From Thermoflexales bacterium (GTDB lineage Bacteria > Chloroflexota > Anaerolineae > J036 > Brachytrichaceae), in the NCBI GenBank assembly GCA_034431495.1, contig DAOUDB010000064.1:1-56903 (forward strand): a DNA stretch of 56,903 nt, in the 5' to 3' direction. Position 1 is the stretch's first letter, and every line of letters begins with the position of its first letter. Of the stretch, positions 1-56,903 are shown piece after piece. The notes under the pieces were generated by a model. The model did not search any database and had not been told where the DNA came from. It worked only from the letters and a program-made list of their open reading frames with translations. The translations under genes were made by a program, and so were the position numbers.

Positions 1-264
1 GCCTTGCATCTTTCTGGCAAGCTGATCCGCCAGCGCATAGTCACCTTTGAAGGCGGCTTCGCGCAACAAGGGCAGATGGCGCGGCGCGTCAGGGTTGTCG
101 CAGTCGCGGGGATGGCCGGACCACAACGTTTCCTCGTTGAGTTGCAGGCGTTCGCGCGGCGCGCCGCCGAACACCATTGCGCCCAGCCGGCCGTTGCCGA
201 CCGGCAGTGCCTCATTCCAGTTCTTTGCAGGAGCCGCGTACCAGAGGGTGAGGGATGGGTTCAT
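1..264 (-). CDS. Glycoside hydrolase family 95-like protein, N-terminal fragment (continues past left window edge)
   Basis: Absent from the supplied ORF track because it is open at the window edge. The reverse complement starts with ATG at 264-262 and reads MNPSLTLWYAAPAKNWNEALPVGNGRLGAMVFGGAPRERLQLNEETLWSGHP... This matches the LWY..PA..W.EALPxGNGRLGAMVFGG...QLNE.TLWSG pattern I associate with GH95 alpha-L-fucosidase N-termini. Confidence 0.6.
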   Translation of the reverse strand, partial: MNPSLTLWYAAPAKNWNEALPVGNGRLGAMVFGGAPRERLQLNEETLWSGHPRDCDNPDAPRHLPLLREAAFKGDYALADQLARKMQG

Positions 265-273
265 GGCAAAGAT

Positions 274-308
274 TGCAGATCGCAGATGACAGAGCACAGA
301 GCACAGAG
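274..308. repeat. Five tandem heptamers (tgcagat cgcagat gacagag cacagag cacagag)
   Basis: Read directly from the sequence. Lies in the spacer between the 999-aa gene and the GH95-like gene. Confidence 0.7.
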
Positions 309-355
309 TGCGACGAGACTATTCGGGCAAGATGGGATCGTCGTGATACCGATAT

Positions 356-390
356 CAGGTGTCCGACACCTCCTAGGTGTCGGACACCTG
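356..390 (-). terminator. Perfect 16-bp stem, 3-nt loop hairpin (caggtgtccgacacct / cct / aggtgtcggacacctg)
   Basis: The two arms are exact reverse complements. The hairpin lies 24 nt downstream of the stop (414) of the minus-strand 999-aa gene and about 90 nt upstream of the GH95-like start. There is no clear U-tract, so it could instead be an operator or regulatory hairpin. Confidence 0.4.
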
Positions 391-413
391 AAACCATCTG
401 ACCACCTGAGTGA

Positions 414-3413
414 TTACACTGCCTGCACCACATACAGCCAGTGGCCGGCCAGCGTGTCGTCGATGTCGAGCGTCAGCGCGCCGTCTGCCACACCAAATGC
501 GACCTGGCGTTCGCCGTAGCCGGCTCGCCCCTGCGCTGCCCGCCGCGATCGGCTGCCTGGTATGTGCGCGCCCAGCCACACCTCGATTGGCCCGGCCGGC
601 AACGCCAAGGGTATGCGCACCTGCCCTGGCGTCTCGCACCACACTCGATACAGCGGCCGATAGCGTTCTGTGGCCTGTTCCGGCGCGAGCGGGTGCCAGC
701 CGATATCCACCGGCGCTTCAGACCATTGGTAAGTCTGACCATCGATCTCGATGCCTGCGCAGTCGTGGCCGGCAAAGGCGATCAACGCGCCTGCAGCGTT
801 GCGGCGCCAGGCTACCGCGTGCCGGCCGGCATAGGTTACCGTCTGGCCGGCCACGCGGTAGCCGCGCAATTCAAAGAAGTCGTCGGGTGGCGGGTTCTCG
901 GCCATGATGCGGGCATCCACTTCCTGATCACGGAAGAAGCCGCCCGGCCAGTTCTCTGGGTAGTCCTTGAAGTGCGGACAGACGGCCAGCGCGCCGTTGG
1001 GGAAAGCGCAGGCCAGAAAGTCGCCGGTGCGCGACACCACGCTGGGGTTGTCGTTCTCATCGAATACGCCGCTGGCCGGGTACGCGCCCAACGCACGCAG
1101 TGTCTCGAACCATACGCGTGTCTCGACGCCGGTTGAGGCAGCCTGGTCGTCGCGCGGGCGGAAGCCCAGGTAGATTGCCTGACCGCCACCGCGATGGATC
1201 TTGCGCGCGCCCACGCACCACGGCCCTTCGGGCCGGCCGGTAGCGAGGGTGGCGACTGGCCGGGCGCGACCGATTGGCTTGACCGGAAAGACGCGATCGA
1301 CCACGAAGTCGGTCAGGATCGTCTGCGCGGGGACGCGCCGCAGCGCGCCGCTGAACACGACTTGCCGGCCCGGCATGGGCTGGCCCAGTGGGTCGTCGGT
1401 GGGCAGCACTTCGACGCCAAACACCTCGCGCAGCCATTGCCGGGTATCGAGCGCGCCGGCCTGCGCGGCCAGCGGCGGGACGCTCGACCAGATCAACAGA
1501 CCGCCTTTCTCCACAAATGCGCGCAACAGGGTGAGCAGCGCTTCGGACGGGAACGGCTCGTACTGTGCGCACACGGCGCGATAGCGCGAGGTGATCGCCG
1601 GACCGGCCACTTCCAGCCACCCGTCATCGGTCACGCGGCCATACTCCACCAGCTTTTCGGCGGTGATGAGATTGGCATAGCCGTACAGCGACATCCAACT
1701 GCCGAAACGTTCGTCCACCGCCGTCAGATCCTGGGGATAGAGGAACAAGACCTCGATGCTGCGCGGGGCGTAGTCCTCGACCGCGCGGAAGACCGGATGG
1801 CCAAGCGCGCCGTACACCTCACTGACGGCCATCATGCGATCGGCGACCGGCTGGGGCATGCCCCACATGCCGGCGCTGGCAAGGGGTCGGCGATTGAGCG
1901 CGGCCAGCGAGCAGGCCAGCGCGCGGGCGTAGTAGTTGCGGTCGGCGTAGCCGCCTTCGGGCGTGTCGTTGTTGCCACCGGTCAGAAATTCGTTCCACAG
2001 GAACTGATTGGCGCAGGCCGAGGCGGCCTGATGCACCGTGTTCGACCACAGGAAGTCGGGCGTGTACTCGTACTTGCTGCGATGCTCGGCCGGCGACCAA
2101 CTATCCTGCACGCCGCCGGGCGCCCACGCGTCGCAAGTGGGCGACTCGGCCCAGGTGGAGTGGTAATAGGCGTCCAGTGTATGGTCGATCAGCGTCTCCA
2201 GCTTCTTGCGCGCGCCGTTCATCAGATCGACCACGCCACTTTCGAGAAAGTGGTAGTAGTCGCGCCGGAACTGGAGTGTGGCCGCAAGCGCGGCGCGATC
2301 CGGCCCGAACACATGCTGGCTGGGCAGCTTGGGCTCGTGGGTTGGCAGGAAGTCGTGCTGGTGCGCGGTGAAGTAGACCAGCCATCTGGCAAAGTCGGCA
2401 TATTGAGCGCCGTACCTCTCGGCAAAGGCGCGCTCGAAGCCGGCTGACACATAGCGCAGGTTGAACTGGCCGTTGTCAAAGTGGGTGTGATACGACCAAT
2501 CTTGCTGGATGTGCATTTCGTCGGAATACAGGCCGGCCAGTTTGACGCCGCGCTGATGATATTCGTTGACCAGCGCATCGAGGAACTGCGGCGCGGCCGG
2601 GCTGAAGTAATCCATCTCATCGGTGTCGTAGATCAGGACGACGAGCACACGATCGAGGCCGGCCGGCCCGCCCAACCCGTGCGCGCGGATGCGAGTGGCC
2701 TGGAACATGATGTCCTGGCGGGCTTCGCCGCCGGCCAGCGCCCCCGTGTAGGGGCTGGTGCCGGGCATCGGCTCGATGACAGGCGGGTCCAGCTCGACGA
2801 TGCCATCGGGATCGACGCTGAAGAACGATGTGCCGGGGATGCGCTGCTCGCGGAAGGCGAAGGCGCGCGCGCCGATGAGCGTCACCGGCGTGGGGCCTTT
2901 GTTGTTGCACCAGCGGGTGTGCTGCCACATCAGGGCAGAGTAGGCGCCGGTCTGCGGATCGCGCAGCGCTTCGCGGTAGTGCATCCAGCGGCCGGCCTGG
3001 CCGGGGCCTGCGCCGGCGCGGGCCTTGTAGCCGGCACCCAGTTCGAGCGGCGACAGGATGCTTGGCTCCAGGCTCAGGCCGTATTCCTGCGCCACGTCGC
3101 TGATCTTTTTGAGCGTGGCTTGAAACTCAGGGGTGTCGGGGTACAGGCCGCGCGCGCTGCCACCGAAGAAATAATCATAGGCAACCAGCAGTTTGGTCGC
3201 GCCGCGCTCGGCACCGCGCCGGCAATGCTCGCGCAGGCTGATCGGCTCGGGGTCCTGGGGAAAGATCTTTTCGATAGCTTCGTCGGGCCGATTGGCGAGG
3301 TTGGTGAATTGCTCGTCGGAGACGAGGATGATATGGATGGCCGGGTCTTCGGACTTCCACGGCCAATCGAGCGACGCCAGTTGGGTCAAGAGGTGGGCGG
3401 GTGAGTAGGTCAT
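414..3413 (-). CDS. Large hypothetical protein (999 aa), possibly a carbohydrate-active enzyme given its neighbours
   Basis: Uninterrupted 3-kb ORF with non-repetitive, protein-like composition. All overlapping ORFs in other frames are Arg/Ala/Pro-rich GC artefacts. It sits between a UxaA-family dehydratase gene and a GH95-like gene. I recognise no family motif. Confidence 0.8.
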   Translation of the reverse strand: MTYSPAHLLTQLASLDWPWKSEDPAIHIILVSDEQFTNLANRPDEAIEKIFPQDPEPISLREHCRRGAERGATKLLVAYDYFFGGSARGLYPDTPEFQATLKKISDVAQEYGLSLEPSILSPLELGAGYKARAGAGPGQAGRWMHYREALRDPQTGAYSALMWQHTRWCNNKGPTPVTLIGARAFAFREQRIPGTSFFSVDPDGIVELDPPVIEPMPGTSPYTGALAGGEARQDIMFQATRIRAHGLGGPAGLDRVLVVLIYDTDEMDYFSPAAPQFLDALVNEYHQRGVKLAGLYSDEMHIQQDWSYHTHFDNGQFNLRYVSAGFERAFAERYGAQYADFARWLVYFTAHQHDFLPTHEPKLPSQHVFGPDRAALAATLQFRRDYYHFLESGVVDLMNGARKKLETLIDHTLDAYYHSTWAESPTCDAWAPGGVQDSWSPAEHRSKYEYTPDFLWSNTVHQAASACANQFLWNEFLTGGNNDTPEGGYADRNYYARALACSLAALNRRPLASAGMWGMPQPVADRMMAVSEVYGALGHPVFRAVEDYAPRSIEVLFLYPQDLTAVDERFGSWMSLYGYANLITAEKLVEYGRVTDDGWLEVAGPAITSRYRAVCAQYEPFPSEALLTLLRAFVEKGGLLIWSSVPPLAAQAGALDTRQWLREVFGVEVLPTDDPLGQPMPGRQVVFSGALRRVPAQTILTDFVVDRVFPVKPIGRARPVATLATGRPEGPWCVGARKIHRGGGQAIYLGFRPRDDQAASTGVETRVWFETLRALGAYPASGVFDENDNPSVVSRTGDFLACAFPNGALAVCPHFKDYPENWPGGFFRDQEVDARIMAENPPPDDFFELRGYRVAGQTVTYAGRHAVAWRRNAAGALIAFAGHDCAGIEIDGQTYQWSEAPVDIGWHPLAPEQATERYRPLYRVWCETPGQVRIPLALPAGPIEVWLGAHIPGSRSRRAAQGRAGYGERQVAFGVADGALTLDIDDTLAGHWLYVVQAV

Positions 3414-3508
3414 AGTTGGCTCCGCGCGATCGCGGTGCGATTTCTCGGAACCCTGTCGCGCGCCGCGATGACGCCTGCCCAGTGTAATGCCACATTGACA
3501 ATCAGAAG

Positions 3509-3529
3509 GGGTAGGGGACGCCCCTGCCC
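3509..3529 (-). terminator. GC-rich hairpin (gggtagggg acg cccctgccc) downstream of the dehydratase gene
   Basis: 9-bp stem with one G-U pair, 47 nt downstream of the stop at 3576 on the minus strand. It shares the GGGCAGGG core with the hairpins at 14116 and 15387. Confidence 0.3.
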
Positions 3530-3575
3530 AACAGTCGGCTGAATCCTGACGTAGCGTCGTGCGCGACGCGCCGGC

Positions 3576-5174
3576 CTACAACACGCCGCCCATCATCCAC
3601 GGGTTGAACTCGGCCTCGCCCACATCCTGCGACTCGCTTTTGGTGGGCAGGCCCGACGCCACCGCGATCATTAGCTCGAACAGGTCATCTGCGACCTGCT
3701 GTATCGGTTCGCCATCCAGGATGCGGCCGGCATTCACATCCATGTCGTCTTCCATGCGCCGGTACAGGTCAGAGTTGCTGGCGACCTTGATGCTGGGAGC
3801 CGGCTTGAACCCAAAGACCGAGCCGCGACCGGTGGTGAACACAACCAGATTGCATCCGCCGGCCACCTGTCCGGTCACCGAGACCGGGTCATAGCCGGGC
3901 GAATCCATGAAACTGAACCCGCGTGCTGTCACCGGCGCCGCATAGTCGAACACATCCACCAGTGGCGTGCTGCCGGCTTTGGCAATCGCGCCGAGCGATT
4001 TTTCGTAGATGGTTGTCAATCCGCCTGCTTTGTTGCCGGGGCTGGGGTTGTTGTCGATCTCCAGATTCAACCGTGCAGCGTGCGTTTCCCACCAGCGCAC
4101 CTTCTGCATCAACTTGCCGGCTACTTCGGCGCTGACAGCGCGTCGTGTCAGCAGATGCTCTGCGCCATAGATTTCCGGCGTCTCGGCCAGCACCACGCTG
4201 CCGCCGTGCTGCACCAGGCGGTCGGCGGCCAGGCCAAGCGCCGGGTTGGCAGTCACGCCGCTCCAGCCATCGCTGCCACCACACTGTAAGGCCACCATCA
4301 GCTCCGAGGCCGGCTGCGGCGAGCGGGGCGTCGCATTCACCACCGGCAGCAGCGCCTCGACGGCGGCAATGCCGGCCTGCACGGTCTTGCGGATGCCGCC
4401 TTCGTCCTGGATGGTGAGCATGACAGGCGATCTGTTCTCTCCTCTCTCGCCTTCTGAGTTCAGATCGTAGTTGCGGATCAGGTCGGCCATCTGGTTAGCC
4501 TCGCAGCCGAGGCCGACCAGCACACAGGCGCCGACGTTGGGGTGTCGCGCCATGCCGGCCAGCACCCGTTGCAATAACACATAGTCGGCCCCACCCACGC
4601 GGGTGGCGCAGCCGGAGTGATGCGCCAACGCAATCACACCATCGACGTTGGGGTAGCCGGCCAGTCGCTCGCGGGTGAAGTGGCGGGCAATCTCTCGGAC
4701 GGTGTGGGCCGAGCAGTTGACCGTGCTGATGACGGCGATCGTATTACGTGTGCCGGCGCGGCCGTTGGGCCGGCGATATCCCATGAACAGCCGGCGCTCT
4801 GGCGCGGGAACGCTGGTCACCGGCTGCGCGTCTGCGCCCCATTCGTCTGCCCGTTCAAACACATGAACCGCGACATTGTGGGTATGGACGTGTTCGCCTG
4901 GCGCGATGTCGGCGCTGGCCGCGCCGATGATCTGACCGTAGCGCCGGATTGCCTGGCCGGCCGGAATGGCGCGCAGGCTGAATTTGTGGCCGGAGGGGAT
5001 CGTCTGCGCGATGGTGGTCGTTTGCGCGTCCGGGCTTCGCAGGGTCTGGCCGGGGGCAAGGTTGGTCTTGGCGATGGCCACATCATCGTCGGGGTGAAGG
5101 CGGACGGCGGCCCGGTCAAATGAGATGTCAGTCTTACCGGGAGGCGAGATGAAGTTCAGATTGTGAGTTGGCAT
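3576..5174 (-). CDS. UxaA-family sugar-acid dehydratase (altronate / galactarate dehydratase-like)
   Basis: N-terminal SAF-like segment (VRLHPDDDVAIAKTNLAPGQTL...IPSGHKFSL). The C-terminal region carries GLGCEANQ, LQCGGSDGWSGVTANPALG and VVFTTGRGS, typical of UxaA/GarD enzymes. Start trimmed to the ATG at 5174 (MPTHNLNF, AGGTG upstream); the ATG at 5186 and the ORF-track start at 5369 are alternatives. Confidence 0.8.
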   Translation of the reverse strand: MPTHNLNFISPPGKTDISFDRAAVRLHPDDDVAIAKTNLAPGQTLRSPDAQTTTIAQTIPSGHKFSLRAIPAGQAIRRYGQIIGAASADIAPGEHVHTHNVAVHVFERADEWGADAQPVTSVPAPERRLFMGYRRPNGRAGTRNTIAVISTVNCSAHTVREIARHFTRERLAGYPNVDGVIALAHHSGCATRVGGADYVLLQRVLAGMARHPNVGACVLVGLGCEANQMADLIRNYDLNSEGERGENRSPVMLTIQDEGGIRKTVQAGIAAVEALLPVVNATPRSPQPASELMVALQCGGSDGWSGVTANPALGLAADRLVQHGGSVVLAETPEIYGAEHLLTRRAVSAEVAGKLMQKVRWWETHAARLNLEIDNNPSPGNKAGGLTTIYEKSLGAIAKAGSTPLVDVFDYAAPVTARGFSFMDSPGYDPVSVTGQVAGGCNLVVFTTGRGSVFGFKPAPSIKVASNSDLYRRMEDDMDVNAGRILDGEPIQQVADDLFELMIAVASGLPTKSESQDVGEAEFNPWMMGGVL

Positions 5175-5581
5175 ATGCACCTGCATGTCGCGCGCCGGGC
5201 AATCGGGCAGGCGCAGTCTATTGTACGGGGTGGAGTGGCCGGAGCTTATCCAAGGCATGGGTAGTGCTTCAGCGGTTTCGACAAGCCTTATCGCCGAAAG
5301 AGCAGATGGTAGGCGCATTGTCAGGGCAATCGCAAGTCGTAGTTGCGAGAAAACGTCATTCCCGCGCAAGCGGCAATCCAGACAGATAACAAACGTTGCC
5401 TAGCGGTTGGAGCCCGCGCGCAACATATAGCGAAGCCGGCCCTTGCGCCGGCTTCGCCTCGAGTCGCCGGTGGGAGATTCAGCGTTGCTTCAACAAAAGC
5501 TGCCGCCATTAGCGAAACCTCAAAATCGGACATGCGCTTGCCCTGGGCGCATCCTATTTCCGCAATAGATTAAAACCCCGA

Positions 5582-5590
5582 TGCTATAAT
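5582..5590 (+). promoter_or_regulatory. Candidate extended -10 promoter element (TGcTATAAT)
   Basis: Perfect TATAAT preceded by TGn, about 220 nt upstream of the response-regulator start. No good -35 element. Sequence match only. Confidence 0.25.
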
Positions 5591-5807
5591 CTTCGCGTCG
5601 CCTTGCGCCATCATCGTCGACCGGATGACGGCAGGTGACGCACACATATCAACATCTGCCAGCGTCTACTTCACGTATCGCGCCCCGATTGGCGTTCAGC
5701 ACTCTCACAGCAGCGTTCGGGCTTTGGCCGGCTGACAGAGGGCGGCGTTTGAAGATGATGGCGCAGGCTAACGGCCGCTCCTGTTCGTAAAACGGAGGAC
5801 GAGAGCA

Positions 5808-6452
5808 ATGACGATTCGCATTTTGATCGCCGACGACCACATGGTTGTGCGCCAGGGTTTGCGCATGTTCCTGTCGCTCGATCCAGACCTGGAAATTGTC
5901 GGCGAAGCCGCCGATGGCGCCGAAGCGGTCAGAAAGGCTCACGAGTTGAAGCCCGATGTCGTGCTGATGGATTTGCTCATGCCGGTCATGGATGGCATTA
6001 CTGCGATTGGAGCGATCCGACGGGAATTGCCCGACACCGAGGTGCTTGCGCTGACCAGCGTGCTGGAAGATGCGTCGGTGATTGGCGCGGTGAAAGCCGG
6101 CGCCATTGGCTACATGCTCAAGGACACCCACGCCGATGAATTGTGCCGCGCCATCAAGGCTGCCGCAGCCGGCCAGGTGCAGCTTTCGCCCAGGGCCGCC
6201 GCGCGGCTGATGCGCGAGGTGCGCGTGCCCGATAGCCCGGAAACGCTCACCGAGCGCGAGACCGAAGTGCTGCGTCTGCTGGCACAGGGCCAGTCGAACA
6301 AAGAGATCGCATCCACATTGACCATCGGCGAGAAGACCGTCAAGACGCACGTCAGCAATATTCTGTCCAAGCTGGGCGTGCAAAGCCGAACGCAAGCGGC
6401 GTTGTATGCAGTCCGCATCGGGCTGGTCAGCGCCGGCGCGGTCAATGCGTAA
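5808..6452 (+). CDS. NarL/LuxR-family response regulator (REC + HTH_LuxR)
   Basis: Receiver motifs: ILIADDH, DVVLMDLLMPVMDG and a conserved K in the AGAIGYMLKD segment. C-terminal LTERETEVLRLLAQGQSNKEIA...ISEKTVKTHVSNILSKLG-type HTH. GGAGG lies 8-9 nt upstream of the ATG. Confidence 0.92.
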   Translation: MTIRILIADDHMVVRQGLRMFLSLDPDLEIVGEAADGAEAVRKAHELKPDVVLMDLLMPVMDGITAIGAIRRELPDTEVLALTSVLEDASVIGAVKAGAIGYMLKDTHADELCRAIKAAAAGQVQLSPRAAARLMREVRVPDSPETLTERETEVLRLLAQGQSNKEIASTLTIGEKTVKTHVSNILSKLGVQSRTQAALYAVRIGLVSAGAVNA

Positions 6453-6472
6453 CTTCGGGATGTGACGACCCG

Positions 6473-6510
6473 GGCGCCTGCGCCGATAGGCGCCTGCGCC
6501 GATAGGCGCC
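6473..6510. repeat. 16-bp tandem repeat GGCGCCTGCGCCGATA x2 plus a partial copy, containing AGGCGCCT palindromes
   Basis: Read directly from the sequence. It occupies most of the 70-nt spacer between the regulator and kinase genes. Confidence 0.8.
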
Positions 6511-6522
6511 TTCCTGTGTGTC

Positions 6523-8619
6523 ATGCCACTCCATCGCCTCCCCCGGCTGCTGGCGCTGTTCGAGAGTAGCCTGGTTCGCGTATCCATAGCCGTGCTGCTC
6601 GTTCTGGCCGGCTATGCGGTGCTGTTCGTTTTCTTCTCGCGTGGCTATGCCGATCGCACAGTCGAGTTTCGGCGCCAGGAGCTGAAACGTTTGGTGCAGA
6701 TCGCGTTGAGCGTGGTTGAGCCAACGCGCCAGCAGCAGCGCGCCGGCCAGTTATCTCCTGAGCAGGCGCGTATGATCGGACGCGAACTGGTCCGGCGGAT
6801 GATCTACACCGATGAGGCCGGCAGCAACTATCTGTTCATGGGCAGTTATGACGGTGAAGTGTGGTTGCTGCCGTACAACCCGCCGCGTGAGGGCGCCAAT
6901 GAATTCGATCTGGTGGATGCCAGCGGCAAGAACATCACTCAAGAGCTGATTCGCGCGGCCAGAAGCCCGGCTGGCGAGGGCTATGTGGAGTATGACTACC
7001 CGCCGCCGGGCAGCACTGTCCCGCAACGCAAAATCTCGTACGTGGTTGGCATTCCGGAATGGGATAGCTATATCGGGACAGGCATGTATCTCGGCGACAT
7101 CGAGGCGCGCACGCAGAACTATTTCCTGAACGCGTTGGTGCTCACGCTCGGCTTGACTGTGCTGATATTCCTCGCCATCTTCATGACGCTGCTGCCCACC
7201 GCCCGCTCGTACACCACATTGCTGCGGTTGTTCGAGCATGTCAGTCGCAACCCGGATGATGTGCCGGCGGTGCCGGTCGATCAATTCAGCGCCGGCACCG
7301 AGGGCTGGCGGCTGTTGACCGGCTTCCAGACGATGCTCGAACGTATCAAGGTCAACCGCCAGAAACTCCAGGAGAGCGAGCGCCAACTGGAGCGGCGCGT
7401 CTCCGAGCGAACCCGCGAACTATCTAACCTGTTGCAGGTCTCGCACGATGTCGCCTCGACACTGGAGCTGGAGCCTCTGCTCGGCCTGATCCTGGATCGT
7501 CTGAAGTCGGTGATCGATTACACCAGTTGCGCCATTTTCCTATTGCAGGATGGGCGGCTGGTCAGTCTGGACTATCGTGGCCCGTCGCCGCGCGAACAGA
7601 TGCTGGCACTGCGTCTGTCCAGGCCGTCTGCCGCCGAAGAGGTGTTCCGGCTGCGCGCGCCGGTGATCATTTCGGATGTGCGAGGCGATCACCGGCTGGC
7701 CCGGGCGTTTCGCGAGTCGGCCGGCAAGCATATGGACACGCTGTTCAGCCACATCCACTGTTGGATGGGGGTTCCTCTCATGGTGCAGGATCGCATGATT
7801 GGCGTGCTGAGCCTCGATCACAGTCAGGCCGGCTATTACACCGCCCAACATGCCTCGGTGGCGCTGGCCATCGCCAACCAGGCCGCCATCGCCATCGAGA
7901 ATGCGCGCCTGTATCAGGAATCTCACCAACTCGCCGCCTTGCAAGAGCGCCAACGGCTGGCCCGCGAATTGCACGACTCTGTGTCGCAGGCGCTCTACGG
8001 TATTGCGCTGGGAGCGCGCACAGCCCGTCGCCTGCTCGACACGACGCAGGCCGATGATCCGCACGCCGCGCCTGCGGACTCTGCCCGAGACGATTCGTTG
8101 CGACAGAGACTGGCCCAGCCGCTGGACTATGTGTTGCATCTTGCAGAGGCCGGCATGGCCGAGATGCGCGCGCTCATTTTCGAGTTGCGCCCGGAATCGC
8201 TTCAGAACGAGGGGCTGGTGGCCGCGCTCTCCAAGCATGGTGCCTCGATGCAGGCTCGCCACCATATCGCGGTGGAGACCGAGTTCTGTGAAGAGCCGCA
8301 GTTGTCTTTTGACTGTAAAGAGGCGCTGTATCGCATCGCTCAGGAAGCGTTGCACAACATCGTGAAGCATGCCAGAGCAACGCAGGCATCCATCCGCCTG
8401 GCAGACGATGGCGACGGCGTCACGCTCGAAGTGCGGGACAACGGCGCCGGCTTCGACCCCACGGGTGATTTCCCCGGCCACCTCGGCCTCAAATCGATGC
8501 GCGAGCGGATCGAAAAGCTCGGCGGGACGCTGACGATCGACAGCGCGCCGGGCCGGGGCACTGCTGTTGTGGCGCGCATTGTTTGTCCCCGGCGCGCTGC
8601 CAGAGCCGACACGGCCTGA
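6523..8619 (+). CDS. Sensor histidine kinase (TM - Cache-like - TM - HAMP - GAF - HisKA_3 - HATPase_c)
   Basis: Periplasmic segment (YLFMGSYDGEVW...GYVEYDYP...ISYVVGIPEWDSYIGTGMYL) resembles a single-Cache domain. GAF-like block (ELEPLLGLILDRL...IFLLQDGRL...GVLSLD). HisKA_3 H-box LARELHDSVSQAL. ATPase N and G boxes (EALHNIVKHA, DNGAGFD, GLKSMRERIEKLGG). Confidence 0.9.
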   Translation: MPLHRLPRLLALFESSLVRVSIAVLLVLAGYAVLFVFFSRGYADRTVEFRRQELKRLVQIALSVVEPTRQQQRAGQLSPEQARMIGRELVRRMIYTDEAGSNYLFMGSYDGEVWLLPYNPPREGANEFDLVDASGKNITQELIRAARSPAGEGYVEYDYPPPGSTVPQRKISYVVGIPEWDSYIGTGMYLGDIEARTQNYFLNALVLTLGLTVLIFLAIFMTLLPTARSYTTLLRLFEHVSRNPDDVPAVPVDQFSAGTEGWRLLTGFQTMLERIKVNRQKLQESERQLERRVSERTRELSNLLQVSHDVASTLELEPLLGLILDRLKSVIDYTSCAIFLLQDGRLVSLDYRGPSPREQMLALRLSRPSAAEEVFRLRAPVIISDVRGDHRLARAFRESAGKHMDTLFSHIHCWMGVPLMVQDRMIGVLSLDHSQAGYYTAQHASVALAIANQAAIAIENARLYQESHQLAALQERQRLARELHDSVSQALYGIALGARTARRLLDTTQADDPHAAPADSARDDSLRQRLAQPLDYVLHLAEAGMAEMRALIFELRPESLQNEGLVAALSKHGASMQARHHIAVETEFCEEPQLSFDCKEALYRIAQEALHNIVKHARATQASIRLADDGDGVTLEVRDNGAGFDPTGDFPGHLGLKSMRERIEKLGGTLTIDSAPGRGTAVVARIVCPRRAARADTA

Positions 8620-8665
8620 CTCTCGCCCTCGGCCTGCGGCGCAAGGTTAAGGTATCCTTTCGCGC

Positions 8666-10153
8666 ATGGTAATTATTCGTATACCCACGCCGCTGCGACC
8701 CTATGTCGGCGGTAGCAAAGAAGTGACGGCAGAATCCGGGACTGTGCAAAGTGTGTTGGCCTCTCTGGTGGATCGTTATCCTGATCTGAAGCGGCATCTG
8801 TTCAACGACACAGGCAAACCGCGCTCGTTTGTCAATGTATATCTCGGAGATGAAGACGTGCGCCATCTGCAAGGCTTCGAGACACCCGTACCGGATGGGG
8901 CGCAGTTGAGCATCGTGCCGAGTGTGGCGGGCGGCCGCCCCACTGTTCCACTGGCGCATGGGGACCTCGATGAGAGCGAGGGAGAAGAGGAAAGGCTCTC
9001 GAACGCCGAGATCCGGCGCTATTCGCGCCACCTCATCATGCCCGAAGTGGGCATGAAGGGGCAGAAGAAGTTGAAAGCCGGCAGCGTGCTGCTCGTGGGG
9101 GCGGGCGGGCTTGGCTCGCCGGCGGCAATGTATCTGGCCGCCGCCGGCGTGGGCCGCATCGGCATCGTCGATTTCGACACGGTCAGCGAGTCGAACTTGC
9201 AGCGGCAGATCATTCACGGCCAGAGCACGGTGAGCAAGCCCAAGCTGGAGAGCGCCAAGGCTCGCTTGCTCGACATCAATCCGTTCATCCGCGTCGACGG
9301 GTTCGAGGAGCCGCTAACCAGTCAGAACGCGCTGCGTCTATTTGCCGACTACGACGTGATTGTGGACGGCACAGACAACTTCCCCACGCGCTATCTGGTC
9401 AACGACGCCTGCGTGCTGCTGGGCAAGCCGAATGTGTATGGCAGCATCTTTCGGTTCGAGGGGCAGGCGTCTGTGTTCTGGGCCGAGCGCGGGCCGTGCT
9501 ACCGCTGCCTGTATCCCGAACCGCCCCCGCCCGGCCTGGTGCCCTCATGCGCCGAGGGCGGCGTGCTGGGCGTGCTGCCGGGCGTCATCGGCGTCATTCA
9601 GGCCACCGAGGCGGTCAAGCTGATCGCCGGCATCGGCGAGCCGCTGGTGGGCCGGCTGATGTTGTACGACGCGCTCGATATGCGCTTCCGCGAGTTGAAG
9701 CTGCGCAAAGACCCCGACTGCCCCATCTGCGGCGAGCATCGCACGATCCACGAGTTGATCGACTATGAAGCGTTCTGCGGGATGCCGGCCATCGACCCCG
9801 ACTCCGCCGGCCAGTCTGCCGCGCGGCCCGATGTGCCCGAGATCACGGTGACCGAGCTGCGCGACCGGATTGCGGCCGGCCTGTCGGGCGCGACCCTGAT
9901 CGACGTGCGCGAGCCGCCGGAGTGGGAGATCGCTCACCTGCCGGCCGCCCGCCTGATTCCCAAAGGCGAACTGCCCGGCCGACTGGGTGAGTTGAGCCAG
10001 ACCGATGAAATCCTCGTCCATTGTCGCAGCGGCGTGCGCAGCGCGGACGCTGTGCTCTTTCTGCGTCAGATGGGCTTTAAGAAAGTGAAGAACGTCAAGG
10101 GTGGTATTCTTGCCTGGGCGCGGGAAGTCGATCCATCCGTGCCGGTGTATTGA
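8666..10153 (+). CDS. Fusion protein: CysO/MoaD-like ubiquitin-fold sulfur carrier (aa 1-90, ending AGG) + ThiF/MoeB E1-like adenylyltransferase + rhodanese (MoeZ-type)
   Basis: N-terminus: IRIPTPLRPYVGGSKEV...FVNVYLGDEDVR...DGAQLSIVPSVAGG. E1 part: nucleotide loop VLLVGAGGLGSP, CxxC pairs (CYRC, CPIC). Rhodanese active-site loop VHCRSGVRS. Confidence 0.88.
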   Translation: MVIIRIPTPLRPYVGGSKEVTAESGTVQSVLASLVDRYPDLKRHLFNDTGKPRSFVNVYLGDEDVRHLQGFETPVPDGAQLSIVPSVAGGRPTVPLAHGDLDESEGEEERLSNAEIRRYSRHLIMPEVGMKGQKKLKAGSVLLVGAGGLGSPAAMYLAAAGVGRIGIVDFDTVSESNLQRQIIHGQSTVSKPKLESAKARLLDINPFIRVDGFEEPLTSQNALRLFADYDVIVDGTDNFPTRYLVNDACVLLGKPNVYGSIFRFEGQASVFWAERGPCYRCLYPEPPPPGLVPSCAEGGVLGVLPGVIGVIQATEAVKLIAGIGEPLVGRLMLYDALDMRFRELKLRKDPDCPICGEHRTIHELIDYEAFCGMPAIDPDSAGQSAARPDVPEITVTELRDRIAAGLSGATLIDVREPPEWEIAHLPAARLIPKGELPGRLGELSQTDEILVHCRSGVRSADAVLFLRQMGFKKVKNVKGGILAWAREVDPSVPVY

Positions 10154-10174
10154 GTCCATGCGTCATTGGGCCAT

Positions 10175-11926
10175 ATGTCGCGCGAGGGCGCCGATGACCC
10201 CATGAGCGAACGGCCAAACGGCCATACAGGCGAATCTGCTGTGGCACAAGCACTCTACCGCAAGTGGCGTCCCCAGTCCTTCGACGAAGTGGTTGGGCAG
10301 GAGCACGTCACGGTAACACTGAAGAACCAGATTGCGAGTGGTCGGGTGGGCCATGCCTATCTGTTTGTCGGCTCGCGCGGATGCGGCAAGACCACGACGG
10401 CGCGCATCCTGGCCAAAGAGATCAACCTGCAAGGGCTTGATCCGGCCAGCCCTCACACGGCGCAACTGGCCGAGGCGATCAGCGAAGGCCGGGCGCTCGA
10501 CGTGATCGAGTTCGACGCAGCCACTCATACGCAGGTCGAAAAGATGCGCGAGATCATCGACAAGGTGGTCTTTCAGCCGAACGAGTTGCGCTACAAGGTC
10601 TACATCATCGACGAAGTGCACATGCTGTCGGTGTCGGCGTTCAACGCACTGCTGAAAACGCTGGAGGAGCCGCCGCCGCATGTGGTGTTCATCCTTGCCA
10701 CCACAGACCCGCAGAAAATCCCGGCCACGGTGCTGTCGCGCTGCCAGCGCTTCAACTTCAAACGCGTGCCGGTGCGGCTCATCGTCGGGCGGCTGCGCGA
10801 GATTTGCCAGGCCGAGGGGATCGAGGCCGACGATCACGCCCTCACTCTGATAGCGCGCCAGGCGACCGGCGCTATGCGCGACGCCATCAGTCTGCTCGAT
10901 CAACTGGCCTCCTCGAGTTCGATGCGCATTTCGGCGGATGATGTGCGCGAGGCGTTGGGCGCCACCGATGCGGCGACCGTGCGCGGCGTAATGGAAGGGA
11001 TGATGCGGCGCAATCCGGCTGCCGGGCTGGACGCCATTCAGTCGGCTATCGATCAGGGCGCCGATGCGCGCCAACTGGCCCGGCAGATGGTGGACTACCT
11101 GCGCGCCATTTTGCAGGCCAAGCTCGCGCCGCAAGAGTCGCAGGCCGGCCAGGCCGATTTGAGCGAAGCGGAGCGACTGGAGCTGGCAGACTATGCCGTC
11201 GGCATGAGCGCCGGCATGATTCTGCGCAGCATCCGCGCCTTCAGCGCAGCCGTGAATGACATGCGCGGCAACATCGACGCCCAACTGGCGCTCGAACTGG
11301 CGTTCCTGGAGTGTGTGACCGCAACGGGGGATGTGGCGGGTGATATCCGCGATGGCGCGCTCCGGCCCGAAGCGGCCGAACAGCCGGCTGCGCGCTCGGG
11401 CGCAGACTCGCGGCCGCGCGCAGCATCGCGAGCCATACCCCAGCCAGAGAAGGCAGTGCCGGGCGAAACTGGCAATGCGACGGCGCGGGCTGAGGCCGGC
11501 AGGCCGGCGACATCTGAGAGCGGCACGCGACCGGTCGCTTCGTCTCCTGCGCCGAGGAGTGCCAGCGACAGCGCAGACAAAGTCAGCCGGGAGGGTGAAG
11601 CCGGTCTCGACACGCTGCGCGTAGCCTGGAAGCAGTTGATCCAGGATGTGAACGCCACCAACAAGCCGGCGGCGGCGCTGTTGCGATCGTGCCGGCCCCA
11701 GGCGATCGAGGGTGACGTGGTGCGCATTCAGGCCGACCACGACTTGTTCAAGACGCGCCTGGAAGACCCGAAAAACAAGCTGGCCGTTGTCAATGCGCTG
11801 AATCGGCTGCTGAACGGCAAGTACAGCCTGGTGGTATCGTCGGCCCAGCAGCCCGAGCCGGAACCGGGCGAGGATCCGCTGCTGAAGGCGGCGCAACGGC
11901 TGGGTGGCCGGGTGCGTGAAGGATGA
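10175..11926 (+). CDS. dnaX: DNA polymerase III subunit gamma/tau
   Basis: ALYRKWRPQSFDEVVGQEHV, Walker A GSRGCGKTT, YKVYIIDEVHMLS, LKTLEEPP, SRCQRF. Start is ambiguous: TTG 10166, ATG 10175 or ATG 10202. Confidence 0.93.
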   Translation: MSREGADDPMSERPNGHTGESAVAQALYRKWRPQSFDEVVGQEHVTVTLKNQIASGRVGHAYLFVGSRGCGKTTTARILAKEINLQGLDPASPHTAQLAEAISEGRALDVIEFDAATHTQVEKMREIIDKVVFQPNELRYKVYIIDEVHMLSVSAFNALLKTLEEPPPHVVFILATTDPQKIPATVLSRCQRFNFKRVPVRLIVGRLREICQAEGIEADDHALTLIARQATGAMRDAISLLDQLASSSSMRISADDVREALGATDAATVRGVMEGMMRRNPAAGLDAIQSAIDQGADARQLARQMVDYLRAILQAKLAPQESQAGQADLSEAERLELADYAVGMSAGMILRSIRAFSAAVNDMRGNIDAQLALELAFLECVTATGDVAGDIRDGALRPEAAEQPAARSGADSRPRAASRAIPQPEKAVPGETGNATARAEAGRPATSESGTRPVASSPAPRSASDSADKVSREGEAGLDTLRVAWKQLIQDVNATNKPAAALLRSCRPQAIEGDVVRIQADHDLFKTRLEDPKNKLAVVNALNRLLNGKYSLVVSSAQQPEPEPGEDPLLKAAQRLGGRVREG

Positions 11927-11993
11927 TTCCGATTTTGGATTTTGGATTTTCGATTTTGGATTTGGGATTGAGAATTGACGATTGACGATTGAC
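11924..11993. repeat. Array of about 10 tandem heptamers (GATTTTG x5, grading into GATTGAC x3)
   Basis: Read directly from the sequence. Begins at the dnaX stop codon and fills the dnaX-ybaB spacer. Confidence 0.85.
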
Positions 11994-12031
11994 GAGAGCA
12001 ATCGACAAGAGATGCAAGTAGAGGAGACACA

Positions 12032-12385
12032 ATGGCAAAAGGACGACGAGCAGACTGGACGCCACGCGGGCCGGCCAATCCGCAGGCCGACATGATGAGC
12101 AAGCTGCAGAAAATGCAGGAAGAAATGCGCAAGACGCAGGAGGAGTTGGAGAGCGAGATCGTCAATGTGACAGCCGCCGGCGGCGCTATCACCATCGCTA
12201 TCACCGGCCATCAACGCGTCCAGAGCATCAAGATCGACCCCGGACTGGTTGATCCGAATGATATGGGCATGCTGGAAGATGCGCTGGTCGCTGCCGTGAA
12301 CGAGGCGATCCTCGCGTCGCAGACGCATTCTGCCCAGCGGCTTGAAGCGATTACCGGCGGCTTGAACATTCCGGGGCTGATGTGA
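12032..12385 (+). CDS. ybaB: YbaB/EbfC-family nucleoid-associated protein
   Basis: MMSKLQKMQEEMRKTQEEL...V..TAAGGAITIAITG...I.IDP...DP.D..MLEDALVAAVNEA. Canonical position between dnaX and recR. GAGGAG RBS. Confidence 0.9.
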   Translation: MAKGRRADWTPRGPANPQADMMSKLQKMQEEMRKTQEELESEIVNVTAAGGAITIAITGHQRVQSIKIDPGLVDPNDMGMLEDALVAAVNEAILASQTHSAQRLEAITGGLNIPGLM

Positions 12386-12450
12386 GTGATCGCGTCATTG
12401 GCGCGTAAAGACCATCTGGCCGGGATGCAATTGGCTCACCGCGCCCCTGA

Positions 12451-13092
12451 ATGTGCGCTGAAAGCATGACAACACCCAACAGAACCCTCCCGCCCTCGGT
12501 GGTGCGGCTGATTGATGCCTTTGCGCAATTGCCGGGCATCGGGCCAAAGTCGGCCTCGAGGCTGGCATACTATCTGCTGCGCGCGCCGTCAGAGATCTCG
12601 CTCACGCTGGCAGATGCACTGCGCGACCTGAAGACACTCACCCGATTGTGCTCGGTCTGTCTCAATATCACCGAGCGCGACCCGTGCGAGATTTGCAGCG
12701 ACCCGGCCCGCGACCAGAGCCTGATCTGCGTGGTGGAGGAGCCGCTGGACGTGGTGGCGATCGAGCGCTCGCGCAGCTTCACCGGCGTCTACCACGTCTT
12801 GCACGGGGTCATTTCGCCGATGAACGGTATTGGGCCGGATGACCTGCGCCTGCGCGAGTTGCTGTCGCGCGTCGAGAAGAGCAACGCGACGGGCCAGCCG
12901 GTGCGCGAAGTCATTCTGGCCACGAACCCCACGCTCGAAGGCGAGAACACCGCCTCGTTCATTCAGCGCAAACTGGCGGGGGCCGGCGCGCGCGTGACGC
13001 GGCTGGCGCGCGGCCTGCCCGTTGGCGGCGATCTGGAGTACGCCGACGAGATCACCCTCAGCCGCGCGCTCGAAGGGCGCCAGCAGATGTAG
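12451..13092 (+). CDS. recR: Recombination protein RecR
   Basis: LIDAFAQLPGIGPKSASRLAYYLL (HhH), zinc-finger C..C...CEIC, Toprim VCVVEEP.D..AIE, and C-terminal GLPVGGDLEYAD. ATG 12466 is an alternative start. Confidence 0.93.
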   Translation: MCAESMTTPNRTLPPSVVRLIDAFAQLPGIGPKSASRLAYYLLRAPSEISLTLADALRDLKTLTRLCSVCLNITERDPCEICSDPARDQSLICVVEEPLDVVAIERSRSFTGVYHVLHGVISPMNGIGPDDLRLRELLSRVEKSNATGQPVREVILATNPTLEGENTASFIQRKLAGAGARVTRLARGLPVGGDLEYADEITLSRALEGRQQM

Positions 13093-13297
13093 CCGGCGAC
13101 TCGACATCGCCGTTCGGCGATTCGTCGGCGATGTGTCAGGCAGTCGTTGCGTCAGCGTATATCCTCAACGACATGTGCCAACCTGTGTGGGAGGGCTTTG
13201 CCTCGTCTGGTAATGCAACTGGCTCGTCCCTCTGTTCGTAGCAAGCCACAGGATTAGTGACTCGCCGTGGGCAGCGGCATACAAAAAAGGAGCAGAA

Positions 13298-14098
13298 ATG
13301 ACAGAAGCGTTTACCAATATCGCCGGGCAGCGGCTGGATGTGCCGGACCCGGCTGTGGCCCTTAGCGGCGCCACGATGGGTGGGGCCCCTTATCAAGTGC
13401 TGGGCACGATCATGCAGTCGCTGGTGATCCATCTCCGAGCCGGCCAGACGGTGTACACGGAGACCGGCGCGCTGTCGTGGATGCAGGACGGCATCCGCAT
13501 GGACACCAACATGCGCGGCGGGCTGGGCGGCATCCTGGGCCGGGTGTTCACCGGCGAATCGCTGTTTGTGGCCAACTTCACGGCCGAGCGTGACAATGCC
13601 ATGATTGCCTTCAGCAGCGAGTTCCCCGGCAAGATCATTCCGGTGAATCTCGCGCAAGGCCAATCCATTGTGGCGCAACGGGATTCATTTCTCGTCGCCG
13701 AGAAAAGCGTGAATATGGCTGTGCAATTCCAGCGGCGGTTTGGCGCGTTCTTCGGCGGCGAGGGTCTGCTGATGCAGCGCTTCGACGGCCCCGGCACCGT
13801 GTTCGCGGCGCTGGATGGCGAGGTGGTCGAGTACACGCTGGCAGCCGGCGAGCGGCTGAAGGTGGATACCGGTCACGTGGCCATGTTCGAGCCAACGGTC
13901 AACTTCACTGTGGAAATGGTGAAGGGGTTCAAGAACATTCTCTTCGGCGGCGAGGGGTTGTTGTTTGCCACGCTGACGGGGCCAGGGCGGATCTGGCTGC
14001 AAACGATGCCCATGTCGAAGCTGGCCGGCGCGATCGCGCGCTATCTGCCGGCAGCCGAGGGCAGCAAGCAGGGCCTTGGCATCAATCTCGGCAGCTGA
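13298..14098 (+). CDS. AIM24/TIGR00266-family protein (DUF124)
   Basis: Repetitive beta-rich pattern (GESLFVANF..., GGEGLLMQRFDGPGTVF, GGEGLLFATLTGPGRIWLQTMP) typical of this family. AAGGAG RBS. Confidence 0.75.
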   Translation: MTEAFTNIAGQRLDVPDPAVALSGATMGGAPYQVLGTIMQSLVIHLRAGQTVYTETGALSWMQDGIRMDTNMRGGLGGILGRVFTGESLFVANFTAERDNAMIAFSSEFPGKIIPVNLAQGQSIVAQRDSFLVAEKSVNMAVQFQRRFGAFFGGEGLLMQRFDGPGTVFAALDGEVVEYTLAAGERLKVDTGHVAMFEPTVNFTVEMVKGFKNILFGGEGLLFATLTGPGRIWLQTMPMSKLAGAIARYLPAAEGSKQGLGINLGS

Positions 14099-14115
14099 CA
14101 AACAGATGGGTCAAA

Positions 14116-14140
14116 GCGGGCAGGGACAAGCCCTGCCCGC
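14116..14140 (-). terminator. 10-bp GC hairpin (gcgggcaggg acaag ccctgcccgc) between convergent genes
   Basis: Perfect stem. On the minus strand it is followed by TTTGACC. Lies 23 nt past the desaturase stop. Confidence 0.5.
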
Positions 14141-14162
14141 CAGGTATGTGTGCGCGCCGATG

Positions 14163-15293
14163 TCATGCGCGGGCCGGCGCAGGTTGGGGACGCTGCCCCA
14201 ATTGCCTGAGTGTGCGCAGGTGGCCGGCAATAGCTGCGCGCCAGGTGGGGTAGGTGAAGTACTTCACGCCGAATTCGCGGCAGGTCTCCTGCACGATCTT
14301 CGACAGCCGGGGGTAGTGAATGTGGCAGATGTGCGGCATCAGGTGATGCTCGATCTGGAAGTTCAGACCGCCGGCGTACCAGTTCAACACCTTGTTGCCG
14401 GGCGCAAAGTTCACCGTGGTTTCCACTTGATGAATGGCCCATTCGTTCTCAACATGCAAGGGGTCGCCGCTCGGCTCCGGGAACTGCGCTTCTTCCATCA
14501 CGTGCGCAAGCTGGAAGATGGTCGTCAACGCAAAGCCGATGGTGAACATGACGATGAGGAACCCGATGATCACCTGCCACCACGGGAACACCAGCAACGG
14601 CAAGCCAAGCAGAATCGTCAGGATGGTGAGCTTGCCGCCCCAGAAGATGAAATGCTCTTTGAGGCTGAGGGGCGGATAGTGATGGTGCTCGTCAGTCTTG
14701 CCGGTGAAATAGATTTGGAAATCACGGAACAGTAGCCATTGCAGGCCGGCCAGGCTGTACACGAAGGGGACGTACAGATGCTGGAAGCGGTGATAGGGCT
14801 TCCAGTGATCGTGAGGGCTGAAGCGCAACAGGCCGTTGGTTTCCAGATCCTCATCCAGGCCGGCGATGTTCGTGTAGGTGTGGTGCCAGACGTTGTGTTT
14901 CTGTCGCCAGAACGCGCTCGAACTGCCGAGCAGCTCCATGGTCATGCCCATGATCCTGTTGATCCAGGGATGTTTTGAATAAGCGCCGTGGATGGCATCG
15001 TGCATGACGTTGAATCCCATGCCGGCTGTGGCCAGGCCAAACGACACGCACAGGGCGATGTTGATCAGGGGATGGAACCCGCCCAGCATGATGAGCAGAT
15101 AACTTCCCAGCCACCAGGCCATGATGATGGTTGTCTTGAGATACATGGCCGGCGCGTCTTTGGCCGGCAGCTTGTGCTCGGCCATGTAGGCTTCGATTCT
15201 CTGGGTGAGGGCCTTGCGGAAACCGACTTGCCTGGTGAAGGGCACAGAACGAACGGGGGAGGAACTTTGCTTTACAACCGACAGTATTGACAT
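14163..15293 (-). CDS. Membrane fatty-acid (acyl-lipid/acyl-CoA) desaturase
   Basis: Three histidine boxes (HDAIHG, HNVWHH, QIEHHL) with intervening TM segments. Start trimmed to the ATG at 15293; the ORF-track start at 15308 is TTG. Confidence 0.88.
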   Translation of the reverse strand: MSILSVVKQSSSPVRSVPFTRQVGFRKALTQRIEAYMAEHKLPAKDAPAMYLKTTIIMAWWLGSYLLIMLGGFHPLINIALCVSFGLATAGMGFNVMHDAIHGAYSKHPWINRIMGMTMELLGSSSAFWRQKHNVWHHTYTNIAGLDEDLETNGLLRFSPHDHWKPYHRFQHLYVPFVYSLAGLQWLLFRDFQIYFTGKTDEHHHYPPLSLKEHFIFWGGKLTILTILLGLPLLVFPWWQVIIGFLIVMFTIGFALTTIFQLAHVMEEAQFPEPSGDPLHVENEWAIHQVETTVNFAPGNKVLNWYAGGLNFQIEHHLMPHICHIHYPRLSKIVQETCREFGVKYFTYPTWRAAIAGHLRTLRQLGQRPQPAPARA

Positions 15294-15386
15294 GCTTCTT
15301 TCGATCAAACTCCATTGCCAACGATTTGAGTGATTATAGCCGCGCGGTCGGCGAGGGGGCGCTTTCGTGCGAAGTTTTCGCGTAAA

Positions 15387-15408
15387 AGGGCAGGGCCCGC
15401 CCTGCCCT
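15387..15408 (-). terminator. Hairpin agggcagggc cc gccctgccct followed by a T-run on the minus strand
   Basis: Lies 14 nt past the sugar-transferase stop (15422). The minus-strand RNA would read stem-loop then UUUUACG. Confidence 0.55.
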
Positions 15409-15421
15409 CTGGCGGTGGGAC

Positions 15422-16831
15422 TCAGTAAGCGCCGCGCGTGGACAACAGGTAGGGGATGGTTTTCAGCGCAATCTTGATATCCTGCGACAGCGACCAGTTT
15501 TCGATGTAGTAGATGTCGAGCAGACAGGTTTCGTCAAAGGTCAATTCGCTGCGGCCGCTGATTTGTGACAGGCCGGTGATGCCCGGCTTGACGCGCAGCC
15601 GTTCGCGCTGCCAGTCGGCGTAGCGCGCCACTTCTTCGGGCAGGTTGGGGCGCGGGCCGACGATGCTCATGTCGCCGCGCAAGACGTTCCAGAATTGCAG
15701 GAGTTCGTCGATGCTCAGCCGGCGAATGATGCGCCCGATTCTGGTGAGGCGAGGATCGTTGCGCATCTTGAACAACGGGCCGTCGGCCTCGTTGTAAGCC
15801 AGCAGTTCATTCTTGAGGGTGTCGGCGTCTGCGCGCATCGAGCGCAATTTGTAGAGCTTGAAACGTCGGCCATCCTGGCCGACCCGGATTTGCGAGAACA
15901 CCGGCGAGCCGGGCGATTCCAGGCGCACTAAAATTGCAGTCAGCGCGATGATAGGCCAGGTGAGCAACAACACGAGCGATGCGCCGAGCAAGTCGAACAG
16001 GCGCTTGGCGATCTGGTCGCCCCGCCCTATGCGCCGCTGGTTCGCAGTCAAGAGCGGAATGCCGCCGAAATCATCCACATCGATGCGGGTCAGGTTGAGT
16101 TGCAACAGCGACGGCGCGACATGCACGCGCACGCGATGGGACTCGCACAGGCGCATTACCTGCATGATCTTTGGCTGTGCTGACCAGGGGAGCGTGATCA
16201 CCACGTCGTCCACGGCGCTCCGGCCGATCACGTCTGGCAGACAAGTGAGCGAGCCGAGCGCCAGAAAGCGGCCGATGTTGGTGGCGCCGCGCTCGGGGTC
16301 GTCGTCGACGAAGCCGACGCACTGATAGCCCAGTTCGGGCCGGGCCACGATGGCGCGCATGACGGCCCGGCCCAGTTCGCCCGCGCCAACGATCAATACC
16401 CGCGCCACGCCGATCCCCTTGCGCCGCAGATGCGCCTCGATCAGGCCGCGCGCCCAGCGCGCGATGCCCAACAGGATGATGGTGATTGCGCCGGCCTGCA
16501 GGATCAGCAGCCGCGAATACGTCAGCGGCCGGAATATGAAGATGAAAGCCAGAACAATGATGATTCCCTTGGCTGTGCCGTTGGTGATGGCGTACATCTG
16601 ATCCAGCCACGACGGCGCGCGGCGATTGGCGTACACGCCGTCGAGCTGATACAGAATGAGCAGCGTCAGGGTGAACGTCAACTGGATCGGCCAGTAATCG
16701 ATCAACTGCGCTTCGAAGCCGGTCTCGCGAAACCACTGCCAGTCATAGCGCATGACGTAGCCGATAACAAAGCTGATGTTGATCAGACAGGCGTCGATCA
16801 ACACGTTGAGAGGGCGGCTCTTGGTAAACAT
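15422..16831 (-). CDS. Polyprenyl-phosphate sugar phosphotransferase (WbaP/exopolysaccharide priming glycosyltransferase family)
   Basis: C-terminal bacterial sugar-transferase domain: KRLFDL..., SPVFSQIRVGQDGRRFKLYKLRSM, GPLFKMRNDPRLTRIGRIIRRLSIDELLQFWNVLRGDMSIVGPRP. N-terminal TM segments plus a Rossmann segment VLIVGAGELG. Start trimmed to the ATG at 16831 to avoid overlapping the upstream gene. Confidence 0.9.
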   Translation of the reverse strand: MFTKSRPLNVLIDACLINISFVIGYVMRYDWQWFRETGFEAQLIDYWPIQLTFTLTLLILYQLDGVYANRRAPSWLDQMYAITNGTAKGIIIVLAFIFIFRPLTYSRLLILQAGAITIILLGIARWARGLIEAHLRRKGIGVARVLIVGAGELGRAVMRAIVARPELGYQCVGFVDDDPERGATNIGRFLALGSLTCLPDVIGRSAVDDVVITLPWSAQPKIMQVMRLCESHRVRVHVAPSLLQLNLTRIDVDDFGGIPLLTANQRRIGRGDQIAKRLFDLLGASLVLLLTWPIIALTAILVRLESPGSPVFSQIRVGQDGRRFKLYKLRSMRADADTLKNELLAYNEADGPLFKMRNDPRLTRIGRIIRRLSIDELLQFWNVLRGDMSIVGPRPNLPEEVARYADWQRERLRVKPGITGLSQISGRSELTFDETCLLDIYYIENWSLSQDIKIALKTIPYLLSTRGAY

Positions 16832-16907
16832 GCGTTGCGTCACACCGCTCCTGGCCCGGCCCCGGCCGGCGGCCAGGACGCGCCCGGCTGCCGGATCGAG
16901 GCCGGCG

Positions 16908-18125
16908 CTAGGTGATTGGTATGTCATACACGCGATATCGCTTGTACACTTCTCCCCCAACGAGCTTGTTGATGCGGTTCATGTCCTCGTTCGTTTCCAG
17001 GATCCACGACATCTCGCCGCCGATCATGCCCTTGCGCAGGCCAACTTGCAGTGTTTTGTAGATCATGACCGCGTCCATGCCGCTGGCGCGATATTGGGGC
17101 AGCAAGCCCAGCAGGATCACACGCACGCTGTTGACCATCTTGCGCCGATACCATAGAAACTTGAGCAGCGTCCACCATTCCGGCGTGTTTGGATTGGGAT
17201 AGGCTTTGCGCAAAGGCCGGTTGACGTTGGGCAGCGTCACCGAGAAGCCAACCGGTTCCCCGTTCACTTCTGTGACGAAGATGAAATCCTGGTCGGCAAA
17301 TTGCTTGAGGTTGGTGGCCAGATGTTGCAATTCGTGGTCGGTCAGCGGCACGAAGCCCCAGTTTTTCTCCCACGCGCCGTTGTAGATTTTCTTGAGCTTC
17401 TCGATCTCGTTGTTGAAATCCTTGAGCACGGCATTGCGAACGATGAATTTGCCGCGCTTGAGTACGGCGTTGACCACGCGCTCGACCTTGCCCTGCAACA
17501 CCTTGTCTCGGGCGACGTCGATCGGCACCCACCAGGCCAGCAAGTCCATGGCCTTGCGGAAACCGTATTGCTCCAGCAGATCGATGTAGTAGCGCGGATT
17601 GTAAGTCATGAGCACCATCGGCTCCGAGTCAAAGCCCTCGATCAGCAAGCCCCACTCGTCATTGCTGCTCAGGGTGGCCGGGCCGCGCATGACGGTCATG
17701 CCGCGCGCGCGTAGCCAGTCGCGGGCCGTATCGAGCAATGCCCTGGCGACGGAGTAGTCGTTTACACACTCGAAGCCGCCGAAGAAGCCGGTCTTTTCCT
17801 CGTGAAACTCGTTGTGCCGGTGGTTGAGCACAGCCACGATAGTTCCGACAATCCTGCCATCGCGCCGGGCGACGAACATGCCGGCCTCGGCGTGCTCGAA
17901 GAAGGGGTTCTTGCTCTGATCATAGAACGCCTCGCGCTCGCTGATCAGTGGCGGCACCCAATAGGGGTCGCCCCGGTAGATCTCCCACTGGAACTCGATG
18001 AACGCGCGGCGCTCTGCGCGAGTCCGGCACTCGGCGATCTGAACGGGGAGAGAGGGCGAGGCTGTATGGGCCGGGCCGCTCGCCGTGGAATGAGTCGCAG
18101 ACGTGGCGTCGGGCGATGTGTGCAT
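16908..18125 (-). CDS. GNAT-fold acyltransferase-like protein (function unknown)
   Basis: 405-aa ORF with a protein-like sequence. Two segments resemble GNAT beta4 strands (FVARRDGRIVGTIVAV; FVTEVNGEPVGFSVTL). Family call is tentative. Confidence 0.6.
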   Translation of the reverse strand: MHTSPDATSATHSTASGPAHTASPSLPVQIAECRTRAERRAFIEFQWEIYRGDPYWVPPLISEREAFYDQSKNPFFEHAEAGMFVARRDGRIVGTIVAVLNHRHNEFHEEKTGFFGGFECVNDYSVARALLDTARDWLRARGMTVMRGPATLSSNDEWGLLIEGFDSEPMVLMTYNPRYYIDLLEQYGFRKAMDLLAWWVPIDVARDKVLQGKVERVVNAVLKRGKFIVRNAVLKDFNNEIEKLKKIYNGAWEKNWGFVPLTDHELQHLATNLKQFADQDFIFVTEVNGEPVGFSVTLPNVNRPLRKAYPNPNTPEWWTLLKFLWYRRKMVNSVRVILLGLLPQYRASGMDAVMIYKTLQVGLRKGMIGGEMSWILETNEDMNRINKLVGGEVYKRYRVYDIPIT

Positions 18126-18165
18126 GGTCGCAATTGTAAATCGGTTTCGGGGCCGGCCTGATTCG

Positions 18166-18174
18166 TGATATTAT
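18166..18174 (+). promoter_or_regulatory. Candidate extended -10 promoter (TGaTATTAT) ahead of the rpsF leader
   Basis: Sequence match only. Lies in the divergent spacer between the GNAT-like gene and rpsF. Confidence 0.3.
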
Positions 18175-18233
18175 TGGCTGTCGCCAAGGCCAGCCGAGGC
18201 GGCAGAGAAGCTTTCCGCTCCTGCGACTCACCC

Positions 18234-18265
18234 GCGGGCGCGCTGTCGAGCGTGTCCGCTTTTTT
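18234..18265 (+). terminator. Intrinsic-terminator-like hairpin plus T6 inside the rpsF 5' leader (possible attenuator or small-RNA end)
   Basis: Stem gcgggcgcgct / agcgtgtccgc (11 bp, two G-U pairs), loop gtcg, followed immediately by TTTTTT. Lies 77 nt upstream of the rpsF ATG. No plus-strand gene lies upstream. Confidence 0.5.
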
Positions 18266-18341
18266 GGCGCTAGTTGCGCGTCCAAAAGCCGGTGAAACAG
18301 CAGGGGCAGATATACCAGGGAAAGGAGTCACTTTTCATACA

Positions 18342-18764
18342 ATGTCTCGTTACTACGAACTGACGCTCATCATCAAGCCCGACATCGATGACGCCGGCGC
18401 GACCGCGCTCATGGAGCGCGTTTCAGGGTTCATCACCGCCGAGGGGGGCAAAATCCTCAAGTCCACTCCGTGGGGCATGCGCCGGCTGATGTATCCCATT
18501 CGCAAGTTCCGCGATGGCCGCTATGTGTTCAATCTGCTGGAACTGGACGCGAAGTCCGTCGCCCGCATTGAAAACCGGCTGAAGCTGGCCGAGGACATCA
18601 TTCGCTTTCTCTTCATCCGCGCTGACGACGACCTCGATGTGTCCCGGTTGTTGGAGACGCCTCCAGTTGCCGAGGCCGAGAATGTGGCCATAGCCGCGCC
18701 GGAGTCGATCGCGCCTGTGGATGCGGGCGAGCCGGCGCCATCGGAATCGCCGGCAACTGCGTGA
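18342..18764 (+). CDS. rpsF: 30S ribosomal protein S6
   Basis: MSRYYELTLIIKPD...WGMRRLMYPIRKFRDGRYVF, with an acidic/Pro-rich tail. AAAGGAG lies 15 nt upstream. Start trimmed from the ORF-track start at 18165. Confidence 0.92.
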   Translation: MSRYYELTLIIKPDIDDAGATALMERVSGFITAEGGKILKSTPWGMRRLMYPIRKFRDGRYVFNLLELDAKSVARIENRLKLAEDIIRFLFIRADDDLDVSRLLETPPVAEAENVAIAAPESIAPVDAGEPAPSESPATA

Positions 18765-18847
18765 CGAGCGCCTGGCGCGCCATCATCGAAGGGCGTATCC
18801 GGGCGAACGGCCCCGGCCTGCGCCCATGATGCAATTGGGAGAACACC

Positions 18848-19261
18848 ATGCGCGGTCTGAACAAGGTTTTGATCATCGGGCAACTGGGACGCGATCCTGA
18901 ACTGCGATACACGCCCGGCGGCAAGGCCGTGACTTCGTTCGCCGTCGAAACCCGGCGAACCTGGGTTACCCCCGAAGGCGAGCGCCGCGAGGATAGTGAG
19001 TGGTTCAACGTGGTTGCCTGGGGCAGCCTTGCTGAGATCTGCAAACAACATCTGATGCGCGGCCAGCAGGTCTATATCGAGGGGCGTCTCCAGACGCGAG
19101 GTTGGGAAGACGCCGATGGCAAGCGACATTACCGCACGGAAATCGTCGCCAATGAGATGATTCTGCTGGGCGAGCGCCGGGCGCATGCCGCCCACGACGA
19201 CTTCAATCAGTACGACGAAGACAGCGGGAGCAGCAACAGCGAAGAGACTTTCCCGTTCTAA
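18848..19261 (+). CDS. ssb: Single-stranded DNA-binding protein
   Basis: LNKVLIIGQLGRDPELRYTPGGKAVTSFAVE...EWFNVVAWG..AE OB-fold signature and an acidic C-terminal tip ...EETFPF. Confidence 0.93.
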   Translation: MRGLNKVLIIGQLGRDPELRYTPGGKAVTSFAVETRRTWVTPEGERREDSEWFNVVAWGSLAEICKQHLMRGQQVYIEGRLQTRGWEDADGKRHYRTEIVANEMILLGERRAHAAHDDFNQYDEDSGSSNSEETFPF

Positions 19262-19321
19262 GTTCGTCGGCCTCAAGCCTTTCGTTGCCGGATTGCTGAT
19301 CTCAAATCCCTCCAACACGAC

Positions 19322-20638
19322 ATGCCTTACAAGCCCAAGGTTTCCCAGTCCAACATCTCTGATCTGGTGCAGGCGCGTGATTCGCGCTACCAGCGCGAGC
19401 GCAGAATCCGCAAAACCGTGGTGATCGGCGTTCTGGCCGTTACCGTCCTGGTATCGCTGCTCATCGTCGCATTCGTGATCCAGGAATATGTCGTCAACCC
19501 CGGCCGCGCCGTCGCCACCGTGGGCGGTCAGCCCATCACGGTTTCGCAGGTCCAGTCACGGATGAGAATCGAGTTGGCGCAGGCTACATTCAACTACAGC
19601 CAGGTGATCCAGCAGATTCAGGCGGCGCAACAACAGAACGCGGAGGGGAGCAATGATTTCCTCATCCAGTTCTATCAGCAGCAACTTCAGCAGATCGCCA
19701 GTAGCATCGACACTGCGCAGATTGCCAACGCTGCTCTGGACTCGCTCATTGAAGATCAGTTGATCCGGCAGGAGGCGCAGCGGCGAGGCATCGTGGTGTC
19801 GCCCGAAGAAGTGCAGGAGGAGATTGAGCGCCAGAACGGCTTTTACCGCGCAACCTTGACGCCTTTCCCCACCTACACACCCGCTCCAACCCCAACACCG
19901 TCGCCTACACCCACCGATACAGCCGGCCTCACCGAAACAGCCGTCATCACCCCGGTGGAGGCGCCGACGCTCGCGCCGCCGGCTCAGCCCACCTCCATCA
20001 GCCAGGCCGATCTTGACCAGATCAGACAACGCGGGCGCGAGTTTTATGTGTCGATGGGATATCCTGAATCTGAGTTCGAGCGGGTCTATGAAAGCAGCCT
20101 GATCGCCCAGCGTTTGCAGGAAGCCATTGGCAGCGAAGTGCCGACGCGCACCATGCATTACCAGTTTAGCTACATTCGCTTCAACACAGTCGAGTCGGCC
20201 ACGGAAGGTTTGCAACAACTGACCTCGGGCGCCATGACCTTCGATATGCTCATCAGCCAGACGAACGCCATCACCCAGCCGGCAGTGGTCGGTTCCGGCG
20301 GCGTGCGCGACTGGCACAGCGCCACGGCTGTCGAGCAGGAGTTTGGCGTCGATGTGCTGAGCGCGCTGGATACGGCGACTCTCAATCAGCCCTCTCCCAT
20401 TGTGACGTCCAGCCTGGGTGGGGCTTACTTGTTGCTGCCCACTGGTCGTGAAATCCGCGATCGCACAGAAGACGAGTTGAGGACGGCTCAGCAGCAGGCT
20501 TATAACGACTGGCTGCGCAATGCCCAAAATGACCCGGCCCAGGTGCAGCGTCTCATCGATCCGGCCACGATTGTGCCGGCCACTCTCAGAACTCAGATCG
20601 ATCAATTCCGGCGGGCCAACCTGTCGGGCGCGCAGTAA
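19322..20638 (+). CDS. Membrane-anchored SurA/PpiD-like chaperone with a degenerate parvulin-like domain
   Basis: N-terminal TM segment (VVIGVLAVTVLVSLLIVAFVI). SurA_N-like segment (VATVGGQPITVSQVQSRM...). Pro/Thr linker. C-terminal segment resembling PpiC (..LNQPSPIVTSSLGGAYLLLP). Family call is moderate. Confidence 0.6.
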   Translation: MPYKPKVSQSNISDLVQARDSRYQRERRIRKTVVIGVLAVTVLVSLLIVAFVIQEYVVNPGRAVATVGGQPITVSQVQSRMRIELAQATFNYSQVIQQIQAAQQQNAEGSNDFLIQFYQQQLQQIASSIDTAQIANAALDSLIEDQLIRQEAQRRGIVVSPEEVQEEIERQNGFYRATLTPFPTYTPAPTPTPSPTPTDTAGLTETAVITPVEAPTLAPPAQPTSISQADLDQIRQRGREFYVSMGYPESEFERVYESSLIAQRLQEAIGSEVPTRTMHYQFSYIRFNTVESATEGLQQLTSGAMTFDMLISQTNAITQPAVVGSGGVRDWHSATAVEQEFGVDVLSALDTATLNQPSPIVTSSLGGAYLLLPTGREIRDRTEDELRTAQQQAYNDWLRNAQNDPAQVQRLIDPATIVPATLRTQIDQFRRANLSGAQ

Positions 20639-20676
20639 CCGGGTTCCGAGATTTCTGTCGCGCAATGCCCGGCGTC

Positions 20677-20705
20677 TTGCCCAAACCTAACCGGTCGGGT
20701 ATCAT
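20677..20705 (+). promoter_or_regulatory. Candidate sigma70-type promoter for atpA (TTGCCC - 17 nt - TATCAT)
   Basis: Hexamers and 17-nt spacing read from the sequence, about 90 nt upstream of atpA. Not validated. Confidence 0.3.
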
Positions 20706-20795
20706 GCCGGTCTGTGACAAATGGAGCAAACTCGTTGGACGCCGGCTGAATGCTGAGGGGTGTCCGGCAGTTGACCACACTGCGGAGGATATGGA

Positions 20796-22502
20796 ATGAT
20801 TCGTTCGGATTCGCCCGCGAGCGACATAGACCTGGGTAGCATCGCTGAAGCTCTGCGCGCGCAGATTGACCAATTTGCCCCAACACTGGAGGCCGTTGAC
20901 GTTGGCACTGTTGTCGAAATCGGCGACGGTATTGCGCGTTGTAGCGGTCTGAAGAACGCGCAGGCTTCCGAGTTGGTGGAGTTTACCAAGAGCGGGAAGC
21001 TGGGCATGGCGCTGAACCTGGAGCCGGATGAAGTCGGCGTGATCGTCATGGGCGACTACCAGGATATCGAAGAAGGCGACACCGTGCGTTCCACTGGCCG
21101 CATCATCTCCGTGCCGGTTGGAGAGGCGCTGATCGGCCGTGTGGTCGACCCGCTGGGCCGGCCCCTGGACGGCAAAGGGCCGATCAACACCACAAAGTTT
21201 CGCCCGCTGGAGCGCATCGCTCCTGGTGTCGTCAAGCGCGCCAATGTGGATACTCCGGTGCAGACCGGAATCAAGGCCATCGATGCCCTGATCCCGATCG
21301 GGCGCGGTCAGCGCGAACTGATCATCGGCGATCGCAGCACAGGCAAGACTGCCGTGTGTGTCGATGCCATCATCAACCAGAAGGGCAAGGGCATGGTGTG
21401 CATCTACGTGGCGATCGGCCAGAAGCTGGCTCAGATTGCGCGCGTGGTCGCCACGCTCGAAAAGTACGGCGCAATGGATTACACCATCGTCGTTGTGGCT
21501 GCCGCCTCCGACGCCGCTGCGCTGCAATATATCGCCCCCTACGCCGGCGCGGCCATGGGCGAGGAAGTCATGGAGAGCGGTGTGACCGTGCAGGGCCAGA
21601 TCGTGAACGACGCGCTGTGCGTGTACGACGACCTGACCAAGCACGCCTATGCCTATCGCCAGGTGTCGCTGCTGCTGCGCCGCCCGCCGGCCCGCGAAGC
21701 GTACCCCGGCGACATCTTCTATCTGCACTCTCGTCTGCTCGAGCGTGCCGCTCGCCTGGCGCCCGAATTTGTCATTCGCAAGCAAGATGACTCTTCGGAG
21801 TGGGGCAACGGCGAAAGTGTGAATGGCAAGATTTACACCGATGCGCTGGGCGAAGAGCAGGCCAAGCACGATCTCAAGGCACTCGGCGAGGGGCACAAAC
21901 TGGTGCGCAATCCGCGCTCCGGCGGCTCTTTGACCGCCCTGCCGATTATTGAGACGCAGTTGGGCGATATTTCGGCTTACGTCCCCACCAACGTCATCTC
22001 GATCACCGACGGACAGTTGTTCCTGGAGACCGACCTCTTCAACGCCGGCATTCGCCCGGCCATCAGTGTCGGCCTCAGCGTCAGCCGCGTGGGTGGCGAC
22101 GCGCAAACCCGCGCTATGAAACAGGTGGCCGGCCGGCTGAAACTCGAACTCTCCCAGTTCCGCGAATTGCAGGCATTTGCCAGCTTTGGCAGCGATCTGG
22201 ATAAGACAACTCAGGCGACGCTGGATCGCGGCCGCCGGCTGACGGAGATGCTCAAGCAACGGCAATACGAGCCTCGCACGCTGGCTGCCGAGGTCACGGC
22301 GCTCTTCGCGGTGACAAACGGATACCTTGACAAGGTTCCGGTCAGCCGTGTGGTCGCCTGGGAGGAAGCCTTCATCAAATATATGGAGACGACCTACCCG
22401 GATATCAACAAGACGATCATGGACGAGAAGCGCTTGAGCGACGACACCATTGCCAGGCTGCGCGTGGCCGTCGAGGCGTTCAACCGGAGTTGGTCCGGCT
22501 GA
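20796..22502 (+). CDS. atpA: F1 ATP synthase alpha subunit (568 aa, with a lineage-specific insertion)
   Basis: Walker [86 protein letters not shown]. Confidence 0.95.
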
Positions 22503-22559
22503 AGTCAGGCCGCCGGCTTTCCGACCCGGCGACACTGACGAGCGAGGCTTTCACCGCTC

Positions 22560-23474
22560 ATGGCAACTGCACGAGAAATCCGACGCCGCATCCGCAGCGT
22601 CAGAAATATCCGCCAGATCACCCGCGCGCTCGAGGCAGTCAGCGCGAGCAAGGTGCGCCGTGCCCAGGACGCTGTGCAAAGCACACGGCCCTATGCCAGC
22701 ATGGCGCGCCAGTTGCTGGCCGACGTGGCAGCGCTCGCCGGTGGCGAGACGCGTCATCCCTTGCTCACCCGGCGTGACGTTGTCAACAGCGCCTATATCC
22801 TGTTGATCACGTCTGATCGCGGCCTGTGCGGCGCATTCAACACCAATGTGGCGCGAGAAGCGTTTGACTTTGCGCGCGACTACGGCAAGCCGGTCAGTTA
22901 CGTGACCATTGGGCGCAAGGGCCGCGACTTTCTGCATCGGCGCGGGCGAAACATTGTCGCCGAGTTCGCCAATTTGCCAGCGCGCCCTGGATTGCTCGAC
23001 ACCACCGCCGCCACCCGCACCCTGATTCAGGACTTCCTCGACGGCCGGTGCGATGAAGTCTACCTGGCCTTTACCGAATTCCGCAGCATGGTGTCACAGC
23101 GCCCGGTGATCCGTCGGCTGCTGCCGCTGGCTGCTGACGATCTGGCCGGCGACCTGCCCAAAGGGGGGCCGCGCCCGGCGTATGACTTCGAGCCTGGCCC
23201 GGTCGAAATCCTCGACGGCCTGCTCCCCCGCCTGACAGAAATGCAGGTCTATGTAGCCGTGCTGGAATCGCTGGCCAGCGAACACGCCGCGCGCATGGTC
23301 GCCATGCGCAATGCCACAGATAGCGCCAGTGACCTGATCTTCAGCCTCACGCTGAGTTACAACAAGGCTCGCCAGCAGGGCATCACCAACGAGCTGCTTG
23401 ATATTGCCGGCGGAACCAGCGCTCTGGAGCAAACGCTGAAACAGGCCGCCGCAGCCAATCAATTGCGCGCATGA
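22560..23474 (+). CDS. atpG: F1 ATP synthase gamma subunit
   Basis: MATAREIRRRIRSVRNIRQITRALEAVSASKVRRAQ..., ITSDRGLCGAFN, C-terminal ARM.AM.NATD.A..L...L.L.YNKARQ..IT.EL.DI. Confidence 0.93.
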   Translation: MATAREIRRRIRSVRNIRQITRALEAVSASKVRRAQDAVQSTRPYASMARQLLADVAALAGGETRHPLLTRRDVVNSAYILLITSDRGLCGAFNTNVAREAFDFARDYGKPVSYVTIGRKGRDFLHRRGRNIVAEFANLPARPGLLDTTAATRTLIQDFLDGRCDEVYLAFTEFRSMVSQRPVIRRLLPLAADDLAGDLPKGGPRPAYDFEPGPVEILDGLLPRLTEMQVYVAVLESLASEHAARMVAMRNATDSASDLIFSLTLSYNKARQQGITNELLDIAGGTSALEQTLKQAAAANQLRA

Positions 23475-25279
23475 GCGTTGCACGACGGACGACGGACGAC
23501 GGAGTGCCAACGGCTGCTCTTGTCGTGGACCTCCGTCCTGATGCGCAGGTGGGCCGCGTTTCGGGAAGACGGGGCGCATTGAGCTTGCTCCACACGGCTA
23601 TGTTGGCCGCTTGCGTCGCGCTCTTTTTGTCTGTCGCATTGCGCCAGCTCGACCTGCCCGGCCTGTACTACGATGAGGCGCTCGACCTTGCGCCGATGCT
23701 GGACATCATGCGCGGCGCCCCGACGCCCCTGTTGCGCGGCATCGGCGTGACGATTGGCGGGCACACCTATCCGGTCATGCTCATGGACTACATGGGCAGT
23801 CTCAACGGCTATGTGACATTGCCCTTCATGCTTGTGTTGGGGCCGGGTGTGGCGGCGGCTCGCCTGTCGCCCATCCTCTTCTCTGCAGTCACCATCATTC
23901 TGGCGTACGCTGTTGCGCGCGCCTGGTTTGGTCGGTCTGCGGGGCTGCTCACGGCGTTGCTGCTGGCCGCCAACCCGTCGTTTATCTGGTTCAGCCGACA
24001 GGGTATCACGGTTACATCGATCATGACCGTGTTTTCGCTAGGCAGCTGGCTGCTCCTTGACCAGTGGCGGCGCGGCATCCGGGAAGGCGGACAGACCCCG
24101 CGGCTTGTCGGCCGCGCGCGCCTGATGGTGCTGGCGGCAGGTGTGTTGCTGGGCCTGGGCCTATGGGCCAAGATTATCTTTCTCTGGTGGATCGCGCTGT
24201 TGGGTGTGATGGGGCTGGTGTGGTTGCTGACAATGCCACGCCCTGTTGCCGCTACAGCCAGCGTTCCAACGCGCCTTCTGCGGGAAGCGCCCTGGGTTGT
24301 TCTGGGATTTATGATTGGCGCGGCGCCATTCGTGTATTTCAACCTGGCTGGGCTGGCGCAAGGGCAGACGCCGGCGACGCTGGATCTCCTGTTTCGTTCG
24401 CTGTTTGAGCCGACCCAGTATGGCATCAACAACACCAATCTGTTGGCGAACCTGAGCAAGCGTGCGCAGGATTTCGCCGTCTTCCTCAACGGCAGTTACT
24501 TCTGGTTTCTCGCGCCGGTGCCATATGGCAATGTGTTTTCCGTGCCGGCGTTTCTCGCTGCTGCCGTCGCCGGCTCGGCCCTGGCGTTTCGGCGCCCCGA
24601 GTGGCGCAAGTGGGTGGCGCTGATTGTCTGCGTCACAGCCTATCTTCCGATCAGCGCGTTCACTGTGTCTGATCTGTGGGCGACACACTTCTTTGTGCTT
24701 TTCCCGCTGCCTCAGATGGCGGTGGCTGTGGCGGCAGTATGGTTGGCGCAGGCCGTTGCGCGCGCCGTGTTTCGCGCCGGCACTGTTCGCGCCGGCACTG
24801 TTCGCTCTACGCTTGTGAGCGGCGTATTGGCGGTTGGTCTGATTGCGCTGCCCCTCAGCCGCGACTTGTGGGTCAACCAGCAATATCATGAACAGCTTGG
24901 GGTGATGGGCGGGTCGGGCCGGTTTTCAGACGCGATCTACAAGCTGGCGGCGTATCTGGATGCGGAAGGCGTTGTGGAGCCGGTGGCGCTCGACTGGGGC
25001 ATCGAGAAGAACGTGCGCGTGCTCACCGGAGATCGGGTGCGACCGGTGGAACTGTTCGGGTTTTCTGCCGAGGCTGACGATACTTTTCGGCAGCGCGCGC
25101 AGGAAATGCTGGCCGACCGATCCCGTCTATACATCGTGCTTTGGGACCGGTTTGCCGTTTATAATCGGCGGTTAGTGTTTACGCAGATTGCACAAGGCAT
25201 GGGACGCGACGTGGTCGAGACATTCATCGCGCATGAGCGGAGCGGTTTGCCCGTGTATGTTGTCTTGCAGGCACAGTAA
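23471..25279 (+). CDS. Polytopic GT-C glycosyltransferase-like membrane protein (GT39 / ArnT-PMT-like) embedded in the atp cluster
   Basis: About 12 hydrophobic segments. Acidic first-loop motif GLYYDEALDL. C-terminal soluble domain. The start ATG overlaps the atpG stop (ATGA at 23471-23474). Family call is by architecture and motif only. Confidence 0.6.
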   Translation: MSVARRTTDDGVPTAALVVDLRPDAQVGRVSGRRGALSLLHTAMLAACVALFLSVALRQLDLPGLYYDEALDLAPMLDIMRGAPTPLLRGIGVTIGGHTYPVMLMDYMGSLNGYVTLPFMLVLGPGVAAARLSPILFSAVTIILAYAVARAWFGRSAGLLTALLLAANPSFIWFSRQGITVTSIMTVFSLGSWLLLDQWRRGIREGGQTPRLVGRARLMVLAAGVLLGLGLWAKIIFLWWIALLGVMGLVWLLTMPRPVAATASVPTRLLREAPWVVLGFMIGAAPFVYFNLAGLAQGQTPATLDLLFRSLFEPTQYGINNTNLLANLSKRAQDFAVFLNGSYFWFLAPVPYGNVFSVPAFLAAAVAGSALAFRRPEWRKWVALIVCVTAYLPISAFTVSDLWATHFFVLFPLPQMAVAVAAVWLAQAVARAVFRAGTVRAGTVRSTLVSGVLAVGLIALPLSRDLWVNQQYHEQLGVMGGSGRFSDAIYKLAAYLDAEGVVEPVALDWGIEKNVRVLTGDRVRPVELFGFSAEADDTFRQRAQEMLADRSRLYIVLWDRFAVYNRRLVFTQIAQGMGRDVVETFIAHERSGLPVYVVLQAQ

Positions 25280-25406
25280 CAGAATGAGATTGAACTTCTG
25301 GCCGCGCAGCTTTTCGCGCCGGCCCAGTCGAGCCTCTGAGGGTGTCGTGAGGCGCGCTTACGAGATACGTCGAAAACCAACGGTAATACCAAAAACGGAG
25401 CAATAG

Positions 25407-26825
<1,419 letters not shown>

Positions 26826-26828
26826 GGG

Positions 26829-26876
26829 ATTGAGTCATTGGGTGATTGAGTCATTGAGTCATTGAGTCATTGACTC
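26829..26876. repeat. Six tandem octamers (ATTGAGTC consensus; the last unit is inverted to give the palindrome TTGAGTCATTGACTCAA)
   Basis: Read directly from the sequence. Fills the atpD-atpC spacer. Confidence 0.85.
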
Positions 26877-26899
26877 AATCGCCAGGTGGGCAGGTTCTG

Positions 26900-27328
26900 A
26901 TGCCACTGAGTCTGGAAATCGTAACGGGCGAGCGCGAGGTCTTCAAGGGCGACGTCGACATGATCAACGTGCCGGGCGGCGACGGCGACATGGGCATTCT
27001 GCCGAAACATGCGCCGGTGCTGTCCACGCTCAAGCCGGGCGTGTTGCGGGTCAAGATCGGTAATGATTATCAGGAGTTTGCCATAGGCGGCGGCTTCATC
27101 AACATCCTGGGCGATCGCGTCATCATTCTGGCAGACAGTGCCGAGCGGGCCGACGAGATCGATATTGCTCGCGCTGAGGCGGCCCGGCTGCGGGCTGAGG
27201 AGATGCTGAAGAACGCGCCCGAAAACAAAGAGGACTTGTTCCGGTTGGAAGCCGCCTTGCGCAAGAGCGAGGCCCGCCTGAAGGTGGCCAATCGCCGATC
27301 CGCGCGGCGGACAGAGTTGCCGACCTAG
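26900..27328 (+). CDS. atpC: F1 ATP synthase epsilon subunit
   Basis: [49 protein letters not shown]... plus a C-terminal helical hairpin. Start trimmed to the ATG at 26900; the ORF-track start at 26870 is a TTG inside the repeat. Confidence 0.9.
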
Positions 27329-27410
27329 CGAGACGATTCAGCCGGGCGCCGGCATACGGCCGGCATGCCCCGCATCTGAACGTCCATTCAACGAGCATAC
27401 GGCGCTGACG

Positions 27411-28418
27411 ATGAGCTTCATGAGAGCGGAAGTCGGGATTGACCTGGGCACGGTGCATGTAGTCATCTACTTGCGCGGCAAAGGCATCGTGATCCAGGAA
27501 CCCTCGATCGTGGCGATGATCAGCCGCGAAGAAAAGATCGTGGAGGTGGGCGAGGCGGCCCGGCAAATGTATGGCCGCACCCCTGATGAGATCGAAGTGG
27601 CCCGGCCTGTGCGCGACGGTGTGATCGCTGACTATCAGGTGACTCAGCGCATGCTGGGCTACTTTGTCGCCCGTGTAAAAGGGCTGAAGTTTCTCCCTCC
27701 CCGCATTGTGATCGGGGTGCCGTATGGCGTGACGAGCGTAGAGCGCCGGGCTGTGCGCGAGGCAGCCATCGAAGCCGGCGGCGGCGAAGTCTATCTATTG
27801 CGCGAGCCGCTGGCAGCCGCCCTGGGCGCCGGCCTGCCGGTCGATACCGCCACCGGCAATCTGGTGCTCGACCTCGGCGGCGGCACCGCCGAAGCCGCCG
27901 TGGTGTCGATGAACGGCATCGTGGTTGCCAACTCTGTGCGCGTCGGCGGCATCAAGTTGGACGAGGCCATTCAAAACTTCATCCGCCGCAAGTACAACCT
28001 TGCCATCGGCGAGCCGACCGCCGAAGACATCAAGATTCAGATTGGCAGCGCCATGCCTCTCGAAGACGAGTTGATCATGCAGGTGCAGGGGCGGGATCAG
28101 GTAACCGGCCTGCCGCGCACGATCGAACTCACTTCCACCGAAATCACTGAAGCGTTGCAGGAGCCGCTGTCTCAGGTCGCGGCTTGCGTGCGCTCGGTGC
28201 TCGAACGGACGCCTCCCGAACTGGCCTCGGACATCATCGACCGCGGCATGGCCATGACCGGCGGCACGGCCCTGTTGCGCAAGTTGGATGAATACATGTC
28301 GCGCGAGGTTGGCGTGCCGGCCTATGTCGCCGACGCGCCCATGGCGTGTGTGGCGCTCGGCACCGGTCGCGCCCTCGAGAACATCGAGGTCCTCAAGCGC
28401 ACGGAACCGATGGTGTGA
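27411..28418 (+). CDS. mreB: Rod-shape-determining actin homologue MreB
   Basis: [38 protein letters not shown]...[18 protein letters not shown]. Confidence 0.94.
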
Positions 28419-29035
28419 TTCTCGCCTCCGCTTCTCCCCGCCGGCGCGAATTGCTGGCCGCCCTGGGTGTCGCGTTCGATACGCGCCCTTCTGATGTCGA
28501 TGAGACCTCGCTCCCCGGCGAGACTCCCCTCGACACGCAGCACCGCATCACGCTCCTCAAGGCCCGTGCGGCGAACTCGGATCACGACATCGTGATCGCA
28601 GCGGACACAACGGTGTTGCTCGACGGGGAGATGTTGAACAAGCCGGCTGACGCTGACGAGGCTCGACGCATGTTGCGGCGCCTGCGTGGCCGCGCCCACG
28701 AGGTGCAGTCGTGCCTCGTCGTCAAGCGCGGAACGCAGGAAACGATGGAGATCGTGTCATCGCTGGTGGTGATGCGCGACTACACGGACGACGAGATCGA
28801 AGCCTACATCGCCACGGGAGACCCCTTCGACAAGGCCGGCGCGTATGCGGTGCAGCACCCCGGCTTCCATCCTGTGGCGGAGATTCGCGGCTGCCCGCTG
28901 AACGTCATCGGGCTTCCCCTGTGCGCGCTGCGTAGACAATTGCCGCAACTGCCCGATCCATCGCCGGTGTGTCTGAGAATATCCGGGCGGGTCTGTCTGG
29001 AGAACCAATTGCGCCGGGACGGATCGCAGGGTTGA
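28415..29035 (+). CDS. maf: Maf-family nucleoside-triphosphate pyrophosphatase
   Basis: [22 protein letters not shown]...[28 protein letters not shown] start at 28415 overlaps the mreB stop (GTGA). The ORF-track start at 28346 lies inside mreB. Confidence 0.88.
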
Positions 29036-29065
29036 AGCGATTGCTCGCTCTGTCAGTTCGGCTTC

Positions 29066-29335
29066 TTACTGCGCGTCAGCTTTTTTGGCTGTGTCGGTCT
29101 GCTGAGATTGCGCCGGCGCTGTGTCCGCTTCGTCTTCGTTCGATTCCCACCCGATGATCCACACGCACAGGCCGGCCAGCCCGATCGTGGCCAGAATGAG
29201 GAACAGCCATTGATTCCACAGCAGGCCGACATCGCGCGCGGCAATGATCAGAACGATCACCATGCCGATGGCCAGCAGAATCCATGCTGCCAGCTTGGGG
29301 TGCTGGCTTGCCCATGACTTCAGTTTCGACAGCAT
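29066..29335 (-). CDS. Small membrane protein (89 aa, two TM segments, acidic/polar tail)
   Basis: ATG start. Two clear hydrophobic helices (AAWILLAIGMVIVLIIA; WLFLILATIGLAGLCVWIIGW). No family recognised. Confidence 0.5.
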   Translation of the reverse strand: MLSKLKSWASQHPKLAAWILLAIGMVIVLIIAARDVGLLWNQWLFLILATIGLAGLCVWIIGWESNEDEADTAPAQSQQTDTAKKADAQ

Positions 29336-29379
29336 GAGCGGGATTGTACTTCAGACGGCAGATAACAGACAACAGTTGG

Positions 29380-29403
29380 CAGGCTAACAGGCTAACAGGC
29401 TAA
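29380..29403. repeat. Three tandem octamers CAGGCTAA
   Basis: Read directly from the sequence. Lies in the spacer between the M50 protease stop and the small membrane protein start. Confidence 0.8.
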
Positions 29404-29418
29404 CTGTAATCTGTGCTC

Positions 29419-30525
29419 TCAGAAGGGCGTGGCCGAAAAGAGCGACAGGAACAGCATGGCGGTTGCCAGAAAGGCAACATTGCGGCGGAAATCCAGAGGC
29501 GTGATGTCGTTCATCGGCGTCGGGTGGCGCATGCCGCTGAGCAGCGCAAAGCCGATCCACACGAACCAGGTGGGTGACGACACAATACCCAGCACGACCA
29601 TGATCGCGATGGTCGCATATCCGATCCAGCGTGCCCACCGCCGGCCCAGTGCAGCATAGGCAATGTGGCTTCCGTCGAGCTGCCCGATGGGCAACAAGTT
29701 AATGGCGGTGATGATCAAACCAAAGCGCGCGGCTAGCAGCACCGGATTGAGCAGGATACCGTTGCTTGCCGCATCCGGGAGGAAGATGGCAATCAGCAGG
29801 TCCATCAACATCGAACGGCTGGGAGGGGCGGGCGAATCGGTGACAACGCTCATGACCAGGCCGGTGACAAACAGCGGAATGGCAACCAGCAGCCCCGCGA
29901 TCGGCCCACCTACGCCCACATCGAACAGAGCGCGTTTGTTCTCGACCGGACCGCGCAATTGAATGAATGCTCCGAAGGTGCCCAGTCCGAACGGCACCGG
30001 AATGAAGAACGGCAATGTCACCGGCAGACGGTGCCGGCGCGCCTGGATGTAGTGCCCCAGCTCGTGTGCGCCCAGGATAAGCAGCAACGTCACAGCAAAA
30101 GGGACGCCATAGGAGAGGATGCTCTCGATGGATAGGGTGTCGTCGCCCGCAAGTAGACTGGCGTACTGGCCGCCGGCAAACACAGTCGTAGCGATGGTGG
30201 CTGCCAGCAGCCCCAGATTGACCCACGGGCGCTGGGCCAGTGTGGACTGCAATTTGCCCCGAATGGCGACGATGATCTGCCGCTCGCCGGAGTCGTTTTC
30301 GCGCAGCAACGGCACGTAGCCCAGTTCGACGAAGTGCGCTTTCAGCCTGCTGAAAGCTTCCTCGGCCTCGACGCGCAATCTGCCGGTGAACGTGATGGCG
30401 CGGCCGTCCTCCATGTGCTGGTCTTCGACAGACATGATATCGGTCACTCGCGCCCGCAATGCGCTGAGTTCGTCTGCCCGTGTCGTTGGCCCTGCCTCGT
30501 AGGCTGGCTGAACGTTCGTCTCCAT
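29419..30525 (-). CDS. Site-2 protease-family (M50) membrane metalloprotease
   Basis: HELGHY zinc motif within a TM helix, multiple TM segments, and a downstream NLLPIGQLDG motif. Confidence 0.88.
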   Translation of the reverse strand: METNVQPAYEAGPTTRADELSALRARVTDIMSVEDQHMEDGRAITFTGRLRVEAEEAFSRLKAHFVELGYVPLLRENDSGERQIIVAIRGKLQSTLAQRPWVNLGLLAATIATTVFAGGQYASLLAGDDTLSIESILSYGVPFAVTLLLILGAHELGHYIQARRHRLPVTLPFFIPVPFGLGTFGAFIQLRGPVENKRALFDVGVGGPIAGLLVAIPLFVTGLVMSVVTDSPAPPSRSMLMDLLIAIFLPDAASNGILLNPVLLAARFGLIITAINLLPIGQLDGSHIAYAALGRRWARWIGYATIAIMVVLGIVSSPTWFVWIGFALLSGMRHPTPMNDITPLDFRRNVAFLATAMLFLSLFSATPF

Positions 30526-30847
30526 TCGTCTTCCTATCTAATCTTTGTTAACCGTTGACAAGCATAAGTGGAACTGCTTAGGCAAGCATGAGAGCAACTT
30601 GCCCGGCTCGCTACTCGGGGATAGCACAGATGCATCAGAATCATCCTTGCGCACAATCCAAACGTGTCATTTTTCGCGCCGAAGATGCTCAACGTTCATG
30701 CCTGGCCCGAATTCTACAGAGCAAATTTGATTCCTCTCAGTTTCCATCGGTGATATGACTTGGGCAAGCACTGTGTGGCATAGCGCCGGTTGTTGGCCGC
30801 TGTCGCACATTCTCAGTCTGTTGGATCTGAAATCAGGAGAGATAACG

Positions 30848-33800
30848 ATGAGAATAGGCATAGCTAGTTCTGTCAGGAATCGGCTGCGTGTGGTCGTGGC
30901 AGCGACACTTCTCATGCCTTTCCTTGTGTCACTGTCTGCCATGCCTGTTGTGGCAAGACAGGTTGATGCGCCCCAACGCGTTGATCCTGCGCCGGTTGCG
31001 CCCGATCTGGGCGATGCGCCGGACAGCACCAACCATCACAACATCCCCAACTGGGCCTATCCGGGCATTCCGGGGCGCTTCCCTACCGTGTGGGCGATTA
31101 CGCCCACTATGCCCCTGACAGCCCCGGCCAGTGGCCCCATCCACTTCAACAAGGATGTCTTCTGGCTGGGCGACATGGTGACTGGCGAAGAGGAGGCAGA
31201 CATTGGGCCGGACCAGGATGGCATCAACAACATCCTCAGGAATGGGGTCATCGCCGACCCACTGCTGGCTGACAACGATCGTGGCGATGATGGCTGGCTC
31301 AACCGCAACAGCGCCGGCGACCTCAGCAGCGCTGTTCTGCCGGACTGCCGTCAGACTACTCTGCGCGTTCGTGTGTCGCGCAGCCCGACGGCCCCACTCA
31401 CATTGAACCGGCTCTACCTCAACGTGTGGTTCGATGGCAACCGCGACGGTGACTGGGAAGACCAGGAGCCGTGCGGCCAGCTTACCGTGCAACGGCACGA
31501 ATGGATTGTGCACAACTTTGTGGTGATTCCGCCAACGACCACGACCTCGTTCGTTATCAGCGCTCCGACGGCGCTCGTGATGAACAAATTCCCGGAGCGC
31601 CCGGCCTGGATGCGCTTCACACTGAGCGAGCAGCCGGCTGTTGCCCCGCCCCCCCACGCGCCCGGCAACCCCGGCGGCCTGCCCGACGGTCGGGGCCCCT
31701 CTTATCCACAGGGCTTTCTGCTCGGCGAGACCGAGGACTATCTTGTCCCTGGCCTTCCCATAACTGGCACGCCCGGCACGATTGTCATCACCAAGTCGGC
31801 CGTCCTTTCGCCGTCAATTCCCGCAAACATTGGCAACCACATTCTCTATCGTGTGGATGTGGGGCATGTTGGCGGACAGGCCGGCGCTCTGGCATACACC
31901 GTCATGAGCGATGTGCTGCCCGCCGAAGTCAGACTCGTCGCCGGGCCGTTTGTCGAAGAGATCCAGCCGGAAGTGACCCCTCTCGTGGCTTACTTCGATC
32001 CGGGTGTCGGCCCGAGTGGCATGGTGGGCTGGCGCGGCGCGCTGACGGCGGGCGCCAAGGTCCGCATCTCGTTCCTGGCGCAGATTCGCCAGTGCCCGGC
32101 GCCCAGCAGTACTCTGTCAATCCGCAATGTGGCGCGCGCGCTGGACACGAACGGGCAGATCGTTCAGGCGGCAACCGAGACACCATTCAACTGTCAGCCG
32201 CCGGCCCGGCCGCCTATCACCCTGACCAAACACATTCTCATCGACCCGCCGCCGTTTATCACCCTGCCCCATGCGCTGACCGGCACGTTGTGGCCGACCA
32301 CGACGCCGGCAGTGCCAGGCCAGACGGCGCTGTTCGTTCTGGCACTGACAAGCGGTGATGCCGTGACGCGCGAAGTGCGCGTGATGGACGATATGCCGCC
32401 CGGCATGCTGGCTGTGGCTGCCGCCGCGACCAGTGGCGAAGCCCGCGTAGTCGATGCCGGCCGCGCCGTGTCATGGCGCGGCGATCTTGGCCCGGCAACT
32501 GCCCCGTTGTTCATTCGTATTCTGGTGCGCCTGGCGCAGAACGCGCCGTGTCAGAACACGTTCATCAATGTCGCCTACTGGCACACCGGCTACTACACCG
32601 GCACGAGCAACCCTGCCACGCTGACGCTGACGTGCAATGACCTGGGCGATGCGCCGGATAGCACCAACCATTTCGGCCTACCGATGCCGGCCTATCCCGC
32701 CCCGTCGGCGTCTGCTTTCATCACGGCCAACTACCCGACGGTATTCCACAGTGGCATTGCCGGCGACCCGCCCGGCCCCAGTCATCAGATGCCCAGGTTG
32801 TTGCATCTTGGCACGGCAGTCAGCCTCGAAGAGGAAGCCGATATCGGTTTTGACGCCGACGGTGTGAACAACATTCGCCCACCGGCACGCGCGGCCAATC
32901 TCGACAAGCACGATGATGGCATCCGTCCGGCCACGCTTGTCTTCAGCAATTGCCAGCCGGCACGTATCCCGGTGCTGCTGAGCATCGATCCGGCGGTGAT
33001 GGCGGTACTGACCACCACAGCCAGCCGGGTTGCCTTTGTCAATGTCTGGCTGGATGGGAATCGGGATGGCGACTGGGCTGATGCCTTCCAGTGCCCGGTC
33101 TCGCCCGATGTCAATCCTGTGCCGGCCCGCGAGCACATCGTTGTCGATTTTCCGGTTAATCTGGCTACGCTCGGCCCCGGCTTGCACACTGTGATTGTGC
33201 CGACCAGCGGGCCGGTACCATGGCCGACCGACATGGTGACCCGGCCGGCCTGGTTGCGCGTCACGCTCAGCGAGCGCCCGTCGAACAAGACGCTGCCCGC
33301 CGGTTGCGCCGGCTCGAGCTGCGCGTATGGCGATGGCCGGGGCTATCCCATCCCCTTCCGCTTGGGTGAAACAGAAGATTACCTGATTCGCTTCGCGCCG
33401 CCCGGCCAGGGCGAGGCCGATGCGGCGGTGAACAAACATGGCATCGTGCTGCCGCGAACGAACGCAGCCGGTGACGTGATCTGGAACCTGGACTGGCGCG
33501 TGGAGTATCGCAATCTGGGCGGTTCGACTGCCGAGAATGTCGTCATCGTCGATGCCTATGAGGGTGATCTGCGCAACGTGGATGTGCGAACGGTCCCGCA
33601 ACTGAGCAGCACCGCAAGCGCGGGTGTGATCACCTTCACCGTCGGCGCGCTCGAGCCGGGCCAGGCCGGCTTCATCGGCCTCAAAACCCGCGCCCCGATC
33701 ACCACACCGCCCGGCACAGTTTTCACCAACACCGTCAGGATCTACAGCAGCAATGATGTGACCGATGCCAACAACACCGACGTGGTGACGCTGACTATCC

Positions 33801-35077
33801 CGCTGCTGCCGCCGGTCATCGTCTGGCCCATCCCCGGCACAAGCTGCACCGGCACGCTCACCGTCGCGGGTCGCGCGCAGCCGGGCGCCGAAGTCGATGT
33901 GTACATCGACAACGCGCTGGCCGGCACGGTCTTTTCCAGCGACGATGGCAACTGGTCTTATGAGGCAACGTTGGACGACGGCAGCCACGAGATCTACGCC
34001 GTCGCGCGCTTTGGCGAATTGTCCAGCGAGCGGTCGCCGATCGTGCGCATCATCGTCGATAGCGAACTGACCTGGAGCCCGATCACGCTGCGCTTTGTGG
34101 ACGATCATGGGCGTATCCTCATCCCACGCGACCGCGAGGGCCGGCTGGATGAGTCGGGTTGGATCGTGCGCTTGCAGCCCACTCGAACCTACACCGTGAG
34201 CGTGCATGTGTGCTGTGCCGATCCGAACGCGACTGTGACGCTGAACGTCCCCGGTCTGGGCGAGGTAACGTTGACAGACGCCGATGGCGATCAGACATAT
34301 GAGGCGACGTTCACCACCGGCCCGGCGGTCACGCTGGCCGGCCAGAACCTCACGCTGTGCGTGACGTGCAATCTGATCCGCCGCTGCTCGGATGGCCGGG
34401 TGATGATCGACCCGCTGGGTGTGGTGTACAACCTGTTGCAGGGTGCGGCAGCGCCATTGCAGAACGCCACGGTCATGTGTTACGTGGCTCAGCCGGCGCA
34501 GGCCGGCGGCAGCGCGAACACCTACAGCCAGTGGCCGGCCGATCTGTATAGTCAGGTCAATCCGCAGACGACCGGCGCGGACGGGCGCTTCAGCTTCTTC
34601 ACGCCACCCGGAACGTACCAGCTTCAGGTCAGCAAGCCCGGCTTCCAGCCATATCGTAGTTGGGACATTGTCGTGTCGAGTGAGCCTGTGACGCGCGATG
34701 TGCCCATGACACCCATCGTGGCTCAGACGCCGAACTACACTGTAACCATCGGGCCGGAGGGATTCGAGCCGACCGTGCTTGTCGTACGGCCCGGCGCGGT
34801 GATTGCCTGGCTGAACACGGACACGACGCCCAGAACGTCCACCAGCCTGATCCCGACGGCGGGTGAGGCGTCGGCGGCGGACGCGCTGGTACCTCAAACT
34901 GTGTCTGCCAGTAGCGCAGATGCCTGGGATAGCGGCCTGCTCGACATGGGCGACTACTATGTGCGGCAACTCGTCGCCGAGGGCGTGTACACCTACTACG
35001 ACGCTGAGAACCCGGCCAACCAGGCCACGGTGATCGTCCAGATGGCAAAGGTGTATATCCCGATCGCCATGCGCTGA
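30848..35077 (+). CDS. Secreted multi-domain surface protein (1410 aa): signal peptide, two GEVED-like modules, DUF11-like repeats, Ig-like / carboxypeptidase-regulatory-like domains and a cupredoxin-like C-terminus
   Basis: AGGAGA RBS and ATG at 30848 (MRIGIASS...LSAMPVVARQ signal peptide). LGDAPDSTNH...DGxNN...WxDGNRDGDW...GETEDYL occurs twice. GADGRFSFFTPPGTYQLQVSKPGFQPY resembles a CarboxypepD_reg domain. The C-terminal beta-sandwich (VVRPGAVIAWLNTD...GVYTYYD) lacks Cu ligands. Confidence 0.85.
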   Translation: MRIGIASSVRNRLRVVVAATLLMPFLVSLSAMPVVARQVDAPQRVDPAPVAPDLGDAPDSTNHHNIPNWAYPGIPGRFPTVWAITPTMPLTAPASGPIHFNKDVFWLGDMVTGEEEADIGPDQDGINNILRNGVIADPLLADNDRGDDGWLNRNSAGDLSSAVLPDCRQTTLRVRVSRSPTAPLTLNRLYLNVWFDGNRDGDWEDQEPCGQLTVQRHEWIVHNFVVIPPTTTTSFVISAPTALVMNKFPERPAWMRFTLSEQPAVAPPPHAPGNPGGLPDGRGPSYPQGFLLGETEDYLVPGLPITGTPGTIVITKSAVLSPSIPANIGNHILYRVDVGHVGGQAGALAYTVMSDVLPAEVRLVAGPFVEEIQPEVTPLVAYFDPGVGPSGMVGWRGALTAGAKVRISFLAQIRQCPAPSSTLSIRNVARALDTNGQIVQAATETPFNCQPPARPPITLTKHILIDPPPFITLPHALTGTLWPTTTPAVPGQTALFVLALTSGDAVTREVRVMDDMPPGMLAVAAAATSGEARVVDAGRAVSWRGDLGPATAPLFIRILVRLAQNAPCQNTFINVAYWHTGYYTGTSNPATLTLTCNDLGDAPDSTNHFGLPMPAYPAPSASAFITANYPTVFHSGIAGDPPGPSHQMPRLLHLGTAVSLEEEADIGFDADGVNNIRPPARAANLDKHDDGIRPATLVFSNCQPARIPVLLSIDPAVMAVLTTTASRVAFVNVWLDGNRDGDWADAFQCPVSPDVNPVPAREHIVVDFPVNLATLGPGLHTVIVPTSGPVPWPTDMVTRPAWLRVTLSERPSNKTLPAGCAGSSCAYGDGRGYPIPFRLGETEDYLIRFAPPGQGEADAAVNKHGIVLPRTNAAGDVIWNLDWRVEYRNLGGSTAENVVIVDAYEGDLRNVDVRTVPQLSSTASAGVITFTVGALEPGQAGFIGLKTRAPITTPPGTVFTNTVRIYSSNDVTDANNTDVVTLTIPLLPPVIVWPIPGTSCTGTLTVAGRAQPGAEVDVYIDNALAGTVFSSDDGNWSYEATLDDGSHEIYAVARFGELSSERSPIVRIIVDSELTWSPITLRFVDDHGRILIPRDREGRLDESGWIVRLQPTRTYTVSVHVCCADPNATVTLNVPGLGEVTLTDADGDQTYEATFTTGPAVTLAGQNLTLCVTCNLIRRCSDGRVMIDPLGVVYNLLQGAAAPLQNATVMCYVAQPAQAGGSANTYSQWPADLYSQVNPQTTGADGRFSFFTPPGTYQLQVSKPGFQPYRSWDIVVSSEPVTRDVPMTPIVAQTPNYTVTIGPEGFEPTVLVVRPGAVIAWLNTDTTPRTSTSLIPTAGEASAADALVPQTVSASSADAWDSGLLDMGDYYVRQLVAEGVYTYYDAENPANQATVIVQMAKVYIPIAMR

Positions 35078-35127
35078 TTCCGCTGTGTGCAGGCTAAAGC
35101 CTGCCGACATAGCGAACTTCGTCCGCA

Positions 35128-35165
35128 AAGGCTGACTTCCTGAAAAGGGAGTCAGCCTTCCTTTG
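35128..35165 (+). terminator. 13-bp stem hairpin (aaggctgacttcc tgaaaa gggagtcagcctt) followed by CCTTTG
   Basis: Lies 50 nt past the stop of the 1410-aa gene. One G-U pair. Weak T-tract. Confidence 0.45.
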
Positions 35166-35282
35166 CTACAATCCCGCCATTGTGCGCCACGCCCATCGGC
35201 CATCCCGGCTGTGCGAGCCTGGTCCGTGCCGACCCTGTCTGTGTTATCAGTCTACGCTGCGCGGCGCGCGACTGGCGGTTTC

Positions 35283-36272
35283 ATGAAAGCATCGATCATT
35301 CGGACTGTGTCCGCTTGGACTGCGCCCGCTCGGACTACGCCTGCCCCCGTGGCCGGCCAGAAAGCCGGGCCTGCCTATGCCCGCTGGCAAGTCATTCTGG
35401 CGTTTGCGGCGTTGTACATCATCTGGGGGTCCACCTACCTGGGCATCCGCTTCGCCATCGAAACGATGCCCCCGTTTGCCATGGCGAGTTCGCGCTTCCT
35501 GCTATCGGGCGCAATGCTGGTGGCGTGGGCGCGCTTTCGCGGGGCGCCCTGGCCCACGCGCCGGCAATGGGCGCATGCAGCCATGATCGGCGCGTGCCTG
35601 CTTTTCCTCGGCAACGGTGGGGTGGTGTGGGCCGAACAACGACATGTCCCCTCCAGCCTGGTGGCGCTGCTGGTGGCGACCACGCCGGCCTGGGTGGCCG
35701 TCATCGACTGGCTGCGGCCCGGCGGCAGCAAACCCAATCGCGGCGTGATGGCCGGCGTGGCACTGGGCTTTGTCGGCGTTGTGTTGCTCATTGGCCCGGC
35801 CAGACTCCCCGACGGCAGCGCGGTCGAGTTGTTTGGTATGGCGCTGGTGGTGGCAGCCTCGCTGGCATGGGCCGGCGGGTCGGTCTTCTCGCGGCATGCC
35901 GATCATCCCCAGTCGCCGCTGATGGACACCGGCATTCAGGCGCTGGCCGGCAGCAGCATGGTATTTGTCGTGTCGGTGCTGAATGGCGATTGGCTGCGCC
36001 TGAATCTTGAAGCCATCTCGTTGCGCTCGGTCGCGGCCTATGTATATCTGGTGATCGCCGGCGGCATCGTCGCCTTCACCGCGTTTGTGTGGCTGGTTAA
36101 GCGGATCGAGCCGTCTCGTGTTGCCACATATGCCTACGTCAACCCGGTGGTGGCGGTGTTTCTGGGCTGGGCGCTAGCCGGAGAGTTGTTGACCATCGAG
36201 ACGCTGATTGCTTCAGCAATCGTGGTGCTGGCTGTGGCGATCATCGTCACATATCGGAGCCGGGGAACGTGA
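35283..36272 (+). CDS. EamA/DMT-superfamily transporter
   Basis: Ten hydrophobic segments and two EamA repeats (ALYIIWGSTYLGIRFAIE...; ...YAYVNPVVAVFLGWALAGE). Start trimmed to the ATG at 35283. Confidence 0.85.
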   Translation: MKASIIRTVSAWTAPARTTPAPVAGQKAGPAYARWQVILAFAALYIIWGSTYLGIRFAIETMPPFAMASSRFLLSGAMLVAWARFRGAPWPTRRQWAHAAMIGACLLFLGNGGVVWAEQRHVPSSLVALLVATTPAWVAVIDWLRPGGSKPNRGVMAGVALGFVGVVLLIGPARLPDGSAVELFGMALVVAASLAWAGGSVFSRHADHPQSPLMDTGIQALAGSSMVFVVSVLNGDWLRLNLEAISLRSVAAYVYLVIAGGIVAFTAFVWLVKRIEPSRVATYAYVNPVVAVFLGWALAGELLTIETLIASAIVVLAVAIIVTYRSRGT

Positions 36273-37408
36273 GCGCACAGGATGAGTTGACCACGATCGT
36301 GAGGCAGACGCAGTTGAGTAGCGTGGATGGGGAGGCCGGCCGGCTTGCTATTCGCGGCTACCCGATCGAAGAACTGGCCGGGCGTGCGACCTATGAGGAA
36401 GCCGCGTATCTGCTCTGGCATGGCGAACTCCCGGACGCGCCGGCGTTGTCTGCGTTCGCAGGCGAGTTGGCATCCCGTCGCGCGTTGCACCCGGCCAGCC
36501 TTGAGCTGCTGAAGGCGTGCGCCGGCGAGCGCGTGACGCCCATGGACGCCATTGGCATGGCTGTGGGCACGCTGGGATTGGGCGTCGCGCAGGATGATGC
36601 GCCGATGACCCTTGTTGCCCGTTTCCCAACGCTGGTCGCGGCGTATTGGCGATTGTTGAACGGCCATGACCCGATCGCCCCGCGCGCCGATCTGGGCCAC
36701 ACTGCCAACTATCTCTACATGCTGGATGGGCAACTACCGAACGCCGGGCGCGTGAAGGCAGTCGAAACGTATCTGGTCACGCTGATCGATCATGGCATCA
36801 GCGCGTCCACGTTTGCCGCGCGGGTCATCATGTCCACGCAATCAGATGTGGTCGCGGCGGTGGCCGGCGCAGTGGGCGCACTGAAGGGGCCGCTGCACGG
36901 CGGCGCGCCGGGGCCTACCCTGCGCATGGTGCTGGAGATTGGCCGGCCCGAGCGCGTCGAATCCAGCTTGCGCGACAGGCTGGCGCGCGGGGAACGGCTG
37001 ATGGGCTTCGGTCATCGTGACTACAAGGTGCGCGATCCGCGCTGCGACGTGCTGGCAGCGGCGGCGCAGGCGGTCTATCAAGCGCAACAGGACATGGCGA
37101 CCTATGCGCTGGCGCGCCGGGTGGAGGAAGTGGCGGTGCGGCTGTTGGCAGCGCACAAGCCGGGGCGTCGCCTGTACGCCAACGTCGAGTTCTACGCCAG
37201 TCTACTGATGCACGGCGCCGGCTTGCCGGCCGAGTTGTTCACGCCCACATTTGCCGTGGCGCGCGCAGCCGGCTGGGTGGCGCATTGCCTCGAACAGCGG
37301 CGCGCCAATCGCATGCTCCAACCGCAAACGGTGTACACAGGGCCGCAGGGCCGGCGTTGGATTCCGCTTGAGTACAGGCCGGCCGCCCGCAGGACGGAAC
37401 TGTCATGA
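36269..37408 (+). CDS. Citrate synthase-family protein (short form; citrate/2-methylcitrate synthase or citryl-CoA lyase-like)
   Basis: LKGPLHGGA, GFGHRDYKVRDPR, NVEFYAS. GTG start overlaps the upstream stop (GTGA). Confidence 0.78.
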   Translation: MSAQDELTTIVRQTQLSSVDGEAGRLAIRGYPIEELAGRATYEEAAYLLWHGELPDAPALSAFAGELASRRALHPASLELLKACAGERVTPMDAIGMAVGTLGLGVAQDDAPMTLVARFPTLVAAYWRLLNGHDPIAPRADLGHTANYLYMLDGQLPNAGRVKAVETYLVTLIDHGISASTFAARVIMSTQSDVVAAVAGAVGALKGPLHGGAPGPTLRMVLEIGRPERVESSLRDRLARGERLMGFGHRDYKVRDPRCDVLAAAAQAVYQAQQDMATYALARRVEEVAVRLLAAHKPGRRLYANVEFYASLLMHGAGLPAELFTPTFAVARAAGWVAHCLEQRRANRMLQPQTVYTGPQGRRWIPLEYRPAARRTELS

Positions 37409-38130
37409 GCGAATTGCTGTATCAGACCGATAGTTATCTTCAGACCTTCGAAGCGACGGTGATGGCCGTGGATGGCGCGGCGCGCAGTGTGACCCTCGAC
37501 CGCACAGCGTTCTATCCCGGCGGTGGCGGTCAGCCATGCGATGTGGGTGTGTTGACCATTGCCGGCGTCGCGTATCCGGTGCTGCGCGCGCAGAAATCCG
37601 GCGATGATGTGGCGCACGTGCTGGGCGGCGATGTGCCCGCACCAGAGGCCGGCGCCCTGGCGCAGGGCCAGATCGACTGGACGCGCCGCTATCAACTCAT
37701 GCGGACGCACACTGCGCTGCATATCCTGTGCGGCATCATCTTCCGTGATTTTGGCGCGCATGTGACCGGCGGCAACATGGAGCCGCTGCAGGGCCGCATG
37801 GACTTCGAATTCGAAACGTTGCACAAGGATTTCGTGCAGCAGGTTGAGGCGGCCGTGAACAGGGAGATCGAAGCTGCCCGGCCGGTGCGAGTCGCCATCC
37901 TGCCGCGCGCAGAGGCGTTTCAAATCCCCGACCTGATTCGCACCAAGATCAACTTGCTGCCCGAGGGCATTCAGTTCGTGCGCGTGGTGGAAATTGCCGG
38001 GCTGGATGTGCAGGCCGACGGCGGCACGCACGTGCGCAACACGTCGGAGGTCGGGCGCATTCGCGTGACCGACTATAAGAGCAAGGGAAAGATCAACAAG
38101 CGTCTATACATCCAAATCGAGCCGGCATGA
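37405..38130 (+). CDS. alaX: AlaX-M-type alanyl-tRNA editing protein
   Basis: [18 protein letters not shown] (HxxxH) and GGTHV motifs, with the usual Cys preceding GGTH replaced by Asp here. 241 aa. ATGA overlap with the upstream gene. Confidence 0.8.
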
Positions 38131-38885
38131 CGCAACCACATCCTCATCCGACCCGGCTGGCCGAGCTGTGGGCCGGGGCGAGGGATACCTTCCCGCTCAT
38201 CGTCGGCACGATCCCGTTTGGCGTCATCTTCGGCGCGGTGGCCGTGACCAGCGGCGTCAGCGTGGGCGGGACGATGGCGATGTCGGCGTTTGTGTTCGCC
38301 GGCTCGGCGCAATTCATTGCGGCCGGGTTGGTGGGGGGCGGGGCCGGCGCGCTGGTGATCGTGGTCACCACGTTTGTGGTGAATCTGCGTCATGCCCTGT
38401 ATGCCGCTTCGCTGGCGCCGCATATGAAGCATCTGCCGCAACGTTGGCTGGCGCCGCTGGGCTTCTGGCTGACCGACGAGACCTACGTGGTGGTTGTCTC
38501 GCGTTACAGCCGGGCCGATGGATCGCCGCACAAGCACTGGTATCACCTGGGGTCGGCGCTGTTCATGTATGCCAACTGGCAGCTTTGCACGTGGATTGGT
38601 CTGATTGCCGGCCAGTCGATTCCAAACCCGCGCGCGTGGGGGCTGGATTTTGCGCTGGTGGTGACGTTCATCGGTATGCTGGCGCAGTTCATCCGCAACA
38701 AGCCGGCGCTGGCGGCTGCCGGCGTGGCGGGGGCCACGGCAGTTGCGGCGCATAGCTTGCCAAACCAGATCGGCTTGTTGATCGCGGCGCTGGCCGGCAT
38801 TGTGGCCGGCATGGCTGCCGAGGCGGTGTGGCCGGCAACGGAAGAGGCGCGTCCTGCAAGCGCGGAGGTAGTCATCGATGAGTGA
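38127..38885 (+). CDS. azlC: AzlC-family branched-chain amino-acid exporter subunit
   Basis: [15 protein letters not shown]....[11 protein letters not shown]... and about 6 TM segments. Immediately followed by an azlD-like gene. ATGA overlap with the upstream gene. Confidence 0.82.
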
Positions 38886-39225
38886 GTGGGTGTGGATTGC
38901 CGGCATGGCGCTGGTCACGTTTGTGGTGCGTTACCCGGTGTTGCTGCTGGTGGGCCGCATGCCCCTGCCGCAGCCCGTGTTGCGCGCGTTGAAGTTTGTG
39001 CCGGCGGCGGTGTTGACGGCTATCGTCGTCCCGGCCATCCTGTTCGACAGCGATGGCCGGATCATGATGGATTACACCAATGCGTTTCTGGTGGCCGGCG
39101 TGGTGTCAGCCGGCGTAGCGTGGCGCAGCCGCAACCTGTTGCTGACGATTGTGGCCGGCATGGCGTCGTTGTGGGTGTGGCGCTGGGTGTTAGCAGTGAT
39201 TGCGCCACAGGCGCTGCTATACTGA
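38878..39225 (+). CDS. azlD: AzlD-family small membrane protein
   Basis: 115 aa. [19 protein letters not shown]...[14 protein letters not shown] pattern. 8-nt overlap with azlC. Confidence 0.8.
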
Positions 39226-39262
39226 CGCTGTCACACTCGCCGATTTGATAGAGAACTATCAC

Positions 39263-40420
39263 ATGATCGTCTCCCGCATCTTTCTCGCCAATTGGCGCAA
39301 CTTTCAAAAGGCCGATGTGAATCTGGGCGAGCGGGTGTTTGTGGTCGGTCCCAATGCGTCCGGCAAATCGAATTTCCTCGACGCTTTTCGTTTTCTGCGC
39401 GATGTGGCCCGGCACGGCTTGCAGGAAGCTGTAAGCAGCCGGGGTGGACTGTCAAAAATCCGCTGCCTGGCGGCGCGCCGATATCCCAATGTTGAAATCG
39501 ATGTGACTCTGGCGGAGCCGGACTCGCCGACGCCTTTGTGGAGATATGCGCTTGGAATCCGGCAGGAAGTGCGCGGCCACCGTCATCCTGCTCTGGTGTA
39601 CGAGCGCGTCTGGCGAGGCGAAGAACAGATTGTCGACCGCCCCAATGACGAAGATCGCCGGGATGAACTCCGTTTGACGCAGACATACCTGGAACAGGTA
39701 AACGCGAATGCGCAATTCCGCGAGATCGCCGGCTTTCTGAGATCAACGCTCTATCTGCACCTCATCCCGCAGTTGCTCAGGTATCCCGAAGCGTTTCCGA
39801 ACGCAGGTCTGCCGGACGATCCATTCGGGCGCAGCTTTCTGGAGCGTGTGGCGCGCACACCCGAAAAGACGAGGAGGTCGAGGCTGAGGCGCATTGAACA
39901 GGCGTTGCGGCTGGCGGTGCCTCAACTGAAGCAGCTTGCCGAGGTCAAAGATGAGCGTGGCGTGCCGCATCTCGAAGCACTCTACGAGCACTGGCGTCCG
40001 CACGGCGCAAAACAGCGCGAAGACCAGTTCTCTGACGGCACCCTGAGACTGATCGGACTCCTGTGGTCTCTCCTGGAGAGCGATTCGCTGCTGCTGTTGG
40101 AGGAGCCGGAGCTTTCACTGAACGCGGCGATTGTCCGCAAATTGCCGGCCATCATCTATCGTCTGCAACGCCAGAAGAGACGCCAGGTGATTATCAGCAC
40201 TCACAGCTTTGACCTGTTGTCCGACAGAGGGATCGGCGGCGAAGAGGCATTGCTGCTCACGCCGGGGCCGGATGGCACACGAATAGACGCTGCTTCCAGC
40301 CTGAAGGATGTTCGCCTGCTGCTTGAGGGTGGGAACACAGTCGCCGATGCGATCCTCGAAAGAACTGCGCCGGAGGGAATAGAGAAGTTCGGCCAACTGA
40401 AACTCGGACTTGACGAGTAA
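39263..40420 (+). CDS. ABC/OLD-type (AAA_15/AAA_21-like) ATPase
   Basis: Walker A GPNASGKSN (nt 39347-39370) following the RecF/OLD-like N-terminus MIVSRIFLANWRNF. Signature-like FSDGTLRLIGLL. Walker B LLLLEEPELSLN. H-loop VIISTHS. Start trimmed to the ATG at 39263. Confidence 0.85.
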   Translation: MIVSRIFLANWRNFQKADVNLGERVFVVGPNASGKSNFLDAFRFLRDVARHGLQEAVSSRGGLSKIRCLAARRYPNVEIDVTLAEPDSPTPLWRYALGIRQEVRGHRHPALVYERVWRGEEQIVDRPNDEDRRDELRLTQTYLEQVNANAQFREIAGFLRSTLYLHLIPQLLRYPEAFPNAGLPDDPFGRSFLERVARTPEKTRRSRLRRIEQALRLAVPQLKQLAEVKDERGVPHLEALYEHWRPHGAKQREDQFSDGTLRLIGLLWSLLESDSLLLLEEPELSLNAAIVRKLPAIIYRLQRQKRRQVIISTHSFDLLSDRGIGGEEALLLTPGPDGTRIDAASSLKDVRLLLEGGNTVADAILERTAPEGIEKFGQLKLGLDE

Positions 40421-40426
40421 GCCGTC

Positions 40427-41026
40427 ATGCTCTTCGTCGATATTGCCGTTGAGGACGCTCTCAGTGACGCCGTGTTGCGCGCGACCATTCAACAGACGCG
40501 CAATGATCTCGTGGTGCGGCACAGTTACTCAAGGGGCGGTTTTGGCTATCTCAGGAAAACCATTCGCGGCTTCAACAATGCGGCTAGGGCGGCGCCTTTC
40601 GTCGTATTGGTCGATCTGGATCAAGCGGAGTGCCCGCCTTGTCTGGTTGCCGATTGGCTGCAGTGCTCGAAGCATCCCAACCTGGTTTTTCGCGTCGCAG
40701 TTCGAGAAGTCGAAGCCTGGCTGCTTGCGCATCGAGAAGCGTTCGCCAAATACCTGGGCGTGGCTGCGTCGAAAATTCCCCTGACCCCGGACGTCTTGAG
40801 TGATCCCAAACAATTCCTTGTGAATCTGGCGCGCAGGTGCCGCTCACGGACATTGCGAGAAGCTATTGTCCCTCGCCCCGGCAGCACGGCTGTTGTCGGC
40901 CCGGACTACAACGGGGCGTTGATCGAGTTTGTGGAGCAATCCTGGAACGCGGATGCGGCAGCGGCCAACTCTGCGAGTCTCCGGCGCGCCATTGCTGCGC
41001 TGGCACAGTTTCAATTCCAGGATTGA
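40427..41026 (+). CDS. Small DUF4276-like / Toprim-like partner protein (199 aa)
   Basis: Starts 6 nt after the ATPase stop. Acidic motifs LFVDIAVED, VVLVDLDQ and REVEAWLL resemble the Toprim-like E ... DxD ... E(x)EAWLL pattern I recall for DUF4276/OLD-type partners. The size and the pairing with an AAA ATPase fit that family. Assignment is from memory and needs an HMM check. Confidence 0.6.
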   Translation: MLFVDIAVEDALSDAVLRATIQQTRNDLVVRHSYSRGGFGYLRKTIRGFNNAARAAPFVVLVDLDQAECPPCLVADWLQCSKHPNLVFRVAVREVEAWLLAHREAFAKYLGVAASKIPLTPDVLSDPKQFLVNLARRCRSRTLREAIVPRPGSTAVVGPDYNGALIEFVEQSWNADAAAANSASLRRAIAALAQFQFQD

Positions 41027-41076
41027 CTGCCCATCCGAGGACGCGCCGCCCTCATCGTCATCAGGACTAAACCCGA

Positions 41077-44000
41077 ATGGATACAGCATCTCCCGATTCC
41101 CAAGCCGATGCCCTGAATGCGCTGAACACCTTCGCCATCGATCTGACCGCGCTGGCCCTCGCCGGCAAGCTCCCCACCGCCTATGGGCGCGACCGTGAGG
41201 TGGATGACGTGTTGCGCGCGCTGGCGTCTCCCGGCTCGTTGTGTCCGATGCTGATTGGGGCGCCGCGTAGTGGCAAGACCGCGCTGGCACACCATGTGGC
41301 CAACCGCATCGCGCGCGGCGAATGCCCCGACGCGCTGCGCAACCTGCGCGTGTTCGAGACCACGCCCACGCGCCTGCTCAGCGCCTTTGGCCCGCCCGTC
41401 AATCTCGCCGCGCGGCTGGGCGAATGTCTGCCCCAACTGGCCAAAGCGCCTGTCATCCTGTTCGTGCGCGACTTTCACGTTGCCGTCGGTATGGGCACGC
41501 CGCCCGATGACAATAACCCGGACCTGGTTCAGATTGTGAGTGACCTGATGTATGGCGCGCGCCCCCGTCTGTTGTTCGAGGCGCGGCAGCGCGCGATGGA
41601 GACCGCTTTTGCCGAACGCACCAGCCTGAAGAGCCTGTTCTCACTCGTTCACGTCGACGCGCTGCCACGCGACCCAGCGATGGATGTGGCGCGCCGGGCG
41701 CGGGATGATCTGGAGATCATCCACGAGATCAATGTGGCCGACGACGCCCTTGAAGAGGCGCTTGACCTGGCGGTGCGCTTTCAGGTCAATGAGGCGCTGC
41801 CCGGCCCCATCCTCGATCTGCTCAAGGATACCCTGGCCACGTTCGATGCTGCTGCTGGCACAGCAGTGACCCGCGCTGAAGTGCGCCGGCGCTTCATTCA
41901 GCGCAGCGGCCTGCCTGAGTTTCTGGTCAGCGACGACGCCCCTTACGACGAACCCGAAGCGCGCGCCTTTCTGACCCGGCGCGTGTTCGGGCAGGAGGCG
42001 GCGGTCGAAGCGGTGCTGCGCATGATCGCGCTGGCGCGCGCGCGCTTGAACAACCCGCTGCGCCCGATGGGCGTCTTTCTCTTTCTTGGTCCGACCGGCG
42101 TCGGCAAGACCGAACTGGTGAAGGCGCTGGCGCAATATCTGTTCAGCGGGGCCGAGCGCATCGTCCGCTTCAATATGGGCGATTACGCTGAAGACTGGAC
42201 CATGCGCACGCTCTTCGGAGACCCGTGGGGCGACACAGAGTCGGAGCGCCAGGGTCGTCTGTGGATGCAACTGACCGGTCAGACGTTCGCCGTGTTGCTG
42301 CTCGACGAGTTCGAGAAAGCCAGCCCGCTGGTCAATCAGCGTTTCCTCCAGTTGTTCGACGAGGGCATTCTGATCAACGGCCAGGGCGAAGAGCTGAATT
42401 TGCGCAACATGATCATCGTGCTCACGTCCAACCTCGGCGCGCGACTGGTGGGCGCCGGCCTTGGCTTCAAGCTGGTTGATCCACTCGAGGATGCCGAGCG
42501 GGCAGTGATGCGCGCCAGCGAGTCGTATTTCCAGCCGGAGTTCATCAACCGACTGGACGCGGTGTGCTTCTTCAAGCCGCTCTCGCGCCACGTGACGCGC
42601 CAGATTGCGCAGCGCGAGATCAGCGAGGTGATCGCCCGCGACGGCATTCAGCGCCGCCGACTGCGCGTGAGCGTGGATGACAGCGCCATCGATCTCATGG
42701 TGGAGCGCGGCTATGACCTGCAATTTGGCGCGCGCTATCTCAAGCGGCAGATCGAGCGCAGCATCACGTATCCGCTGGCGCGCCAGATTGCCCGCAAGCG
42801 CATCGAGCCGGGCGCGACCGTCCGGCTGTTTGCCCGCAACGGCGAGATCGTCGTCGGCTTGTTGGATGAGCGCCCCGACGAGGCCGGCGAGGCTGACCTG
42901 CCGGCAACCCTTCCGGCCGGCCCTGTTGCCCTGGCAAGTGCGAAAGAGTTGAAAGCGCGCCTCGATGTGTTGAGCGCGCGCCTCGACCGGCTGATCGAGC
43001 AGCACGGTATTGCCGAACTGAAGGAGCGCGTGGCGCGCATGATGGATCGCATTGGCGAGCCGGAGTTCTGGCAGGACGCCGACGCAGCCGCCGCGCAGAT
43101 CGAAGAGATGAACGCCGCGTCGCAGCGCGTGGATCAGGTGGAGCACGCGCGTCAGTTGCGCGATCAATGCGCCGAAGCGCTGACCCGCGTCGAGGTGATC
43201 CCCGCCGGCGCCCGCCGGCGCGCGGCAGAACGCGCCGAAGCGTTGACCGAGGCGGATCAATGCTGCCGTGACCTGGCGCGCGAACTTCCGCTGGCAGAGT
43301 TGGTGTTCTGTTTGCGCGAGCCGGAAGACCGGGGCGCGGCATTTGTGGTAGTGCAGGCGGTGGTCGATGAGGCCGGCCAGTTCAGCGCGCCGGCCTGCGA
43401 GTGGGCGCGCGACCTGGCTCGCATGTATATGGCCTGGGCCGAGTCGCGCGGCTTTGAAGTGACGGTATTGCACGAGCATACGGTGGATGGCGGTGAAGGC
43501 GGCGCGCGCGCCGTTGGCATTCGCGAGGCACTGCTATATATCGATGGGTTTGGGGCATACGCCTTGTTGAAAGGCGAGACCGGCTCGCACCGGCTGACGA
43601 TGGCTGCGCCGGGGAAGCGCACCGGCGCGCGGCTGACAGTGTGGGCGCGCGTAGAGGTGCTGCCGGCCGGCGTGACTGCCATTCGCAACCCGGCACGCGA
43701 GGTGAAGGTAGAGACACGGCCCATGCGCGAGCCGGCCTCTCTGGTCGAGCGCCTGACCCGCAGCGCGACCGTTACGCCACTCAAGCAGTTGACCGGCCGT
43801 GTCATCGTATGGCGCAACAATCTGGCGCCAGAGGCGATCGAGCCGCTGGCCGCGCGCTATGTGGTGGCGCTGGCGGCGCGCGGGCCGGCACAGATGGCAT
43901 CTGCTGAACCACCCGACGCCGATGGGCTGATGCCGCTCCGCGATCAGGTCAGGACGTATAGCGTGTTCAAGCAGCATCTGGTCAAGGATTTGCGCACTCA

Positions 44001-44136
44001 CTTCAGCAGCACCCAGCCCGGCAAGGTTCTGGCCGGCGCGCTGGACGATTTTCTGCTGGCCTATCTGGAGTTCGAATCGGGTCGGATACCGCGCGTTTCA
44101 GAAGCATCGAACGCCGAGGACACTGACAAACGCTGA
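41077..44136 (+). CDS. Fusion protein: ClpB-like double AAA+ ATPase (aa 1-600) + RF2-like class-I release-factor module lacking GGQ and SPF (aa 620-1000)
   Basis: NBD1: GRDREVDDVLRAL...MLIGAPRSGKTALAHHVANRIARGECPDAL with an atypical Walker B, VILFVRDFH. NBD2: VFGQEAAV, FLFLGPTGVGKTEL, LLLDEFEKA, IVLTSNLG, PEFINRLD, GARYLKRQIE. C-terminus: EPEFWQDADAAAAQIEE, WARDLARMYMAWAESRGFEV, GETGSHRL, VRTYSVFKQHLVKDLRT and LAGALDDFLLAYL, colinear with E. coli RF2 as I recall it. Confidence 0.85.
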   Translation: MDTASPDSQADALNALNTFAIDLTALALAGKLPTAYGRDREVDDVLRALASPGSLCPMLIGAPRSGKTALAHHVANRIARGECPDALRNLRVFETTPTRLLSAFGPPVNLAARLGECLPQLAKAPVILFVRDFHVAVGMGTPPDDNNPDLVQIVSDLMYGARPRLLFEARQRAMETAFAERTSLKSLFSLVHVDALPRDPAMDVARRARDDLEIIHEINVADDALEEALDLAVRFQVNEALPGPILDLLKDTLATFDAAAGTAVTRAEVRRRFIQRSGLPEFLVSDDAPYDEPEARAFLTRRVFGQEAAVEAVLRMIALARARLNNPLRPMGVFLFLGPTGVGKTELVKALAQYLFSGAERIVRFNMGDYAEDWTMRTLFGDPWGDTESERQGRLWMQLTGQTFAVLLLDEFEKASPLVNQRFLQLFDEGILINGQGEELNLRNMIIVLTSNLGARLVGAGLGFKLVDPLEDAERAVMRASESYFQPEFINRLDAVCFFKPLSRHVTRQIAQREISEVIARDGIQRRRLRVSVDDSAIDLMVERGYDLQFGARYLKRQIERSITYPLARQIARKRIEPGATVRLFARNGEIVVGLLDERPDEAGEADLPATLPAGPVALASAKELKARLDVLSARLDRLIEQHGIAELKERVARMMDRIGEPEFWQDADAAAAQIEEMNAASQRVDQVEHARQLRDQCAEALTRVEVIPAGARRRAAERAEALTEADQCCRDLARELPLAELVFCLREPEDRGAAFVVVQAVVDEAGQFSAPACEWARDLARMYMAWAESRGFEVTVLHEHTVDGGEGGARAVGIREALLYIDGFGAYALLKGETGSHRLTMAAPGKRTGARLTVWARVEVLPAGVTAIRNPAREVKVETRPMREPASLVERLTRSATVTPLKQLTGRVIVWRNNLAPEAIEPLAARYVVALAARGPAQMASAEPPDADGLMPLRDQVRTYSVFKQHLVKDLRTHFSSTQPGKVLAGALDDFLLAYLEFESGRIPRVSEASNAEDTDKR

Positions 44137-44279
44137 CTGTTTTGGCGTTCGGGTTTATTGACGCCGGTCCGGGGTACCTTGAGCAGGTAAGCGAGTGATC
44201 CGCGCGCAGCCGTGTCATCTCACCTTGCTGGCTATCGACGACTGACGGCTGCTGCGCAACCCGGCATTACAATCGCGGC

Positions 44280-45140
44280 ATGTTCCACGGCGCGCCCATC
44301 GTCCTGTCATTTGTCCAGGTCGGGCCGGCGCTGGCTGCTCGCCGACACGAGCGATCCAGGGTGGCTCTGTCACTCGACCTCGGCCTCAGCATGCAGGAAG
44401 CAGAGATCGATGATGGCGGCCTCATCTTGCCCGGCGGCGCGCATCTGTCGTGGGTCTGTCTCGAAGAGATTGCTGCTGCCGAATCCAGTTGCTTTGCCGT
44501 CGAGGCCGATGGAAGCATTCGCAAGATTCAGGCGTTCTCCGCGTTGACTCAGCGTCACTACAGCCTGTACCCAACGACCGGCGCGCCCACCATGCTGGTG
44601 TCGGGCCTGCCGATGCACCGCATCAAGGGCACCGATCCGCAGCGCGACACACTCAGCAAGATCAAGGCTGTCTCATTGACACGGGGCCGCGCGCTGGACA
44701 CCTGCACCGGCCTGGGCTACACCGCCATCGAGGCGGCCAAAGCAGCCGGCGAAGTGGTGACCATCGAACTGGACCCGGCCGCGCAGGAGATCGCCCGTCA
44801 GAATCCGTGGTCGCGGCGGTTGTTCGAGGCTCCCAATATCCGGCAGATCATTGGCGACAGCGCCGAGGTGATCGCACAGTTTGAAGAGGCGTCCTTCGCG
44901 CGCGTGATTCACGACCCGCCCACTTTTGCGCTGGCCGGCGACCTGTATTCAACCGATTTCTACCGGGAGATGTGGCGCGTGCTTCAGCCGGGGGGGCGCG
45001 TCTTTCACTACATCGGCGATCTTGACAGCAAATCGGGCAGCCGTGTGGCGCGCGGGGTGGTGGAACGCCTGCAACAAGCCGGGTTCGCGCGCGTCATTCC
45101 TCGCAACGAGGCGTTTGGTGTGGTGGCGGTCAAAGCGTAG
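44280..45140 (+). CDS. Class I SAM-dependent methyltransferase with a DPPxF motif (COG2521-like)
   Basis: Motif [16 protein letters not shown], motif [10 protein letters not shown], then [25 protein letters not shown]. An internal ATG at 44391 is an alternative start. Confidence 0.75.
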
Positions 45141-45169
45141 CGCCCTGTGAATCGCAAACGCTGGTTGCG

Positions 45170-45910
45170 TCATCCTGTGGCTTGTTGTATCGGGAGGCCG
45201 AGACCCGCCGCTGGCATCTCATTCCATATCCGGCCCCGCAATTCCCGCCCCGCCTTCTTCTTGTTCACGCCTCCCCATTGCTTGAAGAAAAACGGCACGC
45301 CGGCGCGCCGGCACTGGTCTCGAATAGTCAGCACCCAGGATTCCTGAACAGGTCGCGCGCCGGGGCCGGATTCACCGCCGACAATCACCCAATCGATGCC
45401 TTGCAAGTCAAGGCCAGGCAACGGTCCAAGCAGCGGTTCCAGAGACAGAAACTTGATCGCGGCGCCGGTCTTGCGCAGGCAATCGATGCGGGAAATGTAG
45501 CGTTGATTCTCGACACTGACACCCATCCAGATGTTGCCGGGCCAGGTCACGCTGGCGCTCAATTCAGCCAGGCGCTCGGCGCGCTTGGTCAACACCTGGA
45601 ACCTGTGCCAATGCGCGCGGCGCATTACGTCGAAGACGCGCTGAATGAATTCGAGCGGAACATCCTTGTGAAACAGGTCGCTCATCGAATTGACGAAGAT
45701 CGTTTGCGGCTTGCGCCAACGCAGGGGTAATTCGAGCGCGTGTTCATGCAGTGTCAATCTGAAACCATTTGTGTAGTGAGGGTGTCCCATGGCCTGCAAC
45801 CGGCGCGCCATGCGCTCAGCATAGCAATGCTGGCATCCAGGGCTGATCTTCGAGCAACCGGTAAGCGGGTTCCAGGTGGATTCAGTCCATTCAATGCTGG
45901 AAGTCGCCAT
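45170..45910 (-). CDS. DUF5131 / phage Gp37-Gp68-family three-Cys protein
   Basis: N-terminus [35 protein letters not shown] (IEWT..TWNP..GC-x6-C-x2-CYA), 246 aa. Paired with a TcmP-like gene upstream. Confidence 0.82.
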
Positions 45911-45969
45911 CTCTCGCCTCTCTCATCACACATGCCGGCGCAACCATGCCTTATCTTAGCACACCCGTT

Positions 45970-46779
45970 CTATGTTTCTGGATGCTCTGCATCCAGCAGT
46001 CGTGGCTGGTTTTGTTCACGACGCTGCTGGGCGGTCAGGTTCAGCGTCGGGAAAAATCTCTGGGCCTCGTCCGAATCCAGCCTCAAGAAGTCGATCCCCT
46101 TATAGCTCTTGAACAGATTGGTGTTGCTGCCCAGCAGGAATGTCCACTTGTGACGATCCCAGGGTATTGGTTTGCGAACGAGCCAGTAAGCTTTGCCGAT
46201 CTCTGCCATGTAGTCAGAGAGCAATTTGTGCGTGTGCTGGTACAGCCGCTTGATGTTAGTCGTGGAGATGTAGATCAAGACCTCCATCCTGGGCCGTTTC
46301 TCCGCGATGTATTGCAGCGTCTCGAAGTCCGGCAGATCCCCGCTGGGATCGACGAAAACCAGACCCAGCTCATTGGCATCGACACTTGCGGTCAGAATCG
46401 TCGGAACGATCTTCTGATACTGGCCCTTATGAACGCGCACATGCTGACATCGCCAGCCACGCCGTGTCGTTTCATTGTTGATCGCCGTCTCCAGTTCTTC
46501 CACGTTCTTTGGATTCATCTCCAGAAAATGGGCGTAGTAGGGGAATGTCATCTGGTCTGACTCGGCATGTTCCAGAAAAACCAGCGGGCTGCCCGGCTGA
46601 TCGTCTGGTGAATACCCCTTGCCGGCTGTCAGATCGATATACCGATAGTGTTGGTGGTAGCGCGCGTTCTTGCGGAGCACCGCTTGCGTCACAGCCAAAT
46701 GCATGCGAATGATCTTTGAGAGGTGTTCGAGTTTCAGTGGCGTGGTTTCGCTGTAGCCTACACCGTCTACCTCTGGCAT
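45970..46779 (-). CDS. tcmP: Three-Cys-motif partner protein TcmP-like
   Basis: YRYIDLTAGKGYSP..PGSPLVFL core resembling the TcmP family, positioned directly upstream of the DUF5131 gene. Start trimmed to the ATG at 46779 (GGAGG 6 nt upstream); the ORF-track start at 46836 is TTG. Confidence 0.7.
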   Translation of the reverse strand: MPEVDGVGYSETTPLKLEHLSKIIRMHLAVTQAVLRKNARYHQHYRYIDLTAGKGYSPDDQPGSPLVFLEHAESDQMTFPYYAHFLEMNPKNVEELETAINNETTRRGWRCQHVRVHKGQYQKIVPTILTASVDANELGLVFVDPSGDLPDFETLQYIAEKRPRMEVLIYISTTNIKRLYQHTHKLLSDYMAEIGKAYWLVRKPIPWDRHKWTFLLGSNTNLFKSYKGIDFLRLDSDEAQRFFPTLNLTAQQRREQNQPRLLDAEHPET

Positions 46780-46872
46780 GTTGAACCTCCATGTTGGCTG
46801 GATGAATGGCTGTTCGCGATCGGATGTGTGCGCCAATTATCGCCGGGGGCGGGCGCAGTGGAAATAGTTCGA

Positions 46873-48048
46873 TCAGCGCGCCAGCTCCTGTCTGGCCCGG
46901 CCCACATCCACCAGATGCGCCGGCCCTGCGATATTGCCCTCAATTGCGTCGAATCCCAATGCTCGCATGTGCGATGCCACACGATCAACGGTGTCGCGGT
47001 GAGTGAGCAGCACCACTGTCGGCCCCGTGTCAGTCGAGGCGTACACCGGCGCCCCCTTCGCCCGCAGATCGTTGCAGGCGCGGAACACCGTCAGGTTCTC
47101 CGGCTCCCAGGCAAAGATCTTGTCGTCTTCACTGCCGGTCATCGTGACTGCGTGCAACTGGATGCTGTCCAGTTCGGCCAGCCGGCCCACCGTCTGCCAG
47201 TCGCCGGCTTGCACAGCATCGATGCAGCGCAATGTCTCAGCGCGCCGGTTCAACATCCAGCACTTGAAGAGCGGGCTGTTTGGCGCGTCGGCGTGAACGA
47301 GTTCGGTCTTCAGGCCGATGCGGGAATCGATCGGTATAGTGATGAGGCGCATGTCGGCGAGCTGATTGGCGTTGTCGAGCCGCACGGCAAAACTGTCCTC
47401 TGGCGCGATGCCGGGGTAAGACAGCCACAGCGACACGCCGCCGGTGGCACTGCGGCAACCGGAGCCGGCCAGCAGGCGCGCCACGCTGCTCACAAAGCGC
47501 GTGTTCAGGGTGGCCTCTGGCCCCAGCGCCGCTGCGATGGCCGCCATAGCCAGCGCAGCCGATCCCGACGCGCTGGTGCCCAACCCCTTGCCTGTCTTGC
47601 CGCCGCGCGCCACGTTCCTGGATGTGACGCGCGCCCGTGCTGTCAAATGGGCGGCGCGCCGCACCGCATCCAGACTTTGCTTCACACGCTCCAGGTCGCG
47701 GCCGGTTGCTGTCACCCCGCCGATGATCGCCACATCGTCCGGCAGATCGGGGTCAAACTCGACCAGTGTCAGCGTGTAGGCAGCGTCGTTGCACACTGAA
47801 ATGCTGGGCAGGTAGGCGATGCGCCACACCCAGTCGGTCATGCCGTGATATTTCAGCACGCCCTGCATTGGATAGGCGCAGGCAGCGCCGACCCCACGCG
47901 GGTTGCCGGGCCGGTCGAGCGGCGGATAATCGGGAAAGGTGATGCCGTGCCGCTGCAGGGCGCTCAGGATGTCCGCGTGCGCTGCGCGCATCGGCGCAAC
48001 CATGTCTGCGCAGTGTTCTGGAATGTGTGTGGCTATGCGGCTGTTCAT
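46873..48048 (-). CDS. GHMP-kinase-fold mevalonate (di)phosphate decarboxylase homologue
   Basis: GVLKYHG (compare IKYWGK), GLGTSASGSAALAMA (GHMP motif II), ARLLAGSGCRSATGGVSLW (compare ARKGSGSACRS..GG), TDTGPTVVLL (compare FDAGPN). Confidence 0.7.
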   Translation of the reverse strand: MNSRIATHIPEHCADMVAPMRAAHADILSALQRHGITFPDYPPLDRPGNPRGVGAACAYPMQGVLKYHGMTDWVWRIAYLPSISVCNDAAYTLTLVEFDPDLPDDVAIIGGVTATGRDLERVKQSLDAVRRAAHLTARARVTSRNVARGGKTGKGLGTSASGSAALAMAAIAAALGPEATLNTRFVSSVARLLAGSGCRSATGGVSLWLSYPGIAPEDSFAVRLDNANQLADMRLITIPIDSRIGLKTELVHADAPNSPLFKCWMLNRRAETLRCIDAVQAGDWQTVGRLAELDSIQLHAVTMTGSEDDKIFAWEPENLTVFRACNDLRAKGAPVYASTDTGPTVVLLTHRDTVDRVASHMRALGFDAIEGNIAGPAHLVDVGRARQELAR

Positions 48049-48116
48049 TGTTCTGGCCGGCAGTCTATCATTCTGCGCTGTTGTGATGACGGGCTGCCGG
48101 TGGACTGAATCGATCT

Positions 48117-48605
48117 ATGATGAATCCACCGTCTTCGCTGCTTGACTGGACTGGCGCGCCGGTATCGCGCCGGCCTGACCGTCTGCTTGCTTCGGCCAGC
48201 GCCGTCATTTTCGATGATGCCGGGCGTGTGCTGCTCATGCTGCGCGCCGACAACCAGCACTGGGGCATTCCCGGCGGGCGCGCTGAAATCGGCGAGTCAA
48301 TTGCGCACACCGTCGTCCGCGAGGTGTTCGAGGAGACCGGCCTGCGCGTATCGGTCAAACGGCTGATCGGTGTGTACTCTGACCCGGCGCGCTACAGCAT
48401 TGCCTCGTATCCCAACGGCGACATGGTTCAATTCGTCAATGTGTGCTTCGAATGCGTCGTCGAAGGCGGCGCGCTCAGCGGATCGGACGAAGGGCGCGAG
48501 CTGGGCTTCTTCGACCCGCAGCAGTTGCCGGCCAATACGCTGCTGGCGCACCGCCTGCGCATCGATGATGCCCTGGCGCGACGCGAAGCAGCCTTCATCC
48601 GTTGA
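48117..48605 (+). CDS. NUDIX hydrolase
   Basis: Nudix box GGRAEIGESIAHTVVREVFEETGL. Confidence 0.88.
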   Translation: MMNPPSSLLDWTGAPVSRRPDRLLASASAVIFDDAGRVLLMLRADNQHWGIPGGRAEIGESIAHTVVREVFEETGLRVSVKRLIGVYSDPARYSIASYPNGDMVQFVNVCFECVVEGGALSGSDEGRELGFFDPQQLPANTLLAHRLRIDDALARREAAFIR

Positions 48606-48606
48606 A

Positions 48607-48641
48607 GCAAACCCTCCCTTCCTATGGAAGAGAGAGTTTGC
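48607..48641. terminator. 16-bp imperfect hairpin between convergent NUDIX and YceI genes
   Basis: gcaaaccctcccttcc tat ggaagagagagtttgc (two C-A mismatches). Starts 2 nt after the NUDIX stop. Confidence 0.35.
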
Positions 48642-48702
48642 CGTGAAAAGTTGGGTTGCCCCCTTCAGCTCTGACAGCTGTCATCTGCCATCTCGTCTCG
48701 CC

Positions 48703-49443
48703 TCACCGCGCCACAAACTCCAGCGTCAGTTTGGCGTCGTCCTCGGCGCGCAGAATGCCGGCGATATTCGGCGCTGTAAAGTTGAAGCTGCTCATCTTGA
48801 TCTGAGTCGTGGCCGTGCCCACAAGCTGGCTGCCGTCATAGCGCGCCACCACGTCCCAGGTGACCGGGATGGTTGTGTCGCGCACGGTCATGTCGCCGGT
48901 CATCTTGAACGTCAGCTCCTGCCCGATCTCATAGCTGGCGGGCAGCCCTTCATAGGCCGTGGGGACGAATTTGGCGATCGGGTACTTTGCCGATTCCAGC
49001 CAGTCGCGGCGAATGGCGCCGTCGCGACGGTCGCTGTCTGACTTGAGCGCGCTGATATCGACGGTGATTTCACCCACGGTGGTGTTGGCGGGGGACTGCG
49101 GATCAAGCGTGATGTCGCCGTTGACGATCGTGGTCACGCCAACGGCTGTGACCAGCCGGTTGTTCTGGTTGAGGAACGTTTCGTCCACCGCATACGAAGC
49201 TTTGCTTTCATCCGGGACGATCTTCAGGGTGATGGTGGACGCGCCGGCGGCTGCCGGCTCGGGGGCAGCGGTTGCTCCAGCCGGGGCGGCGCTTTCCGCT
49301 GTGGTTGCCGTTGGGGCCGCTGTGGGTTGCGGGGGTGTCGTTGCGGTCGGCGCCGGCGTTGGGGCGGCGCCACAGGCGCTGAGCAACATGGCGCCGGCAA
49401 GGACGCCCCCGATCATCATCCGATACGCTGCTGGTTGCTTCAT
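48703..49443 (-). CDS. YceI-family lipoprotein
   Basis: Lipobox LLSACG, Ala/Pro/Thr linker, then a YceI-like beta-barrel segment (SKASYAVDETF..., DISALKSDSDRRDGAIR, KFVPT...LTFKMTGDMTVRD). Confidence 0.8.
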   Translation of the reverse strand: MKQPAAYRMMIGGVLAGAMLLSACGAAPTPAPTATTPPQPTAAPTATTAESAAPAGATAAPEPAAAGASTITLKIVPDESKASYAVDETFLNQNNRLVTAVGVTTIVNGDITLDPQSPANTTVGEITVDISALKSDSDRRDGAIRRDWLESAKYPIAKFVPTAYEGLPASYEIGQELTFKMTGDMTVRDTTIPVTWDVVARYDGSQLVGTATTQIKMSSFNFTAPNIAGILRAEDDAKLTLEFVAR

Positions 49444-49650
49444 CTCTCTTCACTCCTTATTCCATCATGGCGTGATATATGGTGAGTCTGCCCTTCAGTC
49501 TGACGCAGCCATCGTGAAGCGGCGTCGCACAAAGCGTCAATACTCCACGCGCCTATTAGCTTCGCGTGAATCTGTGCGGGCAGTCTGATGAGAATAACGA
49601 GCGAGAGGGTGAGTGACAGGTAAGGATTCCCTGAGAGGATGGTGAGTGGG

Positions 49651-49682
49651 AAAACAGGGTGAGACAGCCGCGCCTCACCCTG
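49651..49682 (-). terminator. Intrinsic terminator (cagggtgag - 10-nt loop - ctcaccctg, then TTTT on the minus strand)
   Basis: Perfect 9-bp stem 11 nt past the stop of the URO-D-family gene, followed by UUUUCCC in the minus-strand transcript. Confidence 0.6.
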
Positions 49683-49692
49683 CGGCGGCATA

Positions 49693-50697
49693 TCACTGAT
49701 TTTGCAGAACGTCGATCATGGCGGCAATGTTTTCGGCTTTGGCGTCGGCGGGGATGGCATGAGCCGGCGCGGCGATGTATCCACCGTTCTTGCCAACGCC
49801 GTCGATCAGCCGGCGCACCTCATCCTTTACTGCCTGAACACTGCCATAGGGCAACGTGCGCTGGGTGCTGATCCCGCCATAGAAGCCCAGTGCGTCACCA
49901 TATTTGCGCTTGGCCTCGAAGACGTCGATCACTTCGGGCTGGAATGGATTGAACACATTCACGCCGCATTCGATCAGATCGGGGAACAGTTCGTCCACTT
50001 TGCCGCACGAGTGAATGAAGACGTGCTTGCCATGGTCGTGGACCGTCTGATACATCTGGCGGACTCTGGGCTTGATGAATTCGCGCCACAGCTTTGGCCC
50101 CATGATGACGCCGCGCTGTTGGCCCCAATCGTCGCCGAAAAGCATGGCGTCGATGGGGTAGGCACACGCGCGCCGGATCACCTGCAAGTTGAAGTCCAGA
50201 ATCTTGTCGAGTAGCGCATGAATGGTCGCTTTGTCTTCCACCATCCACATTAGCACGTTTTCCATGCCGGCCAGTGTCCAGGCCCGCTCGAACAAACTGA
50301 ACCCAAGTTCCACCACAATAAACCTGTCCGGGTGGTTGGCGATCCAATCTGCATAGTGGGCGTAGCGTGACGAGTCGCCGGCGTCTGGCGGCTGAAGCGT
50401 CTTCACAGTGTCGGCAGTGACCAGCCGGTTGCACACCACGCCGATATCCTTGTCCACGCTGCGGTTCCAGCGCACACCCCATTGATCTTCCCAGATCTCG
50501 GGCGCGACTTCTCGCCATCCGCCCTCAGGCTCGCATGTGGTGATCGCCAGACAATTGCCCAGCTTGTCTTCGAAGTGCGGGTCGCCGTAGTAATCCGCCA
50601 TTTTGGCGTGCGCCACCTGCGTGAAACCGATGTTGTACGGCGTTCTGTCCGGCTGCTGATGATTCAGCGCCGCAATGACTCGCTCGTGGTTGTTCAT
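49693..50697 (-). CDS. Uroporphyrinogen-decarboxylase-family protein (URO-D / MtaA-like)
   Basis: 334 aa. PDRTPY N-terminus, ...DDWGQQRG..., FIHSCG.., FNPFQPEV.D..., GGISTQ..LP.G typical of the URO-D superfamily. Confidence 0.75.
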   Translation of the reverse strand: MNNHERVIAALNHQQPDRTPYNIGFTQVAHAKMADYYGDPHFEDKLGNCLAITTCEPEGGWREVAPEIWEDQWGVRWNRSVDKDIGVVCNRLVTADTVKTLQPPDAGDSSRYAHYADWIANHPDRFIVVELGFSLFERAWTLAGMENVLMWMVEDKATIHALLDKILDFNLQVIRRACAYPIDAMLFGDDWGQQRGVIMGPKLWREFIKPRVRQMYQTVHDHGKHVFIHSCGKVDELFPDLIECGVNVFNPFQPEVIDVFEAKRKYGDALGFYGGISTQRTLPYGSVQAVKDEVRRLIDGVGKNGGYIAAPAHAIPADAKAENIAAMIDVLQNQ

Positions 50698-50773
50698 CCT
50701 GTTTTCTCCCTTGCCAATAGAGGTCGGACTTTTCCGAGAGGGCTAACCCCTGAGCGCCTGCTGCAACGGGATC

Positions 50774-52135
50774 TTAGCCAGTTCGAGACGATCCCGTGTC
50801 CCTGGCCAGTCGGTCTATATATGCCCGAATCGACGGCACGGCCAGCAGCCGGTCGCGGAAGAAGTCGTTGGCGATGTCGATCAGTTCGCTGCGCGCCAAT
50901 TCAGCCAGATCCACAAAAGCTTGGCCGGTCTGTCGCAGCGACAATGCTTTGCGGAGTTGTAGCAGGCGGCCGGCGATCACTTTCTCCTCTTCGCCTTCCA
51001 ACGCATCGATCACAGTGAAGATGAGTTGATCGGCCTGTGCGATCAGGTTTTCGAGCGCCATATCTTGCCCAAGATGCAAAGCCTCATCCAGTGAGCGTAT
51101 CAGCGCCCAGCCCTGATAGAGCGCGGCTGCCGGCTCGTCGAACAGCTCGCGCACATAGGCCGCCTCGACATACTGTCCGTTCAGGCGGAAGATGTTGTAC
51201 AGCCGTTTGGCGACCTTGCCATAGTTCACGTCTTCGGCCAGATACTTGCGCACTTCCTTTTCAAGCTGACCGATGTAGTGATCCACGGCATCTGCCGCAA
51301 CCTGTTTAGCCAGTTTGGCAAAGATGGGTATCGACTCCGCCTCCAGATAGACTTCCTGGAAGTATGGGTCCAGATAGCCATCCAGCGGCGTGATGGCGCC
51401 GTCAGGGGCCTCCCACGTCACGTCGAACATGTTGCTGGCGTTAGCCAGCCGGCCGTGCTGCGGCTCGGCGATGATCCAGTCCATCTTGCACCAGCCGGGG
51501 TCCTGGGCCACCTCGTCCCATGTGATAGTTGCCTGTGCGCCATCGGGGCGGGTGACTTGGACACGCCCGGCCTGCACTTCTTCCGCCGTCCAGCCGATGG
51601 AACTGCCGGCCTTCATCTTGCGCCCGTTGCGCATCACCTCGTAGGGGAAATTGCCGAAGCGTACCTGGATCAACTGATATGTCGGGCCTTTGAGTGTGCT
51701 GAGGGCTTTCTCGCGCAGCACGCGCGCCAGGATGCGACAGGCTTCCTCGCGCGAGGGCGCGCGGATGTTGACCCGCTCGAAGTAGTCGGCATCGCCGGGG
51801 TAGGTTTGCACTTTAGATTGCGCCGCCGACCCGGACAGCGAAAGCGCCGTCTCAACGACGCCCGGCTCGTCGTAGATCTCCACCAGCCGGCCCACCTCGC
51901 GGAAGTGCGCCAGCTCGGCCGGGCTGAAGTCGAGCATGGTGATCTTGTGGCCGAAGACGCCCGAGCGCATGTCATATTCCACCGCGTCGGCGCTGTGCCC
52001 GACGGCCATCGCCGCCAGCCATTGCAGCGCCTCCTCCTCGTCGATCTCGACGCCCATCCGTCGGGCCGATTCGATGATCTGCGCCAGTTCCTGCTGGGGC
52101 GTTGATTGTTGTTCGGTCTGCGTTTGCTCGGTCAT
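50774..52135 (-). CDS. Hypothetical protein with a predicted pol-beta-type nucleotidyltransferase core
   Basis: LSLSGSAAQSKVQTYPGDADYF (nt 51779-51841) fits hG[GS]-x9-13-Dh[DE]h. A later strand, CKMDWIIAE, could supply the third carboxylate. Long helical C-terminus. Start trimmed to the ATG at 52135 (GAGGAG 6 nt upstream). Confidence 0.7.
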   Translation of the reverse strand: MTEQTQTEQQSTPQQELAQIIESARRMGVEIDEEEALQWLAAMAVGHSADAVEYDMRSGVFGHKITMLDFSPAELAHFREVGRLVEIYDEPGVVETALSLSGSAAQSKVQTYPGDADYFERVNIRAPSREEACRILARVLREKALSTLKGPTYQLIQVRFGNFPYEVMRNGRKMKAGSSIGWTAEEVQAGRVQVTRPDGAQATITWDEVAQDPGWCKMDWIIAEPQHGRLANASNMFDVTWEAPDGAITPLDGYLDPYFQEVYLEAESIPIFAKLAKQVAADAVDHYIGQLEKEVRKYLAEDVNYGKVAKRLYNIFRLNGQYVEAAYVRELFDEPAAALYQGWALIRSLDEALHLGQDMALENLIAQADQLIFTVIDALEGEEEKVIAGRLLQLRKALSLRQTGQAFVDLAELARSELIDIANDFFRDRLLAVPSIRAYIDRLARDTGSSRTG

Positions 52136-52198
52136 CTGAGACTCCTCGTGATCTGAAACCACATCCCTTGAACGCGCCGGCCGGCTGCGCGAATCCCA

Positions 52199-52948
52199 TC
52201 ACGCTGCCATAACCGCCTTGGCGAAGCCGGCCACAAACAGGCGCGGTGCCACCGGCCCGGCGCAGTTGAACACAATGCCGTCGATCGGCAGGCTTTGCAA
52301 ATCGTCGAATAGAATTTCTCCTGAAGTCCTCACCGTCTGCGGCTCGAACTGCAGGCCGCCGTCGCCCCGATCGCGCAGGAACGCGTCCAGTGTATCCGGC
52401 GCGGTGAATACGGCTGCCAGTTTGCGCCCGCGCTTGTCGGGGGCCAGGGTGAGCGCGCGCCCACCGTCGGGGAGTTGTTGCATCACGATGTAAAACGCGT
52501 CGAAGTGCTTGACCAGACTGAGATCGGGCTGCGGTGTGGCGAGTGTGCGCTCCACTTTCACAGCGCGCGCCCATTGCCGCAACGCCGGGATCTGATCGCC
52601 ACGATAGTGCAGTTCGGGCGGCGAGTACGCATTGACACGGAGGATGTTCACTTCGTCGGGCAGATTGGCGAACAACTCGTCGCCGGCGATGGTGATGAAA
52701 TGTTCGCCCAACACCCCCGCGCCGACCATCGCTGAGCAGTCGGCATAGGCGCGTCTGTCTGTGCATAGAAATAAATAGCGCTGCCCTGCGCCATCCTTCA
52801 GCCGCAACAGCGCAATCTGCCCGCGCTCATCGCGCGCTGCCGGCACATGCCAGCCGGCGTGATCCAGGAACAGCCGCAGCAGCGCATGGCTGGGCTGCTT
52901 GCCGTCCAGAGTGGCCTGCATGGCCTGCCGCAGATCGTGGTCGTTCAC
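52199..52948 (-). CDS. Hypothetical protein (249 aa), possibly SseB-like two-domain protein
   Basis: GTG start. Protein-like composition. The two halves look loosely similar (..LFLCTDRRAYADC..; ..LAAVFTAPDTLDAFL..), reminiscent of SseB N/C domains. Weak call. Confidence 0.55.
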   Translation of the reverse strand: MNDHDLRQAMQATLDGKQPSHALLRLFLDHAGWHVPAARDERGQIALLRLKDGAGQRYLFLCTDRRAYADCSAMVGAGVLGEHFITIAGDELFANLPDEVNILRVNAYSPPELHYRGDQIPALRQWARAVKVERTLATPQPDLSLVKHFDAFYIVMQQLPDGGRALTLAPDKRGRKLAAVFTAPDTLDAFLRDRGDGGLQFEPQTVRTSGEILFDDLQSLPIDGIVFNCAGPVAPRLFVAGFAKAVMAA

Positions 52949-53067
52949 GGGTCGTCATCCTGCCCACAGCAAAGGGCTTCAGGTGATTGTACCCATGTCG
53001 TTTGCGCTGGTGCAAAGACGCTTCTGTCCGGGTGGGCTATCGTCTGCCGGAAGTGAGCGACATCTCG

Positions 53068-54183
53068 ATGAACCCGGCAACATCTGACCATGCTTCTCCC
53101 GCGCGGCTGCGCATCCCGTTGCTGGCGATGGGCGCCCTGGCGTTATTGGCTGCGCTGGCGGCGGCGCTCATGCGAACCGGCTGGAGTCTGCCGCTGGTGT
53201 CCGGCTCATTCGTTGGCCAGCATGGCGGGCTGATGGTGGGCGGTTTCCTCGGAACGCTCATCGGGCTGGAGCGCGCGATTGCGCTGCAACGCGGCTGGCC
53301 CTATCTGGGGCCGCTGGCCTCCGGCCTCGGCGCGCTGGCGCTGCTGGCCGGCCTGCCCGATGTCGTTTCGCGCGGGTTGATGACGCTGGCCGGCGTTGGG
53401 CTTGTGGCCGTGTTTGTGTTGATCTATCGCCTGCGCCCGACGCTCGATAGCGCAGTGATGGGCATGGGGGCGGCGCTATGGCTGATCGGCAATGCATTGT
53501 GGCTGGCCGGCTTGCCGATGTCACACATCGTGCCGTGGTGGTTCGGCTTCCTCATTCTCACCATCGCCGGCGAGCGGCTGGAGTTGTCGGCAGTGTTGCG
53601 ATTGAGGCCGGGCGTGCGCCGGCTGTTCAATGTGGCAACCGGACTTTTTGTGGCCGGCCTGGCCGGAACGCTCGTCGCATTCGATATCGGCTTGCGGTTG
53701 ATGGGCATCGGCCTGATTGCGCTGGGCGTCTGGTTGTTGCGCTACGATGTGGCGCGCCGCACCCTGCGCACCTCGCAATTGCCCAGGTTCATCGCCGCCT
53801 GCCTGCTGTTGGGCTATACGTGGTTGATCGTTGCTGGCGCGTTGTTCGTGGTGTTTGGCGCATCCTACACCCAGGGGCTGATCTACGACGCGGCGATGCA
53901 CGCGATCTTTCTGGGGTTCGTTTTCTCGATGATCTTTGGGCACGCGCCCATCGTGCTGCCGGCGGTGTTGCGCTTTCCGGTGTTCTATCACCCTGTGCTA
54001 TTTGCGCCGCTGGCATTGCTGCACCTGGGTTTGTTGGTGCGGGTGATCGGCGATCTGGTTATGGCGCCATTGTGGTGGAAGTGGGGTGGGTTGTTCAATG
54101 TAACGGCAGTGCTGCTCTTTCTCGCCTGCGCCGTGTTTGCCATTCGTCGCTCGAAGCCTGTGGTGAAAGCCGGCGCGGGTTGA
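53068..54183 (+). CDS. Polytopic integral membrane protein (about 10-12 TM), function unknown
   Basis: Continuous hydrophobic segments. His-containing motifs (HIVPWWFGFLILTIAGERLELS; HAIFLGFVFSMIFGHAPIVLP). Start trimmed to the ATG at 53068. Confidence 0.7.
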   Translation: MNPATSDHASPARLRIPLLAMGALALLAALAAALMRTGWSLPLVSGSFVGQHGGLMVGGFLGTLIGLERAIALQRGWPYLGPLASGLGALALLAGLPDVVSRGLMTLAGVGLVAVFVLIYRLRPTLDSAVMGMGAALWLIGNALWLAGLPMSHIVPWWFGFLILTIAGERLELSAVLRLRPGVRRLFNVATGLFVAGLAGTLVAFDIGLRLMGIGLIALGVWLLRYDVARRTLRTSQLPRFIAACLLLGYTWLIVAGALFVVFGASYTQGLIYDAAMHAIFLGFVFSMIFGHAPIVLPAVLRFPVFYHPVLFAPLALLHLGLLVRVIGDLVMAPLWWKWGGLFNVTAVLLFLACAVFAIRRSKPVVKAGAG

Positions 54184-54196
54184 CGCCGGGCCAGCC

Positions 54197-55216
54197 TCAT
54201 GGCGCAGCGTGATCGGCGTTGCTGCTTGCCGACATATCCCACAGCCATGCTGCCAGTTCCTCGAGCGTGGCGCAGCGCGCCGCCTCTTCATGTTGCATTA
54301 CGGCCCCCAGAATCTCGGCGTTGAACCGATGCAGTAGTGTCATGGCCATCGCTTTGCGCGCGAAGTCCGGGTCGGGCTTTGGCGCGTCATAGCCGTGAAG
54401 GTAGGCGCGCAACAGCCGCCTGTCGCAGCCAAACAGGTCGATGTGCAATGCGACCAGATCGTATGCCGGATCGCCGGCCACAACGTCTCCGAAATCGATC
54501 AATGCCAGCATGTGCCATACGCCATCGGGGCCGGCCCGGCCCAGCACGTGGTCGGCCGTCAGGTCGGCATGCACCAGACAGGGCGGGTGTGCCCGATCGA
54601 GCAAAGCGGAGGGGGGCGGCAGGTAATGCTCGATCTGGTCGATGAGATGCGCCGGCAATGCGTTGCGCGCGCGCAAGTGGCCGGCGCACTCCCGGCGCGA
54701 TTGCACCAATTGCGTGGCAAAGGCGTCCCATGTCGCCCGCAGCGGCCCCGCAGCGGGCAGGGGCAGACCATGCAGCCGGCGAACCATCTGTCCGATCTCA
54801 TGCGCCAGCGCCAGTTTGTTGTCGAATGAGACAGCTTCGCGCGTCTGACTGAGGCTGATGCCCGCCACGTACTCAAAGATCAGGTAAGGCCAGTGCCATG
54901 CGCTGCCCGGCGCGTACAGACTGCCCTGCGCGACCACCCTGGGAGCGGCAAGGGCCGGGTCCCGCGCGACGATCTCGTTGGCGGCCCGTTCGACCTCGAA
55001 CGATGCGCCGCCGCCGAAAAGCCGGCCATACAGTTTCACCACCCAGCGCTCATCGACGATGAACACCGGGCAGGTGCCCGGCACGCGCGACTCGATGGAG
55101 CGGCATGGCACAAAACCATGCCGCTCGCACACCCTGCGCACATAGGGCGCCCAATAGGTCGCGTCGCAGAACCGTTGCCGGTAGTCGTCCAGCGTGTCGA
55201 GTTGAGGCCGTGTCAT
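54197..55216 (-). CDS. Aminoglycoside/choline-kinase-type phosphotransferase-family protein (APH fold)
   Basis: Catalytic loop LVHADLTADHVL and LIDFGDVVAGDPAYDL. Start trimmed to the ATG at 55216, 2 nt after the upstream gene's stop. Confidence 0.8.
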   Translation of the reverse strand: MTRPQLDTLDDYRQRFCDATYWAPYVRRVCERHGFVPCRSIESRVPGTCPVFIVDERWVVKLYGRLFGGGASFEVERAANEIVARDPALAAPRVVAQGSLYAPGSAWHWPYLIFEYVAGISLSQTREAVSFDNKLALAHEIGQMVRRLHGLPLPAAGPLRATWDAFATQLVQSRRECAGHLRARNALPAHLIDQIEHYLPPPSALLDRAHPPCLVHADLTADHVLGRAGPDGVWHMLALIDFGDVVAGDPAYDLVALHIDLFGCDRRLLRAYLHGYDAPKPDPDFARKAMAMTLLHRFNAEILGAVMQHEEAARCATLEELAAWLWDMSASSNADHAAP

Positions 55217-55218
55217 CC

Positions 55219-56903
55219 TCAGTCTTCGATCGCCGCTTTTTGGGCGTTGATCTGCCGGATGATGGCCGGGTCGAACTTGGGCGCGCGCTGGTAGGTGTAC
55301 AGCCCGTTCACCTCCTGCTCGACATCGGTGAGCTGCGTGTAGCAGAAGCCGAACATGTTCGGGTTGAAGAGCAGCGTTTCGGTCAGCGCCTTGTAGCGTG
55401 CCAGGAATTCCTCGGCGTTGCGCGGGCGGTTGCCATAGCCCCAGCTCTTGTCGTCGGACTGGCCGGGGTTCCACCAGATGCCGCCGTATTCAGAGACGAA
55501 GTAGGGCTGACCCTGGTACGGCGCATCGTGCTGGGGGAAGTTGCGCCAGGCGTCTTCGCCGGTCAACTTAAATAGCTCGTAGGTCTGCGCGAAGCGGGCT
55601 GGATCTTGTTCGTAGTTGTGACAGTCGTAAATGTCGGTCTCCACATGCACGTAGCCGCTGGCGTCGATGACGGGCCGCGTCTGGTCGAGTGTCTTGGTGA
55701 TGCGGTAAACTGCGCGCAGGAGTTCCGGATTTTGACGGGTGGGCGTTTCGTTGAAGGGGCACCAGCCGATGATGGAGGGGTGATTGAAGTCGCGCTCGAC
55801 CACTTCGACCCACTCCGGCAGGAAACGCTCCAGCGCCTGCGGGTGCGCCGTGTCGATGCCCCAACTGGGGAATTCGCCCCACACCAGATAGCCCAGCCGG
55901 TCGGCCCAGTACAGGAAGCGCTCCTCGAACACCTTCTGGTGCAGCCGGGCGCCATTGAAGCCCATGGTCATGGATAGTTCGATGTCCCGGCGCAGCGCGT
56001 CGTCGCTTGGCGCGGTGTAGATGCCGTCGGGGTAGAAGCCCTGATCCAGAATCAGTCGCTGAAAGATCGAGCGGTTGTTGATGAGCACACGCTTGCCGGT
56101 GATGCGCACATCGCGCAACCCGAAGTAACTCTCGGCTCGGTCGATCAGGCGATCGCCCTGCCACAGGGTGAACGTGATGTCGTACAGGAAGGGATCACCC
56201 GGCTGCCACAGACGCGGGCCAGGAATGGTCAGCGTGAAGGCGCACTGCCCGTTGGCGCTGATGGGCATGTCGGTCTGGCACACAGGCGCCCCCTCAGCCG
56301 AGACCGCCGCGCGCAGGGTCAACCCCTCGGCAGGGCCGTCGACGCCGATGTGGACGGTCAGGCTGCCCCAGTTGGGGTCTGTGAAGTAGCGCGGCCGGCG
56401 CAGATAGGTGGCGGGGACGGCCTCGAGCCACACGGTTTGCCAGATGCCGGTGGTGCGGGTGTAGAAGCAGGCGTAGGACTCGTAGCGGTCGGACTGCTTG
56501 CCGGTGGGCTGCAAGGGGCTGCGCGTGTCGTCGGCGGCGAAAACGGTCAGCGTGTTCTGGCCGGGGGCGAGGTAAGGCGTGATCTCGAGCGTGAAGGAGG
56601 CATAGCCGCCCAGATGCCGGCCGGCCAACTGCCCATTGACCCACACCGTTGCGGCGTAGTCCACTGCGCCAAAGTGCAGCAGAATGCGTTTGCCCTGCCA
56701 GTCCTCGGGCAGGGTGAACGCGCGCCGGTACCACACGCCGGCCATGAAGTCCTTGTCACCGATGCCGGACAGCTCGCTCTCAGGGCAGAAAGGCACGGTG
56801 ATCGTGCCGGCGAACAGCTTGCCCTGCTGCAGTCCACGCTCCAGGCCAGACAATCCGTAGTCGATCTCGAAGTCCCATGCGCCGTTCAGGTTTTGCCAGT
56901 CGG
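55219..56903 (-). CDS. Glycoside hydrolase family 2 protein (beta-galactosidase / beta-glucuronidase-like), N-terminus beyond right window edge
   Basis: GH2 sugar-binding domain (VPFCPESELSGIGDKDF.GVWYRR.F.LP..W.GKRILLHFGAVDYAATVWVNG) and a TIM-barrel region (NGARLHQKV.., WGEFPSWG, NHPSIIGWCPFNE). The frame stays open upstream of the ORF-track TTG (..DWQNLNGAWDFEIDYG..), so the CDS is partial. Confidence 0.88.
   Translation of the reverse strand, partial: DWQNLNGAWDFEIDYGLSGLERGLQQGKLFAGTITVPFCPESELSGIGDKDFMAGVWYRRAFTLPEDWQGKRILLHFGAVDYAATVWVNGQLAGRHLGGYASFTLEITPYLAPGQNTLTVFAADDTRSPLQPTGKQSDRYESYACFYTRTTGIWQTVWLEAVPATYLRRPRYFTDPNWGSLTVHIGVDGPAEGLTLRAAVSAEGAPVCQTDMPISANGQCAFTLTIPGPRLWQPGDPFLYDITFTLWQGDRLIDRAESYFGLRDVRITGKRVLINNRSIFQRLILDQGFYPDGIYTAPSDDALRRDIELSMTMGFNGARLHQKVFEERFLYWADRLGYLVWGEFPSWGIDTAHPQALERFLPEWVEVVERDFNHPSIIGWCPFNETPTRQNPELLRAVYRITKTLDQTRPVIDASGYVHVETDIYDCHNYEQDPARFAQTYELFKLTGEDAWRNFPQHDAPYQGQPYFVSEYGGIWWNPGQSDDKSWGYGNRPRNAEEFLARYKALTETLLFNPNMFGFCYTQLTDVEQEVNGLYTYQRAPKFDPAIIRQINAQKAAIED

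Follow-up and report, generated by a model that had tools for sequence, protein, structure and literature searches.

A single gene of a Thermoflexales bacterium (Chloroflexota; assembly GCA_034431495.1, contig DAOUDB010000064.1) fuses a Clp/Hsp100-type double AAA+ motor to a full-length paralogue of release factor RF2. It was found in a stretch of 56,903 nucleotides (hereafter the window), starts with ATG and encodes 1019 aa (Table 1). Judged by its residues, the RF2 paralogue is catalytically dead, having lost all stop-codon-reading and peptidyl-transferase-centre residues. Our tentative hypothesis is that the protein is a stand-alone, probably ClpP-coupled unfoldase and that the dead RF2 is an integral module that targets it to ribosomes irrespective of the codon.

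Table 1 Features of the fusion gene, with positions in the window.
Feature	Residues (aa)	Nucleotides	Strand	Basis
Whole gene: AAA+/AAA+/D2-small/tether/RF2-like protein	1019 aa	41077..44136	+	ORF translation; >100 full-length homologues
NBD1, degenerate first AAA+ module	~36-290	41182..41946	+	Alignment to ClpB 147-405; family column counts
NBD2 large domain, intact motor	~295-500	41959..42576	+	Pfam AAA_2; alignment to ClpB 552-837
NBD2 pore loop FGDPWGDTE	380-388	42214..42240	+	Alignment against IGAPPGYVG
Exposed helix-loop-helix loop GAGLGFKLVD with putative ClpP-docking tripeptide L462-G463-F464	460-469	42454..42483	+	Column counts; AF2
D2-small domain	502-595	42580..42861	+	Pfam ClpB_D2-small; invariant columns
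Tether from motor to RF module, disordered, acidic/Pro-rich	596-621	42862..42939	+	AF2
RF2-like domain 1, helical bundle	622-745	42940..43311	+	PCRF match; RF2 alignment; AF2 helices
RF2-like domain 2	746-865	43312..43671	+	RF2 alignment; family columns
SPF-equivalent segment, domain 2	842-856	43600-43644	+	RF2 alignment
RF2-like domain 3	866-950	43672..43926	+	Family columns; no Pfam RF-1 match
GGQ-loop replacement REPASLVERLT, domain 3	884-894	43726-43758	+	RF2 alignment
RF2-like domain 4, core VRTY...KDLRT...G...F kept	951-1000	43927..44076	+	Family columns

Architecture of the fusion protein

An earlier note, made from the sequence alone, had read the motor and the RF2-like part as joined in one open reading frame, and Pfam, NCBIfam, PDB phmmer and AlphaFold/Foldseek agree on this. 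Pfam, NCBIfam and AF2/Foldseek all show two AAA+ modules in tandem with a D2-small domain after them: AAA_2 matches aa 329-495 (E = 7.5e-36) and ClpB_D2-small aa 502-583 (3.9e-15), the AAA_lid_9 match in NBD1 (1.8e-4) scores slightly under its cut-off (21.8 vs 22.8 bits), and the NCBIfam ClpA model is colinear with aa 9-583. In the C-terminal part, where the earlier note had called for a profile search, PCRF matches aa 648-849 (7.5e-21; 75-78 bits vs a cut-off of 24) and the NCBIfam prfB model aa 632-864 (9e-37), and the Pfam search gave no RF-1 (PF00472) match in the protein even at E <= 1. The AlphaFold model, also proposed there, is confident, with a pLDDT of 90.3 for the full-length protein and 89.8 for the RF part. 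Foldseek searches returned ClpC, ClpB and ClpA for the full-length model (E about 1e-40) and RF2 for the RF module (1.7e-21). The tether between them (~25 aa; dN/dS 0.30) has a pLDDT of 37-54 and no secondary structure.

The RF2-like module

In PDB phmmer, the alignment of the C-terminal 419 aa to RF2 runs through the full length (query 23-398 vs chain 4-362, E = 1.2e-21), in agreement with the colinearity with full-length RF2 reported earlier. The four-domain fold of RF2 (PrfB) is colinear over about 360 residues, and the modelled module resembles compact or pre-accommodated RF2 (Foldseek TM 0.60-0.73). Its RF2 scaffold is kept (FW, W..MY, E.G.HR, R.Y and D.RT). F664-W665 of domain 1 is invariant in the family; domain 2 retains 16 of 31 RF2-invariant columns, among them W776, Y784, G824 and E834-x-G836-x-H838-R839; and domain 4 retains 7 of 10, with R959, Y961 and G987 invariant, D971, R973 and T974 at least 90% conserved, and WG preceding VRxY in many members.

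The functional residues, in contrast, are gone. Domain 2 has lost its codon-reading residues, namely the glycines and Asp of the alpha5 tip (GG..D), SPF and RHTSF: among 24 members tallied, S844, P845 and F846 are kept in 2, 6 and 0, and T854, S855 and F856 in 5, 2 and 0, and the PDB phmmer alignment reproduces the previously reported replacement of the RF2 motif SPFDSSGRRHTSF by APGKRTGARLTVW. Domain 3 keeps 4 of 17 RF2-invariant columns; the canonical G884, G886, Q888, N891, R898, R916, Q918 and N921 are all lost, as are the peptidyl-transferase-centre elements GGQ with its following Asn, RITH and ERSQxxN. The same alignment bears out the reported replacement of the GGQ loop, SGAGGQHVNTT of RF2 reading REPASLVERLT here. 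GGQ occurs at this loop in 0 of 104 members; the family instead carries the motif G-Phi-Phi-Phi-x-[RK]-L-[TR] there, with basic versions such as GRRLRRLR in some clades, and G887, found in 102 of 104 members, is Ala in the gene studied here. The module further differs from RF2 in its attached AAA+ motor and in its score (127-131 bits vs a prfB cut-off, TIGR00020, of 370). These losses support the earlier view that the module is incapable of canonical stop-codon reading and of peptidyl-tRNA hydrolysis.

Contacts with the ribosome and RF3 are the only role of RF2 domain 1. The retention of all four RF2 domains, domain 1 included, and of the scaffold residues of domains 2 and 4 speaks for a docking role, and the module may dock at the ribosomal A site. 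This proposal is somewhat weakened because domain 3 loses 13 of the 17 RF2-invariant residues, and since those contacting the peptidyl-transferase centre are lost, canonical 'open' accommodation may no longer occur. It is possible, though rather doubtful, that the module has instead been exapted for a non-ribosomal ligand (a specific RNA, a tRNA or a protein), with the AAA+ motor (plus ClpP) remodelling or degrading a dedicated client. The loss of every residue behind the ribosomal function of RF2, the family-specific and sometimes basic GGQ-loop replacement, and the fast evolution of the module, whose members score against each other no better than against canonical RF2, are consistent with exaptation, and a precedent exists in plants, where PrfB3, an RF2 paralogue that lacks SPF and GGQ, was recruited to a non-ribosomal RNA-binding role on petB mRNA (PMC5897788). 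However, the whole RF2 architecture with its four domains is retained from one phylum to another, and no candidate partner gene is linked in the neighbourhoods compared. By analogy, Dom34/Pelota (archaeal/eukaryotic) and mitochondrial mS35-type bRF-PH may likewise be counted, with PrfB3, as release-factor folds without the catalytic Gln or codon-reading motif in non-termination roles (PMC5897788, PMC6514570), but none of them has a covalent link to an AAA+ unfoldase, and the aeRF1 fold of Dom34 is unrelated to the RF2 module.

The AAA+ motor and a proposed mechanism

The NBD2 motifs described in the earlier note are intact in the HMMER alignment (Walker A GPTGVGKT, aa 338-345; Walker B D410-E411; sensor-1 N452; Arg finger R492), and every motif residue is invariant across the 104 sequences used for family column counts. 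Sensor-2 (G551-A552-R553) of the D2-small domain lies inside the family signature GARYLKRQIE, and the pattern [FY]GARYL[KA]RQ was used to retrieve the family from genomes. NBD1 keeps its Walker A residues (G61, G66 and K67), and R131-D132 stands in place of D-E in its Walker B; the HMMER alignment reproduced both the ClpB-like P-loop surroundings and the Walker B substitution (VILFVRDFH vs VILFIDELH of ClpB) that had been pointed out before. Across the 104 members, this Walker B reads RD in 49, DE in 23 and DA in 13. NBD1 retains neither the Arg fingers nor the sensor-1 of ClpB: in the same column counts, the ERRF site shows no conserved Arg, and the sensor-1 position holds an invariant Glu (E168). 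By the Walker, sensor and Arg-finger test, catalytic motifs are competent in NBD2 only, not in both rings: the NBD1 ring is nucleotide-binding and mostly non-hydrolysing, and the NBD2 ring is the motor. A protein with such a degenerate D1 could still function, since ClpA relies mainly on its D2 as the motor, with D1 in an auxiliary role (PMC7568338).

The column counts show no conserved Tyr in the NBD1 pore loop. The loss of the pore-loop aromatic claimed for NBD2 holds at the canonical Tyr position, which is Asp (GAPPGYVG reads GDPWGDTE), but an aromatic residue, Trp384, lies two residues upstream; position 384 is semi-conserved, being Y in 28, H in 25, D in 20 and W in 13 of the 104 members. 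Canonical Clp/Hsp100 pore-1 loops are aromatic-hydrophobic, with KYR in D1 and GYVG in D2. Processive threading is uncertain, since the substrate-gripping pore loops are non-canonical in both modules.

On sequence grounds, the motor is assigned to the ClpA/ClpC type rather than to the ClpB type of the earlier note. ClpB and Hsp104 are defined by the M-domain, a coiled coil inserted in NBD1 that couples them to DnaK. This region (ClpB 405-552) has no counterpart in the fusion protein, where only about 25 residues separate the aligned blocks, and ClpA likewise has no ClpB-type M-domain. The N-terminal domain is also absent, the alignment beginning at ClpA residue 160 (colinear to 745) and ClpB residue 147 with no Clp_N Pfam match, as had been reported for both domains. 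Of 120 members, 119 carry a Phi-G-F tripeptide ([LIW]-G-F), as do distant fusions; in the 104-member columns, its positions are L (41), I (37), W (20) or M (4), then G (103) and F (102). It shares alignment columns with LGF of ClpC1 and IGL of ClpA, in the same NBD2 helix-loop-helix, whereas ClpB is without it, and in the AF2 model this exposed, flexible loop lies between helices 453-459 and 470-484 (pLDDT about 60). LGF/IGF loops are an established ClpP-docking element (PMC4416901), and the best Foldseek matches of the full-length model include ClpC-ClpP and ClpC1-P1P2 complexes. No clpP gene was found within the window or in the flanking regions inspected. The lack of an M-domain and the near-invariant Phi-G-F loop suggest that the output is likely proteolysis, not just remodelling, and that the protein is probably coupled to ClpP. 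It nevertheless differs from ClpA/ClpC in missing the adaptor-binding Clp_N domain, in an NBD1 without the Walker B Glu, Arg fingers and pore Tyr, in the replaced GYVG of NBD2 and in the additional C-terminal 400-aa RF2 paralogue, and its 297 bits are far under the ClpA equivalog cut-off of 993.

We consider it unlikely that the protein is instead a ClpB-like, protease-independent remodeller that works without ClpP, docking on ribosomes through the dead RF2 in order to split or inactivate them or to extract factors. NBD2 does score best against ClpB models (331.5 bits vs 297 for ClpA; 201-205 bits per domain), the top PDB sequence matches are ClpB, and the non-canonical pore loops suit a remodeller better than a processive translocase. 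However, the ClpB equivalog cut-off (TIGR03346) is 1232.1 bits, the defining M-domain is absent, and a remodeller leaves the conserved loop at the ClpP-docking position unexplained.

In our ribosome-targeting hypothesis, the protein would form a ClpA/ClpC-like hexamer and dock through its conserved Phi-G-F loops onto a ClpP whose gene would lie elsewhere in the genome, so that degradation rather than refolding would be the output. The six tethered dead-RF2 modules would act as built-in adaptors that bind the ribosomal A site or factor-binding site independently of the codon and with no peptide release, thereby localising the unfoldase/protease on stalled, vacant or otherwise aberrant ribosomes, and the NBD2 motor would then extract and degrade a ribosome-associated polypeptide (a nascent chain, bound factor or ribosomal protein). 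Because the RF module hangs at the ClpP-proximal end and substrates enter at the distal end, the flexible tether would have to reach around. The nearest functional analogy, which is not homology, may be Vms1-Cdc48, a release-factor-like protein paired with a double-ring AAA+ unfoldase in eukaryotic ribosome-associated quality control (PMC6514570), although those two associate non-covalently, through a VIM motif, Vms1 combines the aeRF1 fold with catalytic activity, and Cdc48 is not a Clp/Hsp100 protein. If our reading is true, the family may bring the Clp protease to the ribosome, in parallel to eRF1-like Vms1 with AAA+ Cdc48 or to rescue of the dead-eRF1 Dom34 type.

Genomic neighbourhood and family distribution

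PADLOC identified HEC-01A (8.6e-156) and HEC-01B (2.9e-66) directly upstream of the fusion gene, in the same orientation and separated from it by 50 nt, and gave the fusion protein generic AAA matches only. The pair behind the defence context of the earlier note is therefore real, but the context is not conserved: HEC-01 adjoins the gene at no loci other than those of the window and one close relative (L010). It is missing beside an 89%-identical orthologue (L001) with otherwise identical flanking synteny and beside the family gene in all of about 50 other loci, and likewise in 40+ other genomes. The GC content of the HEC-01 block is lower (58-61%) than that of the fusion gene and its flanks, which are equal at 64-67%, consistent with the native composition noted earlier. 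The HEC-01 pair is a local insertion. When neighbourhoods were tabulated, as the earlier note had suggested, no conserved co-occurrence with the upstream ATPase pair and no operon partner of the family gene emerged across those compared; the neighbours elsewhere are clade-dependent housekeeping genes (uvrA, pyrR/pyrB, citrate synthase and similar genes), which suggests a lone enzyme with a generic partner. Synteny with uvrA or the pyr operon is clade-specific, which points to a core gene inherited vertically on the chromosome, and the family is conserved across Chloroflexota. These comparative data largely refute an anti-phage or abortive-infection effector working with the ATPase/Toprim-like HEC-01A/B, a role that the shared arrangement in the window and L010 would favour but that we regard as highly improbable.

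The same architecture, for which a database search had been proposed, occurs in >100 protein clusters and in 46 species genomes, nearly all from Chloroflexota, including cultured Herpetosiphon (Herpetosiphon aurantiacus DSM 785); at least 120 clusters are listed, with 34-89% identity and all with the same Pfam set. For the whole gene, dN/dS is 0.165; NBD2 has 0.055 and the RF module 0.26, the last value indicating purifying selection on the module. In one relative (L010/P0007), the gene is interrupted near aa 755. An artefactual fusion by frameshift or misassembly, against which the earlier note had cautioned and which would here have linked a clp gene with a decaying prfB pseudogene, is nevertheless refuted by this conservation in independent clusters, by uninterrupted copies in complete isolate genomes, by the selection on the RF part and by the confident model, and has next to no probability. 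Literature searches found no paper describing the Clp-RF2 architecture, in line with the earlier statement that no such characterised system was known; the family, although widespread, is uncharacterised yet already in public databases, where it is auto-annotated as 'AAA family ATPase' or 'PCRF domain-containing protein'. Related versions, TPR-extended or plain, are present in Gemmatimonadota and Planctomycetota (Pirellulales).

Domain architecture of the fusion protein

Profile, sequence and structure comparisons agree that a Clp-type AAA+ motor and an RF2-like module are fused in one ORF, as the earlier note had claimed. In Pfam, the fusion protein matched AAA_2, ClpB_D2-small and, at three times the gathering score, PCRF, and no match to the RF-1 (GGQ) domain was found in it even at E<=1, so that only the first of the two release-factor profiles suggested for its C-terminal part was matched. 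In NCBIfam, successive segments were colinear with ClpA and prfB, all with scores far under the equivalog cut-offs. A comparison with PDB sequences aligned the final 419 aa end to end with RF2 (E 1.2e-21) and the first 600 aa with ClpB in two blocks covering only ClpB 147-405 and 552-837, indicating that the N-domain and M-domain are absent from the motor, in line with the reported lack of Clp_N and of a ClpB-length M-domain. The ClpB alignment also reproduced the aberrant NBD1 Walker B (VILFVRDFH) and the deviating pore loop (FGDPWGDTE), and the RF2 alignment the replacements of GGQ and SPF; the description of the gene in the earlier note is thus accurate.

AlphaFold models built on family alignments were confident for both the RF part (pLDDT 89.8, pTM 0.85) and the full-length protein (pLDDT 90.3), with a disordered tether between motor and module. 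Foldseek matched the C-terminal model to RF2 (E 1.7e-21), the best fit being to compact, free or pre-accommodated RF2 (TM 0.60-0.73), and the full-length model to ClpC, ClpC1, ClpB and ClpA at about 1e-40.

Coordinates of features in the window (nt) and in the fusion protein (aa)
Feature	Position	Strand	Remark
Fusion gene	nt 41077-44136	+	1019 aa, ATG start
ClpA-colinear segment (NCBIfam)	aa 9-583
AAA_2 (Pfam)	aa 329-495		7.5e-36
Exposed loop	aa 460-469		L462-G463-F464
ClpB_D2-small (Pfam)	aa 502-583
Disordered tether	aa 596-621
prfB-colinear segment (NCBIfam)	aa 632-864
PCRF (Pfam)	aa 648-849		7.5e-21
HEC-01 pair	nt 39200-41026 (with 37405-39225)	+	PADLOC: HEC-01A 8.6e-156, HEC-01B 2.9e-66
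Methyltransferase	nt 44280-45140		class-I SAM type
DUF5131 protein	nt 45170-45910	-	2.5e-106
GEVED protein	nt 30755-35077		1440 aa; GEVED, DUF11 and CarboxypepD_reg domains
EamA transporter	nt 35163-36272
Terminator-like hairpin	nt 44129-44149		weak
Long ORF	nt 414-3413	-	999 aa
Long ORF	nt 10163-12328	-	721 aa
Long ORF	nt 23471-25279	+	602 aa
Long ORF	nt 50774-52162	-	462 aa

Distribution and conservation of the family

An exact look-up of the window protein sequence gave no record, and the RF part alone retrieved only 4 canonical RFs from the large protein index, the word pre-filter having missed this fast-evolving module. The family was recovered by a full-length query together with an exhaustive phmmer search. 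Listed among the matches to the full-length query were the fusion protein and, sharing its Pfam set, about 120 clusters with lengths of 950-1050 aa and identities from 89% down to 34%, the named sources being Anaerolineae, Thermoflexales, Roseiflexaceae, Herpetosiphonaceae and Chloroflexia. The RF-only alignment was nowhere sufficiently conserved for scanning genomes, and the alignment containing the GARYLKRQIE signature was used instead. As a result, 46 fusion-encoding loci were found when one genome for each of 185,579 species was scanned for [FY]GARYL[KA]RQ; of these, 45 have Chloroflexota lineages in their titles and the remaining one just "uncultured bacterium". The database search for the same fusion thus yielded a family, mostly of Chloroflexota, and the gene is not unique; the earlier note had named no characterised system of this architecture. 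Among the carriers are the cultured Herpetosiphon aurantiacus, H. geysericola, H. giganteus and H. llansteffanensis, and experiments are therefore feasible. In H. aurantiacus DSM 785 the locus lies near 5.09 Mb of CP000875.

More distant fusions were uncovered by exhaustive phmmer with the RF part. Three variants (P0138, P0176, P0206; L054/L055) retain the AAA-AAA-D2small-RF order behind a TPR domain of ~400 aa at the N-terminus and are 1341-1404 aa long, with one member of a TPR-variant cluster coming from Gemmatimonadota (MAE72102.1); a plain variant without TPR is present in Pirellulales (MGE0606001.1). P0205 (L052) is also among the distant variants, as is P0211 (L056), a more degenerate protein of 952 aa without Phi-G-F (hydrophobic-Gly-Phe) or canonical NBD2 motifs.

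Comparison of the window gene with its 89%-identical orthologue gave dN/dS values of 0.165 overall, 0.055 in NBD2, 0.15 in NBD1 and 0.26 in the RF module, indicating that the RF part is kept by selection, less tightly than the motor. The fusion is a real, conserved and uncharacterised architecture that has been visible in databases for years. In Thermoflexales bacterium H28_387 (L010), an orthologue at 4507-6894 with about 87% nucleotide identity, collinear with window 38086-43340, breaks at about aa 755 to leave a 795-aa ORF (P0007); the genes after it, for a PTP-like phosphatase and for a response regulator, are unrelated. Natural truncation, rearrangement or chimerism of the MAG contig might each account for the break.

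States of the motor and the RF2-like module

NBD2 is fully canonical, and its Walker A, Walker B (D410-E411), sensor-1 (N452), Arg finger (R492) and sensor-2 (R553) residues are invariant across 104 family sequences. NBD1 is degenerate: Walker A is retained, the Walker B pair is R-D in 49 of the 104 members, D-E in 23 and D-A in 13, sensor-1 is replaced by an invariant Glu, and the family has nothing conserved in place of the trans-arginines (ERRF) of ClpB. The pore loops of both domains are non-canonical. The D2 ring of ClpA is its principal motor, with D1 auxiliary (PMC7568338), so a pseudo-ATPase D1 is compatible with function. The family offers a natural Clp unfoldase in which the pore loops are non-canonical and the D1 ring is a pseudo-ATPase, and is informative for AAA+ mechanism.

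A feature overlooked in the earlier note is a 10-residue loop, after sensor-1 and before the PEFxNR Arg-finger motif, that is flanked by two helices and is exposed and of low confidence in the AlphaFold model. Its tripeptide consists of L, I, W or M, then G (103/104) and F (102/104); Phi-G-F occurs in 119/120 members, and also in the distant TPR, Pirellulales and other fusions. In a MAFFT alignment with ClpC1 and ClpA reference segments verified beforehand against PDB chains, the tripeptide occupied the same columns as ClpC1 LGF and ClpA IGL, whereas both ClpB sequences lacked it. Clp ATPases dock into hydrophobic pockets of ClpP via such LGF/IGF loops (PMC4416901). Together with the missing M-domain, the loop indicates a ClpA/ClpC-like motor, not the ClpB-like one claimed earlier, and predicts a proteolytic output; judged from sequence, coupling to ClpP is slightly more probable than not.

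For the RF2-like module, 24 family members were compared with 40 canonical RF2 sequences, in which 59 columns are >=90% invariant. The family keeps 1 of 1 such columns in domain 1, 16 of 31 in domain 2, 4 of 17 in domain 3 and 7 of 10 in domain 4. The scaffold is retained (FW, W..LxxMY, G..L..E.G.HRL, the Pro ending a beta-strand, VR.Y, D.R and G....F). The codon-reading residues are lost: the glycines and Asp at the tip of alpha5, SPF together with R842, and T854, S855 and F856 of RHTSF. G-x-G-G-Q is also lost, with only the second Gly of GGQ remaining (102/104 members; Ala in the window gene), as are the Asn after GGQ, RITH and the R/Q/N of ERSQxxN. A family-specific motif, G-Phi-Phi-Phi-x-[RK]-L-[TR], is found in their place. 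Proper alignment revealed no hidden GGQ at the catalytic loop; the "GGQ" strings of seven members were rejected as candidates, being located elsewhere (aa ~847, 905, 695, 588). Per-domain net charge showed no informative difference from canonical RF2. The module can therefore neither read stop codons canonically nor catalyse release; what remains is a structural domain under constraint, with a conserved loop that is new. Binding of the fusion protein to the ribosome is a prospect that we rate slightly short of even.

Possible function and genomic context

The fusion lacks the M-domain of ClpB, lacks the Clp_N and has a degenerate D1 compared with ClpA/ClpC in the strict sense, and lacks the GGQ and SPF of RF2; it scores below the cut-off for each and belongs to none. 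Its nearest working likeness is a ClpA/ClpC-type ClpP partner with an inactivated release factor as substrate-selection domain. An AAA+/Clp-RF fusion found no mention in the literature, in searches reaching few subscription-journal papers, nor is a Clp fusion mentioned in the most comprehensive survey of release-factor evolution (Burroughs & Aravind 2019). The protein varies two known kinds, Clp unfoldases and dead release-factor paralogues, in an architecture that would surprise specialists and whose function we infer entirely.

Bacterial stalled ribosomes are rescued by tmRNA, ArfA/RF2, ArfB, RqcH/RqcP and PrfH/RtcB; to our knowledge, no AAA+ unfoldase brought in by a release-factor fold takes part in any of these systems. 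All Clp/Hsp100 proteins assemble as hexamers, and the fusion protein would do likewise. We tentatively propose that this hexamer would dock on ClpP by its Phi-G-F loops, that its six tethered dead-RF2 modules would act as built-in, codon-independent adaptors to the A site or factor-binding site of ribosomes, and that NBD2 would then drive the extraction and degradation of a ribosome-associated polypeptide. One conserved protein uniting an inactivated full-length RF2 with a Clp motor that carries a putative ClpP-docking loop allows a direct test of whether A-site sensing is, in some bacteria, coupled to ATP-dependent extraction and proteolysis, as a parallel to eukaryotic RQC. It is possible, if doubtful, that Chloroflexota and some Gemmatimonadota and Planctomycetota thereby possess an unrecognised ribosome quality-control or turnover pathway, in which a ClpP-coupled unfoldase hard-wired to a dead RF2 would sense the A site without codon reading and degrade nascent chains, stuck factors or ribosomal proteins on the ribosome. 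Such a pathway might serve in bacteria, with its parts covalently joined, as the equivalent of Vms1-Cdc48 or of Dom34-type rescue; the closest functional analogies, Vms1-Cdc48 and Dom34, an inactive eRF1 paralogue, are non-homologous (PMC6514570).

The main alternative, also somewhat unlikely, is that the RF fold was exapted for another ligand, as in plant PrfB3, an RF2 paralogue without SPF and GGQ that binds petB mRNA (PMC5897788); the family would then be a clear bacterial case of a translation-factor fold re-used as a protease adaptor. The protease-independent, ClpB-like ribosome remodeller pictured in the earlier note is less probable still, the motor aligning with ClpA and ClpC1 in the loop that ClpB lacks.

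A defence role together with HEC-01, suggested by the upstream pair, is very improbable. The pair, a candidate defence system, is real by PADLOC and belongs, with AlaXM and AzlC/AzlD, to an inserted block that separates citrate synthase from the fusion gene; the HEC-01 genes show a GC content of 58-61% versus 64-67% in the flanks. Yet the whole block is missing from the locus of the 89%-identical orthologue (L001), where the order is citrate synthase, small ORF, fusion, methyltransferase, DUF5131 and MVD-like gene. In L010 the block is present in part (AzlCD and HEC-01AB, no AlaXM). When the ORFs on either side of the gene at 52 loci, the window and 51 others, were clustered all-vs-all, no universally linked neighbour and no linked ClpP, ribosomal or defence gene was found, and synteny was housekeeping and clade-specific: uvrA upstream in Anaerolineae (15 loci), pyrR-[fusion]-pyrB in Herpetosiphon (10-11 loci) and helicases in Thermoflexales. 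The Pirellulales and TPR variants, and likewise P0205 and P0211, have unrelated housekeeping neighbours. The window itself is ordinary chromosome (ATP synthase beta, citrate synthase, sensor kinase, ThiF-like protein etc.). Such contexts fit a vertically inherited, monocistronic core gene, and the lack of a universal neighbour and the absence of HEC-01 from L001 argue against a defence role. That the fusion is an artefact of frameshift or misassembly is practically negligible, with about 120 listed clusters and 46 loci of the same architecture and an RF module under constraint. The earlier interpretation is thus plausible with three corrections: a ClpP-partner-type motor, no defence linkage and a gene that is not unique.

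The methyltransferase directly downstream, whose co-occurrence with the fusion had been raised together with that of HEC-01, is, apart from the window, a neighbour only in L001, the nearest relative. It was rejected as a PrmC-like partner, having only generic class-I matches far below cut-offs (Methyltransf_25 and weak MTS/RsmD-like). No sigma-70-like promoter was found in window 39000-45300, and terminator-like matches around the fusion were not above shuffles; one weak hairpin overlaps the fusion stop codon. Four long window ORFs had no Pfam match at E<=1e-5, and some may be spurious in high-GC DNA. The 1440-aa GEVED protein and the EamA transporter are inserted in comparison with the gene order of L001 (ATP synthase, MreB, Maf, M50 peptidase, citrate synthase). 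The DUF5131 protein, phage Gp37/Gp68-like and conserved in the corresponding place in L001, could be either what is left of a prophage or a gene that has been domesticated.
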